Notes under the pieces: model-generated
The model's database searches: none
Told to the model about the DNA's origin: nothing
What the model saw: only the letters and a program-made list of their open reading frames with translations
Assembly: GCF_964194025.1 (NCBI RefSeq)
Contig: NC_134473.1
Coordinates: 10,726,001 to 10,790,000 of the forward strand
Direction: 5' to 3'
Length of the DNA: 64,000 bases
Origin: Convolutriloba macropyga
Lineage: Eukaryota
Made by a program: the position numbers and the translations under genes
Part shown: positions 1 through 64,000 of the stretch, piece after piece
How positions within the stretch are numbered: position 1 is the first letter of the stretch
How the letters are laid out: each line of letters begins with the position of its first letter

Positions 1-1030
1 CACTTTGTTTGCCTTTTAGAAGGAAAAATCTGAACTTAGTTCATAAGAGAATCTTATGAGACCGGGATTCAGATTCAGCCCGAGATTCAGTCGTGGGTTA
101 CGCCGAGAAAAGATTTTTCTGATCTTGTTGTGTTCGCTGAACCAATGAGAGAAGTAGGGCTGAATTCACGATTTGTTCAGGGGTAGTTCTCGCGATGAAG
201 ATCTGCGAAGTACATTCTTTGGATAGTATTTTCGGGATAATGTACAGGGGACAAAAGTTTCGTGAAACCTTCTCAAAATTATAGGGAGACAAAAACTTGT
301 TAAGTTTTGATAAACTTACAGATGAAAGCTCACTTTTTGGGTCTAATTTGTGCGGGGACAAGAACTTGTTGCTTTCTCAAATTTTTGGTGGAGGTGGAGA
401 AAAACTCGCAAAAATCTCGCAATTTTTGGGGTCTTTAGTTTTGAATTTCAAAATTAAAGTCTTAAACCCCTTTTTTTTCAGACTTCTCTCGATTTTTTAA
501 TTTGAAATTTAGAAACTAACTTGTGTGTGTGATAAAAAAAGTGCTAAGATGTTGCAAAACTGCGAGAGTAGGAGAATTGCACCCAATTTTCGGTGGTTCT
601 TATCCAAGTCTGTTTTTAATTTTGATGGTTTCATTGACCATATGTTGCCCAGACTAGTGGGTGCGCGCACAATTTTTGCGTCTGCTAGCCAAAAGAGGAG
701 TGCTTTTGACGTCAAAGTCAGCCTTAAAGGTGAAAAGAATTGCATGTTTGCACAAATTGAAGACAAAATTTGTAAAATTGACGAAAGTAATATGCGAAAG
801 GATATAGTATGTTGCGACAATCATGGAAAAAGTGTTTTCAAAATGTGCAGTAAAACAATTCATATACATGAGTGAAGATAGCACAGTTTAACTTGAGAGA
901 AAATTGCGTAATTTTTCTATCAAATATAGTCAACTGTGGACAGTTTTATGAAAAAGCTGCACTAAAAAGAATTGAGCTGCGTAAAAAGTTGTGCTTTTTA
1001 ATTAAAGTAAAGCAAGGCTGTTAAACTGTC
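1..1030 (+). repeat. Copy of the ~1.5-kb repeat family (Polinton target)
   Basis: Alignable by eye to 23287-24557. Confidence 0.85.
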
Positions 1031-1227
1031 AGTAGTAAAGGAAAGTGACTAGAACCTCAACGGGGGGGGGGGGCGGACAATTTATGCAACGCACATCTAC
1101 AACGGGGTGGGACATTTTGAGGTGGCCATCTACAACGCGGTGGGACTTTTTGAGGTGGCCATCTACAACGGGGTGGGACAATTGGAATTTTTTAAAATGT
1201 GGTAAAATGTCCCCCCCCCACTTTTTT
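1031..1227 (+). repeat. Left terminal inverted repeat with three 33-bp-spaced CATCTACAACG(G/C)GGTGGGAC subrepeats
   Basis: Matches the reverse complement of 22934-23058; subrepeats start at 1094, 1127 and 1160. Confidence 0.92.
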
Positions 1228-1228
1228 T

Positions 1229-1400
1229 ACATATATACATACATATACACAATACATACATATGTATGTATGTATGTATGAATGTATGTATGTATGTATG
1301 TATTTATGTTTGTGTGTATTGTAGTATGCATGTATGAATGTATTTATGTATGTATATGTATGCATGTATGTGTATGTGAGTATCTTTATATGTATGTATG
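1229..1400. repeat. (TACA)n/(TATG)n microsatellite running into an assembly gap (N 1401-1821)
   Basis: Directly visible. Confidence 0.9.
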
Positions 1401-2034
1401 NNNNNNNNNNNNNNNNNNNNNNNNNNNNNNNNNNNNNNNNNNNNNNNNNNNNNNNNNNNNNNNNNNNNNNNNNNNNNNNNNNNNNNNNNNNNNNNNNNNN
1501 NNNNNNNNNNNNNNNNNNNNNNNNNNNNNNNNNNNNNNNNNNNNNNNNNNNNNNNNNNNNNNNNNNNNNNNNNNNNNNNNNNNNNNNNNNNNNNNNNNNN
1601 NNNNNNNNNNNNNNNNNNNNNNNNNNNNNNNNNNNNNNNNNNNNNNNNNNNNNNNNNNNNNNNNNNNNNNNNNNNNNNNNNNNNNNNNNNNNNNNNNNNN
1701 NNNNNNNNNNNNNNNNNNNNNNNNNNNNNNNNNNNNNNNNNNNNNNNNNNNNNNNNNNNNNNNNNNNNNNNNNNNNNNNNNNNNNNNNNNNNNNNNNNNN
1801 NNNNNNNNNNNNNNNNNNNNNAGAGTTGTACAAGAAAACAAGTTTTTACCTAAGTATGTACACAATTATGGCCATAATCACTTATGTCCATAAATGCATA
1901 CATAAATTGGTGAAAACAACAGTAAAACAACTAACCTGTTAGTAGATGTATAAAATCATTAATGATATATCAATTGGAGAGTCATCAGATCATGCCCAAA
2001 CATGTTCAGGGTCACGAAACTTTCCAAAATAAAT

Positions 2035-2127
2035 TGACCAATCGGAGTGCTTGATTTATTATTCAAGTTGACAACCAATCAGAATTGAAAGATTTATAAA
2101 CAAAAACTCTAAACGCTCACGTTCAGT
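2035..2127 (+). promoter_or_regulatory. Putative Pol II promoter of the left Polinton gene block
   Basis: Two CCAATC boxes (~2038, ~2075), TATAAA 2095-2100, Inr-like TCAGT 2123-2127 about 30 nt downstream, ATG at 2140. Confidence 0.6.
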
Positions 2128-2139
2128 AAACAGTAAATA

Positions 2140-2562
2140 ATGAACACAATAGGAACAAAAGACATCAAGCTCATTCATGAGAAATTTTTATCACTGAGAG
2201 GTAACATAAATTGTACACACATATCTTATCGACAATTATATATCGTAGCTGCTTGTTCTTTGTTAGATCCAGAAGTTGACGGAGAAATAGCACCTAAATT
2301 TAGACCCTATGGTGGTTTTATCGGAATTGATAATTCAAGACTAGATCCTTTATTGAAACGGAGCAAAGTGCTACAACTTCATGCTGCATTGCATGACGCC
2401 GCTGGATTTATAAAAGATTGCCGAAACAAAGGCCCTGGATATGTTTACGCTTTCCGTTACTCACCAGTAGACAATTGTCTTTTTGGACACCTGACAGGAA
2501 TATTATTCATTCTATCAGTGAAAATTTTTCATTCACAATTGTTTCGTGAATTGGAATGCTAG
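2140..2562 (+). CDS. Phospholipase A2-like protein (viral PLA2-type)
   Basis: LHAALHDAAG helix with His-Asp dyad preceded by PYGGFIG; PLA2-like genes are common in Polintons/adintoviruses. Confidence 0.55.
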   Translation: MNTIGTKDIKLIHEKFLSLRGNINCTHISYRQLYIVAACSLLDPEVDGEIAPKFRPYGGFIGIDNSRLDPLLKRSKVLQLHAALHDAAGFIKDCRNKGPGYVYAFRYSPVDNCLFGHLTGILFILSVKIFHSQLFRELEC

Positions 2563-3152
2563 AAAATTTTGGCAGCAAAACTACAAATATAATTGTCCTC
2601 GATCTCGAAGGTTTCAAACTCAAGTCACTTGGTTTCATTATAAAAGAACTCAGTTTGTGTTCGAGTTACAACGATACAATATTTTTCAAACCACCGCTTA
2701 AATTCGCTGATTTACCCGCACACGATAGACAAACTGTTATTTGGCTGACCAATAACCTACACGGTCTTGATTGGGACGAAGGTGATATACCTTACTGTGA
2801 GTTGAAAACAATCTGTCTGAGTTTCAGTTTCCGATTCAAACGGAAAAATTTTTTTGCCAAAGGCATTAAAAAGTGTGAGCTCCTCAGTAAGCTTTTACAG
2901 AAAACTGTTTATAATCTGGAGGATCTAAATTGTCCCCGAATCTCAGAGATAATATCAGAAGAACAAGTTCCCTCCTGTTATCTTCATTCAAACTTTCGTT
3001 CAACAAACGATCAATTATCAAATCACTGCGCGGAACGTAAAGCAAGAATTTTTTCACAGTGGGCACAAAGTGATGCACAGAGAAGACACGGCAACTTTAA
3101 CAACTTATCTGTCAGACAACTTGAAGATATTCACTTGCTTGACTCCACTTGA
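2556..3152 (+). CDS. DEDD-like (DnaQ-fold) 3'-5' exonuclease-like Maverick protein
   Basis: IVLDLEGF...IKEL, HGLDWDEG, KG, C-terminal C..H...HCA pattern. Confidence 0.65.
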   Translation: MLENFGSKTTNIIVLDLEGFKLKSLGFIIKELSLCSSYNDTIFFKPPLKFADLPAHDRQTVIWLTNNLHGLDWDEGDIPYCELKTICLSFSFRFKRKNFFAKGIKKCELLSKLLQKTVYNLEDLNCPRISEIISEEQVPSCYLHSNFRSTNDQLSNHCAERKARIFSQWAQSDAQRRHGNFNNLSVRQLEDIHLLDST

Positions 3153-3462
3153 CGATCAGCCGATTGTAATATTCAACAGAGTACAGGATCCCTCTCCACC
3201 AATACAGAGTAATTTTTTAAGTGATCAACAGAACCGAGCGAACTATCTCAACAATAAGCCAAACACAGCACAACAATCGCGTTACAACGCGCTTTATAGC
3301 GCAGCAGCGAAACGTTATTTTGCAACCATTACTCTTTCTCCCGACGAGCTAGACAGCTTTAGGGCTTTCCTGCCCGTGATAGATAATTTCTATCACTTCC
3401 AACTGTACGTAAAAAATAAACAGAGCTCGAGAACGTCGGAATCAGTTCAATTATGGCTATGA
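3070..3462 (+). CDS. Hypothetical Polinton protein
   Basis: 130-aa ORF in a tightly packed co-directional gene block. Confidence 0.45.
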   Translation: MMHREDTATLTTYLSDNLKIFTCLTPLDDQPIVIFNRVQDPSPPIQSNFLSDQQNRANYLNNKPNTAQQSRYNALYSAAAKRYFATITLSPDELDSFRAFLPVIDNFYHFQLYVKNKQSSRTSESVQLWL

Positions 3463-3758
3463 ATAAAACAAACCAGAAGCCTATGCAGTCCCCCAAAGAG
3501 CAGCGAATCCCACGTTGGAAGCAATGGGCGGACAAAAAAGTTCCTCAATTTAGATTGAAAAAAACACCACCAGAACGTAAGCTATCACTTAATGAGATGC
3601 CGAATGAGATGCGGTTATATGTCTTGGAGCACCCCGGAGTTGAAAAAGTCTTCAATCAACCCTCGTTCGAGGAAAATGACTCAACCGTTTGTTATAAACT
3701 AGAGATAAAAAGTCGTATTAAAGGTTTCAATTTGTTTGAGTTCTGGTACATGAAATAG
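3453..3758 (+). CDS. Hypothetical Polinton protein
   Basis: 101-aa ORF overlapping the upstream stop; AATAAA at ~3769. Confidence 0.45.
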   Translation: MAMNKTNQKPMQSPKEQRIPRWKQWADKKVPQFRLKKTPPERKLSLNEMPNEMRLYVLEHPGVEKVFNQPSFEENDSTVCYKLEIKSRIKGFNLFEFWYMK

Positions 3759-3838
3759 TTGCCCAGTAAATAAATCAAAAATTTAACATTTTATATCATC
3801 CTTGTTTCAATTCACTTTTCAATTAATTATTTTTCTCA

Positions 3839-4108
3839 ATGAATCGAAGAGACGAGGCTGACGCTGGTATCAGTAATTTAGTCTTTGATGTGAACAACAA
3901 GGAGAGGCCCCCATGGCGTTGTTGTTCAAATTCAACAGTGCCAAGGTCCGAAGTAATATTTTTTGTTCAAGTGAGTATCATTGTCTTAATGATCATTCTT
4001 TGCTTCTCTATGCTCTTTCTATTATCAGAAAGCTGTGAAGAGAAACCAATTTGGATAGCTCTCTTATCGAGTTTAGTTGGTTACATTTTACCTAATCCCA
4101 AACTATGA
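3839..4108 (+). CDS. Small two-TM membrane protein
   Basis: WRCC...FFVQ hydrophobic helix...WIALLSSLVGYILPNP; ATGA overlap with the ATPase start. Confidence 0.7.
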   Translation: MNRRDEADAGISNLVFDVNNKERPPWRCCSNSTVPRSEVIFFVQVSIIVLMIILCFSMLFLLSESCEEKPIWIALLSSLVGYILPNPKL

Positions 4109-4793
4109 ACAAAGTTATTCTTACACATGACAGGGTATTCATGTCAATTGTAGGACCAAGTGGTTGTGGTAAAACAGAACTCTTGTTTCGAATGCTAAAC
4201 GGTTCGACCTTTTATCCACGTTTTGAAAAATTTTATTATTTTTACAAAGAGTTCAAACCACTTTTCAAAGATATATGCAACGAGTTATACCAGGGATTGA
4301 GTTTCTAAAATACTCAGGCTTTGATATAAAAAAAAGGCTATCGCATTGTCTGCTTATCTATGACGATTCATGTGAAGAAATCTTCAACGATAAAGAATTT
4401 GTAAAAATAGCTACCTCAGGACGTCATTGCAAATTACATGTTATATACGTCAAGCATAATTTGTTCCATCAAAGCAAATGGTCCAGAACCATTGATCTGA
4501 ATACAACACACATAATATTATTCAAGTCGCTTCGTGACATTCAACAAATTGAATATCTTGGAAAACAGTTGAATTATCTCCAACTGATTAAAGAAGCATA
4601 CAAACTAGCAACTGCGGAGCCCTTTGGACATTTGATGATTGATCTCGACCCAAAAACCAGTCAGGGTTTACGTTTTTCATCGCAACTAATTGGACCGGAT
4701 CCTTCTATTTTTTACATTTTGTCCCCTGAAGCAGTCATTACAATTACAAATGAAAAAGAAACATTTGCTTATGCTCAAGCAATGGGCAAATAA
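4105..4793 (+). pseudogene. A32/FtsK-like DNA packaging ATPase, frameshift near 4270
   Basis: Walker A GPSGCGKT; Walker B LLIYDD; SGRH and HNLF motifs in the second frame. Confidence 0.93.
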
Positions 4794-5040
4794 GAGGAAT
4801 GAGAACACAGCTCAAATAGAAATATTACATCAGGGCGATTTCATTTGGTTCTTGAGTGACTGTGTGATGAACGTACTCTCTGGAGTTGTACCAATCAATA
4901 AAAATGAATTAAAAAATTTCGAGAAACCACTACGTAAACTTGCAGACAGGCGAGTTGAAAAAAGAGAGAATCAAAATTTTTCGATCAGATTCTGAAATCC
5001 GTCTAATTAAACTGATTGCGTTACCTTGTATTGCTTTTCT
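4771..5040 (+). pseudogene. Small conserved Maverick protein (NVLxGxVP family), frameshifted
   Basis: LSDCVMNVLSGVVPI...LRKLA resembles a recurrent Maverick small ORF; end coordinate approximate. Confidence 0.55.
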
Positions 5041-5048
5041 GGAGCAAA

Positions 5049-5760
5049 ATGCACACTGAAGAGTTTGTGCTATTTCCTCGTCAAATGTATGCGAATGAAC
5101 AACCTCAAATTGCTCAACTTCTCAACAATAAAAATGTCCGAGAGAAAGCAAAACAAATATCAGTGTTGCAAAGAAGCAAGTCTCCACCAGCACCTTCTAC
5201 CACGCAACAAGACACGCAACAGCAGACAGATAATATTTTGGAGAATGTCAAAGATGAGCTGAATGAGACTAGAGATGACAAAATTGATACAAAAGTTTCA
5301 ACTGAAATCAGGGAGCGAGTTTTGAGAGATATTAAACACTTTGACAGAAAAAGTTTGAAAAAGCGAGCATAATATTGGAAAAATAGAAGAGTCAGAAACT
5401 CTATCGTTGGATCAAACATCAAGACTAATGGTTAATAAGTCAAGAACGGGAGTTCTTGTCGCAGATTTTCTTTACGATCTACAACAAACCACATCTAAGC
5501 TTTCACTCGAACATTACAAAGTGCTGACCTTTCTAGATATCAGTTCACAATTAACTTGTAATACATACGCAAAAAAATTTCTTGCCTTATCACTAAACGA
5601 AAAGTTACAGTTGTTTGAGGATGAACCAGAAAACGAAGAATCAGGAGTCTCGAGAACAGAAGAATCAAAAGCTTCTGGCGACGATGAAAGAAGCTTTGAA
5701 GATGCAAAAGACGAAATCCAACCGTCTAGCTCGTGGACAAATTACTTCCTCTCACGTTAA
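5049..5760 (+). pseudogene. Maverick ORF upstream of the integrase, disrupted
   Basis: Two consecutive ORF fragments (EEFVLFP...; DFLYDLQ) occupying the usual pre-integrase position. Confidence 0.5.
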
Positions 5761-6661
5761 ACAATTGAACAAATTATACACAAAAGGTAGTGCAGCTTTT
5801 GGTAGCATTGCTAACTTGAAGAAAGCCAGTGGTTTACCAAGATCCAAAGTGGTTCAATACCTTCAGTCGAAAGCCCCATACACAATATACAGACAATTCA
5901 GAAAAACTTTTCCGAGACTAAAAGCTGTTGCATACAGAATAAACGAAATCTGGTCTGTCGATTTGGCGTATATAGATAAAATTGCCCAACACAACAATGG
6001 AGTCACATATTTACTGGTGGCTGTTGATGTTTTATCGCGATACCTACGAGTGCAACCGATAAAGGCTTTATATGCAAAAGACGCTGTTGAAGCGTTCAAA
6101 AAAATGATCAAACAGAAAAACCAGAAAGGGTTTGGACAGACAAGGGATCCGAGTTTAAAGGTGAATTCAAAAAATTTTGTGAAAAGAAGGAGATTCATTT
6201 ATATACAACCGAAAACGAAACCAAGTCGGCATTTGCTGAGAGGAATATTCGATCGCTCAAAAACATTATTCTCAAATACCTGGAGGAAAATTGGACTTGG
6301 ACTTATATTAAGCAATTGCCCCAGTTTGTAAATACTATAAACAGTCGTGTTAATCGTGTTACCCAACTTGCGCCTAATAAAACTTTCAAAAAACATGAAC
6401 CGTTTCTAATATCCCTAGCAATTAGCACAAAAAAGTACAAGCCAAAATACGAAGAAGGAGACCTGGTTCGGATTGCAAAGCCAGACGAAACATTTAGGAA
6501 AGGTTATAAACAAAATTACAGACGAAGTCTTCACAGTATTCAAGGTTGCCACCCTTAGTCCACCAACATACAACCTTATAGACGCAAACAACGTTATAAT
6601 TGAAGGTAAATTTTATGAACCAGAATTAGTCCAAGTGAACGTCATTCCTGTCGAAGATTAA
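5615..6661 (+). pseudogene. Retroviral-like (rve) c-integrase, two frameshifts
   Basis: WSVDL, VDVLSR, TDKGSEF, AERNIRSLK (DDE triad), FRKGY..., GKFYEPEL; no chromodomain follows. Confidence 0.95.
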
Positions 6662-6663
6662 AC

Positions 6664-7500
6664 ATGAGTATTAATAAAGAATTTACTATTGATTTGATAT
6701 TGAATGCATCAATGGAAATTTTTACCAATAATACTATGGCCAAGTTTCGAAATCAGCTCGCCCAATCATTACAGTTAGATGGAGATTGGCAGGTTGCCCT
6801 TGCTTCAATATCATTTCCATCAAACATCAACATTATAAACTCAGCCGAAATAGTTGCATATGTCAGTTCTGGCGCTGAACTTGATGCTTCACATAACCGC
6901 ACTGGACAACTTCGAAGAATTCGCAAAGGTATATACAACAGTTCAGAAGAGCTTCTGGAAGAAATTTTTCGAATCGCTCAATTGAAAAACTTTGACTATG
7001 ATTTTGACACTGTAACGCAAAAGTTAGTTTTGAAATTTGGGCCTAACGAAGGTTTGTCATTTGAAGATGAAGAAGTCCCCAGTATTCTTGGTTTTAAGGG
7101 AATAAGAGATATTTCGAATCCTGGTTTTATTCACATTGGTTAAAAGTGAGAAAAAGCAGGCAACACTTTGAACAGACATGTTGGAGATTTTCCAGTTGAT
7201 ATCACTTGCGGATCACAGCTAATATTTGTATACATTGATATAATTGAACATCAAAACGTTGGTGATGTGAGAGCTCCGGTAATAAAAATCATTGAGTCTG
7301 AAAGACGTTTGAGAAACGGTAGCATAAACACAGTGACACCCATACACCATAAGTCTTACACAAATTTGGATTACAAGCCAATATTATCAAACAATATTCA
7401 GAACATCCAGGTAGAGTTGAGAAACGAAACTGGAAAACTAATTCCTTTTACTGGTACTGGAAAAGTTATAGTCAGTTTAAAATTTCAAAAGGTTTTTTGA
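6664..7500 (+). pseudogene. Minor capsid protein (penton-like), in-frame stops at 7141 and 7147
   Basis: NT...FRNQL...L.GDWQVALASISFP; IFVYIDIIE.Q.VGD..AP; both ORF halves are in the same frame. Confidence 0.9.
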
Positions 7501-7501
7501 A

Positions 7502-7957
7502 ATGGAGGCATACTACAGCAATCAAGCATCTCAATCAATGCCGCATTTTTCCGGACACTACAGACAAAGAGGCAGCGGTTTTGGAGCCCTTGCTGCAGGT
7601 ATTGGAAGAGTTGCTCTGCCATTAGCACGCAAATTTCTCTGGCCCGCAGCAAAAAAGATTGGTCGTGATTTATTGGTTCAGGGGGCACCGGAGTCAGTAG
7701 AAGTTGCAACCAAAAGAAAGTCAGCAAAACAAGCACTGAAAAGTACAGTAGCCAAAACAGCTCGCAAAGAAATAGGTGGATCTCTTCAATCACGTATTGC
7801 ATCAGGCCGTAAAATAATTAGACGAAAAAGACGACAATACACGAGACCTCGTTCAAACCAAAAACGAAAAATCTCAACCAGAAGAATCATTTCTCGAAAA
7901 CCCCGTGCGAAAAGGAGTCGTCTGGATTTTTTCTCGCGAGTGAAAAATGCGAACTAA
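7502..7957 (+). CDS. Arg/Lys-rich virion core-like protein
   Basis: YY.NQ...F.G..RQRGSGFG motif typical of Mavericks, amphipathic helix, highly basic C-terminus. Confidence 0.8.
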   Translation: MEAYYSNQASQSMPHFSGHYRQRGSGFGALAAGIGRVALPLARKFLWPAAKKIGRDLLVQGAPESVEVATKRKSAKQALKSTVAKTARKEIGGSLQSRIASGRKIIRRKRRQYTRPRSNQKRKISTRRIISRKPRAKRSRLDFFSRVKNAN

Positions 7958-9258
7958 TATTGTGATACCATCTGAAGCCACTCACAGTTCTTTAGACTTA
8001 TTTGAAAAACCACCTTTGCTGGTAACATTTGATCAATCATTCGAGCAAAAAACAGGACCGCTTTATTCGCCTTCAGGATCATCATTGGAATTTGAAGTTG
8101 TTCGTGATCGCAACAATTTTATTGACTTGCAAAAAATTTACCTGGAGATCAAGTGTCAAATACTTCAAACAGTTGGAACGGATTTGCGCTACACAGCTGG
8201 TGACGCTAATGCCAGTGATCTTCCATATTTTGCTAATAATATCCTGCATTCACTTTTCGCCGACTGTACTGTTTCTGCAAATGGTATCAAAATTTCAACA
8301 GCTAATGGACACTATGCACACAAAAGTTTCATAGAAACTGAATTCTCTCATGGGACAGACGCAAAGAAAACATGGCTGAAATGTCAGGGTTACGAGTATG
8401 AAGAAAACCCCGGCACTATTCCAGCAGCAATATCAGATATAAGAAAAAGAACAGTGCGACAATCCGCACGCATAACATTATATGGAAAGTTGGCGGTTGA
8501 TTTCTTTTCATGTGAGAAACATTTGGTTAGTGGAGTTACGTTACGCATTTCAATGAGAAGATCTCAAGATGACTTTGCCGTCATCAGCGAAGACGCAGCG
8601 AAACAATACAAGGTTAAAATAGAAGAGGCTTATTTGTTTATCAGGAAGATGACGGTGTCAGATAATGTTGTAGATGCAATTGAGAAGACATTATTGAAAA
8701 CTCCGGCAATTTACCGATACAATGAAGTAATTACCAAAACATTCTTGGCTACAACAGGCCAACAAAGCTGGAAACATGAGGATATTTTCACTAAAGAGCC
8801 AATCAGAAGAGTCATTGTTGCATTATGCGTTGGTACAGCATTCATCGGTACCAACACCGCTAATCCATTCCATTATCAAAAATTTGGTTTAAGAGAGATA
8901 ACCATTTATCGAAATGGTTTTGCAACGGCTGGAACTCCAATGTCAACAACTGACAACAAGAGGTTGTACTACAATTCAATGAGTGCATTAGCTTATGTAG
9001 AAAATGGCCATGGAATACCTCTGAGTGAGTTCGCAAACCATTATTTAATGGTATTTGATCTGACCAGCACTCAAGAGGCAACTCATGACTTTATTCATCC
9101 TGAGCTCACAAACTCATCATTGTCTGTCGAGCTCAAGTTCGATGCAGCGTTAGCTCATAATGTTGAAATATTTTTTCTTGGGGGAAAAAGCATCTACTAT
9201 CTACATTGACTCTGCAAGAAACTCATCTAAAAACGCTCTTCCCATGATCACATACTAA
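7947..9258 (+). CDS. Major capsid protein (double jelly roll); frameshift in the homopolymer near 9180, natural stop at 9256-9258
   Basis: SSLDLF, LEF, FIDL, NNILHSLF, NPFHY, FDLT motifs; the alternative frame continues STIYIDSARN to a TAATG overlap with the protease. Confidence 0.93.
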
Positions 9259-9707
9259 TGGACGAAGACCAAATTCATCTTCAAGTGAAAAAGTGTAAAC
9301 ACCTCAAATTCAGAGGGGTTTATGCCGCTGATAATTTTCCTCTGAACTTGCAAACCAACACATTTATTATTGTTAATGCATCACGATCCAACTCTATTGG
9401 AACCCACTGGGTAGTGCTAGCTAAACGATATGCATACCCAATAATATATTTTGCGGATCCATTGGCTCTACCCTTGACTACCTACAAGGATATTTTCAAC
9501 CGTTTACAACAGTGTAAAGACTTTGAGATAATGATGGATATCATGGAACATAGAAGAGACATTCAGTCTCCATTGCAATCATCAGACTCCCAGCTTTGTG
9601 GTTTATTTTGCATATATATTGTTCATTATTTTTATAGTGAGAAATTTCCATTCATACCTGATGTAAATGAATTAGAGTTGCTAGCTTTTGTAAAACATAT
9701 GAAGTAA
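9258..9707 (+). CDS. Adenain-like cysteine protease
   Basis: GVYAAD, GTHW (His), FADP (Asp), QS..SQLCGLFC (Gln/Cys). Confidence 0.93.
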   Translation: MDEDQIHLQVKKCKHLKFRGVYAADNFPLNLQTNTFIIVNASRSNSIGTHWVVLAKRYAYPIIYFADPLALPLTTYKDIFNRLQQCKDFEIMMDIMEHRRDIQSPLQSSDSQLCGLFCIYIVHYFYSEKFPFIPDVNELELLAFVKHMK

Positions 9708-9750
9708 AAGTTAATTTAATTTTGAAACAACAACAACATTTTTTTGAGTA

Positions 9751-10437
9751 TCAATTTTTACAAAATTGAAAGGTTATGAAAGAGTTTGAGGTTTCCCGCA
9801 CAAAACTCCAGCGGCCACTAAGCAGAATATCCATTATCTGATAAAGAACTGACGAGTGTTCACCTAGCATAAGCTGGCAAAATCGTTTCATAGTTACATC
9901 AGGGACTGTAGAAGAACGTTTGTTTGCCTTAAAAGTACTAATAGATTTCGCTGTTGCCTCACTCAAGGGTGCTGGAAGTTGTTTCTGGTTCTTGGTAACT
10001 GAAGAATAAGTTGATTTTGAAAGGTACTCAACAGCAACATGTAGTCGTGAATTTATTGCACCACGTTTAACAAAGTCTTTTTGCGTAGGCTGAATAAGTA
10101 ATTTGAAACAGTTAACGAGACACGGTATCATCGCAGGTACATAAAGAGAATCGAATGTATTATCATCTTGCGAACCAAATTCATACATAACATGATAATG
10201 ATTGGAGCCAAATGTGCAACCTTCAATAACTGTTGCAGATGAATGATAACCATATCCATAATTTTCAATTGTTGTATTTTCAAGTTTTGGTTCCGTCTCA
10301 CAAATATTGTACTTGAAACGTTTTTGAAATTTCTTGAAATATTCAGGACTGTTCTCATACATTGCCTCAACCATAACGAACGAAAAATAAAAAGCTAATG
10401 AACTAACTATGAAGGCATAAACAATGACAGGAAGCAA
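9751..10437 (-). CDS. Hypothetical Polinton protein (HYH and YLSK motifs)
   Basis: 228-aa intact ORF convergent with the protease; start uncertain. Confidence 0.55.
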   Translation of the reverse strand: MLPVIVYAFIVSSLAFYFSFVMVEAMYENSPEYFKKFQKRFKYNICETEPKLENTTIENYGYGYHSSATVIEGCTFGSNHYHVMYEFGSQDDNTFDSLYVPAMIPCLVNCFKLLIQPTQKDFVKRGAINSRLHVAVEYLSKSTYSSVTKNQKQLPAPLSEATAKSISTFKANKRSSTVPDVTMKRFCQLMLGEHSSVLYQIMDILLSGRWSFVRETSNSFITFQFCKN

Positions 10438-10452
10438 AAGGTATAAGAGGAA

Positions 10453-10900
10453 TTATTCCGATTCCTCATTGACTGTTACAGATATTTTTGGTATCTTCTT
10501 TTGGCGCTGAGTCGGTGTTTTGCCGGCCCGTTTTGCTGGACGTTTCGAGTCATCAGTTAAATCTGGTTTTAGAAGTGAGTCGATCAAGCCAACTGGTTGA
10601 TCAAGCATTTTTTCTAGTTTTTCAATGTTTTGACATAGCAACCGAAACTCTCGCGCCGAAAGTAATTTTTTGATTGAAATCCCAATCGACCTGTTCACTA
10701 TCACGTTTGAACAATTTCAAGGATAAATAGGTGCCAGTGGTATGATAAGTCTTAACAGCAGCCCTAACAAGCCGTTTTTCTTTGAGCGAGAGATCCAAAT
10801 AAAAGTCGCTGTACTCAGCATCCTTAGACAAAACATTACCCATAATGTTGCATATATTGAGACAAACTGTATCAAAGTAATCTGAAATGATAAATGACAT
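10453..10900 (-). pseudogene. PC4-like ssDNA-binding protein, one frameshift near 10665
   Basis: Joining frames gives RLVRAAVKTY..GTYLSLKLFK...QKIT[L]SAREFRLLCQNIEKL, a PC4-fold pattern. Confidence 0.55.
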
Positions 10901-11038
10901 TACATAAATACATTACTGTTTATTGGAATGTAAACAATTTCAAACCCCACGCCAACATGTCTAGACAAGATAACAGCTGAACAAACAAATCCCCCCTCCC
11001 TACGCGTGTAAACAAATTTATACTCCTCTACGTCAGCT

Positions 11039-11332
11039 ATGACGTTTATACGAAATATGAAATTCAAAGGATCGGAAAAAATAAACCCTGCTGAATCAAG
11101 ACCCATTCAATGTCACAATTGTCCAAGGCAATTTAAAAATTTTCATTCACTAATGCAACATCGCCGGGCCAAGCATTATAAAGGCCATAGCAGAAAACAG
11201 TTTTACAAGTCCCGACCTTTAAATCTAAAAACTGACAAATTTTCATTGGCAATGGATAAATTAGCTCGCCTCCTCGAGTCTATTTATATTTCTCGAGAGC
11301 AACCCAATTCAACTTTGGTCAATATGACATAA
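11039..11332 (+). CDS. Single C2H2 zinc-finger protein
   Basis: CHNCPRQFKNFHSLMQHRRAKH. Confidence 0.6.
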   Translation: MTFIRNMKFKGSEKINPAESRPIQCHNCPRQFKNFHSLMQHRRAKHYKGHSRKQFYKSRPLNLKTDKFSLAMDKLARLLESIYISREQPNSTLVNMT

Positions 11333-11730
11333 TTCTATTTATAGACATGACGGAATAATGATGAAATGATTAAGTCAAATAATCAAATCGGTCTGCAACA
11401 ATTTTTTCAATCTTTCCGCCATTGGTTCTTTCTTGTTGTTCAATATAAGTTTTGTGAAAACTCTTTAGTTCTTTGGCACCTTATTACAATACTGCAAGTC
11501 TTTTGTTACTTAATCTTCTTATTGAATTGGCTTTCATCCTGCTTTTCCTTTCAGTTCCATACGATATAAAAGCAAGTTTTCATTTCTCTTGTTACTAGAA
11601 TTGGTTCTAGACTCGGTGCTGTTAAGTCTTTATAAAATTTTCCTTACAAAGAAAACTGTTTGCTTTGTTACCGCTTTAATCCGTAAAATTAGAACAAAAA
11701 ACATCCAATTGTTTATCCATCACCTGCAAT

Positions 11731-12225
11731 ATGGCTGCTGAATATTTAGAAATTGCAAAGACAAGTGAGCGAGGCACCCGAACTCTTGTGCGAATGTGTC
11801 ACAATTTTAAAAATATTGTCCTTGCAAACGAAAGCTATGATGACAAGACAGAATTGTGGCACACAAAAAACAGCATCATTCCTGTGAATTACATTGAACC
11901 AATACTCGATTATACAAAACAAAACGATTTATTCCAACTCACAAAAACGCCAGAAAAATTGTCACGACAAGAGGAGTCTCCATATGCTCCCCGATATTAT
12001 GGCTGCATTACTCCGATTCAAACAAGAAAGCAAAACGTGAAAAAATTGTCCAAAACACGAAAACTGTTTGCAGACTACGATCATGACTGCATTGAAATTT
12101 GGGAAAATCAACTAGGACAGCTAGAAGAAGTTGAGCAGATATCAGATTTTTGGAGTTTCGATCAATCTCAATCGCCTAGTGACATAAAAACTACGGAAAA
12201 AAAGTCTCCCTTTACTTTCCAATAA
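11731..12225 (+). CDS. Hypothetical Polinton protein
   Basis: 164-aa ORF with good ATG context. Confidence 0.5.
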   Translation: MAAEYLEIAKTSERGTRTLVRMCHNFKNIVLANESYDDKTELWHTKNSIIPVNYIEPILDYTKQNDLFQLTKTPEKLSRQEESPYAPRYYGCITPIQTRKQNVKKLSKTRKLFADYDHDCIEIWENQLGQLEEVEQISDFWSFDQSQSPSDIKTTEKKSPFTFQ

Positions 12226-15200
12226 CTTTTCGGATGACGTTAGCATCGAGGAAACTCCTCCGTTAAATCAGTGTTACGCTCCAGTCAAGAAGGTGATCAA
12301 GTTATCTCGGCTCTAAACAAAACAAACTTTCGTCAAACTCATTGTACATATTGAACTTTTTATTTTTGGCTGATTACTGTGTTTCAACGTATGAACTTTG
12401 TGTTTACTTCTTTAAACTAGTTCTTAATTTAATTTTCACTAATGATTCATCTCAGCATCAAACATAGCATGAATGTTTGGAAGAAGGAATTAAGCGTTGC
12501 AGAAAAATTCAGACATTGAACAAACAAGTGGATGAAAGATTGTATTAAACAAATAAACAAAAGTAAAAAGGGTAGAATTAAAACCAGCTGAAGCTTGGGT
12601 ATTTTCATATCATGACAAAAAATCAGTAAACAATTTTCAGCAGATAATAGTACGCGATGCTAGTGATAAAACAAAACTGGGGTAAACAAATAACCCCGCC
12701 GACTGACCTACCTGCACTGAGCAAACAAAAAACAGGAAAGCAGGTAAACAGTTGAATCTCTGTTATTGGCACAACGGTCTGCGAGACTAGAGGCCCACTG
12801 TTTGCTCAGAAGTAGCTTTCAGTTGCAAATGTAAACAAAACGTTTGCCGAGCAGTAGCTTTCAGTTGCAAAAGTAAATAAACAATACGCGCACTCTGATT
12901 GGGTTAGAGAGTTGTGAAAATGTGTGACAACCCAATACTCAATTTTGTCATTTGCTTTTTGCCTTAACAAACACGCGACAACTATTTTCTTTAGCTTCTG
13001 ATTCAAATATCTAAAATGTTTTGAAAAGTCAGGCATTGTCCCAAAATTTTTAGCCTTTGGCTAGTTTTCTTTCCTTGTTCCACAAACGTTTAAGTTTGAA
13101 CTAACGAAAATGAATAGTGTCGATTGTAAAATCTGTCATCGAACGCTCTCGGATAAGCGCAGCCTAAGAAGACATATGAAAACTGTACACAAACAGTAAG
13201 CAGTAACAAATTCGTTCATTTGCGATGAATGCGGTTTCACAGATGAAAAAGTTGTCGAACTTGAAACCCACATGAGACAGCAACATGACTCAATCAGGCC
13301 CCGGTATTGCTTGTACTGCAACAAGTTTTTCGAAAACAATCTGAAGTATATGGAACATATGACCAAAACTCACGGACTTCCGGTGTGGGACGCAGAAATA
13401 GAAAACAACCAAAGTTCTGGTTTACTACCCTCAGAACAAGCATTCAGTGGAGTGCTGAAAACTTACGATATTCCGGTCGGTGCGAACGAGATTGATCTCC
13501 TGAGCTTCTTGCGTAGCAAGCGCACAGAAATAGACAACATCGTGGAATTCAACACTCAGAGTCACGCACAAAAAATTCAGTTTTGCGCCATGGTTCAACT
13601 CACTAAACCGTCGAGCAATAAAAACATAAATAGTCAACCAGATCGAATAAAAATTTACATAAACTCAAAAATGCAACGCGTAGATTTTGTCGGGTTGAAC
13701 AACAACTCATTCGCAGAAATGGTTGAGCAAATGTTGATCTCACTCAACAACTTTGCATCGCATGGGAGTGGATGGACCGTTGACAGCATTGAAAATGTTG
13801 AGATTCGTTTGATGAAGAAAACCGATTAGTGCTTCTTCCTATTTTGCCTTGCCCACTGAGCTAGCTAGATGTCAATACCTGCTGAATATCCGCAACCGAT
13901 CAGATGAAAATTGTTTCCTGTACTGTTTCACTGCTCAGTACCACAAAACATTTGGACCACCAATCGTACCCGAGAATGCGTCATGGAGGCAAAAAACAAA
14001 CCCCATCATGTACAGTCCCGACAACCCGGCAGCCAAACAACCAGTAGGCGAATTTCTAATGCCGATGTCTTTTCACCAATTCGAGAAGTTCGAGCAACTA
14101 AATCAGGTTCGTGTAAATGTTTTCAGACATTCAAACGGCAAACTGATACCGTTCCGTATATCAAAAAATCAGAAATCAGACTTCAACCTTGACTTACTTA
14201 TGCTAAGTGATGGATCGATGCATCACTATGTGCTAATTACCAACATCAAAGGATTAATACACAAATATAAAAAGATAAATCTCCGCAGGGACAACCAAAT
14301 CATCCGCAATCGAAGAACACAAACCCTGTAGCTATGCTTTGCTTTTTGTTGCACTCAATGAAGTCGAACCTTACTTCTTCGATATCAAAAGTGGGCCTAA
14401 TGTGATGTCCGAGTTCGTCAAGTTGCTTGAACAGATCGCAAAACAAATTTATGAAGTCAAGCAAAAACACCGAAACTTTGAAGGTGAGCCAACGATCCCC
14501 AAAGTCGAAGCAACTCATTGCTGGATCTGTTAGTCTGAATTAGATCAAAGCCCGCAAAACCCTACGGTGCTGGATCATTGCCACTTCACTGGAATGTTTC
14601 TTGGGTGGGCACATACTTTCTGCAATTTGAAGCGAAGAACAATAAATTTCACCCCCGTTTTCGCTCACAATTTAGCAAACTACGATCTTCATCATGTGGT
14701 GCTAGCACTACAAAGTTTGGATGAGAAGAACACAATTTCAATTGTTCCCAACACTAGTGAGAAATTTATTTCGTTGCAAATTGGTGTTTACATCAAGTCA
14801 ACTCAGAACAAAAAAGGCGTGTGGCACAACCAGTACGAATATATACGACTCCTGGACTCATTCAAATTAATGAATACATCGCTCGATAACTTAGTCCAAA
14901 ACTTGCCCTCAGACCAATTCACATTACCATTACTCGAACAATATTTCCAAACTTGGCCCGAATCATCCACTAAATTGTTAAAGCAGAAGGGATGCTTTCC
15001 TTACTGCTATATTGATAGCTTTGAAAAAGCTTTGGAAGAGAAACAGCTCCCCCCTCGGGAGAAATGGACAAACAGCTTGCAACAATTCGAAGTTACAGTT
15101 ACCGACGCTGAATATGCGCGGGCGATTGAGGTATTCAATTTGTTTCGATGCCAAAATATAGGAGAGTATTACAACCTGTATCTAAAAACAGATGGTTTTC

Positions 15201-16406
15201 TCCTAGCTGCTGTTGTGCTATGTTTCCGCAATGTATGTTACGAGACATACGGACTGGATTGTTGCCAGAATTACACCGCATCGAATTTGTCTGGTGACGC
15301 AATGCTTAGTTTGTCGACCAGATCTGAAACTCTTGACTGATCGCGAGCATCTGGACATAGTGGAGAGTCTCATACGAGGTGGAGTAAGCTGTGTTTACAG
15401 CAAACGTCTTTGTCGAGCAAATAATAAATTTCTTCCAGATTACAAACCAAAAGGAATTTCATCCTTCATAGTTATGATCGATGCTAATAATTTGGACGGT
15501 GGAATAATGGAAAAATTTCCACTTCCACTCGGGGACTTTGAATTGTTTGACAAAAGTGAGTGGACAGATAACGATGCCCAGGAAACACTGCAACGCATAT
15601 TAAAAACACCAGATGATGATGATACTGGCTTCATTGTAGAAGTAGGCTTCAGCTATCCTGATCATCTACATGATTTGCATTCAGATTTTCCTTTGGCACC
15701 AACCAAGGAAGCAATCGATGAAAGCTGGTTGAGCCAATACCAAAGCGATTTGTTAGATGAAATGCAAATAAAGAAGCCTCCAAAAGTCAAGAAACTAATT
15801 CAGACACTTTTCGACAAAAACAACTACACGCTGCATTACCAGACTCTGAAGCTCTATTTAGAATTGGTACTAGTCGTGACAAAACTGCAACGAATGCTAT
15901 CATTCAAACAAGACAAGTGGTTGGCTCCCTATGTACGACTCAACACAGACAAAAGAAAGCAGGCAAAAACCAAATTTGAGGAAGATTTTTTCAAATTAAT
16001 GGTCAATTCTTCTTTCGGAAAAACTTGCGAGGGAAAGCGAAACCGGATAAAAGTGAAACTGGCGCGCACTGAAGAAGAAACTCTTAAATGGACAGACAGA
16101 CCGGAGTATAAGTCATCGAAAATAATCAGCGAAGATCTAGTAACAGTGAGCCTTGAACAACTTGAAATTTTATGGGACAAGCCAACCATAGTAGGTGCAT
16201 GCATATTGGATCTGGCTAATAAATATATGTTTGAATTCCATTACAAAGTAATGAAGAGAAACTTCGACTGCAATTTGTTGTACTCGGACACAGACTCGTT
16301 TGTATATGAAGTTCGATCAAGAGATTTCTTCGCTGACTTACAGCGGAAAAAAGCCATAGCTGGCCACTTTGATTTTTCCAACTTCCCTCCCGAACATCCA
16401 CTGCAC

Positions 16407-17161
16407 GAAATTTTTTTTTGAATGTTTTGAATTTTATTTGAAAATTTTTTGAAATTTTTTTTCGAAAATTTTTTTTTGAAAATGTTTTTTTTGAAAAAAA
16501 TTATTGAATTTTTTGAAAAAAATTTTTTGAAATTTTTTTTTGAAATTTTCTTTGAATTTTTTTTTGAATGTTTTGAATTTTATTTGAAAATTTTTTGAAT
16601 TTTTTTTTCGAAAATTTTTTGAAAATGTTTTTGAAAAAAATTATTGAATTTTTTAAAAAAATTTTTTGAAAAATTTTTTTATTGAAATAACAATTTTTCA
16701 ATTTTTTTTGAAATTTTTTTTTTGAAAAAAATTTTTTTGAGACTTAAATTTAAAAACAATTTAAAATTTAAAAACAATTTGAAATTTTTTGAAAATTTTA
16801 TTTTTTTAATTTTGAAAAATTTTTTTATTGAAAAAACAATTTTTCAATTTTTGAAAATTTTTTTTGAAAAATTTTTTTAAATTTTTTGAATAATTTTAAA
16901 TTTTTTTTAAAAAATTTTTTTTTTGGAAATTTTTTTTTTAATTTTTTTTTTTTGAAAAATTTTTTTATTGAAAAAATTTTTCAATTTTTTTGAAATTTTT
17001 TTTGAAATTTTTTTGAAATTTTTTTTTTGAAAATTTTTTTGAAAAAACTTTTGAAATTTTTTGAAAAAAAATTTTGAAATTTTGAAAAAATTTGAACATT
17101 TTTTTGAAAAATTTAAAACAATTTGAAATTTTTTTTTTGAAAAAACAAATTTTCATTTCAG
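16407..17161 (+). repeat. Copy of the A/T intron satellite lacking its donor site
   Basis: Same TTTTTGAAAAA units and same acceptor; 112 nt of exon plus the donor are absent. Confidence 0.85.
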
Positions 17162-18795
17162 GCCCTGCTAAGCAATCAGCGAAAGGAGTAACAAAAGATG
17201 CACGGCGCAGCGTGACCCACGAACTTTACAAAAGAACTCTTCTTGGTGGTGAGGTAGTGCGCCTCCTCAACACCCGAATAGCTTCAAGCAACCACTGGCT
17301 CCACACAATTGTTGTGAATAAAAAGTCGTTGTCGGGTTATGATGATAAGCGATTCATCATGAATGACCAAGTATCAACTCTGCCCTATGGACATCAATCT
17401 TTGAGAGATGACATGTTCTTCCGCACAATAGTCAACGACCCTGATTGGGGCTCCTAGGATGAAGAAAGCGAAAAAGAACAGCAGCAAAAAACTCAGCAGA
17501 AAAAAAAGCACCAGCCGCAAGACAGCACAACTCAACAGCACAAGAACAAGCAGCAGAAACAACAACAGCAGCAAACAAGCATTCCACAACCCAGCAGCAT
17601 ACACAACACAAGTTTCAATTCTATTCCCGACCCAGGTTTTCATCAGCGAGAATGTAGCGAGGACGAATTGAATGAAAACCTTGTTGATTTTGACAAATTG
17701 TCAGATTTGTCAGACAGTGGATCTTCGACAGACCCGGCTTGCGATGGCTTTATATTGGACCTAATAATTTGTACGGTGGAATAATGGAAAAATTTCCACT
17801 TCCACTCGGGGACTTTGAATTGTTCGACAAAAGTGAGTTGACAGATAACGATGCCCAGGAAACACTGCAACGCATATTAAAAACACCAGATGATGATGAT
17901 ACTGGCTTCATTGTAGAAGTAGGCTTCAGCTATCCTGATCATCTACATGATTTGCATTCAGATTTTCCTTTGGCACCAACCAAGGAAGCAATCGATGAAA
18001 GCTGGTTGAGCCAATACCAAAGCGATTTGTTAGATGAAATGCAAATAAAGAAGCCTCCAAAAGTCAAGAAACTAATTCAGACACTTTTCGACAAAAACAA
18101 CTACACGCTGCATTACCAGACTCTGAAGCTCTATTTAGAATTGGTACTAGTCGTGACAAAACTGCAACGAATGCTATCATTCAAACAAGACAAGTGGTTG
18201 GCTCCCTATGTACGACTCAACACAGACAAAAGAAAGCAGGCAAAAACCAAATTTGAGGAAGATTTTTTCAAATTAATGGTCATTTCTTCTTTCGGAAAAA
18301 CTCGCGAGGGAAAGCGAAACCGGATAAAAGTGAAACTGGCGCGCGCTGAAGAAGAAACTCTTAAATGGACAGACAGACCGGAGTATAAGTCATCGAAAAT
18401 AATCAGCGAAGATCTAGTAACAGTGAGCCTCGAACAACTTGAAATTTTATGGGACAAGCCAACCATAGTAGGTGCATGCATATTGGATCTGGCTAATAAA
18501 TGTATGTTTGAATTCCATTACAAAGTAATGAAGAGAAACTTCGACTGCAATTTGTTGTACTCGGACACAGACTCGTTTGTATATGAAGTTCGATCAAGAG
18601 ATTTCTTCGCTGACTTACAGCGGAAAAAAGCCATAGCTGGCCACTTTGATTTTTCCAACTTCCCTCCCGAACATCCACTGCACAACAAGGACAATGCACG
18701 TGTTACTCTCAAATTCAAGGACGAGATGGGACGCAGGCTTACATCAGAGTTCTGTGGACTGAAACCCAAACTGTACTCAATCACGCTTGCTGAAG

Positions 18796-19478
18796 GTAGT
18801 TTTTTCAAAAAAATTTGAAATTTGAAATTTTTGAAATTTTTCTGAAAGTTTTTGAATTTTTCTGAAAAAATTTTTTTCTGAAATTTTTTTTAATTTTTTT
18901 GAAAAATTTTTTTAATGAAATAACAATTTTTCATTTTTTTTTGAAATTTTTTTTTGAAAAAAATTTTTTTGAAACTTTTTTCAAATTTTTTTTTTGAAAA
19001 AATTTTTGAAATTTTTGAAAATTTTTGAAATTTTGAAAAAATTTGAACATTTTGAACAATTTAAAAACAATTTGAAGTTTTTTTTTGAAAATTTTATTTT
19101 TTTAATTTTGAAAATTTTTTTTGAAAAAACAATTTTTCAATTTTTGAAAATTTTTTTTGAAAATTTCTTCAAATTTTTTTTTTGAAAAATTTTTTTTAAA
19201 TTTTTTGAATAATTTTAAATTTTTTTTTAAATTTTATTTTGAAATTTTTAATTTTTTTTTTTTGAAAAATTTTTTTATTGAAAAAACAATTTTTCAATTT
19301 TTCAATTTTGAAATTTTTTTTGAAAATTTTTTGAAACTTGAAATTTTTTTTTTTGAAAAAACTTTTGAAATTTTTTGAAAAAAAATTTTGAAATTTTGAA
19401 AAAATTTGAACATTTTTTTTTTGAAAAATTTAAAACAATTTGAAAATTTTTTTTTGAAAAAACAAATTTTCATTTCAG
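18796..19478 (+). other. Putative spliceosomal intron in pPolB composed of A/T low-complexity repeats
   Basis: GAAG|GTAGTT donor, TTTCATTTCAG|GC acceptor; splicing restores KLYSITLAEGPAKQSAKGV. Confidence 0.85.
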
Positions 19479-22083
19479 GCCCTGCTAAGCAATCAGCGAA
19501 AGGAGTAACAAAAGATGCACGGCGCAGCATGACCCACGAACTATACAAAAGAACTCTTCTTGGTGGTGAGGTAGTGCGCCTCCTCAACACCCGAATAGCT
19601 TCGAGCAACCACAGGCTCCACACAATTGTTGTGAATAAAAAGTCGTTGTCGGGTTATGATGATAAGCGATTCATCATGAATGACCAAGTATCAACTCTGC
19701 CCTATGGACATCAATCTTTGAGAGATGACATGTTCTTCCGCACAATAGTCAACGACCCTGATGGGGGCTCCGAGGATGAAGAAAGCGAAAAAGAACAGCA
19801 GCAAAAAACTCAGCAGAAAAAAAGCACCAGCCGCAAGACAGCACAACTCAACAGCACAAGAACAAGCAGCAGAAACAACAACAGCAGCAAACAAGCATTC
19901 CACAACCCAGCAGCATACACAACACAAGTTTCAATTCTATTCCCGACCCAGGTTTTCATCAGCGAGAATGTAGCGAGGACGAATTGAATGAAAACCTTGT
20001 TGATTTTGACAAATTGTCAGATTTGTCAGACAGTGGATCTTCGACAGACCCGGCTTGCGATGGCTTTATATTGGACCAAGCAGTCGAATCGGATAACGCT
20101 ACTGTTTCAAGTGACAATAAAGTCACTTTGGTAGCACCGGAAAAAGAGAAAAAAGAAAGCAGAAAAAGGAGCTGCAAAAAAACCACGCTCGCATTATAGA
20201 CTATTCATCAACTGATGAAGATTGAACTCAGTGATTGGCGTATGCATACTTAAAGACTAACTAAGTTTTTTACTGTTAAAAAGCCCGCGAACAGAAGTAT
20301 GAAATAAGTAAGCTCCAATTAAGATGAAATTTTTTGAGTTTTTGTTGAAGTGCGGAACGCTCGGTCCCTCCTCTTCTTGTATTCCACAAGTTGTTGTGCA
20401 AACCTATTGCTAGTAACAACTCTCTCAGTAAAAAGTTCCTCTCAGGAAACCAGTGGCAGTTATTTCAAGTCTCAATCAAAAATCCTCCACCCCGAAACAA
20501 AACTCCCCCATCGTGCGCTGCGAACTACTAGCTGGATTGGTAGCAGCTGCTCGATCTCCACTTCGGTATCTTGCAAGACCGATCTCAAAAGTTCACGACC
20601 GGAACTTCTACGGCGTGCTCAACCTCCCGAGTTCACAGTCTATCATTGGAGTATTGGATTTTTGAAATTGACTTAAAATTACCAACTAACCGATTAAGTG
20701 AGAGAAACTTTGGCCTTTGCTTGAACTCATTATCAAGTTTAAGAACCACTAGTTAAAGATTAATTGAATAGACAGGTTACATTTTTGTATAAACAAGACA
20801 AATCAAAAGGCAAATGTTTGTACAAATCATTTTAAAAAGTATAAATTGAAAAAACATTCGCGGGCATGAATGCCGAATCAGTGTTTTTTAAACCACGATT
20901 ACAGAAGCAATGAAAAAGTCTATTTCAACTCCACTTTTCTTTCGTATATGAATGTAGATAACAGCCACGTAATTTCAAAACAAACCAGTTACTAGAGAAA
21001 CCCGACAAGATCTGATGACCCAATACTGTTGATGAAGAATCATACTGAATGACAAATTTGGTGTTGCCAGAAAAAAAATGGCGAATTTTAGATAAAAAAC
21101 AATAAAAACAAGCCATTGAAAATCTCAGGAAACCTTTTCTGATTAATTCCTTCCCAAATTGAGATCCATCAAGTTGCTCTGTTTCTCAATTGTACCAGTC
21201 TTTGGTTTTTAATTTTTTTTTTCAATCAGATCCTATAGATAAATTCGCCAATTTTTGATTGATTTATGTTTTCTGTCGTCAGAGTCAGATTGCGTTGAGA
21301 AGAAAGTGAAGAAAAAGAAGTCAAATTTTTGTTAGAATAAAAACCAAAAGATAAAGCTACCGAATAGTAGAACAATTTGCTGGAGAATGAAACTCAAATA
21401 TTTCAACCAAATTTTAACCAGACGAAGTTTTATAGCAACATAGCCCATGTTTTTTTAAGCCAAAACTCAAAGAAATTTGTTTCCTTTGAACCCCGATAAT
21501 AATTGTTTAATATGTTGACAAGTCACAGTTTTATCTTGCCGCAATTAATTAGCAGCGGCCCATATTTCACATAAAAAAACCTAGAATTTTGACATTTTTG
21601 CAAAAAATGGGTCTGATAAACGAAAGTATGTTAAAGTAGCATCTATGTTATTTGCCATAGCTCCAAAGTAGCGTTGGTTGAGAGAGAAAGCAGTAAATGT
21701 ACACTGTCTGGTTACAAAAATAATAGTCAACTATTACTACGCTGGGTTGAGATGAAAGAGAATGCGGCAAAAACTGGGTCACTCTGTGAAACAAAATTAG
21801 TAAAGATCCATATGGCCGAATCGGCGTATAAGCCCCTAGGTGCCGATGCACAAGTTAATTTTCATCAATACCTAATAACTGGAATCTTTGCAATTCGAGT
21901 CGAGTTGTTAAAGATGGCATGTTAATATTCTTAGTGATAATATTCCTCCAGCTATTCATCTGTCTCGATCTCTAACTGGTCAAAAATAAATTTAAACGTA
22001 TAAAGAATAGGTTAAATTGGACAACAATCAGAAAGTTGAATCTCTGTCTATTGAGTCTTTGTCCTTCACTGGATTAGTTTTTG

Positions 22084-22647
22084 CTATACCAGTCTTTGTC
22101 TTTTCAGATTTTTTATCTTTTTTTCGGCTTCTTCGGCTGCTCTTCGTTTTTCCACAATTGGATAAGAAGGAGGCGCACGTTGGACTGCTGGTTCGAGTGA
22201 TCCTTCTACCCGAGGGTTCTGCAGCTCGACGCGTAACCGAGCAACTGTGTCCCATGCTCGATTTCTTTCTCGCTGCACATTTTCAAGGAGACGATCACTG
22301 TGGTCCCGCTCGCTTACTGTCCTTCGGTGTCGATAGGACAGAACTTCTATATCGCGCTGGGACTGGTATAGCATTCGCTCGACGTTTGCTCTTTCACAAA
22401 TAGCGTTATTTCGTTCACGAGTAACGGTGTTAAGCTGCCGGTTGAGTGCATCAACAATTACCATACAACTTCGAAAGTTGTTCATCGCACAGTCTCTATG
22501 CTCGTGGGCTACATCCCGTTGCTGCTCTGTCTTTTTGCGTTCTTTTATAAGCGACTGAATCATTTGTATAAGATTGAAAGTACAGGATATTAAACAAAAT
22601 AAAGGATGGAAAAAATTAATAACGCAAGAAGCTATTAGAATGAACAA
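22084..22647 (-). CDS. Hypothetical coiled-coil protein near the right TIR
   Basis: Repeated ERD/ERN heptad-like pattern; likely start at MIQSL. Confidence 0.5.
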   Translation of the reverse strand: MFILIASCVINFFHPLFCLISCTFNLIQMIQSLIKERKKTEQQRDVAHEHRDCAMNNFRSCMVIVDALNRQLNTVTRERNNAICERANVERMLYQSQRDIEVLSYRHRRTVSERDHSDRLLENVQRERNRAWDTVARLRVELQNPRVEGSLEPAVQRAPPSYPIVEKRRAAEEAEKKIKNLKRQRLV

Positions 22648-22933
22648 CTTATCTGTTTTACACTAGTCAACAAAATTTTATCGCCCCTCACCCACGCGAA
22701 ACTGTCTGAGATCTTCTAAGATGAACTCCCCCCGCCTAGATATCTCAAGTTTACACATCATACACAAAACATGTAATCGCAATGGTAGCAATAGCAGTGC
22801 TTAATTTATATCACTGTTGTAAACAAACAAACAGACCCCGCAGCAAACAGTTAGTCGTAACAAAAACTGGGTCAAGCTTGTAAGCAAATTGAACAAAGTT
22901 AAAATCAACCGAAAAGTTTTCCATTTTTGGTCC

Positions 22934-23058
22934 AAAAAGGGGGGGGGACAATTTCTGCAACCTATAAAATTTTTGGAAGTGTCCCACACCGTTGTAGATG
23001 TGCATTGCAAAAATTGTCCGTCCCCCCGTTGAGGTTCTAGTCACTTTCCTTTACTACT
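22934..23058 (-). repeat. Right terminal inverted repeat
   Basis: Reverse complement reads AGTAGTAAAGGAAAGTGACTAGAACCTCAACGGGGGGACGGACAA...; only one copy of the subrepeat. Confidence 0.92.
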
Positions 23059-26000
23059 ACTGTCGAACCAGAGGTAACAGAATTTCTAAAAGTCTAAACA
23101 TGCAGTTTGGGTTAATTTTTTTATTGTATTGTGGGATGTTGAGAATTTTTTGAAGGAAGATATTTATGTGAGTTTAAACTATTCTGCGTAGTGACTAAAA
23201 TGAAAAATTCAACACAGCGTTGGCTTATTATTGTCAGTAAAATTTACTAGGTGACATTTCACATCAGATCAAAGAATTGATTGTTGCACTTTGTTCGCCT
23301 TGTAGAATTTGTAATTTTAATCCCGTTGGTACTTCTGTGTTAATCTGAACGTGCTCTCGCTTGCACATACTCCCAGAAGCCACAGACTTGCTCTCTGCGG
23401 CTTCCAAACTAGCTTAATTAAAGTCTTTTAAAAATAAGATTTTGTGTGCACTTGTGCCATATTTTTGATTGTCTGCCAAGTTTTAGAAAGGGTTTACGCG
23501 TGGTTTGTCATCCTCGAGAAAGTTGTGGTCATAGGTTTCAGCTTGTGTTTAAAGGGGGTAGTATCTCGTCTCCGTTTTTTTGCCGAACCAACTAATGGCG
23601 ATTTTAATGATATCTTTGAATTTAAGTGGAAGCAATCACATTTTCAACTGCATTTGTTAATCATAGGTGTTTGTCACTTAGTTTTTGAGATAATCTTAAG
23701 GATCGGACCTAGATTCAGATTCAGACCAAGATGCAGGCGTAGGTCAGGCCGAGAACAGATTTTCCTGATCTTGTTTGGTTGGCTGAAATAATGTGAATAG
23801 TATAGCAAAATTCTTGCTTTGTCAGGAGACAGTCCCCCGTGACGATCCACGAGGAAAAATTTTTCGGTACAGTGTTCTTGGTTTGTTCAGGGGACAAACT
23901 TTCTGAAATTTTAGGGGAAAATCTCATAATTTGGCTTAATTTGAACGTGGAAAAGAACTTGCACGATAAAAAATGCACCTCAAAAAATAGAAATTTTAAT
24001 CTTTTGTCTGAATAGCCTCCTATCGGGTATTTACTGAAATTTAAAAACTAACTTGTGTCTGTGTGTGATAAAGAGAGCGGCAATGTTTTGTTAAATTTCG
24101 AAACTAAACAGAACATTACTCCAATTACGATGGTTTTATACCCTATTTGTTTTCAATTTCATAGTTTTATTGACCAGATGTTACTCAGAAAAATATGTGC
24201 GAGGAGATTATAGAAGTCTAATAAAAAAGAATTGCTTTTGACGTCAAATTCAGCCTTAAAGGTGAAATAATAGCAAGATTGTGCAAAATGAAGACAAAGT
24301 TTGTAAAATTGTCAGTAATATACGAAAGGATATATTATGTTGCGACGATCGTGGAAAAGGTGTTTTCAAAATGTGCAGTAAAACAATTCATATACATTTG
24401 TGAAAAAAGGACAGTTTAACTTTAGAAAAAATTCCATATTTTTTCTATCAAATATAGTCAATTTTGGATAAGTTTATGGAAAAATGCACAAAGAAGACTT
24501 GAGTTACGTAAAAACTTGTGCTTTTTAATTAAAGTAAAGCAAGGCTGTTAAACTGTCGAACCTGAGGTAACAGAATTTCTAAAAGGCTAAACATGCAGTT
24601 TGGTTTAATTTTTTTATTTTATGGAATGTTGAGAATTTTTTGAAGGAAAATATTTGTGCGATTAAACTATTCTGCGTATAGTGATCAAAATGACAAATTC
24701 AACACAGCATTGTCTTATTATAGTCAGTAAAATATTCTAGGTGGCATTTCACGGCAGATCAAAGAATTCTTTGTTGTTTTTTGTTCGCCTTTTAGAATTT
24801 GTAATTTTAATCTCATTGGTACTTCATAATGTTGTAATCTGAACGTACTCTCACTTGGACATACTCCCTGAAGCCACAGAGTTGCTCTCTGCGGCTTCCA
24901 AACTAGCCTAATTAATGTCTTTTGTAAATATGAGGTTTTGTGTGCACACGTGCCATTTTTTTTGTCTGCCAAATTTTAGAAAGGGTTTTCGCGTGTTTTT
25001 TATCTTCGATAAAGTTTTTCTCATAAGTTTAAGTTTTTGTTTAAAAGGAGTAGTATCTCGTCTCTATTTTTTGCGGAACCAACGAAAAGCAATTTTAATG
25101 ATTTTTGTTTTAATTTAAGTGGAAGCAATCGCAATTTCAATTGCATTTTTTAATCATAGTTGTTTGTCATTTAGTTTGTGAGATAATCTTAAGGATCAGA
25201 CCGAGATTCAGATTCAGACCAAGATTCAGGCGTAGGTCAGGCCGAGAACAGATTTTCCTGATCTTGTTTTGTTGGCTGAAATAATGTGAATAGTATGGCA
25301 AAAGTCTTGCTTTGTCAGTAGACAGTCCCCCCGTGACGATCCACGAGGAACATCTTTTGGGTACAGTGCTCTTGATTTGTTCCGGGGACAAAATTCTGTG
25401 ATTAAGTTCTTGGTTTTTGTAAGATTTTGGTCTCACTCTCAAAGATGACTTCCTAACTCTAAAATTGACTTTTCTTTATTTCAATGCAAAGAGATAAGGT
25501 CAAGTCAATGTATATCACTCTAATTGAAGGTTATTTAAGAGCAGCTAATAGAAACAGCAATAAGTTAGACATATTCTTAATCAACATTTAAGATCTCAGC
25601 CCTTCATAAAAAGACAAATTTCTTTTTTAGTCTGTCTTTTTTAAATCTTTTTGAGACTGCAGGAAACTATTGCTGCTATTTTCTGGCAATCTGCCAGCTA
25701 TATTTAATTTGATATTTTTACTGATCATATGTTGCCCAGATTAGTGGGTTCTCGCAAAATTCAAATCTAATTAAAAATAATCTCAAAGGCTCCGCGTGGA
25801 GATTTTTTGTGTCTGCTAACCAAAGGAGGATTTGCAATAAAGCAGTTCATATACCTATATTTTAATAAAGGACCTTTGAAGTGGAAAAAGATGCGTTTTT
25901 TGCAATCGAAAATGGCTATTTGTGGACAATTTTGCAAAAAAATTAATAAAAAGCATTGAAGCTACGCAAAAACTATTTTGCCTTGTTGATTAGAAAAGGA

Positions 26001-26385
26001 AAGCTGTTAAACTGTGTAATCAGAGGTTTGTTCGTTATTGTACACGTCTAAAAATCCATTTTAAAGTAAAATTGTGGTGAAATTATAGAATTTTAAAAAT
26101 TTAGCGGGAAGAATTAATGTGCGAATGAACTCTACTGCGTATTGTGATCCAAATGAAAAGTTCAACACAGCCTCGTCTTTATATACTCGGTAAACAATAC
26201 TAGTAAATATATCACAGCAGATCAAACAATCGATTGTTTTTTGTTAGCCTTTTAGAAAGAAACATTATTATATTAATCCCGGTGATACTTCAGTAAGTGT
26301 TAACCTGAACGTGCTTGCGCTTGATGCAGACTTGCTCTCTGCGGCTTGCAAAATAGCGTAATTGAAATCTTCTGTAAGATTTTTT
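23059..26385 (+). repeat. Tandem diverged copies of a ~1.5-kb repeat (units start ~23059, ~24552, ~26010)
   Basis: GCTGTTAAACTGT.., TTCAACACAGC, TCTCTGCGGCTT and GATTCAGATTCAG recur at ~1.5-kb period. Confidence 0.85.
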
Positions 26386-26399
26386 ATTTTTGATCATTT

Positions 26400-27735
26400 T
26401 TAATTTTGATCGCAAAATTACGCTGTTTTCTCAAGTTCAACTGTCCTATCCTAACATATATGTACACGAAGTGCTCTACCGCACATTTTCAAAACACTCT
26501 TTCGGTAACTGTCGCAACTTTTTATATCCTTTTGGGCATTACTTTTGTCATCTTCACCTAATTCTTATCTTGATTTTTTGCAAAGTTGCTGTTATTTTCT
26601 CCTTTAAGGTCGGGGTTGATGTAAAAAGCTTTCTTTTGGCCGGCAGATAGAATAATTCTTCAATTGAAGCCGTGGTACTTAATCTTGATTAGATTTATAA
26701 TGTGCTCGCACACCGTAGTCTAGGTAATATCTGCTCAATAAATTTATCAATTTAAAATCAAATAGAGTCAATTTAAGCCGAAACATGCGAGGCTAATAAA
26801 ATTCACCTGTGAAGCCTTTCTAAAACTTTGCAGGCAGTCAGAATTTGTGCGAGATCACAAAAACATACACCTCGTGGTACGTACGAAGTAACAGAAAGAC
26901 TGATCCTTCTACTATTTCGGCAACCAATACCAGAAGGCGACGGTACATGCGCACAAAAACCTTGTTTTTACAAAAGTTTTCAGTGACGCAGAGAGCAAAT
27001 CTGTACCAAGCGGGAGCGCGTTCAGATTCCCACGTACTGAAGTAACAACCTTTCCTTCCAGAAGGCGAAGAAAATGCAACAACCAACTGTTTGATCTGTG
27101 AAATTCCACGCAGTTTTTTACCGAGTATATAAAGACAACGCTGTTTTGAACTTCTAATTCTGATCACAGTACACAGAGTTCGCTCGCACTTTAATTCTTC
27201 CCGTTAAAATTTCCTCAACGTTTTGTAATACTACCAACATTTTACCCCCAAATGCTTGTGTAAACTTGTATAATTACCTAGAAACCTCTGGTTCCACAGT
27301 TTAACAGCCTTCCGTTATTGTTTTAACACAATGAATAACAGTTTTTAAGTAGATGTAGATTTATCTTTTTTTTGCATTTTAATGCATCATATTGTCCAAA
27401 ATTTACCGTTTTGATCGCAAAACACACAATTTTTTTAAGATTAAATGTCCTATCTGAACATATATGCATATTAATTGCTTTACCGCACTTTTTCAAAGCA
27501 TTTTTTTTGGGATTATCGCATTATTTTATCATTTTACGCATTACTTTTGTCAATTTTACAAACATTTTGTATTCATTTAGTACAAACTTGCTTTTCTTTT
27601 CTCATTTATGGCTGACTTCGACTTTAAAAGCAATCTTTTTGGCTAGCAGATACAATAATTCTCCAGGTGGAGCCTTGGTGTTTAATTTTTATTTGATTTG
27701 TAATCTGCGCGCATCCACTGATCTGGATAACATAT
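26400..27735 (-). repeat. Inverted copies of the same repeat family (continues at 33262-33420)
   Basis: Reverse complement of 27281-27310 is AGGCTGTTAAACTGTGGAACCAGAGGTTTC; 33262-33400 matches the reverse complement of ~505-645. Confidence 0.75.
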
Positions 27736-28074
27736 TATGATAACTTTCTTCTTAGTTTGCTTATGCCTTTTCTATCTTTTTAGAGGCGGCTGTGTAGGTG
27801 CTAGTGCCAAGTGCTATATTGTATGATGACAGAGTTATCGTTGCAATATCCTTTCTAATAAAGGCTTTTAATTGTAAGTTTTTGCTAAATGCTATTCGGA
27901 GCGCGGGTGCGGTAAAAACGCTCTTTTTCTGCTACAAGTTTTACATTCAAGTATTTTGGTAAGCAACTGAACTGTTCTGAGCAGAATCGTCTGTCTGAAT
28001 TGCAAGATAATAAGTGCGTGCTGTATAAATTTACAAAAGTCTTTTTCAACCAATCAAAATTCAGCATCGTCATA
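27736..28074 (-). repeat. 3' LTR (TATGA...TCATA)
   Basis: About 13 substitutions versus the other LTR by manual comparison. Confidence 0.92.
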
Positions 28075-28309
28075 TTACGGCTCTTTAGAAAAAGCGGAGG
28101 CGATGGGTTTCGAACCTTTAATCTTATGATTATAAACAGGGTTGCCTAGTGTGCTGTGCCAAGTGGGTCTTGATTAGTGGTGTTGACAAAGTCAGGGGAT
28201 TTACTGGGCTAATTAATTATAAATGGAAAGCAACATTAATAGTGGTTTTTTCTAAGTTTTTATTGAGTATTCTAGATCAAAATGCTGGAAGTTTATTTTC
28301 TGTTTGCTC

Positions 28310-28857
28310 TATTTGGCCTCTTGTTTTCTCATCTGATGTATGCGAAGAAATTGAACTGGTGAACGCGACTGCTGTATGTTCTGAAAAAATACTACATTCC
28401 GCGTTGGCCAAGTGGATGTGAGTTTCGTGCCATATCGGAGCCATATTTGTCCAGTTGGTGATGGTGGGATTGAAGATTTGTGTCCTCGATTCTTCCAAGT
28501 TTTGCAATGATGTTCGTGTTGGTCGTGGCAGGCATAGTACGCATGCAGTAGAAAAGGCGTGCAGTTTTGTAGAAAAATAGATTAGAAGTTTCTAATGACA
28601 TAGTGATGAGGCTGGATGTGTAGATTGAGGGCCTCCTGACCGCCCACAACTCTCCTTAGGTGAGGCATGAGTGTGCTTCTTCTCGGTATCAGGGCTGTCT
28701 TCCTCAGAACGTCGAAGTTCGTGGGCTCGCCCTGCCAAACGTAGGTGATTTGCACGTAAGTGCGGTAAATTGGTGTCTCCTGTATGCCCACTTTGATTAG
28801 CAGGGCGGGCCTGCCGTCGAATGAGAAGTGTTGTGGGGGGTCAGGCTGATAATTCAT
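28310..28857 (-). pseudogene. Unknown cargo ORF of the LTR element, one internal stop at 28582
   Basis: The frame stays open about 90 more codons after the stop and includes a His/Cys cluster; end approximate. Confidence 0.4.
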
Positions 28858-29400
28858 TAGTTGATGTGCTGACGTGTTCTTCGCTGTTGAAACTGGGACT
28901 GAATAGATAGTGATGAATATTTTCTATTTTTGCTGAGTGAGGTTAAAGTGTGAGGCCGTTCATTAGATTTGTATCAGTGTGACAGTTGTTTGATAATCTC
29001 TTCGGGTTTATTTGCATTTTTCCCAGAAAGATTAATGTAGTAGTAATCTGTCAAGTGGCAGTTCCATTTGCTCCATGTTGTGAGGGGAGTGAAGTAATAA
29101 AGTAATTCCCTCGGCATGGCAGTAAATGGCAGTCACTAATGGAGTTTTCGGAAGTAATTCCCTCGGCATGGCAGTAACTGACAGTCACTAATGGAAGTTT
29201 TGGAGGAGAGTAAATTGAGAACAGTGTGACTGACTGCTCTTTTGATAAAGTTATTCAGAATACGTTTACTGCGAAGAGGTCAAATTTTAATAGCGGCGTT
29301 ATTCATCGACTGTTGGATATTTTATCGAAGCGTTACAAAAAACGATTAATTGTAATAACGAAGAGACGGGATATTCTATTTTATCAAAGTATGGACACTA

Positions 29401-30591
29401 AAAGGTTCGTTAATTACTTATAAGAATTTAGGATTTGATAGGCTGGCATTAATATTTTTTGTAGTTTTAAGCAGAATTATCGTGTTTAGAACGACACGAG
29501 GCAGACAAGATTTGCTAATCGAAATGAACGAGTTCAAACATCAGTACTACGATTGGAAAAAATTAATAAGTCTCGGATGGAAAGAAGTGGAGACAGTCGA
29601 CGGGCGGGGTATTAATTGTTGGAACTCCTTAAAGAATAAGTTAACTATAGACGGTAAAGGGAGAGTGGTTGGAGAGAATGGTTGGCCGAAGGTACCATTG
29701 GCAATAAATAATGAAAATATTGTGGGATTACAAGAAAGTTTAATAGAAGGGTTCCGAGGCTGTAAAGATCAGGGTGATGTGTATAATTATGCTAGTAAAT
29801 TAAATTTGGAGAATGGTGATAACAGGTTGTATTAAGAAGTTGGGTCGTATGCTGGTTTGTGTAATTCAATAGGTTGGACGTTTTGTGTGGATGGTTTGAT
29901 GATTGGTGTTTTGCCTGATGGTTTTACTGGTGTAAGGAGAGATGCAATGGTACAATAGAATGAGTGGTGGACGGCGGCACATGTTGAGATTGGGGGGAAT
30001 GATAGTGTTTCGAAAACGCCGTGTGGTGAAAAATTGATTCTGATTTGTGGAAGTTATCAGACATCAAGGGATTTTAATAATGTTATGGGTACTCCGCAAT
30101 ATTTTATGGATTTAATTAAGAGGGGTCCTTCTGCAGGTGGTTTGGAAAAGGATGTTTGGTTTTTCATTCCGACGAAAGATAATGTAATGTGCCAGCCTTC
30201 GTTGTGTGCGCATGCTGTTTTAACTTTTACAAGAGGCTTGTCGTTAGTGACTGGCTGGGAGGCGCGTGATCAATCGAATCAAGTTGTCGATCGGACTTTG
30301 GGATCGTTTGCTTATGGTGTTCGTAAAGGGGTGGTGAAAAGAATTGTAATATCAAATAACAAAAAGGCAGTGTTAGACTGGGCGAAAGAAAGAGAAGTAT
30401 CAACTGGCGGTGGTAGTGATGTGACTGAGCATGTGCAGAGTTTCTTTAATAGTGGTATAATTTTAAAAATATATAACAAACGAGGTAATCGAAGAAAATG
30501 GGGTGGGAAACGGGAAACGAAAACGCAGTCGAACGACAACGAGAATATTGTGTATTCGTTTCTTCCTCCAAAGGATCCTTCAATGGAGTAA
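29401..30591 (+). pseudogene. JmjC-like 2OG/Fe(II) dioxygenase, in-frame stops at 29833 and 29956; 5' end uncertain
   Basis: WWTAAHVE (HxE), GEKLILI, QPSLCAHAVLT (distal His) and SLVTGW, all in one frame. Confidence 0.7.
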
Positions 30592-31182
30592 GTGAGTTGT
30601 TCAACTTTTGTTTATTGAGAATTTTGTAGGGTTGGAACTATACTGCCAGGTTTTTTTTTTACTTTTTTTGAGATTTTGTTGTTTCGTGTCCGTGCCCTTT
30701 CAAAGTATGTTGAAAGGATTGTTTTTGGTTGATACTGAGCAATCGGTAAGGGTCCTGTCTGTGTTATTTTGGTTTTGTTCTGGAGAAAAAATTGATGTTT
30801 CGTGAGTTTTTTATCGTTATTTTGCAGAGTCGTATGTAGTGTAAGCAATTATTATTTTGACTTTCAATCGCGTGCCCTTCGAAGTGATAAGAAGGTGGGA
30901 GGTTAAATTTTGCTGGTAATGGTTGGAAATAGTTTGTTTAATAATAGTTTGCTATGTTAGTGGTGCTCGCGCATTGTGCTCACGAGTTATGACGAGTAAT
31001 TTTTTTTGGTTCAGAAGTAAAATTAAATTGGTAAGAAATTGAAAATAAGAAGAGGAGGCGTTACATTTGAATAATTTGCGGTGTTTATAAAATAAGTATT
31101 TCATGAAAATAATTGCGACTCATGAGAAAAAAAGAATAAAAAAATTATTTTGGATAAAAAAATTTAAAAAATTTATTCAAGT

Positions 31183-31530
31183 CTAAGTGAATACACCGAT
31201 GCCAACAGGGTCAAACTCAATGGGGTCGTGAATGTCCATTTGAATAAAATCCCAGAATTGGTGGTTCAGTTGGGTACCTTGGGATGAAGTAATGAAGTGG
31301 TATACGTAGGTGTAATATTCCCAGGTTGTGTAGAAAAAACATTTTTTCGTGAAAAGGCCTGTATGGGAGTGTGCCCAGATCACGATGGTTCCATTTTGTA
31401 ATATTACATATTCATTGAAAAAACATTCCCTGTATTGGATCCGACTTCCACCCAAACGTTGATGTTGTGGTTGGTGTGTAATTTTGGGGCGATGTCTTCT
31501 GGGCCGACGTAGTTCCGGATTTGGTCCCAA
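31183..31530 (-). CDS. Unknown cargo ORF
   Basis: 115-aa ORF in a co-directional series; start uncertain. Confidence 0.4.
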   Translation of the reverse strand: MGPNPELRRPRRHRPKITHQPQHQRLGGSRIQYRECFFNEYVILQNGTIVIWAHSHTGLFTKKCFFYTTWEYYTYVYHFITSSQGTQLNHQFWDFIQMDIHDPIEFDPVGIGVFT

Positions 31531-31637
31531 ATGCTTGTAGTCATGGTTTTTAGGAAAATTAAAATTGATGAGGTGCTAGATTTTAAGATTTGGAAATATC
31601 AGGGAAAGAATAAGTAAATATGGTTTTGAAAAAGAAA

Positions 31638-31946
31638 TTACAGGTCAAATTCGCCTTCTAAAAGTTCTTCTTTGATATTTTGTAAGAAATTCAAAAAGGT
31701 AAGAAAATTTGGATGATCTGGTTCCAAAGTGATTTTTTTGTCTTGATTATTATCCAGGAAGTTAATCCAGAAGCATAATGTATTGCAGGGGAATATGAAG
31801 TTTTCAGAAAAAACTGCAAGTTTTATATCAAAATCAGTGAGAAAGTAAGCATAAAGTGGAAATTGGGTTGGAATTGGAGATATGTAAGGAAGGGTGTCTT
31901 CTGATTGGTCAATTGTGGTGAAAGTTGGGGTTGGTGGATAAGACAT
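31638..31946 (-). CDS. Unknown cargo ORF
   Basis: 102-aa ATG-initiated ORF. Confidence 0.45.
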   Translation of the reverse strand: MSYPPTPTFTTIDQSEDTLPYISPIPTQFPLYAYFLTDFDIKLAVFSENFIFPCNTLCFWINFLDNNQDKKITLEPDHPNFLTFLNFLQNIKEELLEGEFDL

Positions 31947-31992
31947 GAGACAAAAATTTTAATAGAATATGAATGCAAATATTTGAGGAAAT

Positions 31993-32382
31993 TTACATAG
32001 AGTCATCTGAGAATGGAATGGGTGATGTAGGAGAAATTGGAATATAATTTAATTCGGCTGAATTGTGGTCTGATGTAGGGTCAGGGCTTTCGGGACCTTC
32101 AGAAATTGTTGGTTGCGATGGTTCTATTGCAACTGGTTCTCCTTCTGAGTTAAGATAGAAATTCACATTACTATAATTATTTGTGGATTGTATGCATTCT
32201 AGAAATGTTTGCCATACGGCTGATGTATCATTCACTGTAAGGGGGATAAAGGAAATTGAATAAATATTGCTGATAATATTGTCCTGTTGCATGTTAATAC
32301 TAATTATTGCTTCACGATCTGTAAAAAATGCAATGCTGTATTCAGTAGTATAAGCTGGCTGGCCGTTGAATGCGCGGCTCAA
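31993..32382 (-). CDS. Unknown cargo ORF with Pro/Ser-rich tail
   Basis: 129-aa ORF; start uncertain. Confidence 0.4.
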   Translation of the reverse strand: MSRAFNGQPAYTTEYSIAFFTDREAIISINMQQDNIISNIYSISFIPLTVNDTSAVWQTFLECIQSTNNYSNVNFYLNSEGEPVAIEPSQPTISEGPESPDPTSDHNSAELNYIPISPTSPIPFSDDSM

Positions 32383-32904
32383 CTTTAATTCTGAAGTGAT
32401 ATACTGGATTCATTATAAAATGAAATAATGCAAAAGGTAAAATTTTAGTTGTAGGAAAATTGTTTAAGTCGTTTGAAATGATTTCCAAGTTTCTATCCGC
32501 GAAGAACTTGTAATAGGTTTAGAGAGTGAACAGTTAGCAATAAAGAGAGTTGCCGGTAATTAGCAGGCAGAAAGTAGTTTGAATGATTGATAGTGTTGCG
32601 GGGGGAGTGGGGGAAATTTGACATTTTGATTAATTGGGATTGTGGGGAATTATCCCTGGTTGGGTTGATTAGTATTTCATTATAGGATGTCATTGTGATT
32701 GATGGACAGTTCGCCTTCCAGGTTAATGGATTTCCTTCTTTTTCTCACTTTGACAGATAATTGATAAGTTTCCTTTGGGAGTTGTATCTTATTACTCCGT
32801 TGTTTAATGCGTCAGTATAAATTCTTTTTAAAAATAAATTCGTCGCTGGATAAAAAGGTAGGGAGCAAATCCCCGCCTTTATCAATGGAGGTTTAATTCT
32901 CTTT

Positions 32905-32922
32905 ATCCCATCTCTTTCGCCA
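32905..32922 (-). promoter_or_regulatory. Primer-binding site (tRNA 3' end, Ser-like)
   Basis: TGGCGAAAGAGATGGGAT immediately internal to the LTR. Confidence 0.75.
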
Positions 32923-33261
32923 TATGATAACTCTCTTCTTAGTTTGCTTATACCTTTTCTATCTTTTTAGAGGCGGCTGTGTAGGTGCTAGTGCCAAGTG
33001 CTATATTGTATGATGACAGAGTAATCGTTGCAATATCCTTTCTAATAAAGGCTTTTAATTGCAAGTTTTTGCTAAGTGCTATTCGGAGCGCGGGTGCGGT
33101 AAAAACGCTCTTTTTCTGCTATAAATTTTAAATTCAAGTATTTTGGTAAGCAGCTGAACTGTACTGAGCAGAATCGTCTGTCTGAATTTCAAGGTAATAA
33201 GTGCGTGCTGTATAAATTTACAAAAGTCTTTTTCAACCAATCAAAATTCAGCTTCGTCATA
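32923..33261 (-). repeat. 5' LTR (TATGA...TCATA)
   Basis: Direct repeat of 27736-28074. Confidence 0.92.
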
Positions 33262-35113
33262 GATATGTTCAAGAAAACTATCAAATTAAGAATGCTCGTG
33301 GATAAAAGCCTACGAAAATTGAGTGCAATTCTTTTCACTGTCGAAATTAAGCATTTTCTTGCCACTTTCTTCATCAAACCACTTAGTTTTGAAATTTCAA
33401 ATATCTGTTCTAAAAGGTTTTGAGTGATTCAGACTTGGAGTTTCTTACGGGTTTAATGTGAATCCGAAAATATAAAAAAGTGGGTCAGACATTTTGACGT
33501 AATACTAAAAATAATAGAGGATTTGAGTAGACGATAGAATTATACCGTTTATATCGACTGTACATAGTCTAGCTGAAGATAGTTTGCTGATGGATGTATT
33601 TGGCCGTGCTCTTTGTGTGTTTCAGTGTTGTACACAAATTACAATTATTACTGTTGTACTTTGGCAATGAATAAACCATATCAATGTTGTGAACTATTTA
33701 TTCGCTTCTTCTATTCCAAATCCAGTCAAATATTTATTACCAGTCTCAAATTGATTGACAGTTTGAATATTGTAAAACGGTACCTGGTATGAATTTATCT
33801 ATTTCTACTCACTTGCAGTATTTGTTGATTAAATGTTTGTGCCGGCTGCCACCGTCTATTTTGTTTTTACGAAAGCATCCCTGGGCGCTGTTTTATATTT
33901 CATACAATATTTCAATTCTCAGTTATATTTTTAAATTGAATGATGAGCTTAGTTTGGATTGTATTTTTAATTTGATGAAATGAGAAGGTTATAGTAATTC
34001 AAAATAGTGATTTACTTTTTCTTCTGCAACCAATTGATTACTGCAAAACGTTTTGAAACGTTTTTTTAGGGGGAGGGGGATGATGGGGGTATGCGTTTTG
34101 TTTATTGCTGGTACAACATAAAATGGTAAATTTCATTTCAAATCGTGGCCTTCAAGTGACAAAAATGCATCCATTCAGGTTTTCATAGTCGCACATTCAT
34201 AGATTTTATTGCCAACTTCACGAAACCATCTTTGGCTAAAGGTCACAAATGCGTAGCTTAGCGTATGTTGGACTGGATGGATTATAGTTATCGTTTTTGT
34301 TGCTTCCGAGGTTACTTCAATTTTTGCTGGCATTAATAACTGTCAGGTTGCCAAATTTTTTTTGCCAGATATTTGAAACTGTTTTGAGTGCAATTATTTG
34401 GTTAGGCTACTTGAAAAAAATGCTCTAGGCTGCTATCAAAAAAATTTAGAGTAGCGTCCTTTTTCACCAACAAAGATCCTCATCACTAACGGCTCTTCAA
34501 CAATTTGTGCTCTCAAAATTTTTTGCCGCAATTTTTGTCCTAAAGAAATGAAAATATCGACATATTTTTCAATTGAAAAATTGATTAAATCACTAAATGA
34601 CAATGTAATTTCCTGTAAAGCTAAAAATGCCCCATGTAATGTTATGGCTGACGGAAAGAAAAATTGTGCACAATTTTTCAGCATTATAATCTCTAAATTG
34701 TATTACAAAAATCGACAGTTATCTGGCCTAACTCAGTTTCTATTACAAATTAACACCAACTAGATTTTTTTAATGCAGAATAAATTGCAATCACGTGATT
34801 GAAGTACTAAATTTAATTATATTTGTAGATTTTGCAACGCGCTTTGAAAAGCATCCCCATCACTGCAACAGCGGATTTGCTCGTGAATGCTATTGGTGAG
34901 GTTAGAGGGGCACGCAGAATACGCAGCTGTTTCGAATATCAATTTACTGTTGTCTGATTATGGGTGGCAAATATACGTAGTAAATCAGCTCATATAAATA
35001 GTGTAAATTACCCGCCAAAGCTTGATCTGGATGTGTGAAATTAGCTCGGAAGTTAGCGCATTTGCTTTCTCTCTTTTAACTTTCGGAGTCATGCTGAAAC
35101 CCCTCCTTTCGAG

Positions 35114-38100
35114 CTAGGTTTCACCAAGAAGATATGCACGAAAATGAGAGTGTTTTCTTATTCCAAGCGATTTGGTCAGAATATCTGCAGGCAATTTTTC
35201 TGTAGTCAAATATGACAGTTCAAGTTTCTGGTTTTCTACCAGTTCTCGCACAAAGTGCAGTTTTATGGCAAAGTGTTTAGTTTTTCCATGATGCATTGAA
35301 TGCTTACTTAATGCAATACAAGCCTGATTATCGACAAAAATTTTCAGAGGTAGTTTACAGTAAATTCCTAAGTCGTCTAGAATTCCACTTAGGTGGATGG
35401 CTTCTTTACTCGCCTCAACAACAAAATTGAACTCTGCTTCCGCAGTTGATGTTGCTACAGTCTTTTGGGCCTTACAACCCCAACTTATTGCTCCAGACGA
35501 CTCACTTAACTTGAAACAAAAACCTGAAGTGCTCCTCCTATTATCTATTTTCCCGGCCCAATCCGCATCAGAAAAATTCAACAAATCCAGAACCTGAGTC
35601 TTACGGAAAGTTTAAGTCTGATTCATTGTTCCTCTTAAGTTTCTAAGAACACGCTTTGCTGCTTTCCAATGAATTTCTCCGGGATTTTCAACAAATGAAC
35701 TTAGTGCATTAGCAGTAAAACAAATATCAGGTCTACTCGACAAAGCTAAATAGTTAAGACAACCTATCAAACTTCGGAAATTAGTTTTGCTCATTCTAAG
35801 TTGCTCCTCACTCCCCTCCTGAGGGCAATCATTTTTTGAAAGTTTACAATTTTCTTCTAATGGTGTGCCAATTGGCCTACAATCGTTCATTTTGAAAGTT
35901 TCTAATATTTTTTCTGTATTTTTCTTGCCTAATTTTTTTTCCGATGAAGTCCTCTCAATTTTCATTCCTAAAAACCACGTCAATTTTGAATTGTCACTAA
36001 TTTTAAATTTCTTGGAAATTTCGGCGTAAAACCAATCACAAAATTTTCAGAAAGGCCACAAATTATTAAGTCATCTACCCACAAACAATTCTAACTATCT
36101 TTTCATCCTGCTTTTTTTATAAACCAACGTTCGTCATGAAATGAGTTAACAAATCTTAGTGTAATCAAGAAGGCCTTCAAAGTCAAAAACCAGTTTCTTC
36201 CAGATTGTTTCAAACCATACAAGCTCTTTTTCAATTTACAAGCAAATGGTTTTCCATTTTCATCCAAAAGTTCAAAACCTTCAGTTTGTTTAATGACTAC
36301 ATCTTCAATCGGAGCGTTTAGATAAGCAGTTTTTATGTCCATTTGTTTTAACTGATAATCGTTAGAAATAGCCAGAGACATCGAAAATTCTAATGGTTGA
36401 AAGTCTAGTTGTAGGTGAGTATGTTTCATAAAAATCTTTCCCGAAAACTTGGCTAAAACATTTTGCAACAAAACGAGCTTTATAGCGACATATATCACCA
36501 TCAGGACCGAATTTTGAAGCAAAATGCCATCTTCTTCCTACTTGTTTTTCATCACTTTTCACTAAGGACCAAACATTGTTTTCAACCAAAGAGTCGTACT
36601 CATTTTTCAATGCTTCAAACCAATTTGGATTTTGCAAAGCATCATCAACATTTTTTGGAAGAAGCAAAGGATCGATAGCCAGTTGACTCAAAAAAGAAAA
36701 TTCTTTTGAATGGTTATCAAAGTCTGCGACTAACTTTTGTGTTTTCTTCTGTTTAAAGTAAAATTCATTTTCATTAAATCTTACGTTTCGTGATTTCCGG
36801 ATTTTCAGTTCTCCTTTTTCGTCTTCAAACCCAATCAAATAACATTTACTATTATCAGAATTCCCAAGAAAAATTCCTTTTTTTGAGGTTTGATCTAATT
36901 TTTTGCGAAATTGTTTTTCAATATGCATAAATGCCACACAAACAAAAAGTTTGACGAAAGATAAATTAGGTTTTTCATTGTACATCAATTCAAAAGGTGA
37001 TTTCTCGAGAACTGAATGCAAAAGCATGTTTTTGACATAAAAAGCCATGTTCAAAGCATACGTCCAATACTTTTTGTCCAAGCAAGCGTTGTCTAAGAAA
37101 CAGCGAGCCATAGCAACAGAAGTTCCCCAAATTCTTTCAAATTTTCCATTTTCTTGAGGAGTATATGGAGCAGAGTTTTCAAAACGAATTCCTTGGTAGA
37201 AGCGCTTAAACTCATTTGAAATGTATTCACCTCCATCCGAAACTAAAGTTCCTGGTTTTCCAACATCAGCACAAAACTGTTTAAACTTATCCAAGACCTC
37301 GTCTTTTGTTTTCATAAAATAAACTTTTGAGAAACGACTGAAACTATCTACAAATCCAATGGCATAACAATGGCCATCAACGGCTTCAGGAGAAATTTTT
37401 CCTAAGACATCTGTATGCACAATGTCCAAAGTTTCTTTCGCTCTTGTCATGCAATCTTTGGGAACAGGCTGTTATTTCGACTTACTTAACTCACAAACTT
37501 CACAACACAAAATATTTGAATTACTTATTTTCATGCCCTCAACAATCTCTGGCAGACGTTTCAAATCAGCAAAATTGTTATGTCCCATCTTTTCATGCCA
37601 CATTTGTAAACTGTCAACATTGAAGCAATTTTCATTAGAACAAGGAAAAATTTTCCACACAAACAATCCATTTTCAACTTCAAAAGGAAACGAGACTTTA
37701 TTAAAAACAAGTTCAAGTTTTTCACCCAAAGAAACATCGACACCCGCTTCTCTAAGTTTTGAAACAGAAATTAAGTTTTTTGAGTTATCAGGTACAAATA
37801 AAGCATCTTTTAAAACAATTTTTTTCAATTCTTCATTGCTATTCTTAGCGAAAAACTCAACATCCCCTTTTCCTAATTTTGCAGAGTGCGTTTTGATGGC
37901 ATTGTGAATTATGCCCGAAAAATTTTCATCCAGGTTAGCAAAGATACTTTTATCTTTAATCATGTAGTTTGCTCCACCAGCGTCAATGATAAAATCATGG
38001 TGTTCAACACAATTCTCACTCGAGAAAAAGCTAAAACTTTCCTCTTCTTGTTCCTCCGATACTAAATTTTGACTTTCTTTCGAATTACTTTTTCGTTCAT

Positions 38101-38942
38101 TTTTCATTACATGGGATTCAAATTTTTTGTAAGTAAAACAGATCTTGGCAATATGTCCAATTTTTTTGCACTTAAAACAAGTTATTTTCGAATTAGGTTT
38201 CTCTTTGTTAGGTTCCGATGGTTGTGCACGACAAAATTTTGCAATATGCCCCCTCTTGTGACAATTAAAACAAGTTCGATCATTGGTAAAGAAAACGGAT
38301 TCTGATTTGTCTGTATTTCTGTCGTTGCGTTTCTCACTTTCAAAAATTATCAAATTACGTTTAATTTCATCCAAGGTTTTATCTTGACCATATTTTACCA
38401 GAGTACAAAAACTTTCAAATTCACGAGGAAGTGCCTTCAAAAGTATCGAGACAAACATTTTTTCACTTATTGACTCATCGACTTCGGAAAGGTTCAATTG
38501 CAGGTCCTCGGCTCTAGTAATATAGTCTACTATGCTTTCTTTATTGTAATTTCTCAAATTTGTTCAATCAGATATTAGTTTTTGTAAACGCGGCCTCTCA
38601 AAACTTTTAAGCCTCTTACACAACACGCTCCAAGCTTCAGATCCTTTTCCCCAATATGGTCGCAAAAATAAAACTGACTTCTTGTCGAGGCACTGGACAA
38701 GTTCATACCAAATGGCCATTTGTTTTTCGTCAAAAATCTTTTCCCTTTCGATCGGCTGCATCAATTTGCTCCTGTGAAGGTCGTCCCCTCAGCGTAGGTA
38801 TAAACTCCCTATATCCCACAGTGCCGTCAACAATTTTATTCAACTTCAAAACATACATTTGCGCCTCAAACTGTTCGGGAAAATAGACAAAGTCTTGTTC
38901 TTTGCCGCTGAAGAAAAGTTTATCAATTGTTTTGCTATTCAT
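35114..38942 (-). pseudogene. Copia gag-pol polyprotein, multiple frameshifts/stops
   Basis: Two CCHC knuckles, IIDAG protease, WH..MGH/CEVC, HTD/SDGGEY/PQENG..ER, QMDIKTAYLN, SLYGLKQ, FSDADWAG, TKH. Confidence 0.95.
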
Positions 38943-39925
38943 GCTTAAGAAGTTGAGCTATTATTGTGTGTTAAGAAAACTTTTGACAATGAAACTTAAA
39001 CGTTCAACAGGGTAAAATTAAAGTTAAAAACCTGAGTGTACGCTAATCGAACAAACAACTTAGACAACTAAATTAAAGAACATCAAACAGTTCTTTCTTT
39101 TTTTCAGACCTTAAGCACATAAAAGCTATGTTTATAAAACGAAGTTTTTTTCTTTCAACAAAACATCTTAATTTTAAAAGCAAAAGTAATTTAGATTTTG
39201 GAAAACACACATAAACGTCTTTTAAAAGTAAAACTATTGGCCACCAGACACCTTTTATTTATGAAACCTTTCGACCTCTACTTAAAAATTTTTAATAGCA
39301 AAGCAGAGTCTGCAAAAAAAATCGTCAATAAACAAAATAAAAAATTTGTAGAAAGCAGTGCTCTTCAAAAGCTATATGAGAAAATCTGTCTACTTAGTAT
39401 AAAAGATGACCCATTTTGTTTGAGAATGTAGTATCCTTGACAAAGTTGGAGTGGACATTGACCAATATAGCCACTGATTCCCCCACTGCGACTAAGCACG
39501 ATGAGGACGGATCCTCCAGATAATTTCTCAAACACTAGCTTAAACTTTTCTCTTACGCATGGGCCAACTTTCGCAAAATTCTTCAAGCAAGTTTTCTATG
39601 CATCACCTTTTACTATGCTGTTACTATATTCAAGCTTATTCCAGGTTTTCATATGTTTCGAATGGTTTACACAATGTTACATGCCCTTCAGGGATTCTGA
39701 CCAAAATCGCTTTTACAAGTTCAATCTGTTTTACAGATAGATTTTACACCTTTTAATAAACGGACTCTTTTAATCGACCCTCTTTTGTTTCAATCGACCG
39801 TTTTTTGTTAAATCACGAGTGGTTTTCACACAGCCGTAATCAAGCTTTGACGCGCGCTGGAATCTTTAACTTTATAAATATCAAGCATAAAATTATTTCA
39901 CTAAATCAACAGTTTCAGAGTTTGA

Positions 39926-39991
39926 CTCTCTCTCACTGTCTTCTCCCTCTCTCTCTTTCTCTCTCTCTCTCACTCTTTCTGTGTCTTTATT

Positions 39992-40033
<42 letters not shown>

Positions 40034-40090
40034 CTTCTGTTCCTGCTTTGGCGCTCTCTTTTGATCAGGACACCCTCTCTTTCTCTGTCC
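39926..40090. repeat. (CT)n-rich tract in the Copia 5' leader
   Basis: Directly visible. Confidence 0.85.
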
Positions 40091-43000
40091 TTCGTTGTCA
40101 CTCAAGCAGGCCACCCTTCTCTTGTCTTATCTCACTTGTCAGTTTTCTGGGCCCATAACCTATTGGTGAGGTTAGAGGGGCACCCAGAATACGCAGCTGT
40201 TTCGAATATCACTTTACTGTTGTTTGATTATGGGTGGCAAATATACGTAGTAAATCAGCTTATATAAATAGTGTAAATTACCAGCCAAAGCTTGATCTGG
40301 ATGTGTGAAAATAGCTCGAAGTTAGCGCACGTGCTTTCTCACTTTTAACTTTCGGAGTCTTGCTGAAAAATGCTATAAAAGACATTCTTTTCGTACTTTT
40401 TAAAAATGTTTTTGGGAAATTTAGAAAATTTGCTTCTAAATATTGACAGAAGCTTGAAAACAGATTTTGCTGCTAGGACAGTTCAATACTCCAAATTTGG
40501 TTATTGGCAATTTGAGTTTTGTTTAACCAAAAACTGGAACAACTTGTACTAATTGATTCACAGATTTTTCTGTAGCTGAATTACAACGCTACAACTGGAG
40601 ACACTCAGAATCACATCTTTTTAAAAAGTTCTCAATAAGAAAAAGTATTTACTTACTGAGATTTGAAAATTATAGATCATAAGAAGATGCCTTACAAAAT
40701 CCTGAAAAGATATGTTAGTTGCTTCATAAGATACTTTTGTGCCTATGTTGCTCGTTGAGAGAATGTTGTGTCGTGGCATAATCCGCGACGTGTGTTAGAC
40801 CTAGATTGCTCTCACTCAGAATTTGCTCTCGCTCTGTCACAAACAACAGCGATTCCCCGAGATTGGGGGTTTCGACCGTTCACTAAAAGAATAATTCGCT
40901 GCAACGCTTTTTTAAAATCGGGGGGAAACCTTAAAATGCTAAGTGACGGGTCTATAAATAAGAATAATTCTCGATTGAGCGCTGGTTTGTGCTCAGCGGC
41001 TGCTTTAATGGCGTACTGGGACTTCTAAAACGCTTTGTTTATAACGGTTCGTTGCAGAGGAGAATTCACTGTAACAACAAGCGAAACGGGTCGGCAGGGT
41101 TTTCAAAATATCTCCAGAAGGAGCCTTGATATCAGCGAGAAGATATCGTTTTTCAACATCTGGAGATAAATTAACTCTTGTGTATGCTGATGCTACTCTA
41201 TTCAGAGTCTGGTCATGTCTGGATATGGCATCCCGTCTATAGCAGACAACCACAATGTCATTGAGTTTACCGTGCTAAAATTAGAAAAGGGACACATTCT
41301 CTTGCAGTCATAGAATTCAACTACGAGTTGGTATGGCAGAATGATTTGTATTTCGTTTGGTGACAGATGTGTGCAGCTAAGCAGGCGCCCACGTGGTAGA
41401 CTCCTCAAAGAAATGAGTCTTGCTTTTTCTCTTGTAGACATTTAAGGCCTTTATTTGATATTCTTTCCGATTATATAAACTTCTTGAAGTATTTTTGCGA
41501 CCTATAATTTTTTTTGAACTTCTTGAAGTTTTTGAATTTTTTTTTGTGTATTTGCTGCAAGGCTAAATGTTTCAAGACATCGGAAGAAATCAGTGAAAAC
41601 CTGATATTCTGTGGAATTTTGACTACCGATTCTGTAAACCAATTTTTTAATGCTAATGACGAGTCAGCATAGACCGCCGTGACCTGCTGTCAAGATTAAC
41701 TGATGCCCATGCCCAACATGCTTATTGATATGATGGTTTACTAGGTTCAATTCATACAACGCGCAAACAACATCAGTTACTTTGTATTTGTATTTGGCTA
41801 TCTTTAGAATCGACAATAATGCCTCATTCGACACAAACAGCTTTGAGTGAGCAATCAAGCAGTCATTGGTAATGCTGTATAAATAGTAGCGTTTCACTTG
41901 GTGTTGCTCAGCTGATTTTTGAAATCATGTTACAAATAACAATTGGAAGTCTAATTGCAGAGTGTTTGATATATTGGCTAATGTGAATGGAGCCTGATGC
42001 AAAAAAATTAATTTTTATGGTAGCGATAACTTTTTGACATTTTTTAGAGTCCTAATAGTACTCGTATTCAAAAGAAAATTAACACTTCTTGCTAAAAATT
42101 CAGTTTGAACTGTTCATAACCTATCCTGCACGTTGATGCATTTGTAGTTTAAAACGCTACAGAACACCATTGAAACCCTTAGTGTCTCTGATTTGTGAGT
42201 TGTGTTTATAACCAGTTTCTCGCAAAAAAACAATATATGTGTTTTTTTCCCAATGATTATGGTGGTTTCTGACCGAAAGAATTACGCTTTTTTTTACAAA
42301 TTATGCTCTATTGGCGCGCTTGATTTAGTTGTCGGCCGATTTTCGCCAGCTGAATTGTGCGTATTGAATACGTCATTCAAGGTAACTCATGAGAATATTG
42401 CTTGTGCTTCCAAAAAACTTTAAAGGTTTTTAATTCGTGCCTTATTTGGTTTTAGAAGGTTCAGAAGTATATCGGTAGAGTAAATTCTTCCCTTTAACGG
42501 GATCAGTACAGCTTTTTTTCGAAAAAGCAAATCGCGAAACTAGGAAATGTTTAATAGATCTACTGGAATTATTTAGTGGGTTATTTGATTGCGGTTGTGT
42601 TTGTTGTCGGAAACTCAGTGCATAATATACAAAGTTTTAAATTTAGTATTAAGTGTGGGTTCTTAGTGAAGACCAAGTGGCTATAATAACCAACACTTCT
42701 TGTTAGTTTTTTCGAGCAGCTCCAAATTTTTGGTAATACTCCCTAGAAAACTATCCTAGTTTCGATCAAGTTTGAAAAAACTGTTTTTGGACAATGATAT
42801 ATTTGTTGATCAAAGTGTTGAATGTACTAGCGCTTAAAATTTGCAATGAGCTGCTTGTATAACGTACCTGGGAGCGACTGAAGCTGTGCAGTATCGATAA
42901 GTTCCCGAAAAATTCCTTAAAATATTGGTAAAAGCTGATTGAAAACAACTATTGATAGAAAATCCTATCAGCCGGTCAAACTTTAACTGCAACTGTTACT

Positions 43001-44589
43001 TGAGCAGTAGCTCTGAATTTTCTAGGTATTAAAAATGTCAGCCGTTTTATATTTTTTTTCATTGTTTTGTTTCTCGGCTTTGTTGCGATCTTCATTCTTT
43101 TTATGCAGTTGGCGTAAAGTTGCTATAAAAGCTTCTGTTTTGCAAACATGAGAACCCAATCATAGAGCAAAATTTATGTCAATATATGTCAAGTTATTGA
43201 CGTTGAGTTATGTTTGTGAAGTGTTTGGTGTAAATTTGAATGTAACTAGCATTAGGAGAATTGTATTTCTAACAAAAAGGTGTTCTTGATTTGACCAAGA
43301 AGTTTTGAATTCATAGAAATTAGTACCAAGAATTCGTTTAGCAATTCGCTATTTATTTGACTAATTATTAAAAATAGCAAATTCCCAAACGTTTTTTTTT
43401 TGAAAAATACAGAAAGTTTGTTATCGACAATGTAAGTAAAATTCAATGTTATGATAATCTGTCATCGGATTTGTCTTTCAAAGGAAAGCACGGTCTTGAA
43501 GACTAAATAAGTCTCAAATCATTTTAAATTGAATTGAGTTGATTATCTTTCAAACACAGGGATAAGAATATGGCTGCATGAATGCAGCAACATCGCCCAT
43601 TAATTTATCAAATTTAAAATTTATTGTAATTCTAAACAATTTTGACTTATGATTGATGAAGAAATTGAATGTTTTGACCATTGATCGTATTGATTGAGTT
43701 TTTCTATTATGATAGAATTTTAGCGTTTTTTCATCTTGGAAAACGGTTATCATTAAATTCTGAGCAATGAGCAATATTGCTAATAGCTAGATATACAGAA
43801 TAAAACAGCTGCAAATTAGGTGAAAGTAATGGAAAAAAATTATAGTTTTTCACATTGATTTGGAAAAATGGAAACAAAGTTCGATCTGAGACAGTGATTT
43901 GAAGCAGGCATAATCAATGATTTGTTGTTAGAAAAAATAGTGGAAATTTCGCTCTAATATAAGATGTTAAATCGCAATTTTCGTCCCCTGCCATTTTAAC
44001 TGAATAAATGCACAATTCTTATGGTTTAATGTCTGTTTGCAAAAAAATTTTGGGCGTCCGTTAATTTTTAATTGTTACCACTCATCAATTTACTCTGTAG
44101 ATCTAACCATAACTAGCAAAAATGCGAGACTTCATCTGACTAATAAAAATTTTTAGAGTTCTGCGATTGATAATTGTCAAAGTAAAACTGATCGTCAGCA
44201 ATTTTTTGCATATTTCTGAAAAACTTTCTGGATTTATTGTTTGTCTTTGATCCTGCGATATTTACAGGATATTTACAGGATAAAAATTTTGTGATATTTA
44301 CTATCCTGTTTGGGCATAAAAATTGACCTGCATCAATATTAGGTCAAAATTTTGAGAACAAATATGAGGAACAAATTTCAATGACAAAATGTTAAATGGT
44401 AGACAGTAAAATAGTTGCTCCACTTTTTCAACCTTCTGGATTGTTTTGCTCTCATTTTTCTATATCCGAAATAACAGACTCTGTGTTGAAAAAAATGACA
44501 TTTTTTGGAAAAAAAAGTTCACTTCTTTCTTTAATTTCACCCTTTACTTACAAAGATGATTTGTTTCTACCCAAAATTGAATAAAGAGT

Positions 44590-45181
44590 CTGTGTATTTG
44601 TGCAGCATACATCATTACACACATCATTACATCATTCTCTGGAGAAGTGGGATAAAATTCGAAGACGGCTCAAAGGGAAGGTCATCTCGAAGCCAGGATA
44701 CAATCTACATCCAAACGCTAAAGATAAATACAAGATAGTTCAAAATCGATTGCGATACGTTGAAAATAACACCAAAATTATATTGTGGCACGATATTATC
44801 AATAACACGGTAACAGGCCCGAAAAGCGATAATAGAACACCCTTCAACGGTGATCAATTAAAAGTAGAAATCGAACGTCTACAACGAAAGGTTGATATAG
44901 TTTGAATTGTTTATTGTGTCAGAGAAGGCGCTCCTGACGTCTACAACAAATTGAAAGAAACTGAGATACCAGTGTTGCATATTGTCAAGACTCTTTTATC
45001 TCGCCGAAAACAAAAGATTAAGAAAGTGTTGAAAAAGTACAGCAAGCTTCACTTGGATCCATTTCTCGAATTTAAAACGCTCTTCTCAATTGTACGAAAC
45101 AACGGTGATTTGAAGCGAGTTTGCAAAAAGAAGAATAGTAAATTCCAAAAACAACGAAAGAAAAAATCCGCCAACAAATAA
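44590..45181 (+). pseudogene. ORF directly upstream of the LINE, possibly SGNH-esterase-like
   Basis: SLHH...PG...WHDIINN...; one in-frame stop at 44903. Confidence 0.4.
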
Positions 45182-45264
45182 TCAACTTTGAGGTTAGTTT
45201 AAGTTCTGTGAAGTTCCTAGCGATTGAGTTCGTTGGTTTTGCTCATAAAATAATATAACACGAA

Positions 45265-48200
45265 ATGGGGAAAAATTGTAAAAACTTGCAAGAAGGCCGT
45301 TAACGCAAACGAAAAGAGTTATACTCGTGTGGCATGTAATTGTAACATGCATCTGACTCCTGAATGTACAGCTCTTTCTCTAGTTGCAATCACTGGCATT
45401 AAATAGCTTGGCATGAATGACATGCTACTCTGCAATAATTGTGTTGAACAAAATGAAAGGGATAACTTCATTCGTTGTCGAACCCTGGCAAAAGTTGCTG
45501 AAAAAATCCATAGCTTGGATGTTGGGGAAAAACTGAAGAATATGGAAGGGCGACTAACGGACTTAGTGGATGACAAAATTGGGAGTGCTACGAAAATGAC
45601 GTGTGACAAAGTTGAAAAAACACATGCTGCTGTCGTTGCTGTTAAAACTACTTCAGGAAAACCTAAAGGAGTTATCCAAGGGCGGTATTAGTAACCTTGG
45701 CAGATGAACACGAAACAAGAATCACTCCTGCAAAAAGTCCAGAATTCAGAAATAATTTGGTCGAAAGAATCTTTTACATGCTGCCAGCGTTGACGAGGGA
45801 TGACGCACTCAAAGAAAATCAAATGTTAAAAAAGCGAAGGGAGCTGCTTGACGGAGGTGTACCCAAGGAGAAATTGAAAATTCGAAATCTTGATCTTTAC
45901 AATGATGGGGTCAAAGTGCAGTTGGATGTACAGAATGCCCACTGACTAGGAGGCCTTCTCCATATCCTCCAACTAAATACAAGAAGCTTAGTAAATATCG
46001 AAAGACGATCAAAATTCATAAATGAAGTAATTAACTCAGATAATAATGTTCTATGTCATTGCGAAATCTGGTTGAACGATAACAATCAATACTCCGAACT
46101 CTTTCGTAACGATTACAATATTTATAGAAGTGATCGGGCCACGATTGGAGATAGAAATGCGCATGGAGTTACCCTCATTGCTGTGAAAAATACTCTTATA
46201 TCGGACAAAATAGATTCCACTCTACCCAACTCATGTGTAGCGTGTAAAATTACTCTGAATGACACTCAAGTATTTCCTTATGCGTTCTACAATCCACCCA
46301 TATCAAGATCATATCGATACACGATAGAGGACTTCCAATTGCTCCTGAGAAACATTCCTAAAAACAAACCAATTGTCATCTGTGGAGACCTTAATTTTCC
46401 AGAAGCAATTTGGAAGAGACTACAGTCCCAACGAGACTAAAGACAAAGTCATCGAAATGTTTGAAGAAAAACTGGTTCGGCAAATTATCGACTTCCGGAC
46501 ATGTGGAAACAACATCTTGGATACTGCCTTCTATCAAAATTGTCATCTATCCGCTGAATTAGACAAATCTTTTCCATCTATCTATAACCTAACTGACCAT
46601 GAAGCCATTCGTCTATCCTTAGAAAACCCAGTTACTGAAACAAAACCATTAATACAGAACTTTAAAAGTTTTGGGAATGCTGACTTTGACGCTATAAACG
46701 AGCATCTTGTTGAAAAACCGTTCCAGTCAATTTGTTACACCAACATCAACAAAATGAGCGAAGAATTCACGAGGTACCTTGACGGAATTTTTGATCTGTA
46801 TGTCCCGAAAAGAACAAGGCATAGACGATCACTGCCACCTTTGATTTCCTGTGGTACTTCAAATTTGATTAATAAGCTGAAGACACAGAAACGTTTATTG
46901 GAGAATAAACCAACATCTTACAGAAAGCAGTTGGTTCTAAAACTAGAAAACCAAGTCACTGATTCAGCTGAAGAAGACAGAGTTGTGTGCCAAGAAAATT
47001 TACTGGGATTGAGAAATACAGAGAGAATTTTTAAACATCTGAAAAGCCTAAAAAATCTGCCTGCCTGCCCAAAATTTTGATGAATGATACCAAGCAAAGT
47101 TCACTTCGATGCGAACAAGTGAATATGTTAAATCAATCTTTTCACTCCGTGTTCTCTCCAAAAACTAATTTCAGTTTGAAAGATTTCAAAGTACAGAAAC
47201 CCTCTCTTACAAATTTTGACATCTCGAAGAATACAATCAGATATATAATGGATGATATTGATGCCACAAAATCCAGAGGGCCGAACGGTATACCTCCGGT
47301 TTTCTAGGTAAAGACGAGCAACAATCTTTGCCACATCATGCATTCTGTCCTTCGGAATATAAAGAGGCTGCGGAAAATACACGACAGCTGGAAAGTTGCT
47401 GCCATAACGCCAATTTTCAAAAAAAAAACAGACCGCAGAAAAGTTGAAAACTACCGGCCTGTCTCACTATTGAACATTGATAGCAAGATTCTGGAAAAAT
47501 GTATATATATTGTTTTGTACAATCATTTTCAACAGTTCCTAACTAAGAGTCAACATGGTTTTGTAAGGAGAAGATCTGTGCAAACAAATATGCTGCTGTT
47601 TCTCAAAAGAATATATGGAGCTCTTGATCACGACCCTCAATCAGAGATTATTGCTTTCTACACTGACTTCTCAAAAGCTTTTAAGTACCACACTATGAGT
47701 TAATTCAACATTTGATTGACATTGGAGTTGGAGGATGTTTGCTCGAAATTTTAATCGATTACTTGAGTGATCGACGACAATATGTGCGTGCGGACAATAC
47801 CAGTTCGAAGATACTCGATAAAACAAGCGGGGTACCACAGGGGTCACTCCTAGGCCCTATACTGTTCTATATATTTATTATCGATCTTCCAGATGTCCTG
47901 ATGTTTTCTGAGCCCTCTATCTTCGCTGATGATCCTAAAATTTTGGCTGTACAAAGAAGCTACTGGGGAGTCCAAGATGATCTACATGGGGTTGAGAACT
48001 GGATAATCCAAAATAAAATGGAGCTGGCAATAGACAAGTGTGCGTACCTGAACGTCAGAGGTAGAGACCACCAGTACAAATTGATGGGAAAAGATCTGGC
48101 AAAATCCACGACTGTCAAAGATCTTGGTATTCACGTGGCGGCTGATGTATCGTGGAAACTACATATTGAAGAAAGAATGAAGAAAGCAAATAAAGTTCTG

Positions 48201-48829
48201 TACATGCTTAAGCGAAATGTTGAAAATAAAGTAAACACGTTTGTGAAATTGGGATTATATAAGTCCTTAATTTTGCCGGTATTGCTGTATGGTTTCACGT
48301 GCTTGACTGCAGGAGGAACTGAAATTAAAATTCTGGAAAAGTTTCAAAAAAAGGTAGTCAAATCGATAACGGGAAATAAAGATACAGAATAAAAAAGCCA
48401 GCTTTTACTATTAAACATATTGCCATTACCAATGTTTATCCAGCTTAACGATCAATTGCTGGTTTCAAAAGCTTTGAATGAAGAGAATAGCGGCATCGAG
48501 CTACCAGAATTACATACGAAAGAAACAAGAACAACGAATTTTTCAAAATGACGAAAACTCGAACAGAGAAAGCGCGCAGCGAATTCACCTTTAAAACCTG
48601 TCGAATTGCAAACCGCCTAGAAAAATTAAAATAAACTTAAGGGAACCATCTGGACTGAAAAACCGAATATTACGTACAATGTGGAATTTTTTCGAGAAGA
48701 AATATTCTGAGAGAAATATTTGCACTTGGCAATTGTTCTGCGATTGTCAAAGCTGTAGAAACTATTGGACATTAATTTAATTTGATGACGGGGACTTTAG
48801 ACACTTCAGCACAGCTCTAAATCCCCAAC

Positions 48830-48863
<34 letters not shown>

Positions 48864-48874
48864 ACAATAACAAC
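45265..48874 (+). mobile_element. CR1/L2-group non-LTR retrotransposon, decayed: PHD-like ORF1, APE-RT ORF2, (CAA)n tail
   Basis: ORF1 Cys pattern (LLCNNC); APE motifs NTRSL, YRSDR, YNPP, GDLN, TDH; RT motifs YRPVSLL, QHGF, DFSKAF, GVPQGS, FADD, KDLG; (CAA)n tail at 48826-48874. Confidence 0.92.
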
Positions 48875-50248
48875 ATCCTTTTATTATTGCAGCTTTTTGT
48901 GTTATTGCAGCTCAACATATCCCGGTTTGAGATGATGGAAATATGACTCGAATTTAAACGCCTGGGGTGGGGTATGGCACCATTATTTTGTCTGTCTATT
49001 TTGAATCACAAGCGCGTTATCTGAAATAATGACACCACATAATCGAATCATGACCCCGCCAGTGCAGTTCATAAACTTCCTATGTCAAATCATAAGTAAA
49101 ACGAAAACGCAGTTGATTCATATTCTGATTAATGCTGGCTCATAGTACTGAGTCTGTGCGCTATCTGAGAAAGATAGATCAAATAACTTGTCAGAATGAG
49201 CTGTCAATTAACGCCAGCAAAACTTAACATATCAAGCATATGAAAAATCTTGATTCATTTCATCGATTAGATTATTTGTCTTGTTGCTGTTTATTGAATT
49301 TTTGAGAATTTTTAGCACTTTAAAAAATAGTTGTTTGATTTTATTGGGTAGATGTTTAGTCTTGTTGTTATTTATTTTTTAAGGTTTTTAACACAAGGTG
49401 AAAAATTAGCTTTTTTTCTTTTTGAAGTTTAACTTTTTTCTGTCTTTTTTGGCAACTTTTATCGCATTTTCCAAGAATGTGACAAGAAAAAAATAAATAA
49501 TAAGGGGTAAAGGATTTTCAGCATGTAATTGTCTGAACATAGCTACAGAGCCCAGCACTTTCTGTATTATTGACCTACAGTTGAGCATTCTTCCACTGTC
49601 TGTTCCGTCGGAATATGCCTGAAGAGAACTTTTGGAACAGTTTCAGGCTATTTCGCATTTATGCTCCAAATTTCGAAGCAAGTCAAGTTCATTTCTGAGC
49701 ATCTAAATACAAAAATTTTCCGTCTAGATCATTTGGTCTGATCCTAATTGCACAATTTCGAATCGTCTCATTTTGGTTTCATAGTCGCGAAACTTCGAGC
49801 AGTCCCGCAGAGCAGAAACAGCGGAATTTCACAAACGCATTTTGGTATTTTTTAAAAAATATTTTTGTGTGCGTTTTCATGGTACTAAAAAAAACTGATT
49901 TTAAAAATCCTTCAACTGGAGCGATAAAATTTGAAAATTCCTTTAATGTTTAATTAATATATTTTGCGTTTTTTAATTAAATTTACATTCAATTAACAAA
50001 ATCGCCAGTTAGTAAACTACATCGTAGAGAAATCATATACAATACAAGTTCTGATCTAGTCTATTCAGACTATATAGTTTCTACGCCCCATTCTTACGTG
50101 TTGTTTAACACAAAGTAACGTTCTATGGAATAGTGCAAAAATTTGCTATCGGGGGCAGTATAGAATAGATTCATCATTTTTAAAAGTCAAATCAACACTT
50201 ACATGAAAAAAAATGGACATTTTGAAGTTGAAAGTCTAAATTATTAGT

Positions 50249-53200
50249 TCAGAATTGTTGTTGAGGTTCTTGAATCTTATCACAGATTTTCTCAGCCATC
50301 ATTGTACAAACAGAAACCAAGGGTCCACTGGGTGCATCTGGGATAATTGAACTATCCACTACCCTCAAATTACCAACACCCCATACTCGACCCTGGTTAT
50401 CAGTGACCGCCATGGAATCGGAATAGCTTCCCATTTTACACGTGCCAGAGTAATATCCGTGTGATCCCACCATTTCTCTCACAAAGCCTTCCAGCTCCTG
50501 TTCCGATCGGACATGAGGAGGAGGAAGAACTACTGTTTGAACATCATCTGAGAGAGCTTCGTGTTCGAAGATCTGCCGGACAACCTTGAAAATTGTTGCG
50601 TTAAAATTCTAGTTGCCGTTGGGGGGATAGCTTCATTGACTGAATTAATAAAATTCTTGGGCCTGGATTCCTACTAAAGTCGAAAAAAGTTTTTTCATGG
50701 GTACAGCATAATTTGTTCGTAAAATATTCTTCTTTGCGGTTCTGGAAAGTTTTTTTTGCGGGATGGGATAATCGGTGAAACCTCAATTAGGCAAAAATGT
50801 TTTTTGTAGTCAATGGGCAAAAATTTTTAAATGAAGTTTTAAGTCGAATGGTTAACTTGTAACAACTTGCAAGTCACATGGTATACTTGTAAGAACTTGC
50901 AAGTCGAATAGCTAACTTGTAAGTTTCTTGCAAGTTAGATCCGGTTGAGCTCGACTCTTAATGGTTAATTTAATTTAACACTCAGTCATTTAACTTAAAA
51001 AGCACGTGAGAGTTAGTTGCTCAATTTGGAAAACATATTACAATGCAACCAAAGTCGATAAAACGTTTACTTCTCAATTTTATCAACTCGAGAGGTCCTT
51101 TTGCAGTTCAATTAATGAACAGTAGGTCTCAATTGGCTTCTTCAGGATTGCTTTTTTAAAAATGTTTCTACAATTTTATACCCCTTTTTGACTTTAATTG
51201 ATGTTTCAAGTTCATATGTCAGCATCTTCGCAAAATACTTCAGCGAATTTTTATTTTTTTAACAATTTTTTATGATTGCAATTCACACCTTTCCAGGATC
51301 TATATTTATGAAGCATCTGCTTACAATCATATCTTTCGACGTTTTTTTTTAAATTTTTTGTGCTACAATATAGACTGAAATGTTATCTGATAACAACTTA
51401 TATTCAAAAAACTTATGTTAAAAATTATGTAAGTCAAATCTTTAACTAGTACGAACCCTGCGATTTGAATGGGTATCTTTCAAGAGCCTTTTATGTCGAA
51501 TGGTTAATTTGTAAGAGCCTTGTAGGTCGAATAATTAACTTGTAAGAACTTGTAAGTCAAACGGTTAACTTGTAAGAACTTGCAAGTTTTTGGAAGAAAA
51601 ATTTGCCAGGCGATGCATCGCCTTGTAAATTTTTGTTCAAAATTTGCAAGTGCTTACAAGTTAACCATTCGGCTCGACCCGGGCATGTAAAATGTACTAC
51701 TTCTTTCCAAACTGTTTCATCATTTCAGCCCTCGTTATTATTCGGGCAAAAGAAATTGGCAAAAAATGCGAGGAAAGATTGGAGAACGTATCGAAAAAAA
51801 TTCACGCATTTGTTATGAAAAGTTCTGAGAAAAGTTTTGCTATAAATGCTTGATCTTAACTGAAAATCCGCAGACCTCAAAATATATTTTTAAAATTGTA
51901 ACTGTTTTTGTAAGCTATTATCATCCAGAGACAATTGTTAGGGACACTTGAGTGCTTTATAGCGTCAAGTGGGTTTGAAGTACCGGTTTTATTTTTTTTG
52001 AAATTGTAATTCGCCTAATGTCCACAAAACAAGGTGGGCTGCGATGCTTAAAGTATCTTTGTCGGCTTTTGTACGTACCTTCACACCCTCAATGGCATTC
52101 TGCACATCCCTGTTGTCACTGAACATGTCATAGTCTACGAGAGGTTCGTCTTTAAAATCACTGCTCTGGAGTGTCACAGATCCTCGGCTGAAAACCTGAG
52201 CGTTGGAAACAGCACACATGTATCCAGGCGTCTCTGAGTGATCTCTCTGGAACAGGTTTCCTCCAGGGAAGGGTCCATAGAGAGAATCCACAAACATGAA
52301 GTTGGCATTTGGTCGATCCAGCTGAACATTTTCAATATCGTAAATCTAGACTTTTGACTGCATTTTTTTGAAATCTGACTTAAATTTTATCGTTGACTGG
52401 TTAGATTAATTCAAGCTTCCATTAATACTTTTAAAATCCAAAGTCTCATCAAATCCTTCTTGTGTTCTCGAGCAAATTTATCAGATCGAAGTCCAAGAAA
52501 TCTGTCCTCGCAAAACCATGGAAAAAGTAACCATGAAAAACTAATAGTACCAAAAAATGAGGATAAAAGAAAGCTGGTCAAATTTTCAATAGACGCTTTC
52601 AAGATACTTCCAATTTTTTTCAAAATTTTCATCTCAGTTTTCAGTCATTTTAATTGTCTACATAATCTTTAATTTCGTTTCCCATCATTTTTCGTTTCTC
52701 TTTTTTATTTTATTCTGAAGCTGAACATATAGACTATCAAAGAGTTCCTTTAGTGTTGACAATAATGACATAACAGAAATAAGTTTAAAAGTTTTGTAAA
52801 TTACGATATTGATCAATTTTTCTCCCACTCAATTGAGTGCTAGTCAGTGACAGTTTTGGGAAATATGTAGTGCATTTATGTGAAGTTTGAATTATTAAAA
52901 CCAGCATTTCAAAAAAGGAAATAAAACTACTTGACTTTTGCTTTAGTTTTATTTTTTCTTGAACTTTGCTTCAAACACCTTCGCATTTATTCAATCTTCT
53001 GAAGTGTTTCAGAGTTCAATCAAAAGCACATACTGTTGAACGATTTCATATGCTTCTTTAGAAATCTGATTGAGAAAAAATTTTAAAAGCAACACCTAAC
53101 TATTATTATTATTTTCATCAAGCTTCTGTTCTGATTGNNNNNNNNNNNNNNNNNNNNNNNNNNNNNNNNNNNNNNNNNNNNNNNNNNNNNNNNNNNNNNN

Positions 53201-56200
53201 NNNNNNNNNNNNNNNNNNNNNNNNNNNNNNNNNNNNNNNNNNNNNNNNNNNNNNNNNNNNNNNNNNNNNNNNNNNNNNNNNNNNNNNNNNNNNNNNNNNN
53301 NNNNNNNNNNNNNNNNNNNNNNNNNNNNNNNNNNNAAATTAATAAATATGGTTAGGTGTTGCTATTAAAATTTTTCTGAATCGAATNNNNNNNNNNNNNN
53401 NNNNNNNNNNNNNNNNNNNNNNNNNNNNNNNNNNNNNNNNNNNNNNNNNNNNNNNNNNNNNNNNNNNNNNNNNNNNNNNNNNNNNNNNNNNNNNNNNNNN
53501 NNNNNNNNNNNNNNNNNNNNNNNNNNNNNNNNNNNNNNNNNNNNNNNNNNNNNTTTGTTGAGTCCTTGAATGCAGTCACGGAGCTTTTTTGTTCAAATTA
53601 TTCTTAAAAGGCTTTTTGTGTGATGTTTTGCTCCAACTTTTTATCACTGAACTGTTGCGTTTTTGAATGAAAACTGACTGGACCCTGTCTTTACGTGAGG
53701 ATATACATTAGTGAACTTTTTTCTGCCCTGGTGGCGAGTTTTTGAAGGTAGTTCCTAACAAAGCAAAACCAATCTAAAAAAAGGAAAATTGTGTTCCAGT
53801 TTTTTTTCGGATTCTGTGCAAAACAGTCATCAAACTCTTTTCAAATTTCAAACTGATATTCAAGCAGACAGAACAACTTAAACTGCTTCAAAATTTTTAA
53901 ATTCTTTCAATTAAATCCTATAGGTTGATCCGATTATTTATTTGTTCTTTTTACCGAATGTCTAAATATATATCAGTTTAGAGCTAAATTGGTGTCAAGT
54001 AGAAATAACAGTTTTACCGAAGTCATGCCAGCTCTTATGCGGTTTTGATTTTTTCTGGTCAAAAATCAGTGGAAAAAGATGAATTGCTCAGACAAATTGT
54101 GATTGCAGAAATTTTAATCAAAATTAAAAATCAGAAGTTCTTTCCTTTCTGGCAGACACGGTTTAAAAGTGGCAATTTCTTACATCTTTGGTTTAAGCTG
54201 TTGAAACTAAAAAATAATGTTCAGTGTTACTTCCTCTTGCCTGTACTCGTTTATTTAATGTAAACTGCTATATTTAAGACTCATTTCGTTTTGTATGGTA
54301 AATTGATTTGTGAAGGTTATGAACTTGACGCGTAGAATGCAGTAAGAAATCATTTCATATACTTTTGTAAAAAAATTCTTAATTTATTACTAAATTTGAT
54401 TGGAACTTGCCTTTTTGTCGGTTTTAATAATTGCTGCAACGTCGAGGCCGAGTGACGTATGAGGTCCCGTGTGATTCACGAACCAATCACGTTGTGCCAT
54501 TTCCTTCTTGTTGTTCGGATACATGCCATAGTAGTAATTGTCTGATTTGTTTACACATGCAACTGGGACTAATATTGGTGCCTGGATAAAACTACTCATT
54601 GATTAGTTTTTACTATGGGATCAAAATTTTATTTCCGTAAATACCCAAGTCTGAGATTTTGGCCTTACNNNNNNNNNNNNNNNNNNNNNNNNNNNNNNNN
54701 NNNNNNNNNNNNNNNNNNNNNNNNNNNNNNNNNNNNNNNNNNNNNNNNNNNNNNNNNNNNNNNNNNNNNNNNNNNNNNNNNNNNNNNNNNNNNNNNNNNN
54801 NNNNNNNNNNNNNNNNNNNNNNNNNNNNNNNNNNNNNNNNNNNNNNNNNNNNNNNNNNNNNNNNNNNNAGTTTAGATGTAAGGTTTTTCGTTTTAATATT
54901 AAAAAAGAGAGATATCATTTGAACAAGGTTACTTATTAGAAAAATAAATTTAAGTGGACAATTTGGAAAGTTCGAGGATTGTTTTACAAAATCAGAGAAT
55001 AAAATAGTTATCTTTGGTCAAAATATTTTTTCCTCGAACTTCTTATAAGGGCGTCTATTGGCAAAAAATTTTTGCAATTGAGAAAGAGAACCAGATACAC
55101 GTAGAAAAAATCTCGGCTGGTCTGACTATATTTATGTATAAAGATTTACTACTTTGAAACTTGCAGAAAATTTTCAAATTTTAAATATGATAAATTTTAT
55201 AAATCATTTTCTCTTGATTAGCTATAATTTTTTTTACTCAAGCGTTATTATTTTAAAATTGTATGTAACTTCAGTCAATCGAGAGCAACGTTACGCATTT
55301 GTGCATGGATAAAAGAGCTACGTTTTTGGAGGTGGTATTAGAAACTTACGAACATTCTGTTTTTGTTGACAGAGATGTCTCATTTTTGTTACAAAGTTCT
55401 CTTGAAAGCAGGAACTGAAATTTTTTTATATTTTTATTGTTTTTGAAAAATATTTAATGGCTCAGAGCAATATTGAAAAAAAAGATCGTTCCATGAAAAG
55501 AAAGTCAGACATCATTGATTTAGTTTTGTATTATATTCATTATTCCTTTAAGTATATTTATTTTTTTTTCAACAATACTATCATTCAGATACTCAAATCT
55601 TCTTCCAATCTATTGCTATCATAAATATGTTCCAAACAATTACTAACTTTTCACTACAAAAATTTTGTTAGTGTTCTTACCCAAAGCAGTTAAAGCGCAA
55701 GGATCTTACGGGTGCTTATTGTTTTCTTGGGTTAAACCTGCGCCTCTAACAGAGCAACAAACGTATTGTGGTCAGAAGACATTTGATATTTTAGTAAGCC
55801 ATTATTAATATTTAAAGAAAAACAGTTGTTCTTCTATTAGGATGATATTAAGAATTGAATTAAGTAGCAAATGTCCTCTTAGAATTTCCTCCAAATTAAA
55901 TTTATCTTGAACTTGTCAAAAAAATTTCGCTGAAATACTCTAACAAGAACACATATCAATGATTTGTCGAAATTTACAATCAATTAAAAATGTAACAATG
56001 CTAGAGAAATATCATTTTTAACATTTGTGTTTATATTAGAAATGCAAAAATTTGAGAAGCGATAAAGAAAAAATGCTAATTGCTAAATGAGTTTATCCAA
56101 AAAAAACTGATCATCAAAAACGATCCCATACGAGTTTATAGAGATAAATAGCTAATGTCCAAAAATTTTGAATCGTAGTTTTTTTTAGTGTTTCTTTTGT

Positions 56201-59190
56201 CGCTTCATTGCTATTACTTTTCTAATAAGAAAATTGAATGATGAAAGAAAACTGCTGAAAATATTTGCTAGCATGAAAGGGCATAAGCATCATTTTGCAA
56301 TGATTGATAATGATACTGAATTTGACCTCTCACCCAATGAAGCCCATGAGTCGTAATCTGATTGGTTGCCTCGCATCCAGCACATTGTGTTAATGCTAGC
56401 CGAACCCCCAATCACTTTGCCAAGGTATGCAGTAGTACTTTTACTGTTTTTCAGGTGAACTTGTGGAGTTGACATTATAGGCCAACTAAATCTCTCATCG
56501 CCCCAGGTGAGACCACAGTGCTGTGGCATCAGAACCTCCCATGATGAGTCCAGACCTCCCGCTTCTGGAAGAGAGAAAGTGAATAAAATTTTTCTGTTGT
56601 TTATTTGAAAGCTGCTAAAAACAAAACAAAACTTCAGTTTTAATGTTTATAAAATTACCTCAAACATTAGTATAGCATGCAATTCTAGCAAGAATACGAT
56701 ATGCAACAAGGAAATGTAAATATTATATAGTGGTTGAAGAGAGTTGAAGAGAAACAGAAATATATATAGTTTTCAATCCAAACAGTATTCAAAATTTTAT
56801 GGTTTTTGATTTCAGAAAAACGCGCATTAAGATATTCTAACCCAACGATTTCATTGAAGAACCAATTTTTATATAGTCATCATCACGAATGAATACTTGC
56901 AAGGTAGTTGATGAAAAAGGTATTGATTATTGCAAATCATCCGAAAGCCTGATTAGTATAGATCTGTGATTAAAAAAATGTGGAAATGAAAAAATTAGTA
57001 AATGCGTGAGATTAACTACGATTGAATACTTATCAATAAAATAACAGACCAAAAACATTGTTAATTCCTTTTAATACACATAAAAACAAAATGTATTAGT
57101 AAAGAGGCAGTGTGCAGTTGAAAGTATATCGTTATGCATTTTTTTTAAAAAAAAACTTTAAAATAGTTATTTAAAGTACTTGACCTCAAATTAAAATTAA
57201 AATCGAATTCTTTCAATGACATATGGCACATCAATTAGTCTTGGGTTGTTCAAAAATTTTTATTCTTTTTTCAAGGAATGTCTCGATGTTGTTTCAAATC
57301 TGATATTCAGGGCAGAGTATTACAGAATTGAACCGCTTGTGCAACAAAAAGTCGGCTAAAAATTTATTATGCCTTCTGATACCAAATGTAACTTTCTCTG
57401 TCTTGTCATGATTTTGTTTTTAACTGACGGTAGGTACAGATTCATTTTTTAAAAGAGAAGATTGTTGATGAGTACGCCAAAAAATGATTTGAACAACAAC
57501 ATTTTTGAGAGAAAAGAAACTGGAAAAGTTTTTGTACGAAGTTTAAGATCTATGGAAAAATCATATTTTCTAATAAAACTTCTTGTTTTCCCCAAATTGA
57601 TGTTTACATTTTTTGCAACCGACAAAAATTAAGTCTGAAAATTGTAAGTGATTTGTTAAATTGCATTAAGTGATGTAATTTTTGTTTTCTCCCGTAATCT
57701 TTTTCCCATTGTACTCAAAATTTTTGATCCCCACACCGTTCTGTGAATAATGTTTTTCAATTCTTCATCAATCTTTAGTTTGCTAAGAATATCTACACCA
57801 AGAAAATTAACCTTAGTTGGCTCTGCTATTTTTTGTTATCGATATTGGAAATGTTTATCGTTAACTTTTCTTGCTGCTAAATGATATTTACTCTGTCTTT
57901 TGTTTGTTCGCCATAAACTGGGGATTTTTCGAAAAAATGATAATTTTATATATGTTTTGTTCAAGTTTTATATTTGACAAGCTTCATCACTGTTGTATGT
58001 AAAATGTAATGTGTCGCCTGCAAACTGGACGAGCTTACAATCTTCTTCTATAACTTTTGCTAAATCGTGCTTGTAAATGGTAAATAACAGAGGAGCTAAT
58101 TTTCTAACTTGTGGCACCCCTCTTTTCAAAGTTATCCAATCGGATTGAATTCCATTTAAAAGAACTAGATGCGTTCCTTTACTCAAATAGTTTTCTTTGA
58201 AACTGGTAGCGTGTTCGTCCAAAAGCTTTTTTTTTATTTCTCCGTAAAATTTCTTTTGTAGACTCAAAATTTTTTTGAAAGGTCCAGTAATGTACTTGCC
58301 AATGTTTTTTTTCGTTTGAATTCTTATCCGATTCGTTCTGTAAATTTTAAGGTAGCATCCATTGTTCAAATGTTTTCTACGACCAAACTGAGTGACGCAC
58401 CTAATAGCTCCCTTTCTAAGAAATCTATTATATGCTAACTAAACGCCTTTACAAAATTTTCTGATAAAACGGAAGGTCTATAAGTTAGTGGGTTTTTGGG
58501 ATTTCTTTTTTGAAAAGAGGAGTTTTATATTCTTTTTCAGATGTTCTGCAAATTTTCCTTCTGATATAAGCTAACTATTGCGGTAGCAAAGTTGGAGCAA
58601 TAGTTAGCTAGCACTGCTTTAGAGTCTTTTACCGCCCGTGCTGGTGTTTTTGAAGGACCCAGTGGTTTATTTGAATGTATTTATCAGACTTCATACAAAA
58701 ATTTTTAACCCCATAATCCCACGTTAACAGTAGTGCCTGATCAACTTTCCTTCAATTTGTCCCATACTAGGAGAAGGTAAAACAAATATAAGCAACTATT
58801 TTGTATATTGAAAAGGATATAATTGAAGAATGAGAGAAGGAGAGAGACAGAGATTGAGAGAGATAGAGACAACGAGTTGAAGAGAGAGATATATGCAGNN
58901 NNNNNNNNNNNNNNNNNNNNNNNNNNNNNNNNNNNNNNNNNNNNNNNNNNNNNNNNNNNNNNNNNNNNNNNNNNNNNNNNNNNNNNNNNNNNNNNNNNNN
59001 NNNNNNNNNNNNNNNNNNNNNNNNNNNNNNNNNNNNNNNNNNNNNNNNNNNNNNNNNNNNNNNNNNNNNNNNNNNNNNNNNNNNNNNNNNNNNNNNNNNN
59101 NNNNNNNNNNNNNNNNNNNNNNNNNNNNNAAGGGAGACAGAGACAGGGTGTGTGTGTGTGAGAGAGAGAGAGAGAAAGAGAGAAAAGAAG

Positions 59191-59221
<31 letters not shown>

Positions 59222-59666
59222 AAAAAAGAAAAGAGAGAGATAGATTGCTAGATAGAGAGAAAGAGAGAGTGTTTTTGCCGATAACGTGGGGAAAATTTGC
59301 AGTGAAAGTCCGTTAAAACTAAACAGTTACTGGCTGAGAGACATCATACACTAATGAATTTTCATTCACTTTGCATTTTAATTCACAAATGAGACTTCGC
59401 ATTTTTTGTTTTTATTGGACAAATATTTTGCTGATTAATTTTTAAGCACTGCGAAATAAACTTTGGACCCTATTAAGTTATAGATCCTAACAAGTTATAG
59501 ATCCTAATAAGGTGTAGGTCCTAATCAGCTTTTTGTGGCTTTGTTGCCTACCAATGAGAAGTGTCTTGTTGGTCCTGCTGAGTCTGTTTGCCACAACACA
59601 ACCAGAGGCACCTGCTCCAACTATTATGTAATCATAACACTCCTCTGCACTGTCTACAAAAGGCAT
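50249..59666 (-). CDS. Host GMC oxidoreductase (choline/glucose dehydrogenase family); visible exons 59666-59552, 56564-56334, 54581-54411, 52321-52079, 50584-50249
   Basis: YDYIIVGAGASGCVVANRLS, LLIEAG across an intron, GKVIGGSASIN, SRGSVTL, GTCKMG, NLRVVDSSIIP; splice phases are compatible. Confidence 0.9.
50840..51680. repeat. MITE-like element with ~30-bp subrepeats (GTCGAATGGTTAACTTGTAAGAACTTGCAA) in a GMC intron
   Basis: Direct copies at 50844-50935 and 51496-51586; inverted copy at 51646-51675. Confidence 0.6.
57700..58560 (-). pseudogene. Highly degraded non-LTR RT fragment in a GMC intron
   Basis: RGVPQ...PLLF.IY...FAGDT; boundaries approximate. Confidence 0.7.
58825..59270. repeat. 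(GA)n/(GAAA)n microsatellite around a gap (N 58899-59129)
   Basis: Directly visible. Confidence 0.9.
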
Positions 59667-61729
59667 GTCTAAAAAGTAAACAAAAGCTAACATGCGCTAA
59701 CGCTATCATGAATAGAGTTTGAACAAACGTGAGTCTCATCAAACCAGAGAGATTACTGAGAATGAGTAGAATGGAAAAAATGGAAAGCTAAGATAACAGC
59801 CAAGTTGTCGTGTTTGGTCTAATTTAGTTTGCAGCTGAACTTTTTTCCGGTTTTGCAGGGGTGAATAAAAAAAGAAGCTTGGATTGGATTTTGATGAGCT
59901 ATGATAGTCATAATTAAACCTAAGTATATCGCAAATTCTTTGATTCCATCCTCGCTAAGGTTCTAGTGAAATTTAGTGCTAATTAGGCAGGAATAATTTC
60001 AAAAATGTGAAAAAACTTAAAACTTTTGTGAAAACGTTTGCTGAAAGTATATCATTTCATGCAATTTTTTTCTATATACATATTAAGCGCTAATCACTGC
60101 TGAAAGTATATCATATAATGAACACACCTTCTCAGAAGTCAAGAAAGTCTAAATCGATATGCGCCAGCGTCTATATACGAAAGATATTAATAACTTTTAG
60201 TTACAGAAAGTTTGCTTGTTTCAACTCAAAGCAGATATCAAGACAACAATGTCACGCAAATATGAGATTGAAAGACTTTTAAAGTGAGATTGAAAAATTT
60301 TAATTTAGACTGATAGACCGCTATCTTGTTTAGAAAGAAAAACACATACAGGCAAAAACCATTTTTGTCAAAAATTATACGCGCAAAATTAATGACGCTA
60401 CGAATACCAAATGAATATATATAACGAGATAACTACATTTTATACTGTAATCGTTTGAATCTATCAATATTTCATTTTTTTAAATTCGATTAATCTACCA
60501 TCGGCGCTGTTTTAGTTGTAAAAAGTGTTCACACACATCTCGTGAAACTTTTCTTCTGATAACTTTAACTTTTCAAGGCCAAGCATTGGTACACGCCAAT
60601 TTTGTGCGAAAAACAGACAAAATTAAAACAATGTCTTCTGTTTGGCTCTTTTATGCTTGTTTTTCAAATTAGTTTAGCAAAATAGCAAAACAAATTCCCA
60701 CAAAACGATTTGCAAAAGTATAGGCAGACAAATTCTGAAAAAAATACGCGTTTTTTTTTCAAAAATGCTTTCAAAAATTTTTTAAAATTTTTTTAAGTTT
60801 TAAGTTTTTAAGTTTTTTTAAGTTTTTTTTGTTCAAATTGGAACTTTGATATGCTAAAGAAGCTTTTTCCTGGCACAAGGTAGTTATTATTGTTGAAATC
60901 ACAGCGCACATGTCCAACAACGGAATTATTCAAGTCTTCCAAAAAGATTGAGCGTGTTTAAAGAAAAACAGAAAATTTAACTTGGACACCCGGACCTGAG
61001 TGTCAGAGTAATTCATGATTGAACATATTCAATTTGAAGGTAGAGCAGCACTGATTCAGTGTCTTACAAGTATAAAGTGCCTAATCAGTCTATCCAGAAT
61101 TGTCAGTGCTGAAAGCTTCTCTCCTGGGTATTTATTATGTGAAGTTTTACTTCCGAATAACCTCTAACTGAGCTTTGATAATTGGCATGCTACATCTAAA
61201 CTGAGCATGTCAATTTATCATTCTGATGATGAAGAGCCTGGCTGAATTTGGATACAATTTCAAACTAAACGGGAGATTTTAACAGAAGAGCAGAGCATCT
61301 ATAAACAGAACACATATTTTTAAGAAATAAATTAATTATTTCCATCATTAAAATGTTGTTCTCAATCAGTTTTACATTTTTAAATTTTTTCTTGTTTATA
61401 TTTATTTCATTTTATTTCAAAATAATTTATGTGTTCTGTGTTTTTTTTAATGTAGAGGGCATGCTAGAGACGCTTGATCTATGAATTCAGATTTTTAAAA
61501 GAGCTTAATTGTTTCAATTGCAGCAGCGATATTTGTAGATGTTAAAGATCGTTAGCTCTGGCAATTAGCCATTTGCAGAAAGAGGAATGGAGGGTAACTA
61601 GCCTGCTCAGATAGAGTGAATTTGGATAATTAGCAATGCTCAGCTTGAAGACATTCGGTTAGTGAAGCTTCACAGACAACGCTACCCAGGTTGAGGTGCC
61701 AGACTGAAAATCGATATGTCCAGACCGAA

Positions 61730-62482
61730 ATGAACGCACAAGGTGGCGTCGTGCGTTCAAAATTACACGGTCTGGAAAAAAATGAACGCACGATAGTCTG
61801 GACATATGCAATCCCTCTTCAAGATTAGAGGGGCCGCTATTCATAAAGCTCAGTATAAGGACAAGGAAAAGATAGAAAAAAAGAAAGAGTAAAAAAATAG
61901 TAATTTTTTAATGACAGTTGTTAGTTTCGGTGCGCGAATTTTGGTTTGGAACACTCAAAAGTCTGGGCATAGGCCATTTTGAACGCACTAAAGTTTCGAC
62001 ATAAAGTCTTTTGAAAGCAGGATAGCCTCGACAAAAACGCACAGAATATGAATTTTGCAGCGGACGGTTTTTGGTATGGAACACACAAAAGTCTGGACAT
62101 AGGCATTTTTGAACGCACGAAAGTCTGGACATAAGGCCCTTTGAACGCACGATAGTCTGGACATGAACGCACAAATTATCAATTTTGGAGCGCACGAATT
62201 TTCCTTTGAACGCACGAAAGTCTGGACATAGGCAATTTTGAACACACGAAAATCTGGACATAAGGTCTTTTGAACGGACGATAGTCTGGACATGAACGCA
62301 CAAATTATCAATTTTGGAGCGCACGAATTTTCCTTTGAACGCACGAAAGTCTGGACATAGGCAATTTTGATAAACGAAAGTCTGGACTTGAGGACTTTTG
62401 AAAGCACGATGAACGCACGAAAAATTTTGAACCCACGAAAGTCTTGACATAGTCACTTTCCGTCTGGGAGGGTCTGGACATA
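61730..62482. repeat. Minisatellite of ~30-bp TGAACGCACGAAAGTCTGGACATA units with a 129-bp higher-order repeat
   Basis: More than 10 diverged units; the block at 62161 is repeated at 62290. Confidence 0.88.
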
Positions 62483-64000
62483 GAAACGTTCCAGCTGGGA
62501 CGGTCTGCACATATCGACTTTCGGTCTGGCACATCAACCTGAGTATTATTAACAAAATAATGTGGAGATGAATCACTAATAATTTTCTTTGCAAAACTTG
62601 CTGCAAATTGAAAATTTGTACATGTTAAGCACTGATTTTAACTGCCTAACAGATCCGGGCAGGCTATCACTTATGTTTTGGGCTGCAACACAATCAGACG
62701 GACAAAATTGCTCATTAGATGTCGAAACAAACTCAAATTTGTTGGTAATCTAAAATTATGTATGAATGATTATGAAGAAATGAAAGGCCGTTTCAATGCT
62801 TTTTTAATTTTTCATGGAGAATAAATCGAAGAATATAATATGTAACGGCTGCTCTCCTATCAAAGTCAAGGAAAACTTTACACCGCCCAGTTCGTTTCAG
62901 CGGTTCCAAATCTGTCCGGATATTGTGGTTTTGCAGTTAATTTTTGTGAACAGTATTATCCGCCATACTGTAGAATGCCGCTGAATTACTTGTTGCTTAA
63001 TTACTCATGATAACTAATTGCTCAGCCTTGCTGTAAAACAAACTTGTTTCTCTCAGAATAACTAAATAAATCAAATTGTGACAATCAAATTTTGCTCGAG
63101 TTTTGGTTAATAACTCAGCTTATAATTGGAAATCGCAAGATCCCAGATGTAGAGCTCCAGATAACTGTCTTAGGAACTGACTGGGACAATTTGTTTCTAA
63201 AATCAATATCTCATTTTTTAGGAGACCCCTGAGCGATAATCAATGTTAACAAATGTAACAGTTTTCGCACTTTGTGCTTTTCAGTACACTCAATTGCTCA
63301 ATAACGCAATTTGTGATTTATACTAGGCTTCCTTAAAGCCAGTAAGAGAAACTGTCTTTATGCTTTCCACAAAGTTTCTCTTTCTTAGGAACTTCGTTCA
63401 TCAGAAAGAAAGTTTTGAGAATATCAAAGTTAATTCTCTTTTCACAAGTCAAAATTAAGTTATAACTGTACAATAACTAAAAAGATCTAAAGAAACAAAA
63501 CACGATAACAAGTAATTTACCGCTCAAGAATGTGAGCTTCAATACGCACTGTATGTCAGTTTAATAAGACAAAATTAACGAGTTTCAGCTGACTTTTTGG
63601 TAGTTTTTCAAGCTCTATTTATACTGCTGTACTTGTCAAATTAGCATCTCTGATTGGTTGTAGATTACTATGTCGTAAGATTATCTGAATACACTGAGTT
63701 TGGGGTTCGGGATACCGTATACGGTGCCCCGCATTCTCTGAATTGGTATGAAAATTGCAAATTTAATTGAATCTCGCTTACCAAGTTAATTATCTCTTGC
63801 TCCATTTGAGCGAAATTTGTGTCATTGAGAAACTTGAATACGTGGCAATTATAGCGTAGTTCGAGTTTGAGTTTCAGTTTAACTCCATGTATGACGATTG
63901 TGTACTAATAATAGTTGCTAGCCATAAATGTTGAACAAAGTGAACAAATCCGTATGGCTTCGATGGAATGTAGCATTAAATTTTGCACTTCATGCTACTC

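What the first reader, a model, noticed from the sequence alone, without database searches (positions are those of the whole stretch)
18796..19478. Spliceosomal intron made of A/T satellite inside the Polinton DNA polymerase
Seen: a 683-nt block of TTTTTGAAAAA-type quasi-palindromic units is bounded exactly by G|GTAGTT and TTTCAG|G. Phase-1 splicing yields KPKLYSITLAEGPAKQSAKGV, restoring the normal short spacing between the K.YS and KGV motifs. The other Polinton genes here show no introns. Inference: the replicase depends on host splicing, and the expandable low-complexity intron may act as a regulatory switch or fragile site. Intron-containing Maverick polymerases may not be unprecedented, but the satellite composition is striking.
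Basis: partly seen in the sequence, partly recalled or inferred. Interest (0 to 1): 0.7.

Follow-up and report, generated by a model that had tools for sequence, protein, structure and literature searches.

The report
Old Polinton intron swollen by satellite
A virus-like jumping element in an animal genome has its DNA polymerase gene split at one fixed spot by what is very likely an old host-type intron, and in one young branch that spot has filled with an unstable A/T repeat that is likely a harmless passenger rather than a switch.

Summary
The block and its GT/AG ends are real, but the satellite is not the intron's origin. All 26 measured family copies carry an insert at this spot: 18 are ordinary 139-156 nt sequences, 8 are 649-3319 nt satellite-filled. 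Three further, divergent Polinton families in the same genome have unrelated 158-177 nt GT-AG inserts at the same phase-1 position; other families lack it. Exon 2 is under strong purifying selection only in the spliced frame. So this is very likely an ancient spliceosomal intron of one pPolB clade; no RNA evidence was obtainable. The satellite arose in one young subfamily, likely from a TTTTTGAAAAAA seed near the acceptor, replaced the intron's middle, and keeps changing after insertion. It is weakly linked to rearrangements (5 of 6 junctions); nothing supports a switch, and it is not PATC-like (13-nt period). The window's own copy is a frameshifted, partial tandem duplicate. Papers read describe core genes as intronless; this scan has already noted intron-split Polinton polymerases in other genomes.

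The parts
1031..23058 (+). Polinton/Maverick element, 22.0 kb, AGTAGT...ACTACT ends, 6-bp target site duplication ACTGTC (1025-1030, 23059-23064)
1031..1226 (.). left terminal inverted repeat (pairs with about 22934-23058)
   Evidence: (I2, I6)
4227..4793 (+). piece of packaging ATPase gene (Pox_A32, E 0.002, below curated cut-off)
5597..6558 (+). integrase gene, frameshifted (rve, E 3e-4, below cut-off)
7944..9209 (+). 421-codon frame, capsid by size and position (inferred; no Pfam hit, not tested further)
9231..9707 (+). adenovirus-type protease (Peptidase_C5, E 1.6e-6)
13110..16406 (+). pPolB exon 1, copy A: in four frame pieces, cut short at 16406 by a deletion that runs into the satellite and removes the donor
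16407..17161 (+). copy A satellite plus conserved acceptor end (TTTCAG), no donor
17162..17761 (+). pPolB exon 2, copy A (partial, with an in-frame stop)
17762..18795 (+). pPolB exon 1 3' part, copy B (tandem duplicate; starts at about residue 866 of a 1238-aa relative)
18796..19478 (+). phase-1 GT-AG intron, 683 nt (the finding)
18796..18801 (+). donor GTAGTT; the next about 45 nt of ancestral intron, present in sister copies, are lost here
18802..19450 (+). T(n)GA(m) satellite, 36 units, mean T run 6, A run 4, no YAG
19451..19478 (+). retained ancestral 3' end: seed TTTTTGAAAAAA, pyrimidine tract, CAG (26 of 28 identical to the short intron)
19479..20199 (+). pPolB exon 2, copy B: KG motif and folded C-terminal part, then acidic tail with a frameshift

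Best explanation
The block sits at a position where a whole clade of Polinton polymerase genes is interrupted by what is very likely one ancient spliceosomal intron, and the A/T satellite is a later, likely neutral expansion inside it. Inferred mechanism: the host spliceosome removes the phase-1 intron so that the KxY motif is joined to the KG motif and the C-terminal domain; unspliced RNA stops within 1-45 codons. In the ancestor of one young subfamily a TTTTTGAAAAAA seed near the acceptor was likely amplified by slippage and short-homology template switching, replacing the middle 60 nt. The repeat would be tolerated because both splice ends were kept and its units hold almost no AG. It keeps mutating in the chromosome and probably attracts deletions and duplications. 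The window's copy is a dead, partial duplicate.
For: Shown: insert at the same base in 26 of 26 measured family copies, 12 GT and 14 GC starts, 24 of 26 ending CAG, lengths in all three classes mod 3 (7/10/9), stop within 1-45 codons in all 26. Exon 2 dN/dS 0.04-0.07 in the spliced frame vs 1.3-2.0 in the other two for 3 indel-free pairs of 6 tried. Three other families with unrelated inserts of 158-160, 165 and 167-177 nt, all GT...AG, all with the acceptor 14 nt before the Ser of SAKG; one has GTAAGT, a CTAAT branch-like site and a long pyrimidine tract, at 46% protein identity. 23 of 27 database ORFs that break there have donor-compatible residues vs 13 of 39 contiguous ones (Fisher p 4e-5). 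All 24 intron-type rows fall in one 45-row clade (SH-aLRT 99, quick tree). A RefSeq gene model of a related family joins at this site. Site lies in a strand-turn-strand, with about 90 well-folded residues after it (pLDDT 82-97); model best matches phi29 polymerase. Satellite: only in copies 97-98% alike in exons; both ends of the 139-nt intron retained; 20 of 23 genome-wide matches of its commonest 22-mer lie in these introns, the other 3 are isolated; no YAG in 7 of 8 cores; tandem twins 99.2% alike in exon share 21% of satellite 25-mers.
Against: No spliced junction was seen; only contigs of mostly DNA-like runs were available. The RefSeq model is a prediction and also skips another 59-residue stretch. 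Donors of the window's family are weak (GTAGTT, GCTAGT, GCCAGT), and two copies of one subgroup start TT/TA. The clade also holds 18 contiguous rows, the tree needs 7 changes (3 forced by starred branches), and no AU test was run, so repeated gain at a G|G proto-splice site is not excluded. The satellite subfamily is star-shaped with near-neutral private changes (405 private vs 9 shared, pN/pS 0.65), so it is not shown that a satellite-bearing gene was ever expressed.
Confidence: 0.8

Rival explanations
1. The satellite is mainly a fragile site that likely speeds the decay of its subfamily by seeding deletions and tandem duplications (compatible with the best explanation; here it is the main effect).
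For: Among 10 satellite-bearing elements, 5 of 6 large junctions found in or at the gene have one end in the satellite: window copy A deletion, window copy B loss of the intron 5' part, C5 tandem duplication (GAAA microhomology), an 8.4-kb deletion at C9:64.7 Mb, a deletion at C1:76.35 Mb. Binomial p 0.008-0.06 if the satellite is 15-25% of the region.
Against: n is small and found by exon queries, not a census. Short-intron copies also break inside their intron (L060, L030/L033), and tandem repeats of polymerase pieces occur in copies without satellite (e.g. four exon-2 hits at C7:5.652-5.656 Mb; paired hits).
Confidence: 0.4
2. The intron is kept, and the repeat was favoured, as a regulatory switch: weak GC/GT donors or repeat length would tune retention and so the amount of full-length polymerase.
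For: The intron is old, sits just before an essential C-terminal part, and the most numerous subfamily sampled uses GC donors (14 of 26); the satellite RNA folds more stably than shuffles (-132 vs -98 +/- 6 kcal/mol).
Against: Many families in the same genome lack the intron and are abundant (149 of 150 listed matches contiguous); another family has a textbook strong donor; satellite length and sequence are not conserved; predicted pairing of the splice sites is no different from short introns; period 13 nt, not the 10 bp of PATCs.
Confidence: 0.12
3. The inserts are not spliced: the gene is expressed as two proteins or by recoding, or the inserts are dead-copy insertions.
For: No RNA junction seen; exon 2 has an in-frame Met at codon 17 in most family copies.
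Against: The codons before that Met (including the KG motif) are conserved and the Met is absent in other families; insert lengths take all three frames, which rules out one recoding event; four families keep GT/GC and AG ends around unrelated interiors; copies with about 1235-codon open exon-1 frames carry the insert.
Confidence: 0.06
4. The satellite is an assembly or base-calling artefact of homopolymer runs.
For: Long T and A runs; no public contig spans it.
Against: Ten separate elements carry it at the same place with shared higher-order motifs and different lengths, and it is nearly absent elsewhere in 1.18 Gb. Exact run lengths may still be wrong.
Confidence: 0.03

Closest known systems
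Polinton/Maverick elements with pPolB (PMC8097293, passages read; nematode Mavericks 10.1101/2022.07.12.499685, passages; 10.1101/2023.08.22.554363, passages)
   Same: (AGT)2//(ACT)2 ends, 6-bp target duplication, integrase, ATPase, protease, family B protein-primed polymerase.
   Different: Those papers describe core genes as intronless (introns only in cargo genes); here the polymerase of a whole clade is split by one intron.
Introners in maverick-polinton-like elements of dinoflagellates (10.1101/2025.03.18.643946, passages read)
   Same: Spliceosomal-type introns inside Polinton-like elements.
   Different: There they are young repeated insertions at many sites; here one old position with unrelated interiors, and the repeat is not dispersed in the genome.
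PATCs of C. elegans (PMC4947018 and 10.64898/2026.08.08.743475, abstracts only)
   Same: Intronic A/T-cluster DNA; in the second paper derived from transposon minisatellites.
   Different: Period here is about 13 nt, not 10 bp; confined to one transposon subfamily.
phi29 DNA polymerase (PDB 2pyj, 1xhx, 2ex3)
   Same: Best structural match of a contiguous relative (E 1.5e-16, TM 0.73 on target).
   Different: 10-11% identity; that exon 2 equals the end of the palm plus thumb is recalled, not read from a call.

Membership tests
Polinton/Maverick | terminal inverted repeats with (AGT)2//(ACT)2 ends and 6-bp target duplication | tested here: met
   definition
Polinton/Maverick | protein-primed family B polymerase | tested here: met
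   DNA_pol_B_2 E 4.7e-6; relative folds like phi29 polymerase
Polinton/Maverick | integrase, packaging ATPase, adenovirus-type protease | tested here: met
   (protease above cut-off; integrase and ATPase weak hits on broken frames)
Polinton/Maverick | major and minor capsid proteins | not tested
   candidate frames had no Pfam hit; not folded
Polinton/Maverick | intronless core genes (as described in the papers read) | tested here: not met
   a described habit, not a diagnostic feature
U2 spliceosomal intron | GT or GC donor and YAG acceptor with pyrimidine tract, conserved while the interior drifts | tested here: met
   (interiors 61-70% alike vs exons 77-85%)
U2 spliceosomal intron | removal restores a frame under selection | tested here: met
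U2 spliceosomal intron | branch point | tested here: inconclusive
   CTAAT seen by eye in one family; none evident in the window's intron
U2 spliceosomal intron | removed from RNA | tested here: inconclusive
   no RNA run on record; contigs show no such joint
PATC | 10-bp periodic An/Tn clusters | tested here: not met
   autocorrelation and spectrum peak at 13 nt
Introner | near-identical intron copies at many unrelated genomic sites | tested here: not met
   20 of 23 matches of the commonest 22-mer are in this one intron position; short-intron sequences were not searched genome-wide

The most novel reading that the evidence does not exclude
One clade of animal Polintons has kept a single ancient intron just before the polymerase's last domain as a host-controlled checkpoint: splicing efficiency (GC versus GT donors, repeat length) sets whether an integrated copy can make full-length replicase, and the satellite-filled version both dampens and breaks up its own subfamily.
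Probability: 0.12. Interest if true: 0.72.

Novelty: new variant of a known kind. Interest (0 to 1): 0.42.

Why it matters
Polinton surveys rely on long open frames and call core genes intronless; an intron shared by several families at 46-65% protein identity means such pipelines clip the polymerase's last domain and may score live families as broken. The genome holds intron-plus, intron-minus, GC-donor, GT-donor and satellite-filled versions side by side, a ready natural series for studying intron gain, loss and donor turnover in a DNA virus-like element and the birth of a satellite from a known seed. The satellite itself is most likely a passenger.

Tried and rejected
RNA evidence: no RNA holder listed; 4 runs laid on the window and 4 on a short-intron copy, 5 distinct runs of 7, all contigs; no clean joint across the intron; contigs crossing it keep the insert; this blank is not evidence on expression. 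PATC-like periodicity rejected. Genome-wide satellite rejected; a first 36-nt pattern had 0 matches and was uninformative. Selection inside the satellite subfamily could not be tested: only 9 shared changes. 3 of 6 dN/dS pairs (with L016, L014) were spoiled by indels and are not counted. Testing whether contiguous protein P0006 is a spliced product failed: no copy above 63% in G000. Sequence search of PDB gave 0 hits. The careful tree did not finish; the quick tree is used; 21 of 87 hits did not reach the junction and P0076 was dropped for short coverage. Literature: 10 searches; none listed a paper describing a conserved spliceosomal intron in a Polinton polymerase; passages in PMC11296320, PMC8502044, PMC12220804, PMC6451197 and 10.1101/2025.02.07.637071 had nothing on it. 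Kapitonov and Jurka 2006 was not held, Pritham 2007 and Repbase entries were not seen, and supplements were not read; any of these could mention such introns.

Full report
1. Observation. The 683-nt block runs from GTAGTT at 18796 to TTTCAG at 19478, 89% A+T. Exon 1 ends one base after KLYSITLAE and exon 2 reads PAKQSAKGV after two bases, so the interruption is phase 1. Of 38 database homologs matching both sides in one chain, 33 have the sides 0-2 residues apart, as splicing would give.

2. Context. The block lies in a 22.0-kb Polinton (1031-23058) with AGTAGT ends, inverted repeats and the target duplication ACTGTC, and ATPase, integrase, protease and DNA_pol_B_2 hits. The host is likely an acoel flatworm: the nearest named homologs are Convolutriloba macropyga RefSeq models. 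This copy is broken. The polymerase exon 1 is in four frame pieces, and its 3' part is tandemly duplicated: copy A (15485-17761) lost 112 nt of exon and the donor by a deletion into the satellite; copy B (17762-20077), which holds the finding, starts at about residue 866 of a 1238-residue relative.

3. The intron is older than the satellite. A search of G000 with the exon end gave 40 matches, 30 fetched. Of these 25 had both flanks in the locus, one more was resolved with a longer stretch, two were tandem twins, one was window copy A and one was rearranged. All 26 have an insert at the same base: 18 are 139-156 nt and ordinary (62-69% A+T), 8 are 649-3319 nt satellite. Starts are GC in 14 and GT in 12; 24 end in CAG; lengths fall in all classes mod 3; the exon-1 frame stops within 1-45 codons in every one. 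Between subfamilies, exon 2 has dN/dS 0.04-0.07 in the spliced frame and 1.3-2.0 in the others (3 indel-free pairs of 6 tried), and intron interiors are 61-70% alike against 77-85% for exons. Thirty further loci taken from an exon-2 search, partly overlapping, gave the same picture, with two copies starting TT or TA and one with an in-frame microhomology deletion.

4. It is shared by distant families. Among 87 homologs, 27 leave homology just after KxYS; 23 of them have residues compatible with a phase-1 donor, against 13 of 39 contiguous ones. Looking such families up in G000 showed real inserts: 158-160 nt, A|GTAAGT with CTAAT, a long pyrimidine tract and YAG (21 of 25 loci readable, 20 with GTAAGT; 46% protein identity to the window; many with about 1235-codon open exon-1 frames); 165 nt, G|GTAAAT...CAG (4 loci); 167-177 nt, G|GTTAGT...TAG (9 loci). 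Interiors are unrelated, but in all four families the acceptor is 14 nt before the Ser of SAKG. Other families in G000 are contiguous (149 of 150 listed matches). On a quick tree of 66 rows all 24 intron-type rows lie in one 45-row clade (SH-aLRT 99) with 18 contiguous and 3 ambiguous rows; none of the 21 outside rows is intron-type. One gain with several losses is the simplest reading; 7 changes are needed, no AU test was run, rows are biased to this host (several match G000 at 98-100%), and some contiguous rows on short contigs could be transcripts. A RefSeq model of a related family (XP_075239384.1) joins at this site where ORF callers stop; it is a prediction only. In a model of a contiguous relative (pLDDT 82; best match phi29 polymerase) the site falls in a turn between two strands and about 90 well-folded residues follow; that these are the end of the palm and the thumb is recalled.

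5. The satellite. It occurs only in a subfamily of 10 elements found, 97-98% alike in exons and star-shaped (405 private vs 9 shared changes; pN/pS 0.65 private, 0.10 against the nearest short-intron subfamily). Long introns keep the first about 48 and last 28 nt of the 139-nt intron; the middle is replaced. The kept 3' end begins with TTTTTGAAAAAA, the unit of the repeat, and longer copies of that end recur inside the array in 7 of 12 arrays; origin from this seed is inferred. Units are T(n)GA(m), mean T 6-8 and A about 4, strand-biased, period about 13 nt. Cores have almost no AG and no YAG in 7 of 8, so no rival acceptor; this follows from the unit and need not be selection. Of 23 genome-wide matches of the commonest 22-mer, 20 are in these introns and 3 are isolated. 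Window twins 99.2% alike in exon share 21% of 25-mers; separate loci share 0-16%, so the array changes quickly after insertion.

6. Fragile site or switch. Five of 6 large junctions in the 10 elements have an end in the satellite (p 0.008-0.06), but copies without it also rearrange, two of them inside the short intron. This is suggestive. For a switch I found nothing: length is unconstrained, intronless families thrive, predicted access to the splice sites is like that of short introns, and the period is not the 10 bp of PATCs.

7. RNA. No run is on record as RNA; five runs laid as contigs gave no clean joint. Splicing is therefore inferred.

8. Known and new. Passages read describe vertebrate and nematode Maverick core genes as intronless; introners are reported in dinoflagellate Polinton-like elements. 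Ten searches listed no paper on a conserved pPolB intron; the 2006 and 2007 founding papers and Repbase were not seen. This scan has 29 earlier notes in at least 6 genomes on intron-split Polinton polymerases (unchecked), none on this DNA or on a satellite. Verdict: a new variant of a known kind; the conserved single intron with presence-absence and donor turnover is the substance, the satellite a local by-product. Interest 0.42.

Noticed in passing
L050 and L064 (G000:C8:44.37 Mb, C15:12.86 Mb): Two copies of one subgroup start the insert with TT or TA instead of GT/GC, with a GT one base upstream; broken donors or a slid site.
   Followed up: no
L060/L066 (G000:C4:41412423-41412824): Deletion between CTCAAG-like microhomologies removes the exon end and most of the short intron and leaves an open frame: an imprecise intron loss.
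   Followed up: partly
P0029, P0031, P0089: Database proteins that read through a 21-22 residue insert at the same site (an in-frame intron of about 65 nt).
   Followed up: partly
P0008 cluster: Intron-type polymerase found on several 13-18 kb contigs, about the length of one element, in ENA assemblies; possibly free or high-copy elements.
   Followed up: no
P0005 cluster: After KxYS these proteins continue with degenerate repeats of the preceding KDEM...YS segment instead of exon 2.
   Followed up: no
G000 genome-wide: Very many Polinton families; tandem duplications of polymerase pieces are frequent, e.g. four exon-2 hits at C7:5.652-5.656 Mb.
   Followed up: partly
L030/L033 (G000:C13:23.507 Mb): Short intron broken 8 nt after the donor and joined to inverted sequence resembling the element's left part (window about 2160-2190).
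   Followed up: partly
window 9751-10452 (-) and 22084-22662 (-): Opposite-strand frames of 233 and 192 codons inside the element with no Pfam hit.
   Followed up: no
window 36362-38563 (-) and 45946-48392 (+): A copia-type LTR retrotransposon and a LINE-type element, both in pieces.
   Followed up: no
window 25995-27316: Nested inverted repeats forming a decayed palindrome of about 1.3 kb.
   Followed up: no

What the first reader, a model, noticed from the sequence alone, without database searches (positions are those of the whole stretch)
27736..33261. Gene-dense non-autonomous LTR element with several orphan ORFs
Seen: 339-bp LTRs about 96% identical, a tRNA PBS and a 5-bp TSD, but no gag, PR, RT, RH or INT motifs. 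The 4.85-kb interior is packed with short ORFs: minus-strand 32382-31993, 31946-31638, 31530-31183, ~29117-28860 and 28857-~28310, plus the plus-strand JmjC-like gene. Inference: an accessory-gene module mobilised in trans, or the accessory half of a large or bipartite retroelement, rather than a simple TRIM/LARD.
Basis: partly seen in the sequence, partly recalled or inferred. Interest (0 to 1): 0.75.

Follow-up and report, generated by a model that had tools for sequence, protein, structure and literature searches.

The report
Deleted copy of giant Gypsy retroelement
This is a dead, internally deleted copy of a 15-kb retrovirus-like mobile element of the acoel worm Convolutriloba macropyga. 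It lost gag, pol and the env-like gene but kept the family's conserved accessory genes, including an opposite-strand gene for a histone-demethylase-like (JmjC) enzyme.

Summary
The LTR pair (339 bp, 13 differences), the 5-bp target duplication (4/5) and the lack of gag/pol are real.

The same LTR bounds about 80 elements, many about 15 kb long. These carry a gag-sized ORF (no family match), pol (RT, RNase H, integrase) and an env-like ORF on the window's minus strand. The window copy keeps only the last 4.8 kb before the sense 3' LTR.

Its deletion junction is unique in the genome, so it is not an amplified non-autonomous family. The deletion starts right after an 18-nt PBS that copies the primer tRNA. 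Normal copies match only 14 nt. Only 5 of 83 copies have this form, and all three I could check are deleted. The loss therefore most likely arose during reverse transcription.

The interior is a real accessory module. Four small sense ORFs and a 381-aa antisense gene are open in tens of copies. A sister family keeps four of these five genes, three of them placed in the same order, at 26-55% identity. The antisense protein models as a JmjC oxygenase (Z 15.5 to KDM7/PHF8/KDM2) with its metal-binding residues conserved. In the window copy that gene and ORF B carry stop codons.

This scan has already reported antisense JmjC genes in other retroelements of this genome.

The parts
27731..27735 (.). 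Left copy of the target-site duplication (CATAT)
   Evidence: It matches GATAT at 33262-33266 in 4 of 5 bases. Three full-length copies have perfect 5-bp duplications and a fourth has one mismatch.
27736..28074 (-). LTR; this is the 3' LTR in the element's true (minus-strand) orientation
   Evidence: It is 339 bp with termini TATGA...TCATA and differs from the other LTR at 13 of 339 positions. The genome search scored 40 near-full LTR matches out of 289 candidates.
28089..28116 (-). tRNA-like 3' half (T-loop, T-stem and acceptor strand) followed by TTTTT, about 15 nt upstream of the 3' LTR.
   Evidence: It is nearly invariant in seven copies that are otherwise 3-11% diverged. ARAGORN and Rfam call no tRNA here. 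Its function is unknown.
28582..28857 (-). Accessory ORF E (91 aa), intact here. It lies in a 450-nt cassette (28559-29008) that exists as two deeply diverged alleles.
   Evidence: about 50 open copies at 86-91% identity, plus about 28 open 115-aa frames at 33% identity in the same position; pN/pS 0.15 against 1.5-1.8 in the off frames; the cassette is 54-60% identical in DNA between alleles while its flanks are over 92% identical.
29100..29203 (.). Two tandem 52-bp repeats between ORF E and the antisense gene
   Evidence: They are also present in the full-length copies. Their role is unknown; a promoter or enhancer for the antisense gene is a guess.
29452..30588 (+). Antisense JmjC-type 2-oxoglutarate/Fe(II) oxygenase gene, 381 aa in open copies. 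Here it is 91% identical with two in-frame stops (TAA at 29833, TAG near 29956).
   Evidence: at least 25 open copies, plus a sister family at 51-55% identity with open 448-aa frames; language-model neighbours are JmjC/cupin clusters; model pLDDT 87.7; Z 15.5 with rmsd 3.9 A over 258 residues to KDM7A, and similar scores for PHF2, PHF8 and KDM2A. H177, E179, K194 and H254 are kept in 91-95% of 68 relatives.
31183..31530 (-). Accessory ORF D (124-aa frame in most copies). In the window copy the first 29 or so residues follow another frame.
   Evidence: tens of open copies at 90-92% identity over residues 30-115, and relatives at 36-47% elsewhere; pN/pS 0.24-0.30.
31638..31946 (-). Accessory ORF C (102 aa), intact here
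   Evidence: about 50 open copies at 90-96% identity, and more than 40 open 133-aa frames at 36-40% identity in a sister family; pN/pS 0.18.
31993..32463 (-). Accessory ORF B (161-codon frame in other copies).
   Evidence: about 50 open 161-aa copies at 94-99% identity. The window copy is 82% identical with two stops. Sister-family relatives are 26-34% identical and sit next to the C-like ORF.
32897..32904 (-). Deletion junction: about 8 nt of filler between the tRNA-copied PBS and the point where homology to full-length copies resumes
   Evidence: About 9.65 kb of the full element is missing (the gag-sized ORF, pol, the env-like ORF); the junction is unique in the genome.
32905..32922 (-). 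True primer-binding site. On the minus strand it reads TGGCGAAAGAGATGGGAT, an 18-nt copy of the primer tRNA's 3' end with one later substitution.
   Evidence: A tandem array of tRNA-like genes ends in GGTTCGAATCCCATCTCTGTCG (51 exact hits, 0 in the control). Normal copies match only 14 nt (...GATG|TTGA).
32923..33261 (-). LTR; this is the 5' LTR in the true orientation
33262..33266 (.). Right copy of the target-site duplication (GATAT)

Best explanation
Window 27736-33261 is one old, defective copy of a roughly 15-kb Ty3/Gypsy-type retrovirus-like element of Convolutriloba macropyga. Its genes read on the window's minus strand.

Full-length layout (sense strand): LTR, PBS, a gag-sized ORF with no family match, pol (RT, RNase H, integrase), an env-like ORF, small ORFs B, C and D, an antisense JmjC oxygenase gene, 52-bp repeats, ORF E, a tRNA-like piece, LTR.

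The window copy lacks about 9.65 kb, from just after the PBS to the end of the env-like region. It therefore consists of the two LTRs, the PBS and the 3' accessory module.

The deletion was most probably made during reverse transcription (inferred). The plus-strand strong-stop DNA ends in an 18-nt copy of the primer tRNA. I infer that it was extended from an internal site of the minus strand, or from a prematurely ended minus strand, instead of from the PBS complement. Minus-strand synthesis starts at the 3' end, so such accidents keep the 3' accessory part and lose gag, pol and env.

The copy was then integrated with a normal 5-bp duplication. It has decayed since: LTR divergence is 3.9%, and the JmjC gene and ORF B carry stops. 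I found no sign that it was ever copied again.

The accessory genes are real genes of the family. The JmjC enzyme is predicted to be catalytically competent. My best guess (inferred, not shown) is that it removes repressive lysine methylation from chromatin on or near the element. The roles of B, C, D and E are unknown.
For: Structure of the family:
- LTR pairs about 15 kb apart lie at many loci.
- The window copy aligns to positions 200-5403 and 15048-15399 of the full copies.
- Pol carries RVT_1, RT_RNaseH, Integrase_H2C2 and rve on the minus strand.
- The sense strand is A-rich (35.5%) and G-poor (15.4%) along the whole 15 kb.

This copy:
- The junction is unique in the genome.
- TSDs follow the 5-bp rule.

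PBS signature:
- Normal copies read TGGCGACAGAGATG|TTGA.
- The primer tRNA-like genes end in ...GAATCCCATCTCTGTCG. The expected 18-nt tRNA copy is therefore TGGCGACAGAGATGGGAT, stopping before A58.
- The window copy and the L036 copy carry exactly this sequence, followed directly by internal sequence. L036 shares GGAT as microhomology with its internal site.
- Genome-wide, 5 copies have the 18-nt form and 78 have the 14-nt form.
- By its coordinates, a third 18-nt copy (C12:53528969) keeps only about 1.77 kb more than the window copy.
- That makes 3 of 3 checked 18-nt copies deleted, against 0 of 16 readable 14-nt copies.

Accessory genes:
- Tens of open copies exist for each gene. For B, C, D and the JmjC gene there are more distant relatives at 26-55% identity, and the JmjC-, C- and B-like genes sit in the same order and spacing in a sister family. 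For E the distant relative is its second allele within this family.
- pN/pS is 0.15-0.5 in frame and about 1 or more out of frame.
- JmjC fold and catalytic residues.
Against: - No RNA data could be laid. The four runs found behave like genomic DNA contigs. Transcription, strand and splicing of the accessory genes are therefore unshown.
- The junction in the window copy has about 8 nt of unexplained filler, so its exact break point is uncertain within about 12 nt.
- The JmjC protein has no Pfam or PDB match by sequence. Its fold assignment rests on a predicted model.
- No gag or protease family match was obtained, even in full copies.
- Only 40 of 316 candidates were scored in the junction search.
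Confidence: 0.8

Rival explanations
1. It is a non-autonomous LTR element family (an accessory-gene module) that is mobilised in trans by the 15-kb partners.
For: It keeps both LTRs, a PBS and the sequence next to the 3' LTR, so in principle it could be copied in trans. Autonomous partners with the same LTR exist.
Against: Its junction occurs once in the genome. The other deleted copies have different end points. Its LTRs are about ten times more diverged than those of the young copies. Its JmjC gene and ORF B are broken.
Confidence: 0.05
2. A full-length copy inserted normally, and the 9.65 kb was lost later by a chromosomal deletion (end joining or replication slippage).
For: Internal deletions of old insertions are common, and the junction has a few filler bases of the kind end joining leaves.
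Against: The deletion begins exactly after an 18-nt tRNA-templated PBS. Its last four bases (GGAT) are absent from all 16 readable normal copies. The same boundary recurs in independent deleted copies with different far ends.
Confidence: 0.1
3. It is a reverse-transcribed copy of a spliced subgenomic mRNA for the accessory genes.
For: Retroviruses and some Gypsy elements express downstream genes from spliced RNAs whose donor lies just after the PBS. Such RNAs can be copied into DNA.
Against: Neither the window copy nor L036 has GT...AG at its boundaries. Splicing cannot create the tRNA-derived GGAT. The 3' break points differ between copies and are not at ORF starts.
Confidence: 0.04

Closest known systems
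Envelope-carrying Ty3/Gypsy elements of animals (errantivirus-like; PMC13524379) and rotifer LTR elements with extra ORFs (PMC5408684)
   Same: LTRs, a tRNA-complementary PBS, pol in the order RT, RNase H, integrase, an env-like ORF after pol, and further ORFs captured downstream.
   Different: The region between pol and the 3' LTR is about 8 kb. It holds at least five conserved extra genes, one of them antisense. The env-like ORF has only a weak language-model lead to class I F-type fusion proteins. PMC13524379 does not mention acoels.
Plant Retand/Tat lineage Gypsy elements (Grande, RIRE2, Retand; PMC11963269)
   Same: A long region between pol and the 3' LTR, with conserved antisense ORFs and tandem repeat arrays.
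   Different: That lineage is in plants and its antisense protein carries the TRP28 domain. No such domain was found here. Here the antisense protein is a JmjC-fold enzyme. The resemblance is in architecture only, not in membership.
Orchid Ty3/Gypsy elements with an ALKB m6A-demethylase domain (PMC9289625)
   Same: An LTR retroelement that carries an Fe(II)/2-oxoglutarate dioxygenase as conserved cargo.
   Different: It is a different branch of the dioxygenase superfamily (AlkB against JmjC). I did not read that paper's body, so I have not compared gene placement or strand.
KDM7 / PHF8 / PHF2 / KDM2 JmjC histone lysine demethylases
   Same: Best structural matches of the antisense protein (Z 14-15.5 over 240-270 residues). 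The HxE...H metal triad and a lysine at the 2-oxoglutarate position are conserved.
   Different: Only 11-15% sequence identity. No PHD, CXXC or F-box partner domains. No Pfam JmjC match. Substrate unknown.
Antisense genes of complex retroviruses (HTLV-1 HBZ, as cited in PMC11963269)
   Same: A protein gene on the strand opposite gag-pol, near the 3' LTR. A TATAAA that points antisense lies in the LTR (28026-28031).
   Different: HBZ is a bZIP regulator, not an enzyme. Antisense transcription was not shown here.

Membership tests
Ty3/Gypsy (Metaviridae) LTR retroelement | Direct LTRs flanked by a short target-site duplication | tested here: met
   339-bp LTRs. The 5-bp duplication matches 4/5 here and is perfect in three full copies, with one mismatch in a fourth.
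Ty3/Gypsy (Metaviridae) LTR retroelement | PBS complementary to the 3' end of a host tRNA, directly after the 5' LTR | tested here: met
   On the minus strand, 32922-32905 matches the 3' end (plus CCA) of tRNA-like genes in an array on C10.
Ty3/Gypsy (Metaviridae) LTR retroelement | pol with domain order RT, RNase H, integrase | tested here: met
   Met in the full-length copies of the family. Absent from the window copy, which is deleted.
Ty3/Gypsy (Metaviridae) LTR retroelement | Recognisable gag and aspartic protease | tested here: inconclusive
   ORFs of fitting size and position exist (347 aa; 132 and 139 aa) but have no Pfam match.
Non-autonomous LTR families (TRIM / LARD type) | No gag-pol coding capacity | tested here: met
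Non-autonomous LTR families (TRIM / LARD type) | Several copies share the same internal structure, so the deleted form itself has been amplified | tested here: not met
   The junction is unique. Other deleted copies differ in their end points.
JmjC-domain Fe(II)/2-oxoglutarate oxygenases | Double-stranded beta-helix (JmjC) fold | tested here: met
   On a predicted model (pLDDT 87.7), the top Foldseek hits are all JmjC proteins. Z is 15.5 with rmsd 3.9 A over 258 residues.
JmjC-domain Fe(II)/2-oxoglutarate oxygenases | HxD/E...H metal triad and a 2-oxoglutarate-binding Lys | tested here: met
   H177 in 61 of 67, E179 in 62 of 67, K194 in 62 of 67 and H254 in 53 of 56 relatives. I did not check residue by residue that these positions overlay the triad of a solved structure.
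JmjC-domain Fe(II)/2-oxoglutarate oxygenases | Match to the Pfam JmjC / Cupin_8 sequence models | tested here: not met
   No match for this protein or for ten relatives. No sequence match in the PDB.
JmjC-domain Fe(II)/2-oxoglutarate oxygenases | Hydroxylase or demethylase activity | not testable with these tools
   Needs an enzyme assay.
Retand-type Gypsy elements with antisense ORF | Antisense ORF with the TRP28 (PF04195) domain | tested here: not met
   No such match. The likeness is in layout only.

The most novel reading that the evidence does not exclude
Acoel Gypsy-type retroelements form a 'complex retrovirus-like' lineage. They carry their own antisense JmjC demethylase to erase repressive histone methylation on their own chromatin. 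They also carry a conserved set of small regulatory proteins, one of which (E) is kept as two ancient alleles that are swapped between elements by recombination.
Probability: 0.3. Interest if true: 0.8.

Novelty: new variant of a known kind. Interest (0 to 1): 0.5.

Why it matters
The window copy itself is an ordinary dead insertion, but it is informative in two ways.

First, it shows how such 'gag/pol-less, gene-dense' elements arise in this genome. The tRNA-copied PBS at the break marks an accident of plus-strand transfer during reverse transcription. Such an accident keeps the 3' accessory half of the element. This warns against reading such copies as separate non-autonomous families.

Second, it exposes the accessory module of a recently active 15-kb element family. 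At least five conserved extra genes lie there, one of them a predicted active JmjC oxygenase on the opposite strand. In my searches I found no paper describing a JmjC enzyme as retroelement cargo. The closest cases are an AlkB domain in orchid Gypsy elements and the antisense TRP28 ORFs of plant Retand elements.

If the enzyme acts on chromatin, it would be a transposon-encoded counter to host silencing in an animal. That idea can be tested directly.

Other reports of this scan have already noted antisense JmjC genes in other retroelement families of the same genome. The point is therefore not new within the scan. This family adds an intron-less version and the linked small genes.

Tried and rejected
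- RNA evidence: the one run search found four runs of unknown kind. Laid on the element, they behave like fragmented genomic DNA contigs at repeat depth, so they say nothing on expression or strand.
The sister family is therefore known only from coordinates and identities in search tables.
- The first structure model, built from six close sequences, was useless (pLDDT 32). The second, built from 68 relatives, worked.
- Pfam found nothing at curated cut-offs for B, C, D, E, the gag-sized ORF, the env-like ORF or the JmjC protein. The weak Baculo_19 hit of ORF D (E 0.06) is taken as chance.
- ARAGORN and Rfam found no tRNA in the element.
- I considered that the filler at the junction came from further read-through of the tRNA or from elsewhere in the element. 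Neither fits.
- I considered a splicing origin and rejected it: there are no GT-AG ends and splicing cannot create GGAT.
- ORFs at 29117-28860, 28581-28310 and 32693-32493 show pN/pS of about 1 or more.
- Sense-strand frames that overlap the antisense gene show low pN/pS. I take this as an echo of the constraint on the antisense gene.
- BLASTP between the small ORFs gave only a weak C-to-D hint (E 0.011).
- align_proteins printed a consensus line of the JmjC protein on its own. I did not use or copy it. I built no consensus of the element and single out no copy as the best preserved.


Full report
**What is at the coordinates.** The repeat search finds two direct repeats at 27736-28035 and 32923-33222. 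Read in full, they are 339-bp LTRs at 27736-28074 and 32923-33261 with 13 differences (K2P 0.039). They begin with TATGA and end with TCATA. The five bases outside them are CATAT and GATAT. Four full-length relatives follow the same 5-bp rule: three have perfect duplications (AACAC, CATGC, AGAAG) and one has a single mismatch. None of the interior ORFs matches a gag, protease, RT, RNase H or integrase family.

**The element is one copy of a much larger family, read the other way round.** The genome is 1,175,981,408 bases. This equals the published Convolutriloba macropyga assembly of 1,175.98 Mb (PMC13650328), so the host is this acoel worm. The LTR has 289 candidate matches in the genome, and all 40 that were scored are near full length. 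Many lie in pairs about 15 kb apart.
- I fetched four such elements completely and several in part.
- The window copy aligns to positions 200-5403 and 15048-15399 of these, so about 9.65 kb is missing from it.
- The missing part holds a 347-aa gag-sized ORF. It also holds a pol of about 1,290 aa with RVT_1, RT_RNaseH, Integrase_H2C2 and rve in Ty3/Gypsy order, and a roughly 600-aa ORF with an N-terminal hydrophobic segment. All lie on the window's minus strand.
- For the 600-aa ORF, the protein language-model search gives only a weak lead to class I viral fusion proteins.
- The strong G-over-C excess of the window's plus strand belongs to a uniform composition of the whole 15-kb sense strand: A 35.5%, G 15.4%.

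The true orientation is therefore minus. The left LTR is the 3' LTR, and the retained 4.8 kb is the last third of the element.

**The PBS.** In the sense orientation the 5' LTR is followed at once by TGGCGACAGAGATG in 16 readable normal copies, and then by the leader TTGAACGC....
- The genome has a tandem array of tRNA-like genes (C10, 2.70-2.80 Mb) that end in GGTTCGAATCCCATCTCTGTCG. There are 51 exact matches and none in the control.
- With CCA added, their last 14 nt pair with the PBS.
On the sense strand it reads as the T-loop, T-stem and acceptor strand of a tRNA followed by TTTTT, about 15 nt before the 3' LTR, and it lacks the TGG of a PBS.
- That sequence is almost invariant in seven copies. 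Neither ARAGORN nor Rfam calls it a tRNA. Its role is unexplained.

**How the deletion arose.** In the window copy the PBS reads TGGCGAAAGAGATGGGAT and is followed, after about 8 nt of filler, by internal sequence. A second deleted copy (L036, on C2) reads TGGCGACAGAGATGGGAT and is followed directly by a different internal site that itself begins with GGAT.
- The extra GGAT is absent from normal copies. It is exactly what the tRNA provides: the 18 nt from A59 to the CCA end, which is the stretch reverse transcriptase copies into plus-strand strong-stop DNA before it stops at position 58 (established retroviral mechanism; the tRNA sequence is).
- Genome-wide, only 5 copies have the LTR followed by this 18-nt form, against 78 with the 14-nt form.
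- A third 18-nt copy (C12:53528969) lies only about 1.77 kb beyond the point where the window copy breaks, instead of 9.65 kb. It is therefore also deleted, with yet another end point.
- So 3 of 3 checked copies with the 18-nt form are deleted, against 0 of 16 readable copies with the 14-nt form.

I infer that these copies were born deleted. The plus-strand strong-stop DNA was extended from an internal place of the minus strand, or from an unfinished minus strand, instead of from the PBS complement. In L036 four bases of microhomology helped. Minus-strand synthesis starts at the 3' end, which explains why the accessory half survives and gag-pol-env is lost. The window's junction occurs only once in the genome, so I found no sign that this copy was later mobilised. 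Its LTR divergence (0.039) is about ten times that of the full-length copies I read (0 to 0.006). Overall it is about 93% identical to them, while they are about 97% identical to each other.

**Are the interior ORFs genes?** I searched the whole genome with each protein.
- **ORF C (31946-31638):** about 50 open copies at 90-96% identity, and more than 40 open 133-aa frames at 36-40% in another repeat family.
- **ORF B:** a 161-codon open frame in about 50 copies, with 26-34% relatives next to the C-like ORFs. The window copy has two stops.
- **ORF D:** a 124-aa frame in most copies, with 36-47% relatives elsewhere. The window copy differs in frame over the first 29 or so residues.
- **ORF E (28857-28582):** open in about 50 copies.
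- **The plus-strand ORF:** open at 381-410 aa in at least 25 copies, and at 51-55% identity with open 448-aa frames in the sister family. In the window copy it is 91% identical with one TAG and one TAA.

In the sister family the JmjC-like, C-like and B-like genes keep the same order, strands and spacing. On C9, for example, they lie at 8854273-8855409 (+), 8856464-8856766 (-) and 8856822-8857244 (-). The gaps are 1,055 and 56 nt, against 1,050 and 47 nt here.

Between the window copy and the young copies, pN/pS in frame is 0.18 (C), 0.24 (D), 0.15 (E), about 0.5 (B) and 0.53 (antisense gene). It is about 1 or more in the shifted frames. By contrast, 29117-28860, the stretch below 28582 and 32693-32493 show no such signal.

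**The antisense protein.** It has no Pfam match and no sequence match in the PDB. The language-model search puts it among JmjC/cupin clusters (0.96).
- A profile search of 1.84 billion representatives finds 187 relatives. Ten that I sampled also lack Pfam JmjC matches.
- With 68 of these as alignment, AlphaFold2 gives a confident model (pLDDT 87.7, pTM 0.84).
- Foldseek's top hits are all JmjC oxygenases. The second-look aligner gives Z 15.5 with rmsd 3.9 A over 258 residues to C. elegans KDM7A, and Z 14-15 to PHF2, PHF8, KIAA1718 and KDM2A.
- H177, E179, K194 and H254 are kept in 91-95% of relatives. This is the HxE...H metal triad plus a lysine at the usual distance for 2-oxoglutarate binding.

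It is thus a predicted active JmjC-type oxygenase. Its substrate is unknown. A role against chromatin silencing is my inference, drawn from its nearest structural neighbours.

**Other features.**
- ORF E lies in a 450-nt cassette (28559-29008) with two alleles that are only 54-60% identical in DNA and 33% in protein. The elements carrying them are otherwise 92-97% identical, and both old and young copies carry each allele.
- Two 52-bp repeats lie between E and the antisense gene.
- The LTR carries a TATAAA that points in the antisense direction (28026-28031). It is a candidate promoter for the antisense gene, untested.
- B, C, D and E have no predicted membrane segments, and their isoelectric points range from 4.5 to 10.2.

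**Comparison with what is known.**
- Extra ORFs in animal LTR elements are described for bdelloid rotifers (PMC5408684).
- Env-carrying Gypsy elements are described across animals, although acoels are not mentioned (PMC13524379).
- Long pol-to-3'-LTR regions with antisense ORFs and repeat arrays are typical of plant Retand elements, which carry a TRP28 protein (PMC11963269).
- An AlkB dioxygenase domain was reported in orchid Gypsy elements (PMC9289625).
- My searches found no paper on a JmjC gene as retroelement cargo.
- Other reports of this scan have already noted antisense JmjC genes in other retroelement families of this same genome, some with introns. Here the gene is a single open frame.

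**Limits.**
- No RNA evidence was available.

**Verdict.** This is a single defective copy, most likely deleted during reverse transcription, of a recently active 15-kb Gypsy-type element. What it preserves is the family's real accessory gene module.

Noticed in passing
window 28559-29008 (ORF E cassette); L034 and L036 carry the other allele: Two deeply diverged alleles of ORF E (33% aa, 54-60% nt) sit at the same place in elements that are otherwise 92-97% identical. Both old and young copies carry each allele, with about 50 and about 28 open frames genome-wide. This looks like a swapped or diversifying cassette.
   Followed up: partly
window 28089-28116 (minus strand): A tRNA-like 3' half followed by TTTTT lies about 15 nt upstream of the sense 3' LTR. 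It is nearly invariant in seven copies. It is not the PBS and its function is unknown.
   Followed up: partly
G000:C10:2701271-2802371: A tandem array of dozens of tRNA-like genes ends in GGTTCGAATCCCATCTCTGTCG, with spacing of about 300-600 bp. They are the likely primers of this retroelement family. I did not identify the anticodon.
   Followed up: partly
G000:C12:2296550-2305106 and G000:C4:49834678-49840008: Some copies of the family carry three or four tandem duplications of the B-C-D gene block, with periods of about 1.15 and 1.35 kb.
   Followed up: no
L039 / L006 (G000:C13:27576472 copy): A young 15-kb copy (LTR K2P 0.003, perfect TSD) lacks the PBS and about 75 nt of leader. Its 5' LTR is joined directly to ...TAACGGAAAAACTTAC. 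This is another replication-linked defect of a different kind.
   Followed up: no
L035 (G000:C9:35517567-35521644): A 3.7-kb LTR-to-LTR unit of the same family keeps part of the gag-side region and about 2.2 kb of unrelated sequence. A PBS follows its last LTR, so it is probably part of a tandem or nested array.
   Followed up: no
window 28026-28031 and 33213-33218 (plus strand): TATAAA, and AATAAA at 27858, in the LTR point antisense to gag-pol. They are a candidate antisense promoter for the JmjC gene, as in HTLV-1 HBZ. Not tested.
   Followed up: no
window 26519-26730 and 27521-27733: The left flank of the insertion holds two 71-74% identical segments spaced 1 kb apart. The element may have landed in an older repeat.
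   Followed up: no
window 1001-2000, 16001-17000, 53001-54000: Three 1-kb bins have only about 20-22% G+C. They may be very AT-rich DNA, or runs of N if N counts in the total. I did not look at them.
   Followed up: no

Follow-up and report, generated by a model that had tools for sequence, protein, structure and literature searches.

Locus and Features

The window analyzed here is a 64,000-nucleotide stretch of the Convolutriloba macropyga genome (contig NC_134473.1, positions 10,726,001 to 10,790,000), and all coordinates below are positions within it. It contains an LTR element at 27736-33261, with a 339-bp LTR at either end and flanked by a 5-bp target duplication (CATAT/GATAT). Opposite to the element sense lies one long JmjC-like reading frame. 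The features of the element are the following:

27731-27735, no strand: target-site duplication, left copy CATAT; the flank matches an empty-site paralog at about 643-671 of the window
27736-28074, minus strand: 339-bp LTR with TATG...CATA ends, the 3' LTR in the element sense, 96.2% identical to 32923-33261
28075-29523, plus strand: region between the 3' LTR and the JmjC ATG, defined by position only
29524-30591, plus strand: decayed antisense JmjC-like gene, first ATG at 29524 and final stop at 30589-30591
29971-29988, plus strand: T-A-A-H-V-E, a T-x-x-H-x-E motif (T 29971, H 29980, E 29986)
30025-30033, plus strand: G-E-K, within GEKLIL (K 30031)
30196-30225, plus strand: Q-P-S-L-C-A-H-A-V-L, then T, with the candidate distal metal-ligand His at 30211
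30592-32896, minus strand: rest of the 3' internal region, which in full-length copies separates ORF3 from the JmjC gene
32896-32897, no strand: internal deletion junction, with about 9.9 kb of the full-length element absent
32905-32922, minus strand: PBS-like sequence TGGCGAAAGAGATGGGAT, abutting the 5' LTR
32923-33261, minus strand: 339-bp LTR, the 5' LTR in the element sense, from comparison of the LTR pair
33262-33266, no strand: target-site duplication, right copy GATAT, with one mismatch to the left copy, from flank comparison

The empty site is seen in a related repeat copy at about 500-1029 of the window. Several open frames of about 100 to 130 codons, whose significance is unproven, are found on the minus strand of 30592-32896, and a tRNA scan of the window element found none. 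Two ORFs of about 360 amino acids at 36362-38557 were considered as a second JmjC gene and rejected; they are part of an unrelated Ty1/copia gag-pol.

Translation of 29401-30591 on the plus strand gives a single frame interrupted solely by a TAA (29833-29835) and a TAG (29956-29958). Reading through these two stops joins the mechanically listed ORFs (29482-29835 and 30034-30591), as proposed in a first-pass annotation of the sequence, which had also recognized that the HxE motif falls in the gap between them and is hidden there. The positions it gave for TAAHVE, GEKLIL, PSLCAHAVLT, and SLVTGW (which comes after PSLCAHAVLT in the read-through protein) agree with the codon count. From its ATG, the frame has 356 codon positions counting the stops, 6 nt short of the intact 1,074-nt copies found elsewhere. 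The number of stops excludes a chance origin, since 29524-30591 (plus strand) has 2 in frame versus a mean of 31.8 and a minimum of 17 in 2,000 composition-preserving shuffles, and the remaining five frames over the same interval have 11 to 37 each.

A Deleted Copy of an Autonomous Ty3/gypsy-Type Family

The first-pass annotation had described a gag/pol-less LTR element, which proved wrong for the family. Full-length members are autonomous elements of about 15.4 kb that code for gag, protease, RT, RNase H, integrase, and ORF3 on one strand (the minus strand in the orientation of the window). The JmjC gene, intronless and 357 codons long, runs antisense to these within the 3' internal region. 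The claims of the annotation that the gene has no introns and is antisense to the PBS-defined strand hold. Of four copies extended, three are full length and have gag and pol. The Pfam domains of the family follow the order zf-CCHC (weak), aspartyl protease (weak), RVT_1, RT_RNaseH/RT_RNaseH_2, Integrase_H2C2, and rve. Together with the 339-bp LTRs, the 5-bp duplication, the PBS-like sequence, and the gag-PR-RT-RNaseH-IN order, the family has the characters of Ty3/gypsy (Metaviridae-type) elements. Among the Pfam domains recorded in the family and in six related contexts (see below), those of the BEL/Pao type (Peptidase_A17, DUF1758/1759) are absent, and RT_RNaseH and Integrase_H2C2 are found instead. 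An intact copy on another contig (C3414) has a clean 5-bp target duplication (GCTAC) and carries TGGCGACAGAGATG in the place of the PBS-like sequence of the window copy. At some other loci, rearranged or tandem units bearing the JmjC gene are present.

ORF3 is conserved (about 650 to 720 amino acids). Its AF2 model (pLDDT 36) was too poor for a structure search; on language-model features only, it resembles the class-I fusion glycoprotein F and is possibly env-like.

Compared with the full-length copies, the deletion in the window (about 9.9 kb) removed the leader, gag, PR-RT-RNaseH-IN, and ORF3, and the window copy is without gag and pol only because of it. A search of the 1.18-Gb genome at up to 3 mismatches gave a single occurrence of the junction sequence, and at that tolerance no further copies with this junction were found at other insertion sites. 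A non-autonomous LARD- or TRIM-like family would have many copies sharing the gag/pol-less structure, and here the junction is unique. The window copy is thus a single dead derivative, with a 9.9-kb deletion, two stops, and LTRs that are 4% apart.

Copy Number, Selection, and Relatives

We found at least 160 candidate copies of the JmjC gene in the genome, 40 of them scored at 93 to 100% identity, and the coding sequence is intact from ATG to stop in 21 of the 29 copies examined. Pairwise dN/dS is 0.32 to 0.36 (about 0.33), a value conditioned on intact copies and resting on 21 shared substitutions. By codon position, shared variants are distributed 4/4/13 versus 19/21/21 for singletons. These figures show a gene that is intact in most young copies and, judging from its substitutions, under purifying selection. 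The first-pass annotation had proposed looking for an intact ORF and a dN/dS below 1 across family copies to tell a family trait from a one-off captured fragment of a host gene, and both point to a family trait. The JmjC branch as a whole accounts for at least 600 candidate ORFs in this genome, spread over many element lineages.

Six additional contigs, drawn from three assemblies, show this antisense arrangement beside RVT_1, RT_RNaseH, Integrase_H2C2, and rve. For one assembly, the match to this genome is 100%; the proteins from the other two match it at only 34 to 39% at best, as does one protein from a separate sequencing run, the contig of which is too short for context. JmjC identity between diverged lineages is 23 to 53%. 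The identity matrices of JmjC, RT, and IN recover the same sister pairs (Spearman 0.73 to 0.81), so that JmjC similarity between element lineages follows pol similarity. The JmjC gene diverges much faster than pol, which could reflect weak constraint outside the active site.

The Pfam-detectable JmjC genes of the host lie at six loci elsewhere in the genome; hence, the gene of the element is not a recent host capture. With hhalign, the family profile gave no meaningful alignment to two host JmjC domains used as single sequences. Among the cluster members read, none carried a name in protein collections. The first-pass annotation knew of no animal LTR family built in this way, and in the literature we searched, no LTR element was found described as carrying a JmjC gene.

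A Divergent JmjC Fold

Intact sister copies served to establish the fold and motifs of the window gene. For the protein of one such copy, the AF2 model (pLDDT 85.8, pTM 0.83) retrieved only JmjC enzymes among the top 50 Foldseek matches in the PDB (E values down to 2e-9), and the top matches in the AFDB cluster collection were mostly named JmjC proteins, the others being unnamed or differently named. The language-model neighbors of the protein are JmjC/Cupin_8 clusters (0.94 to 0.97). The best structural matches are the JHDM1-type KDM2A (VIA Z 14.8, 248 residues aligned) and KDM7A, PHF8, and PHF2 (14.4 to 14.6); over this group, 240 to 258 residues are aligned, covering the JmjC core and the helical domain that follows it. 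JMJD5 (14.3, rmsd 3.3) comes within 0.5 Z of these enzymes, and TYW5 (13.1), JMJD6 (13.0), and FIH (12.9) within 2 Z, all at 10 to 15% identity.

At the sequence level, the relationship is much more remote. No threshold match to Pfam was obtained with three pieces of the window gene, the intact protein, or 19 homologs, and nothing in the PDB was matched by sequence with the single protein or a profile of the 19 homologs. Two distant members match Pfam JmjC below threshold (E values of 0.01 and 0.045; 16.8 and 14.6 bits versus a cutoff of 24). A profile of 37 sequences reached only PHF8, ceKDM7A, and KDM7 in the PDB, each individually non-significant (E value of 0.06), and its alignment to PHF8 pairs TxxHxE with TDFHID, GxK with GEK, and HAVLT with HAVLT. 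We take the T and K of TDFHID...GEK in PHF8 to contact 2OG. The family is a divergent JmjC branch missed by current Pfam models. Of the checks put forward in the first-pass annotation, structure prediction and Foldseek gave JmjC, and Pfam gave neither JmjC nor Cupin_8 at threshold.

In the alignment of 19 homologs, T150, H153, E155, and K170 are invariant and H230 is near-invariant; across the 37 sequences, P225 and H230 are invariant. The five residues singled out in the first pass (T, H, E, K, and H) are thus those kept by the family and aligned with the PHF8 motifs, and the window copy has all residues of the H-x-E...H triad (29980, 29986, and 30211). By alignment, T-x-x-H-x-E...G-x-K...H-x-V-x-T match the Fe(II)/2-oxoglutarate ligand positions of PHF8/KDM7; the Thr of T-x-x-H-x-E and the Lys of G-E-K would bind 2OG, and the His and Glu of the former motif would be the first two metal ligands. 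The second metal ligand is Glu in the element protein, in contrast to the Asp of the KDM7/PHF8/KDM2A type. Fold model and motif alignment bear out the JmjC-like identity first suggested and support the prediction that the read-through product adopts this fold and resembles Fe(II)/2-oxoglutarate oxygenases.

The element gene encodes a minimal version of the JmjC fold, with the catalytic core, a C-terminal helical domain, and a basic disordered tail. In the structure alignment, residues 1 to 329 of the 357 amino acids correspond to the catalytic core alone, and no PHD, CXXC, F-box/LRR, or other Pfam domain was found beside the JmjC core. Unlike the KDM2/KDM7 enzymes, which are encoded by host genes, the element protein is encoded by a mobile element, has no PHD, CXXC, F-box, or other reader domain, and shares only 10 to 15% identity with KDM7/PHF8/KDM2A, without a Pfam JmjC match at threshold.

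Comparison with Known Systems

Hosts silence mobile elements largely through histone and DNA methylation. To our knowledge, few element-encoded answers to silencing are known, such as VANC and the AlkB RNA demethylase of orchid gypsy elements. In plant LTR retrotransposons and complex retroviruses, the interval from pol to the 3' LTR can also hold an accessory gene that runs antisense to gag-pol, and as far as we know, these antisense ORFs generally have no recognized enzymatic fold.

A close parallel is provided by the giant Ty3/gypsy elements of Phalaenopsis, which carry an ORF for an AlkB-type m6A RNA demethylase that its authors propose to counter host surveillance (PMC9289625). As here, a large Ty3/gypsy-type element has a fixed additional ORF of the Fe(II)/2OG dioxygenase type; however, the orchid enzyme is AlkB rather than JmjC, the host is a plant, and the ORF is close to plant RNA demethylases (PMC9289625), whereas the JmjC gene shows no such closeness to its counterparts in the host and has diversified along with its elements. 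VANC, from the VANDAL transposons of Arabidopsis, is also transposon encoded and rapidly evolving, and anti-silencing of its own family is proposed or shown for it (PMC5735166, PMC10398659), whereas for the JmjC protein such a role is a hypothesis. VANC comes from a DNA transposon, recognizes particular DNA motifs, and is no oxygenase (PMC5735166, PMC10398659). The "ancient errantiviruses," env-carrying Ty3/gypsy elements of invertebrates, have the same gag-pol-ORF3 organization and multiple young copies per genome, but their survey makes no mention of JmjC, antisense, or accessory genes (PMC13524379).

Proposed Role and Alternatives

The reading that best accounts for these observations, to which we assign a probability of roughly 0.8, is that the stretch is a decayed accessory-gene copy from a family of Ty3/gypsy-type retrovirus-like LTR elements. 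The most likely role of the protein, held at somewhat less than even odds, is that of a KDM7/PHF8/KDM2-like lysine demethylase that would erase repressive histone methylation on element copies and hence act as a counter-silencing factor. Transcription of the JmjC gene would start at a promoter of its own and would not depend on the LTR-driven genomic RNA; from its position only, 28075-29523 would have to hold this promoter. The protein would enter the nucleus through its basic tail and act as an Fe(II)/2OG oxygenase.

Histone demethylation is favored over other JmjC chemistry by the sequence profile, the only PDB matches of which are PHF8 and KDM7, and by the longest structural alignments (248 to 258 residues, helical domain included), which are to KDM2A, KDM7, and PHF8. 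The Z scores hardly separate the candidates, as those of JMJD5, TYW5, JMJD6, and FIH almost equal those of the KDMs, and the protein has no histone-reader domain. It is possible, although we doubt it, that the protein is a JmjC-type hydroxylase instead of a histone demethylase, its target being another protein (a host restriction or silencing factor, or the Gag or IN of the element itself) or RNA. For RNA, it would be TYW5-like or functionally parallel to the orchid Ty3/gypsy AlkB m6A demethylase, a documented case of an RNA-acting 2OG dioxygenase in a retroelement (PMC9289625).

Catalysis itself might be dispensable, and the protein might oppose heterochromatin as a non-catalytic scaffold. 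Epe1, a JmjC protein of fission yeast, has reportedly been proposed to work in this way. Papers on the non-enzymatic anti-silencing role of Epe1 lend this idea a precedent (PMC7192584, PMC6317313), but we consider it improbable here, since lineages that are otherwise only 23 to 53% identical share invariant or near-invariant metal and 2OG positions, a pattern that argues for retained catalysis.

Two further explanations concern the element rather than the protein. With its two LTRs, PBS-like sequence, and target duplication but no gag or pol, the window copy could be taken for a member of a propagating non-autonomous family that carries the JmjC gene alone and is mobilized in trans, and the rearranged or tandem JmjC-bearing units at some other loci would fit; this is very unlikely given a deletion junction that has no second occurrence in the genome when up to 3 mismatches are allowed, and given three full-length copies with gag and pol out of four extended. 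That a non-autonomous LTR element trapped a one-off host JmjC fragment, or that skewed base composition gave rise to a spurious frame, might be suspected from the window copy alone, broken, without gag/pol, and in a strongly C-poor stretch, but is refuted, and its probability negligible, by the hundreds of copies in many lineages with most frames open, the purifying selection, the confident JmjC fold, the more numerous (not fewer) stops expected of C-poor DNA, and the host JmjC genes being Pfam-detectable and elsewhere in the genome.

Returning to the demethylase, a fuller version of the proposal, which we offer tentatively and think unlikely to hold in every part, is that an old and diversified clade of env-bearing animal Ty3/gypsy elements, resembling endogenous retroviruses, encodes a fast-evolving KDM7/PHF8-like demethylase, expressed from an antisense promoter. 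The enzyme would erase repressive host methylation (H3K9, H3K27, or H4K20) from element copies and so counter heterochromatin or piRNA-guided silencing by catalysis, with host and element engaged in an arms race.

The copy in the window is itself dead, and what makes it valuable is the family to which it points. The large JmjC branch to which it leads escapes current Pfam models and gene annotation, and the gene has diversified across many retrovirus-like element lineages, with relatives in other organisms, represented by at least two other assemblies. A vertically kept, selected JmjC oxygenase of this kind would be a candidate enzymatic "eraser" on the side of the parasite, in an animal.

A broken frame for a predicted divergent JmjC-fold protein

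The plus strand of the window carries a single long frame at 29401-30591, whose translation is interrupted only by a TAA at 29833-29835 and a TAG at 29956-29958. More stop codons are to be expected in this stretch because it is poor in C (11%), and 2000 shuffles gave a mean of 31.8 in-frame stops and a minimum of 17; two are found in the JmjC-like frame, versus 11-37 in each of the five remaining frames. The open frame is real and far past chance. The first-pass annotation had read through both stops to a set of dioxygenase residues, and the codons lie exactly where it had put them, with the HxE motif hidden in the gap separating two mechanically listed ORFs.

Features of the JmjC-like frame (translation)
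29524, plus strand: first ATG
29971, plus strand: catalytic-motif T
29980, plus strand: catalytic-motif H
29986, plus strand: catalytic-motif E
30031, plus strand: catalytic-motif K
30211, plus strand: catalytic-motif H
30589-30591, plus strand: final stop

The JmjC assignment, which had been proposed from motifs, found no match at threshold in Pfam, and a PDB search with the single sequence returned none; structure prediction and Foldseek bore it out. HMMER recovered 147 cluster representatives (69 at E<=1e-10), including full-length proteins at 23-35% identity, and two distant family members match Pfam JmjC below threshold. In a 19-sequence alignment (numbering of the intact 357-codon copies) P131, W148, T150, H153, E155, S161 and K170 are invariant and D159, G168, Q224, P225, H230, V232 and T234 are at least 90% conserved, P225 and H230 remaining invariant across 37 sequences. 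The AlphaFold2 model built with the 19 sequences is confident (pLDDT 85.8, pTM 0.83), with disorder limited to the final ~35 residues, a basic tail. Its best 50 Foldseek matches in the PDB are JmjC enzymes without exception, among them ceKDM7A, PHF2, PHF8, KDM2A, KDM7, JMJD6, TYW5, JARID1B, JMJD5 and FIH. VIA-align gave Z 14.8 for KDM2A (248 residues aligned), 14.4-14.6 for KDM7A, PHF8 and PHF2 (spanning model residues 1-329), 14.3 for JMJD5, ~13 for JMJD6, TYW5 and UTX/JMJD3, and 12.9 for FIH. AlphaFold-DB cluster matches are for the most part named JmjC proteins, at no more than 16% identity, and the language-model neighbours are JmjC/Cupin_8 clusters.

Searched against the PDB, the 37-sequence profile hit only PHF8, ceKDM7A and KDM7, at individually non-significant E values of 0.06-0.08. 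The profile alignment sets W-f-T-e-g-H-v-E over Y-T-D-F-H-I-D, G-k-K over G-E-K and H-a-V-l-T over H-A-V-L-T, so that the TxxHxE, GxK and HxVxT motifs align with PHF8, and the Lys stands 15 residues past the acidic ligand in both. The aligned Thr, His, Asp, Lys and His of PHF8/KDM2A are the residues holding 2OG and Fe(II). The element protein is a predicted divergent JmjC-fold oxygenase with its catalytic residues in place.

The window copy is a deletion derivative

Two LTRs bound a 5.5-kb unit around the gene.

27736-28074: direct repeat (LTR), 339 bp
32923-33261: direct repeat (LTR), 339 bp, 96% identical to the first

Their termini are TATG...CATA, CATAT/GATAT flank the unit at either side, and the uninterrupted insertion site is seen in a related repeat copy at ~500-1029 of the window. 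Adjoining the 32923-33261 LTR, in the position of a primer-binding site, is TGGCGAAAGAGATGGGAT on the minus strand; the sense strand of the element is therefore minus and the JmjC-like frame antisense, as had been claimed.

In this copy a post-LTR leader of ~26 nt, primer-binding site included, is fused straight to the final ~4.8 kb of the element. Allowing up to 3 mismatches, the genome has a single occurrence of this junction (32896|32897), which makes the window copy a lone product of deletion rather than a sign of a non-autonomous family that propagates. Its JmjC gene, with the two stops, is 6 nt shorter than intact copies and ~6% diverged from young ones, whose mean divergence among themselves is 1.5%.

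Base composition is strongly strand-asymmetric across the element (window 28001-34000 and the element copy L036): C accounts for 11-15% of the plus strand in the 3' region, and over the whole of gag-pol the sense strand is rich in A and poor in G, so the JmjC gene is spelled in a C-poor codon set. Several open sense (minus) frames of ~100-125 codons also recur either side of the gene (window 28075-32896; sister copies L001-L030). Since the copies are ~98.5% identical and the strand is G-poor, this recurrence alone is no coding evidence.

An autonomous Ty3/gypsy-type family

Candidate matches to the 1.19-kb stretch number at least 160 in the 1.18-Gb genome. The 40 scored are 93-100% identical, and 21 of the 29 copies examined have an intact CDS, 356-357 codons from ATG to stop: the JmjC gene is a family trait. 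Three of four extended copies run beyond the window equivalent of 32896 into sequence absent from the window; in one, ~15.1 kb separates the second LTR from the first, so that the whole element measures ~15.4 kb, and a clean GCTAC duplication (5 bp) flanks it.

Minus-strand order in full-length copies
Start: ORF with a weak CCHC knuckle, then a weak aspartyl-protease match
pol: RVT_1, RT_RNaseH/RT_RNaseH_2, Integrase_H2C2, rve
End: ORF3, ~650-680 aa, no Pfam match

This architecture is of the Ty3/gypsy type. Pfam matches, both here and in the six related contigs described below, speak for Ty3/gypsy over BEL/Pao carriers. The gene had been described as cargo of an element without gag and pol; the family is instead autonomous, with both, and the window copy is one dead derivative of it. 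Every full-length copy examined has a broken pol, the break sites differing among copies.

JmjC-bearing units were also seen in short tandem arrays at C6:30432533-30445665, C10:34077643-34090120 and C12:2294748-2300910 (L033) of this genome, with periods of ~4.1, 3.8 and 5.0 kb, respectively; they are perhaps derivatives of elements that arose by recombination or deletion.

Pairwise dN/dS, calculated between 17 distinct intact copies, is 0.32-0.36, below 1, and variants found in at least two copies fall 4/4/13 at codon positions 1/2/3, singletons 19/21/21. The former arose in replicating lineages, while the singletons are post-insertion decay.

Shared history with pol

A first look gave at least 600-750 JmjC-like ORF candidates in this genome, in many lineages of 25-45% mutual identity, most scored matches having no internal stop. 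In six further contigs, drawn from three assemblies (one of this species, 100% match), a homolog again lies antisense beside RVT_1/RT_RNaseH/Integrase_H2C2/rve and an ORF3 homolog. Proteins of the two other assemblies reach only 34-39% identity to anything in this genome, as does, at best, a protein from a separate sequencing run, on a 1.4-kb contig that shows no neighbouring genes.

The pairwise-identity matrices of JmjC, RT and IN contain the identical three sister pairs.

Sister-pair identities
JmjC: 53, 39, 41%
RT: 85, 77, 86%
IN: 86, 73, 96%

JmjC and pol identities are correlated (Spearman 0.73-0.81, on pairs that are not independent), and together with the shared pairs this makes the gene a long-time companion of these elements. 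Its rate of change is several times that of pol, yet the active-site residues are retained; in one pair, identity is 41% for JmjC, 86% for RT and 96% for IN (related contigs L039, L050, L051, L064, L065 and L066, with L012/L037). The order is pol-ORF3-JmjC(antisense) in the window family and its closest relative and pol-JmjC(antisense)-ORF3 in four of the five other contexts (L050, L051, L064, L065); in L066 the expected place of ORF3 holds nothing but short ORFs, possibly broken, and this contig is absent from the ORF3 alignment. Modules may to some extent have been exchanged between elements. Host JmjC genes detectable with Pfam occupy six loci elsewhere in the genome, and the element gene was not recently copied from any of these. 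Right after the integrase in L064, an ORF (12436-13203, minus strand) has a weak Macro-domain (PF01661) match and may be a further accessory domain.

ORF3 copies in the alignment
L036:1193-3226, minus strand
L037:598-2547, minus strand
L039:8007-10175, minus strand
L050:7325-9220, minus strand
L051:6986-9091, minus strand

Between lineages ORF3 is conserved, 36-38% of its residues being identical and many of its cysteines invariant. Its language-model features resemble F-type (class-I) fusion glycoproteins of paramyxoviruses and baculoviruses (0.97), a resemblance by which the family may be env-bearing; the AF2 model (pLDDT 36) is too poor to confirm the likeness.

Neighboring elements in the window

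34890-40318, minus strand: Ty1/copia element directly adjoining the JmjC element, LTR pair 96% identical; ORF matches Retrotran_gag_2, zf-CCHC, Pol_BBD, gag_pre-integrs, rve, SH3_retrovirus, RVT_2
5615-6331, plus strand: ORF, integrase core match
14567-15340, plus strand: ORF, protein-primed B-family DNA polymerase match (DNA_pol_B_2)
23059-26288: tandem repeat, 2-3 units of ~1.49 kb, 63-94% identity
47712-48392, plus strand: RVT_1 fragment of another retroelement (E 3e-8)

The Ty1/copia ORFs have no relation to the JmjC family. The region ~5600-16400 (plus strand) suggests a Polinton/Maverick-like element, and the left flank of the JmjC element is related to parts of the tandem repeat, in inverted orientation.

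Proposed function and known parallels

An autonomous retrovirus-like family bears an intact, selected antisense gene, with a JmjC-fold product and conserved Fe/2OG-ligand positions. The gene would have its own promoter within the ~1.4 kb separating the 3' LTR from the ATG, and it has candidate poly(A) signals 430-660 nt beyond its stop. The basic C-terminal tail would direct nuclear import, and the protein would be active as an oxygenase. Structure and profile both place it nearest to KDM7, PHF8 and KDM2, which remove H3K9me2/1, H3K27me2, H4K20me1 or H3K36me2. Since these demethylate histone lysines, the most attractive mechanism by analogy is that the protein strips repressive methyl marks from the histones of the element's own copies, to which we give a probability of roughly 0.4. 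The main rival, hydroxylation of protein or RNA, appears somewhat less probable, and a non-catalytic role is unlikely because the ligand residues are conserved.

Plant LTR elements reportedly have antisense additional ORFs, a parallel to the antisense JmjC gene. Giant orchid Ty3/gypsy elements, likewise comparable, have an ORF for an AlkB m6A demethylase (PMC9289625), and the VANC anti-silencing proteins of VANDAL transposons (PMC5735166) parallel the role proposed for the JmjC gene. The env-carrying Ty3/gypsy elements of invertebrates, surveyed recently, are a parallel to the family as a whole; the text of that survey mentions no JmjC, antisense or accessory genes (PMC13524379). A full-text literature search turned up no description of an LTR element with a JmjC gene, and none of the cluster members that we read has a name or accession.
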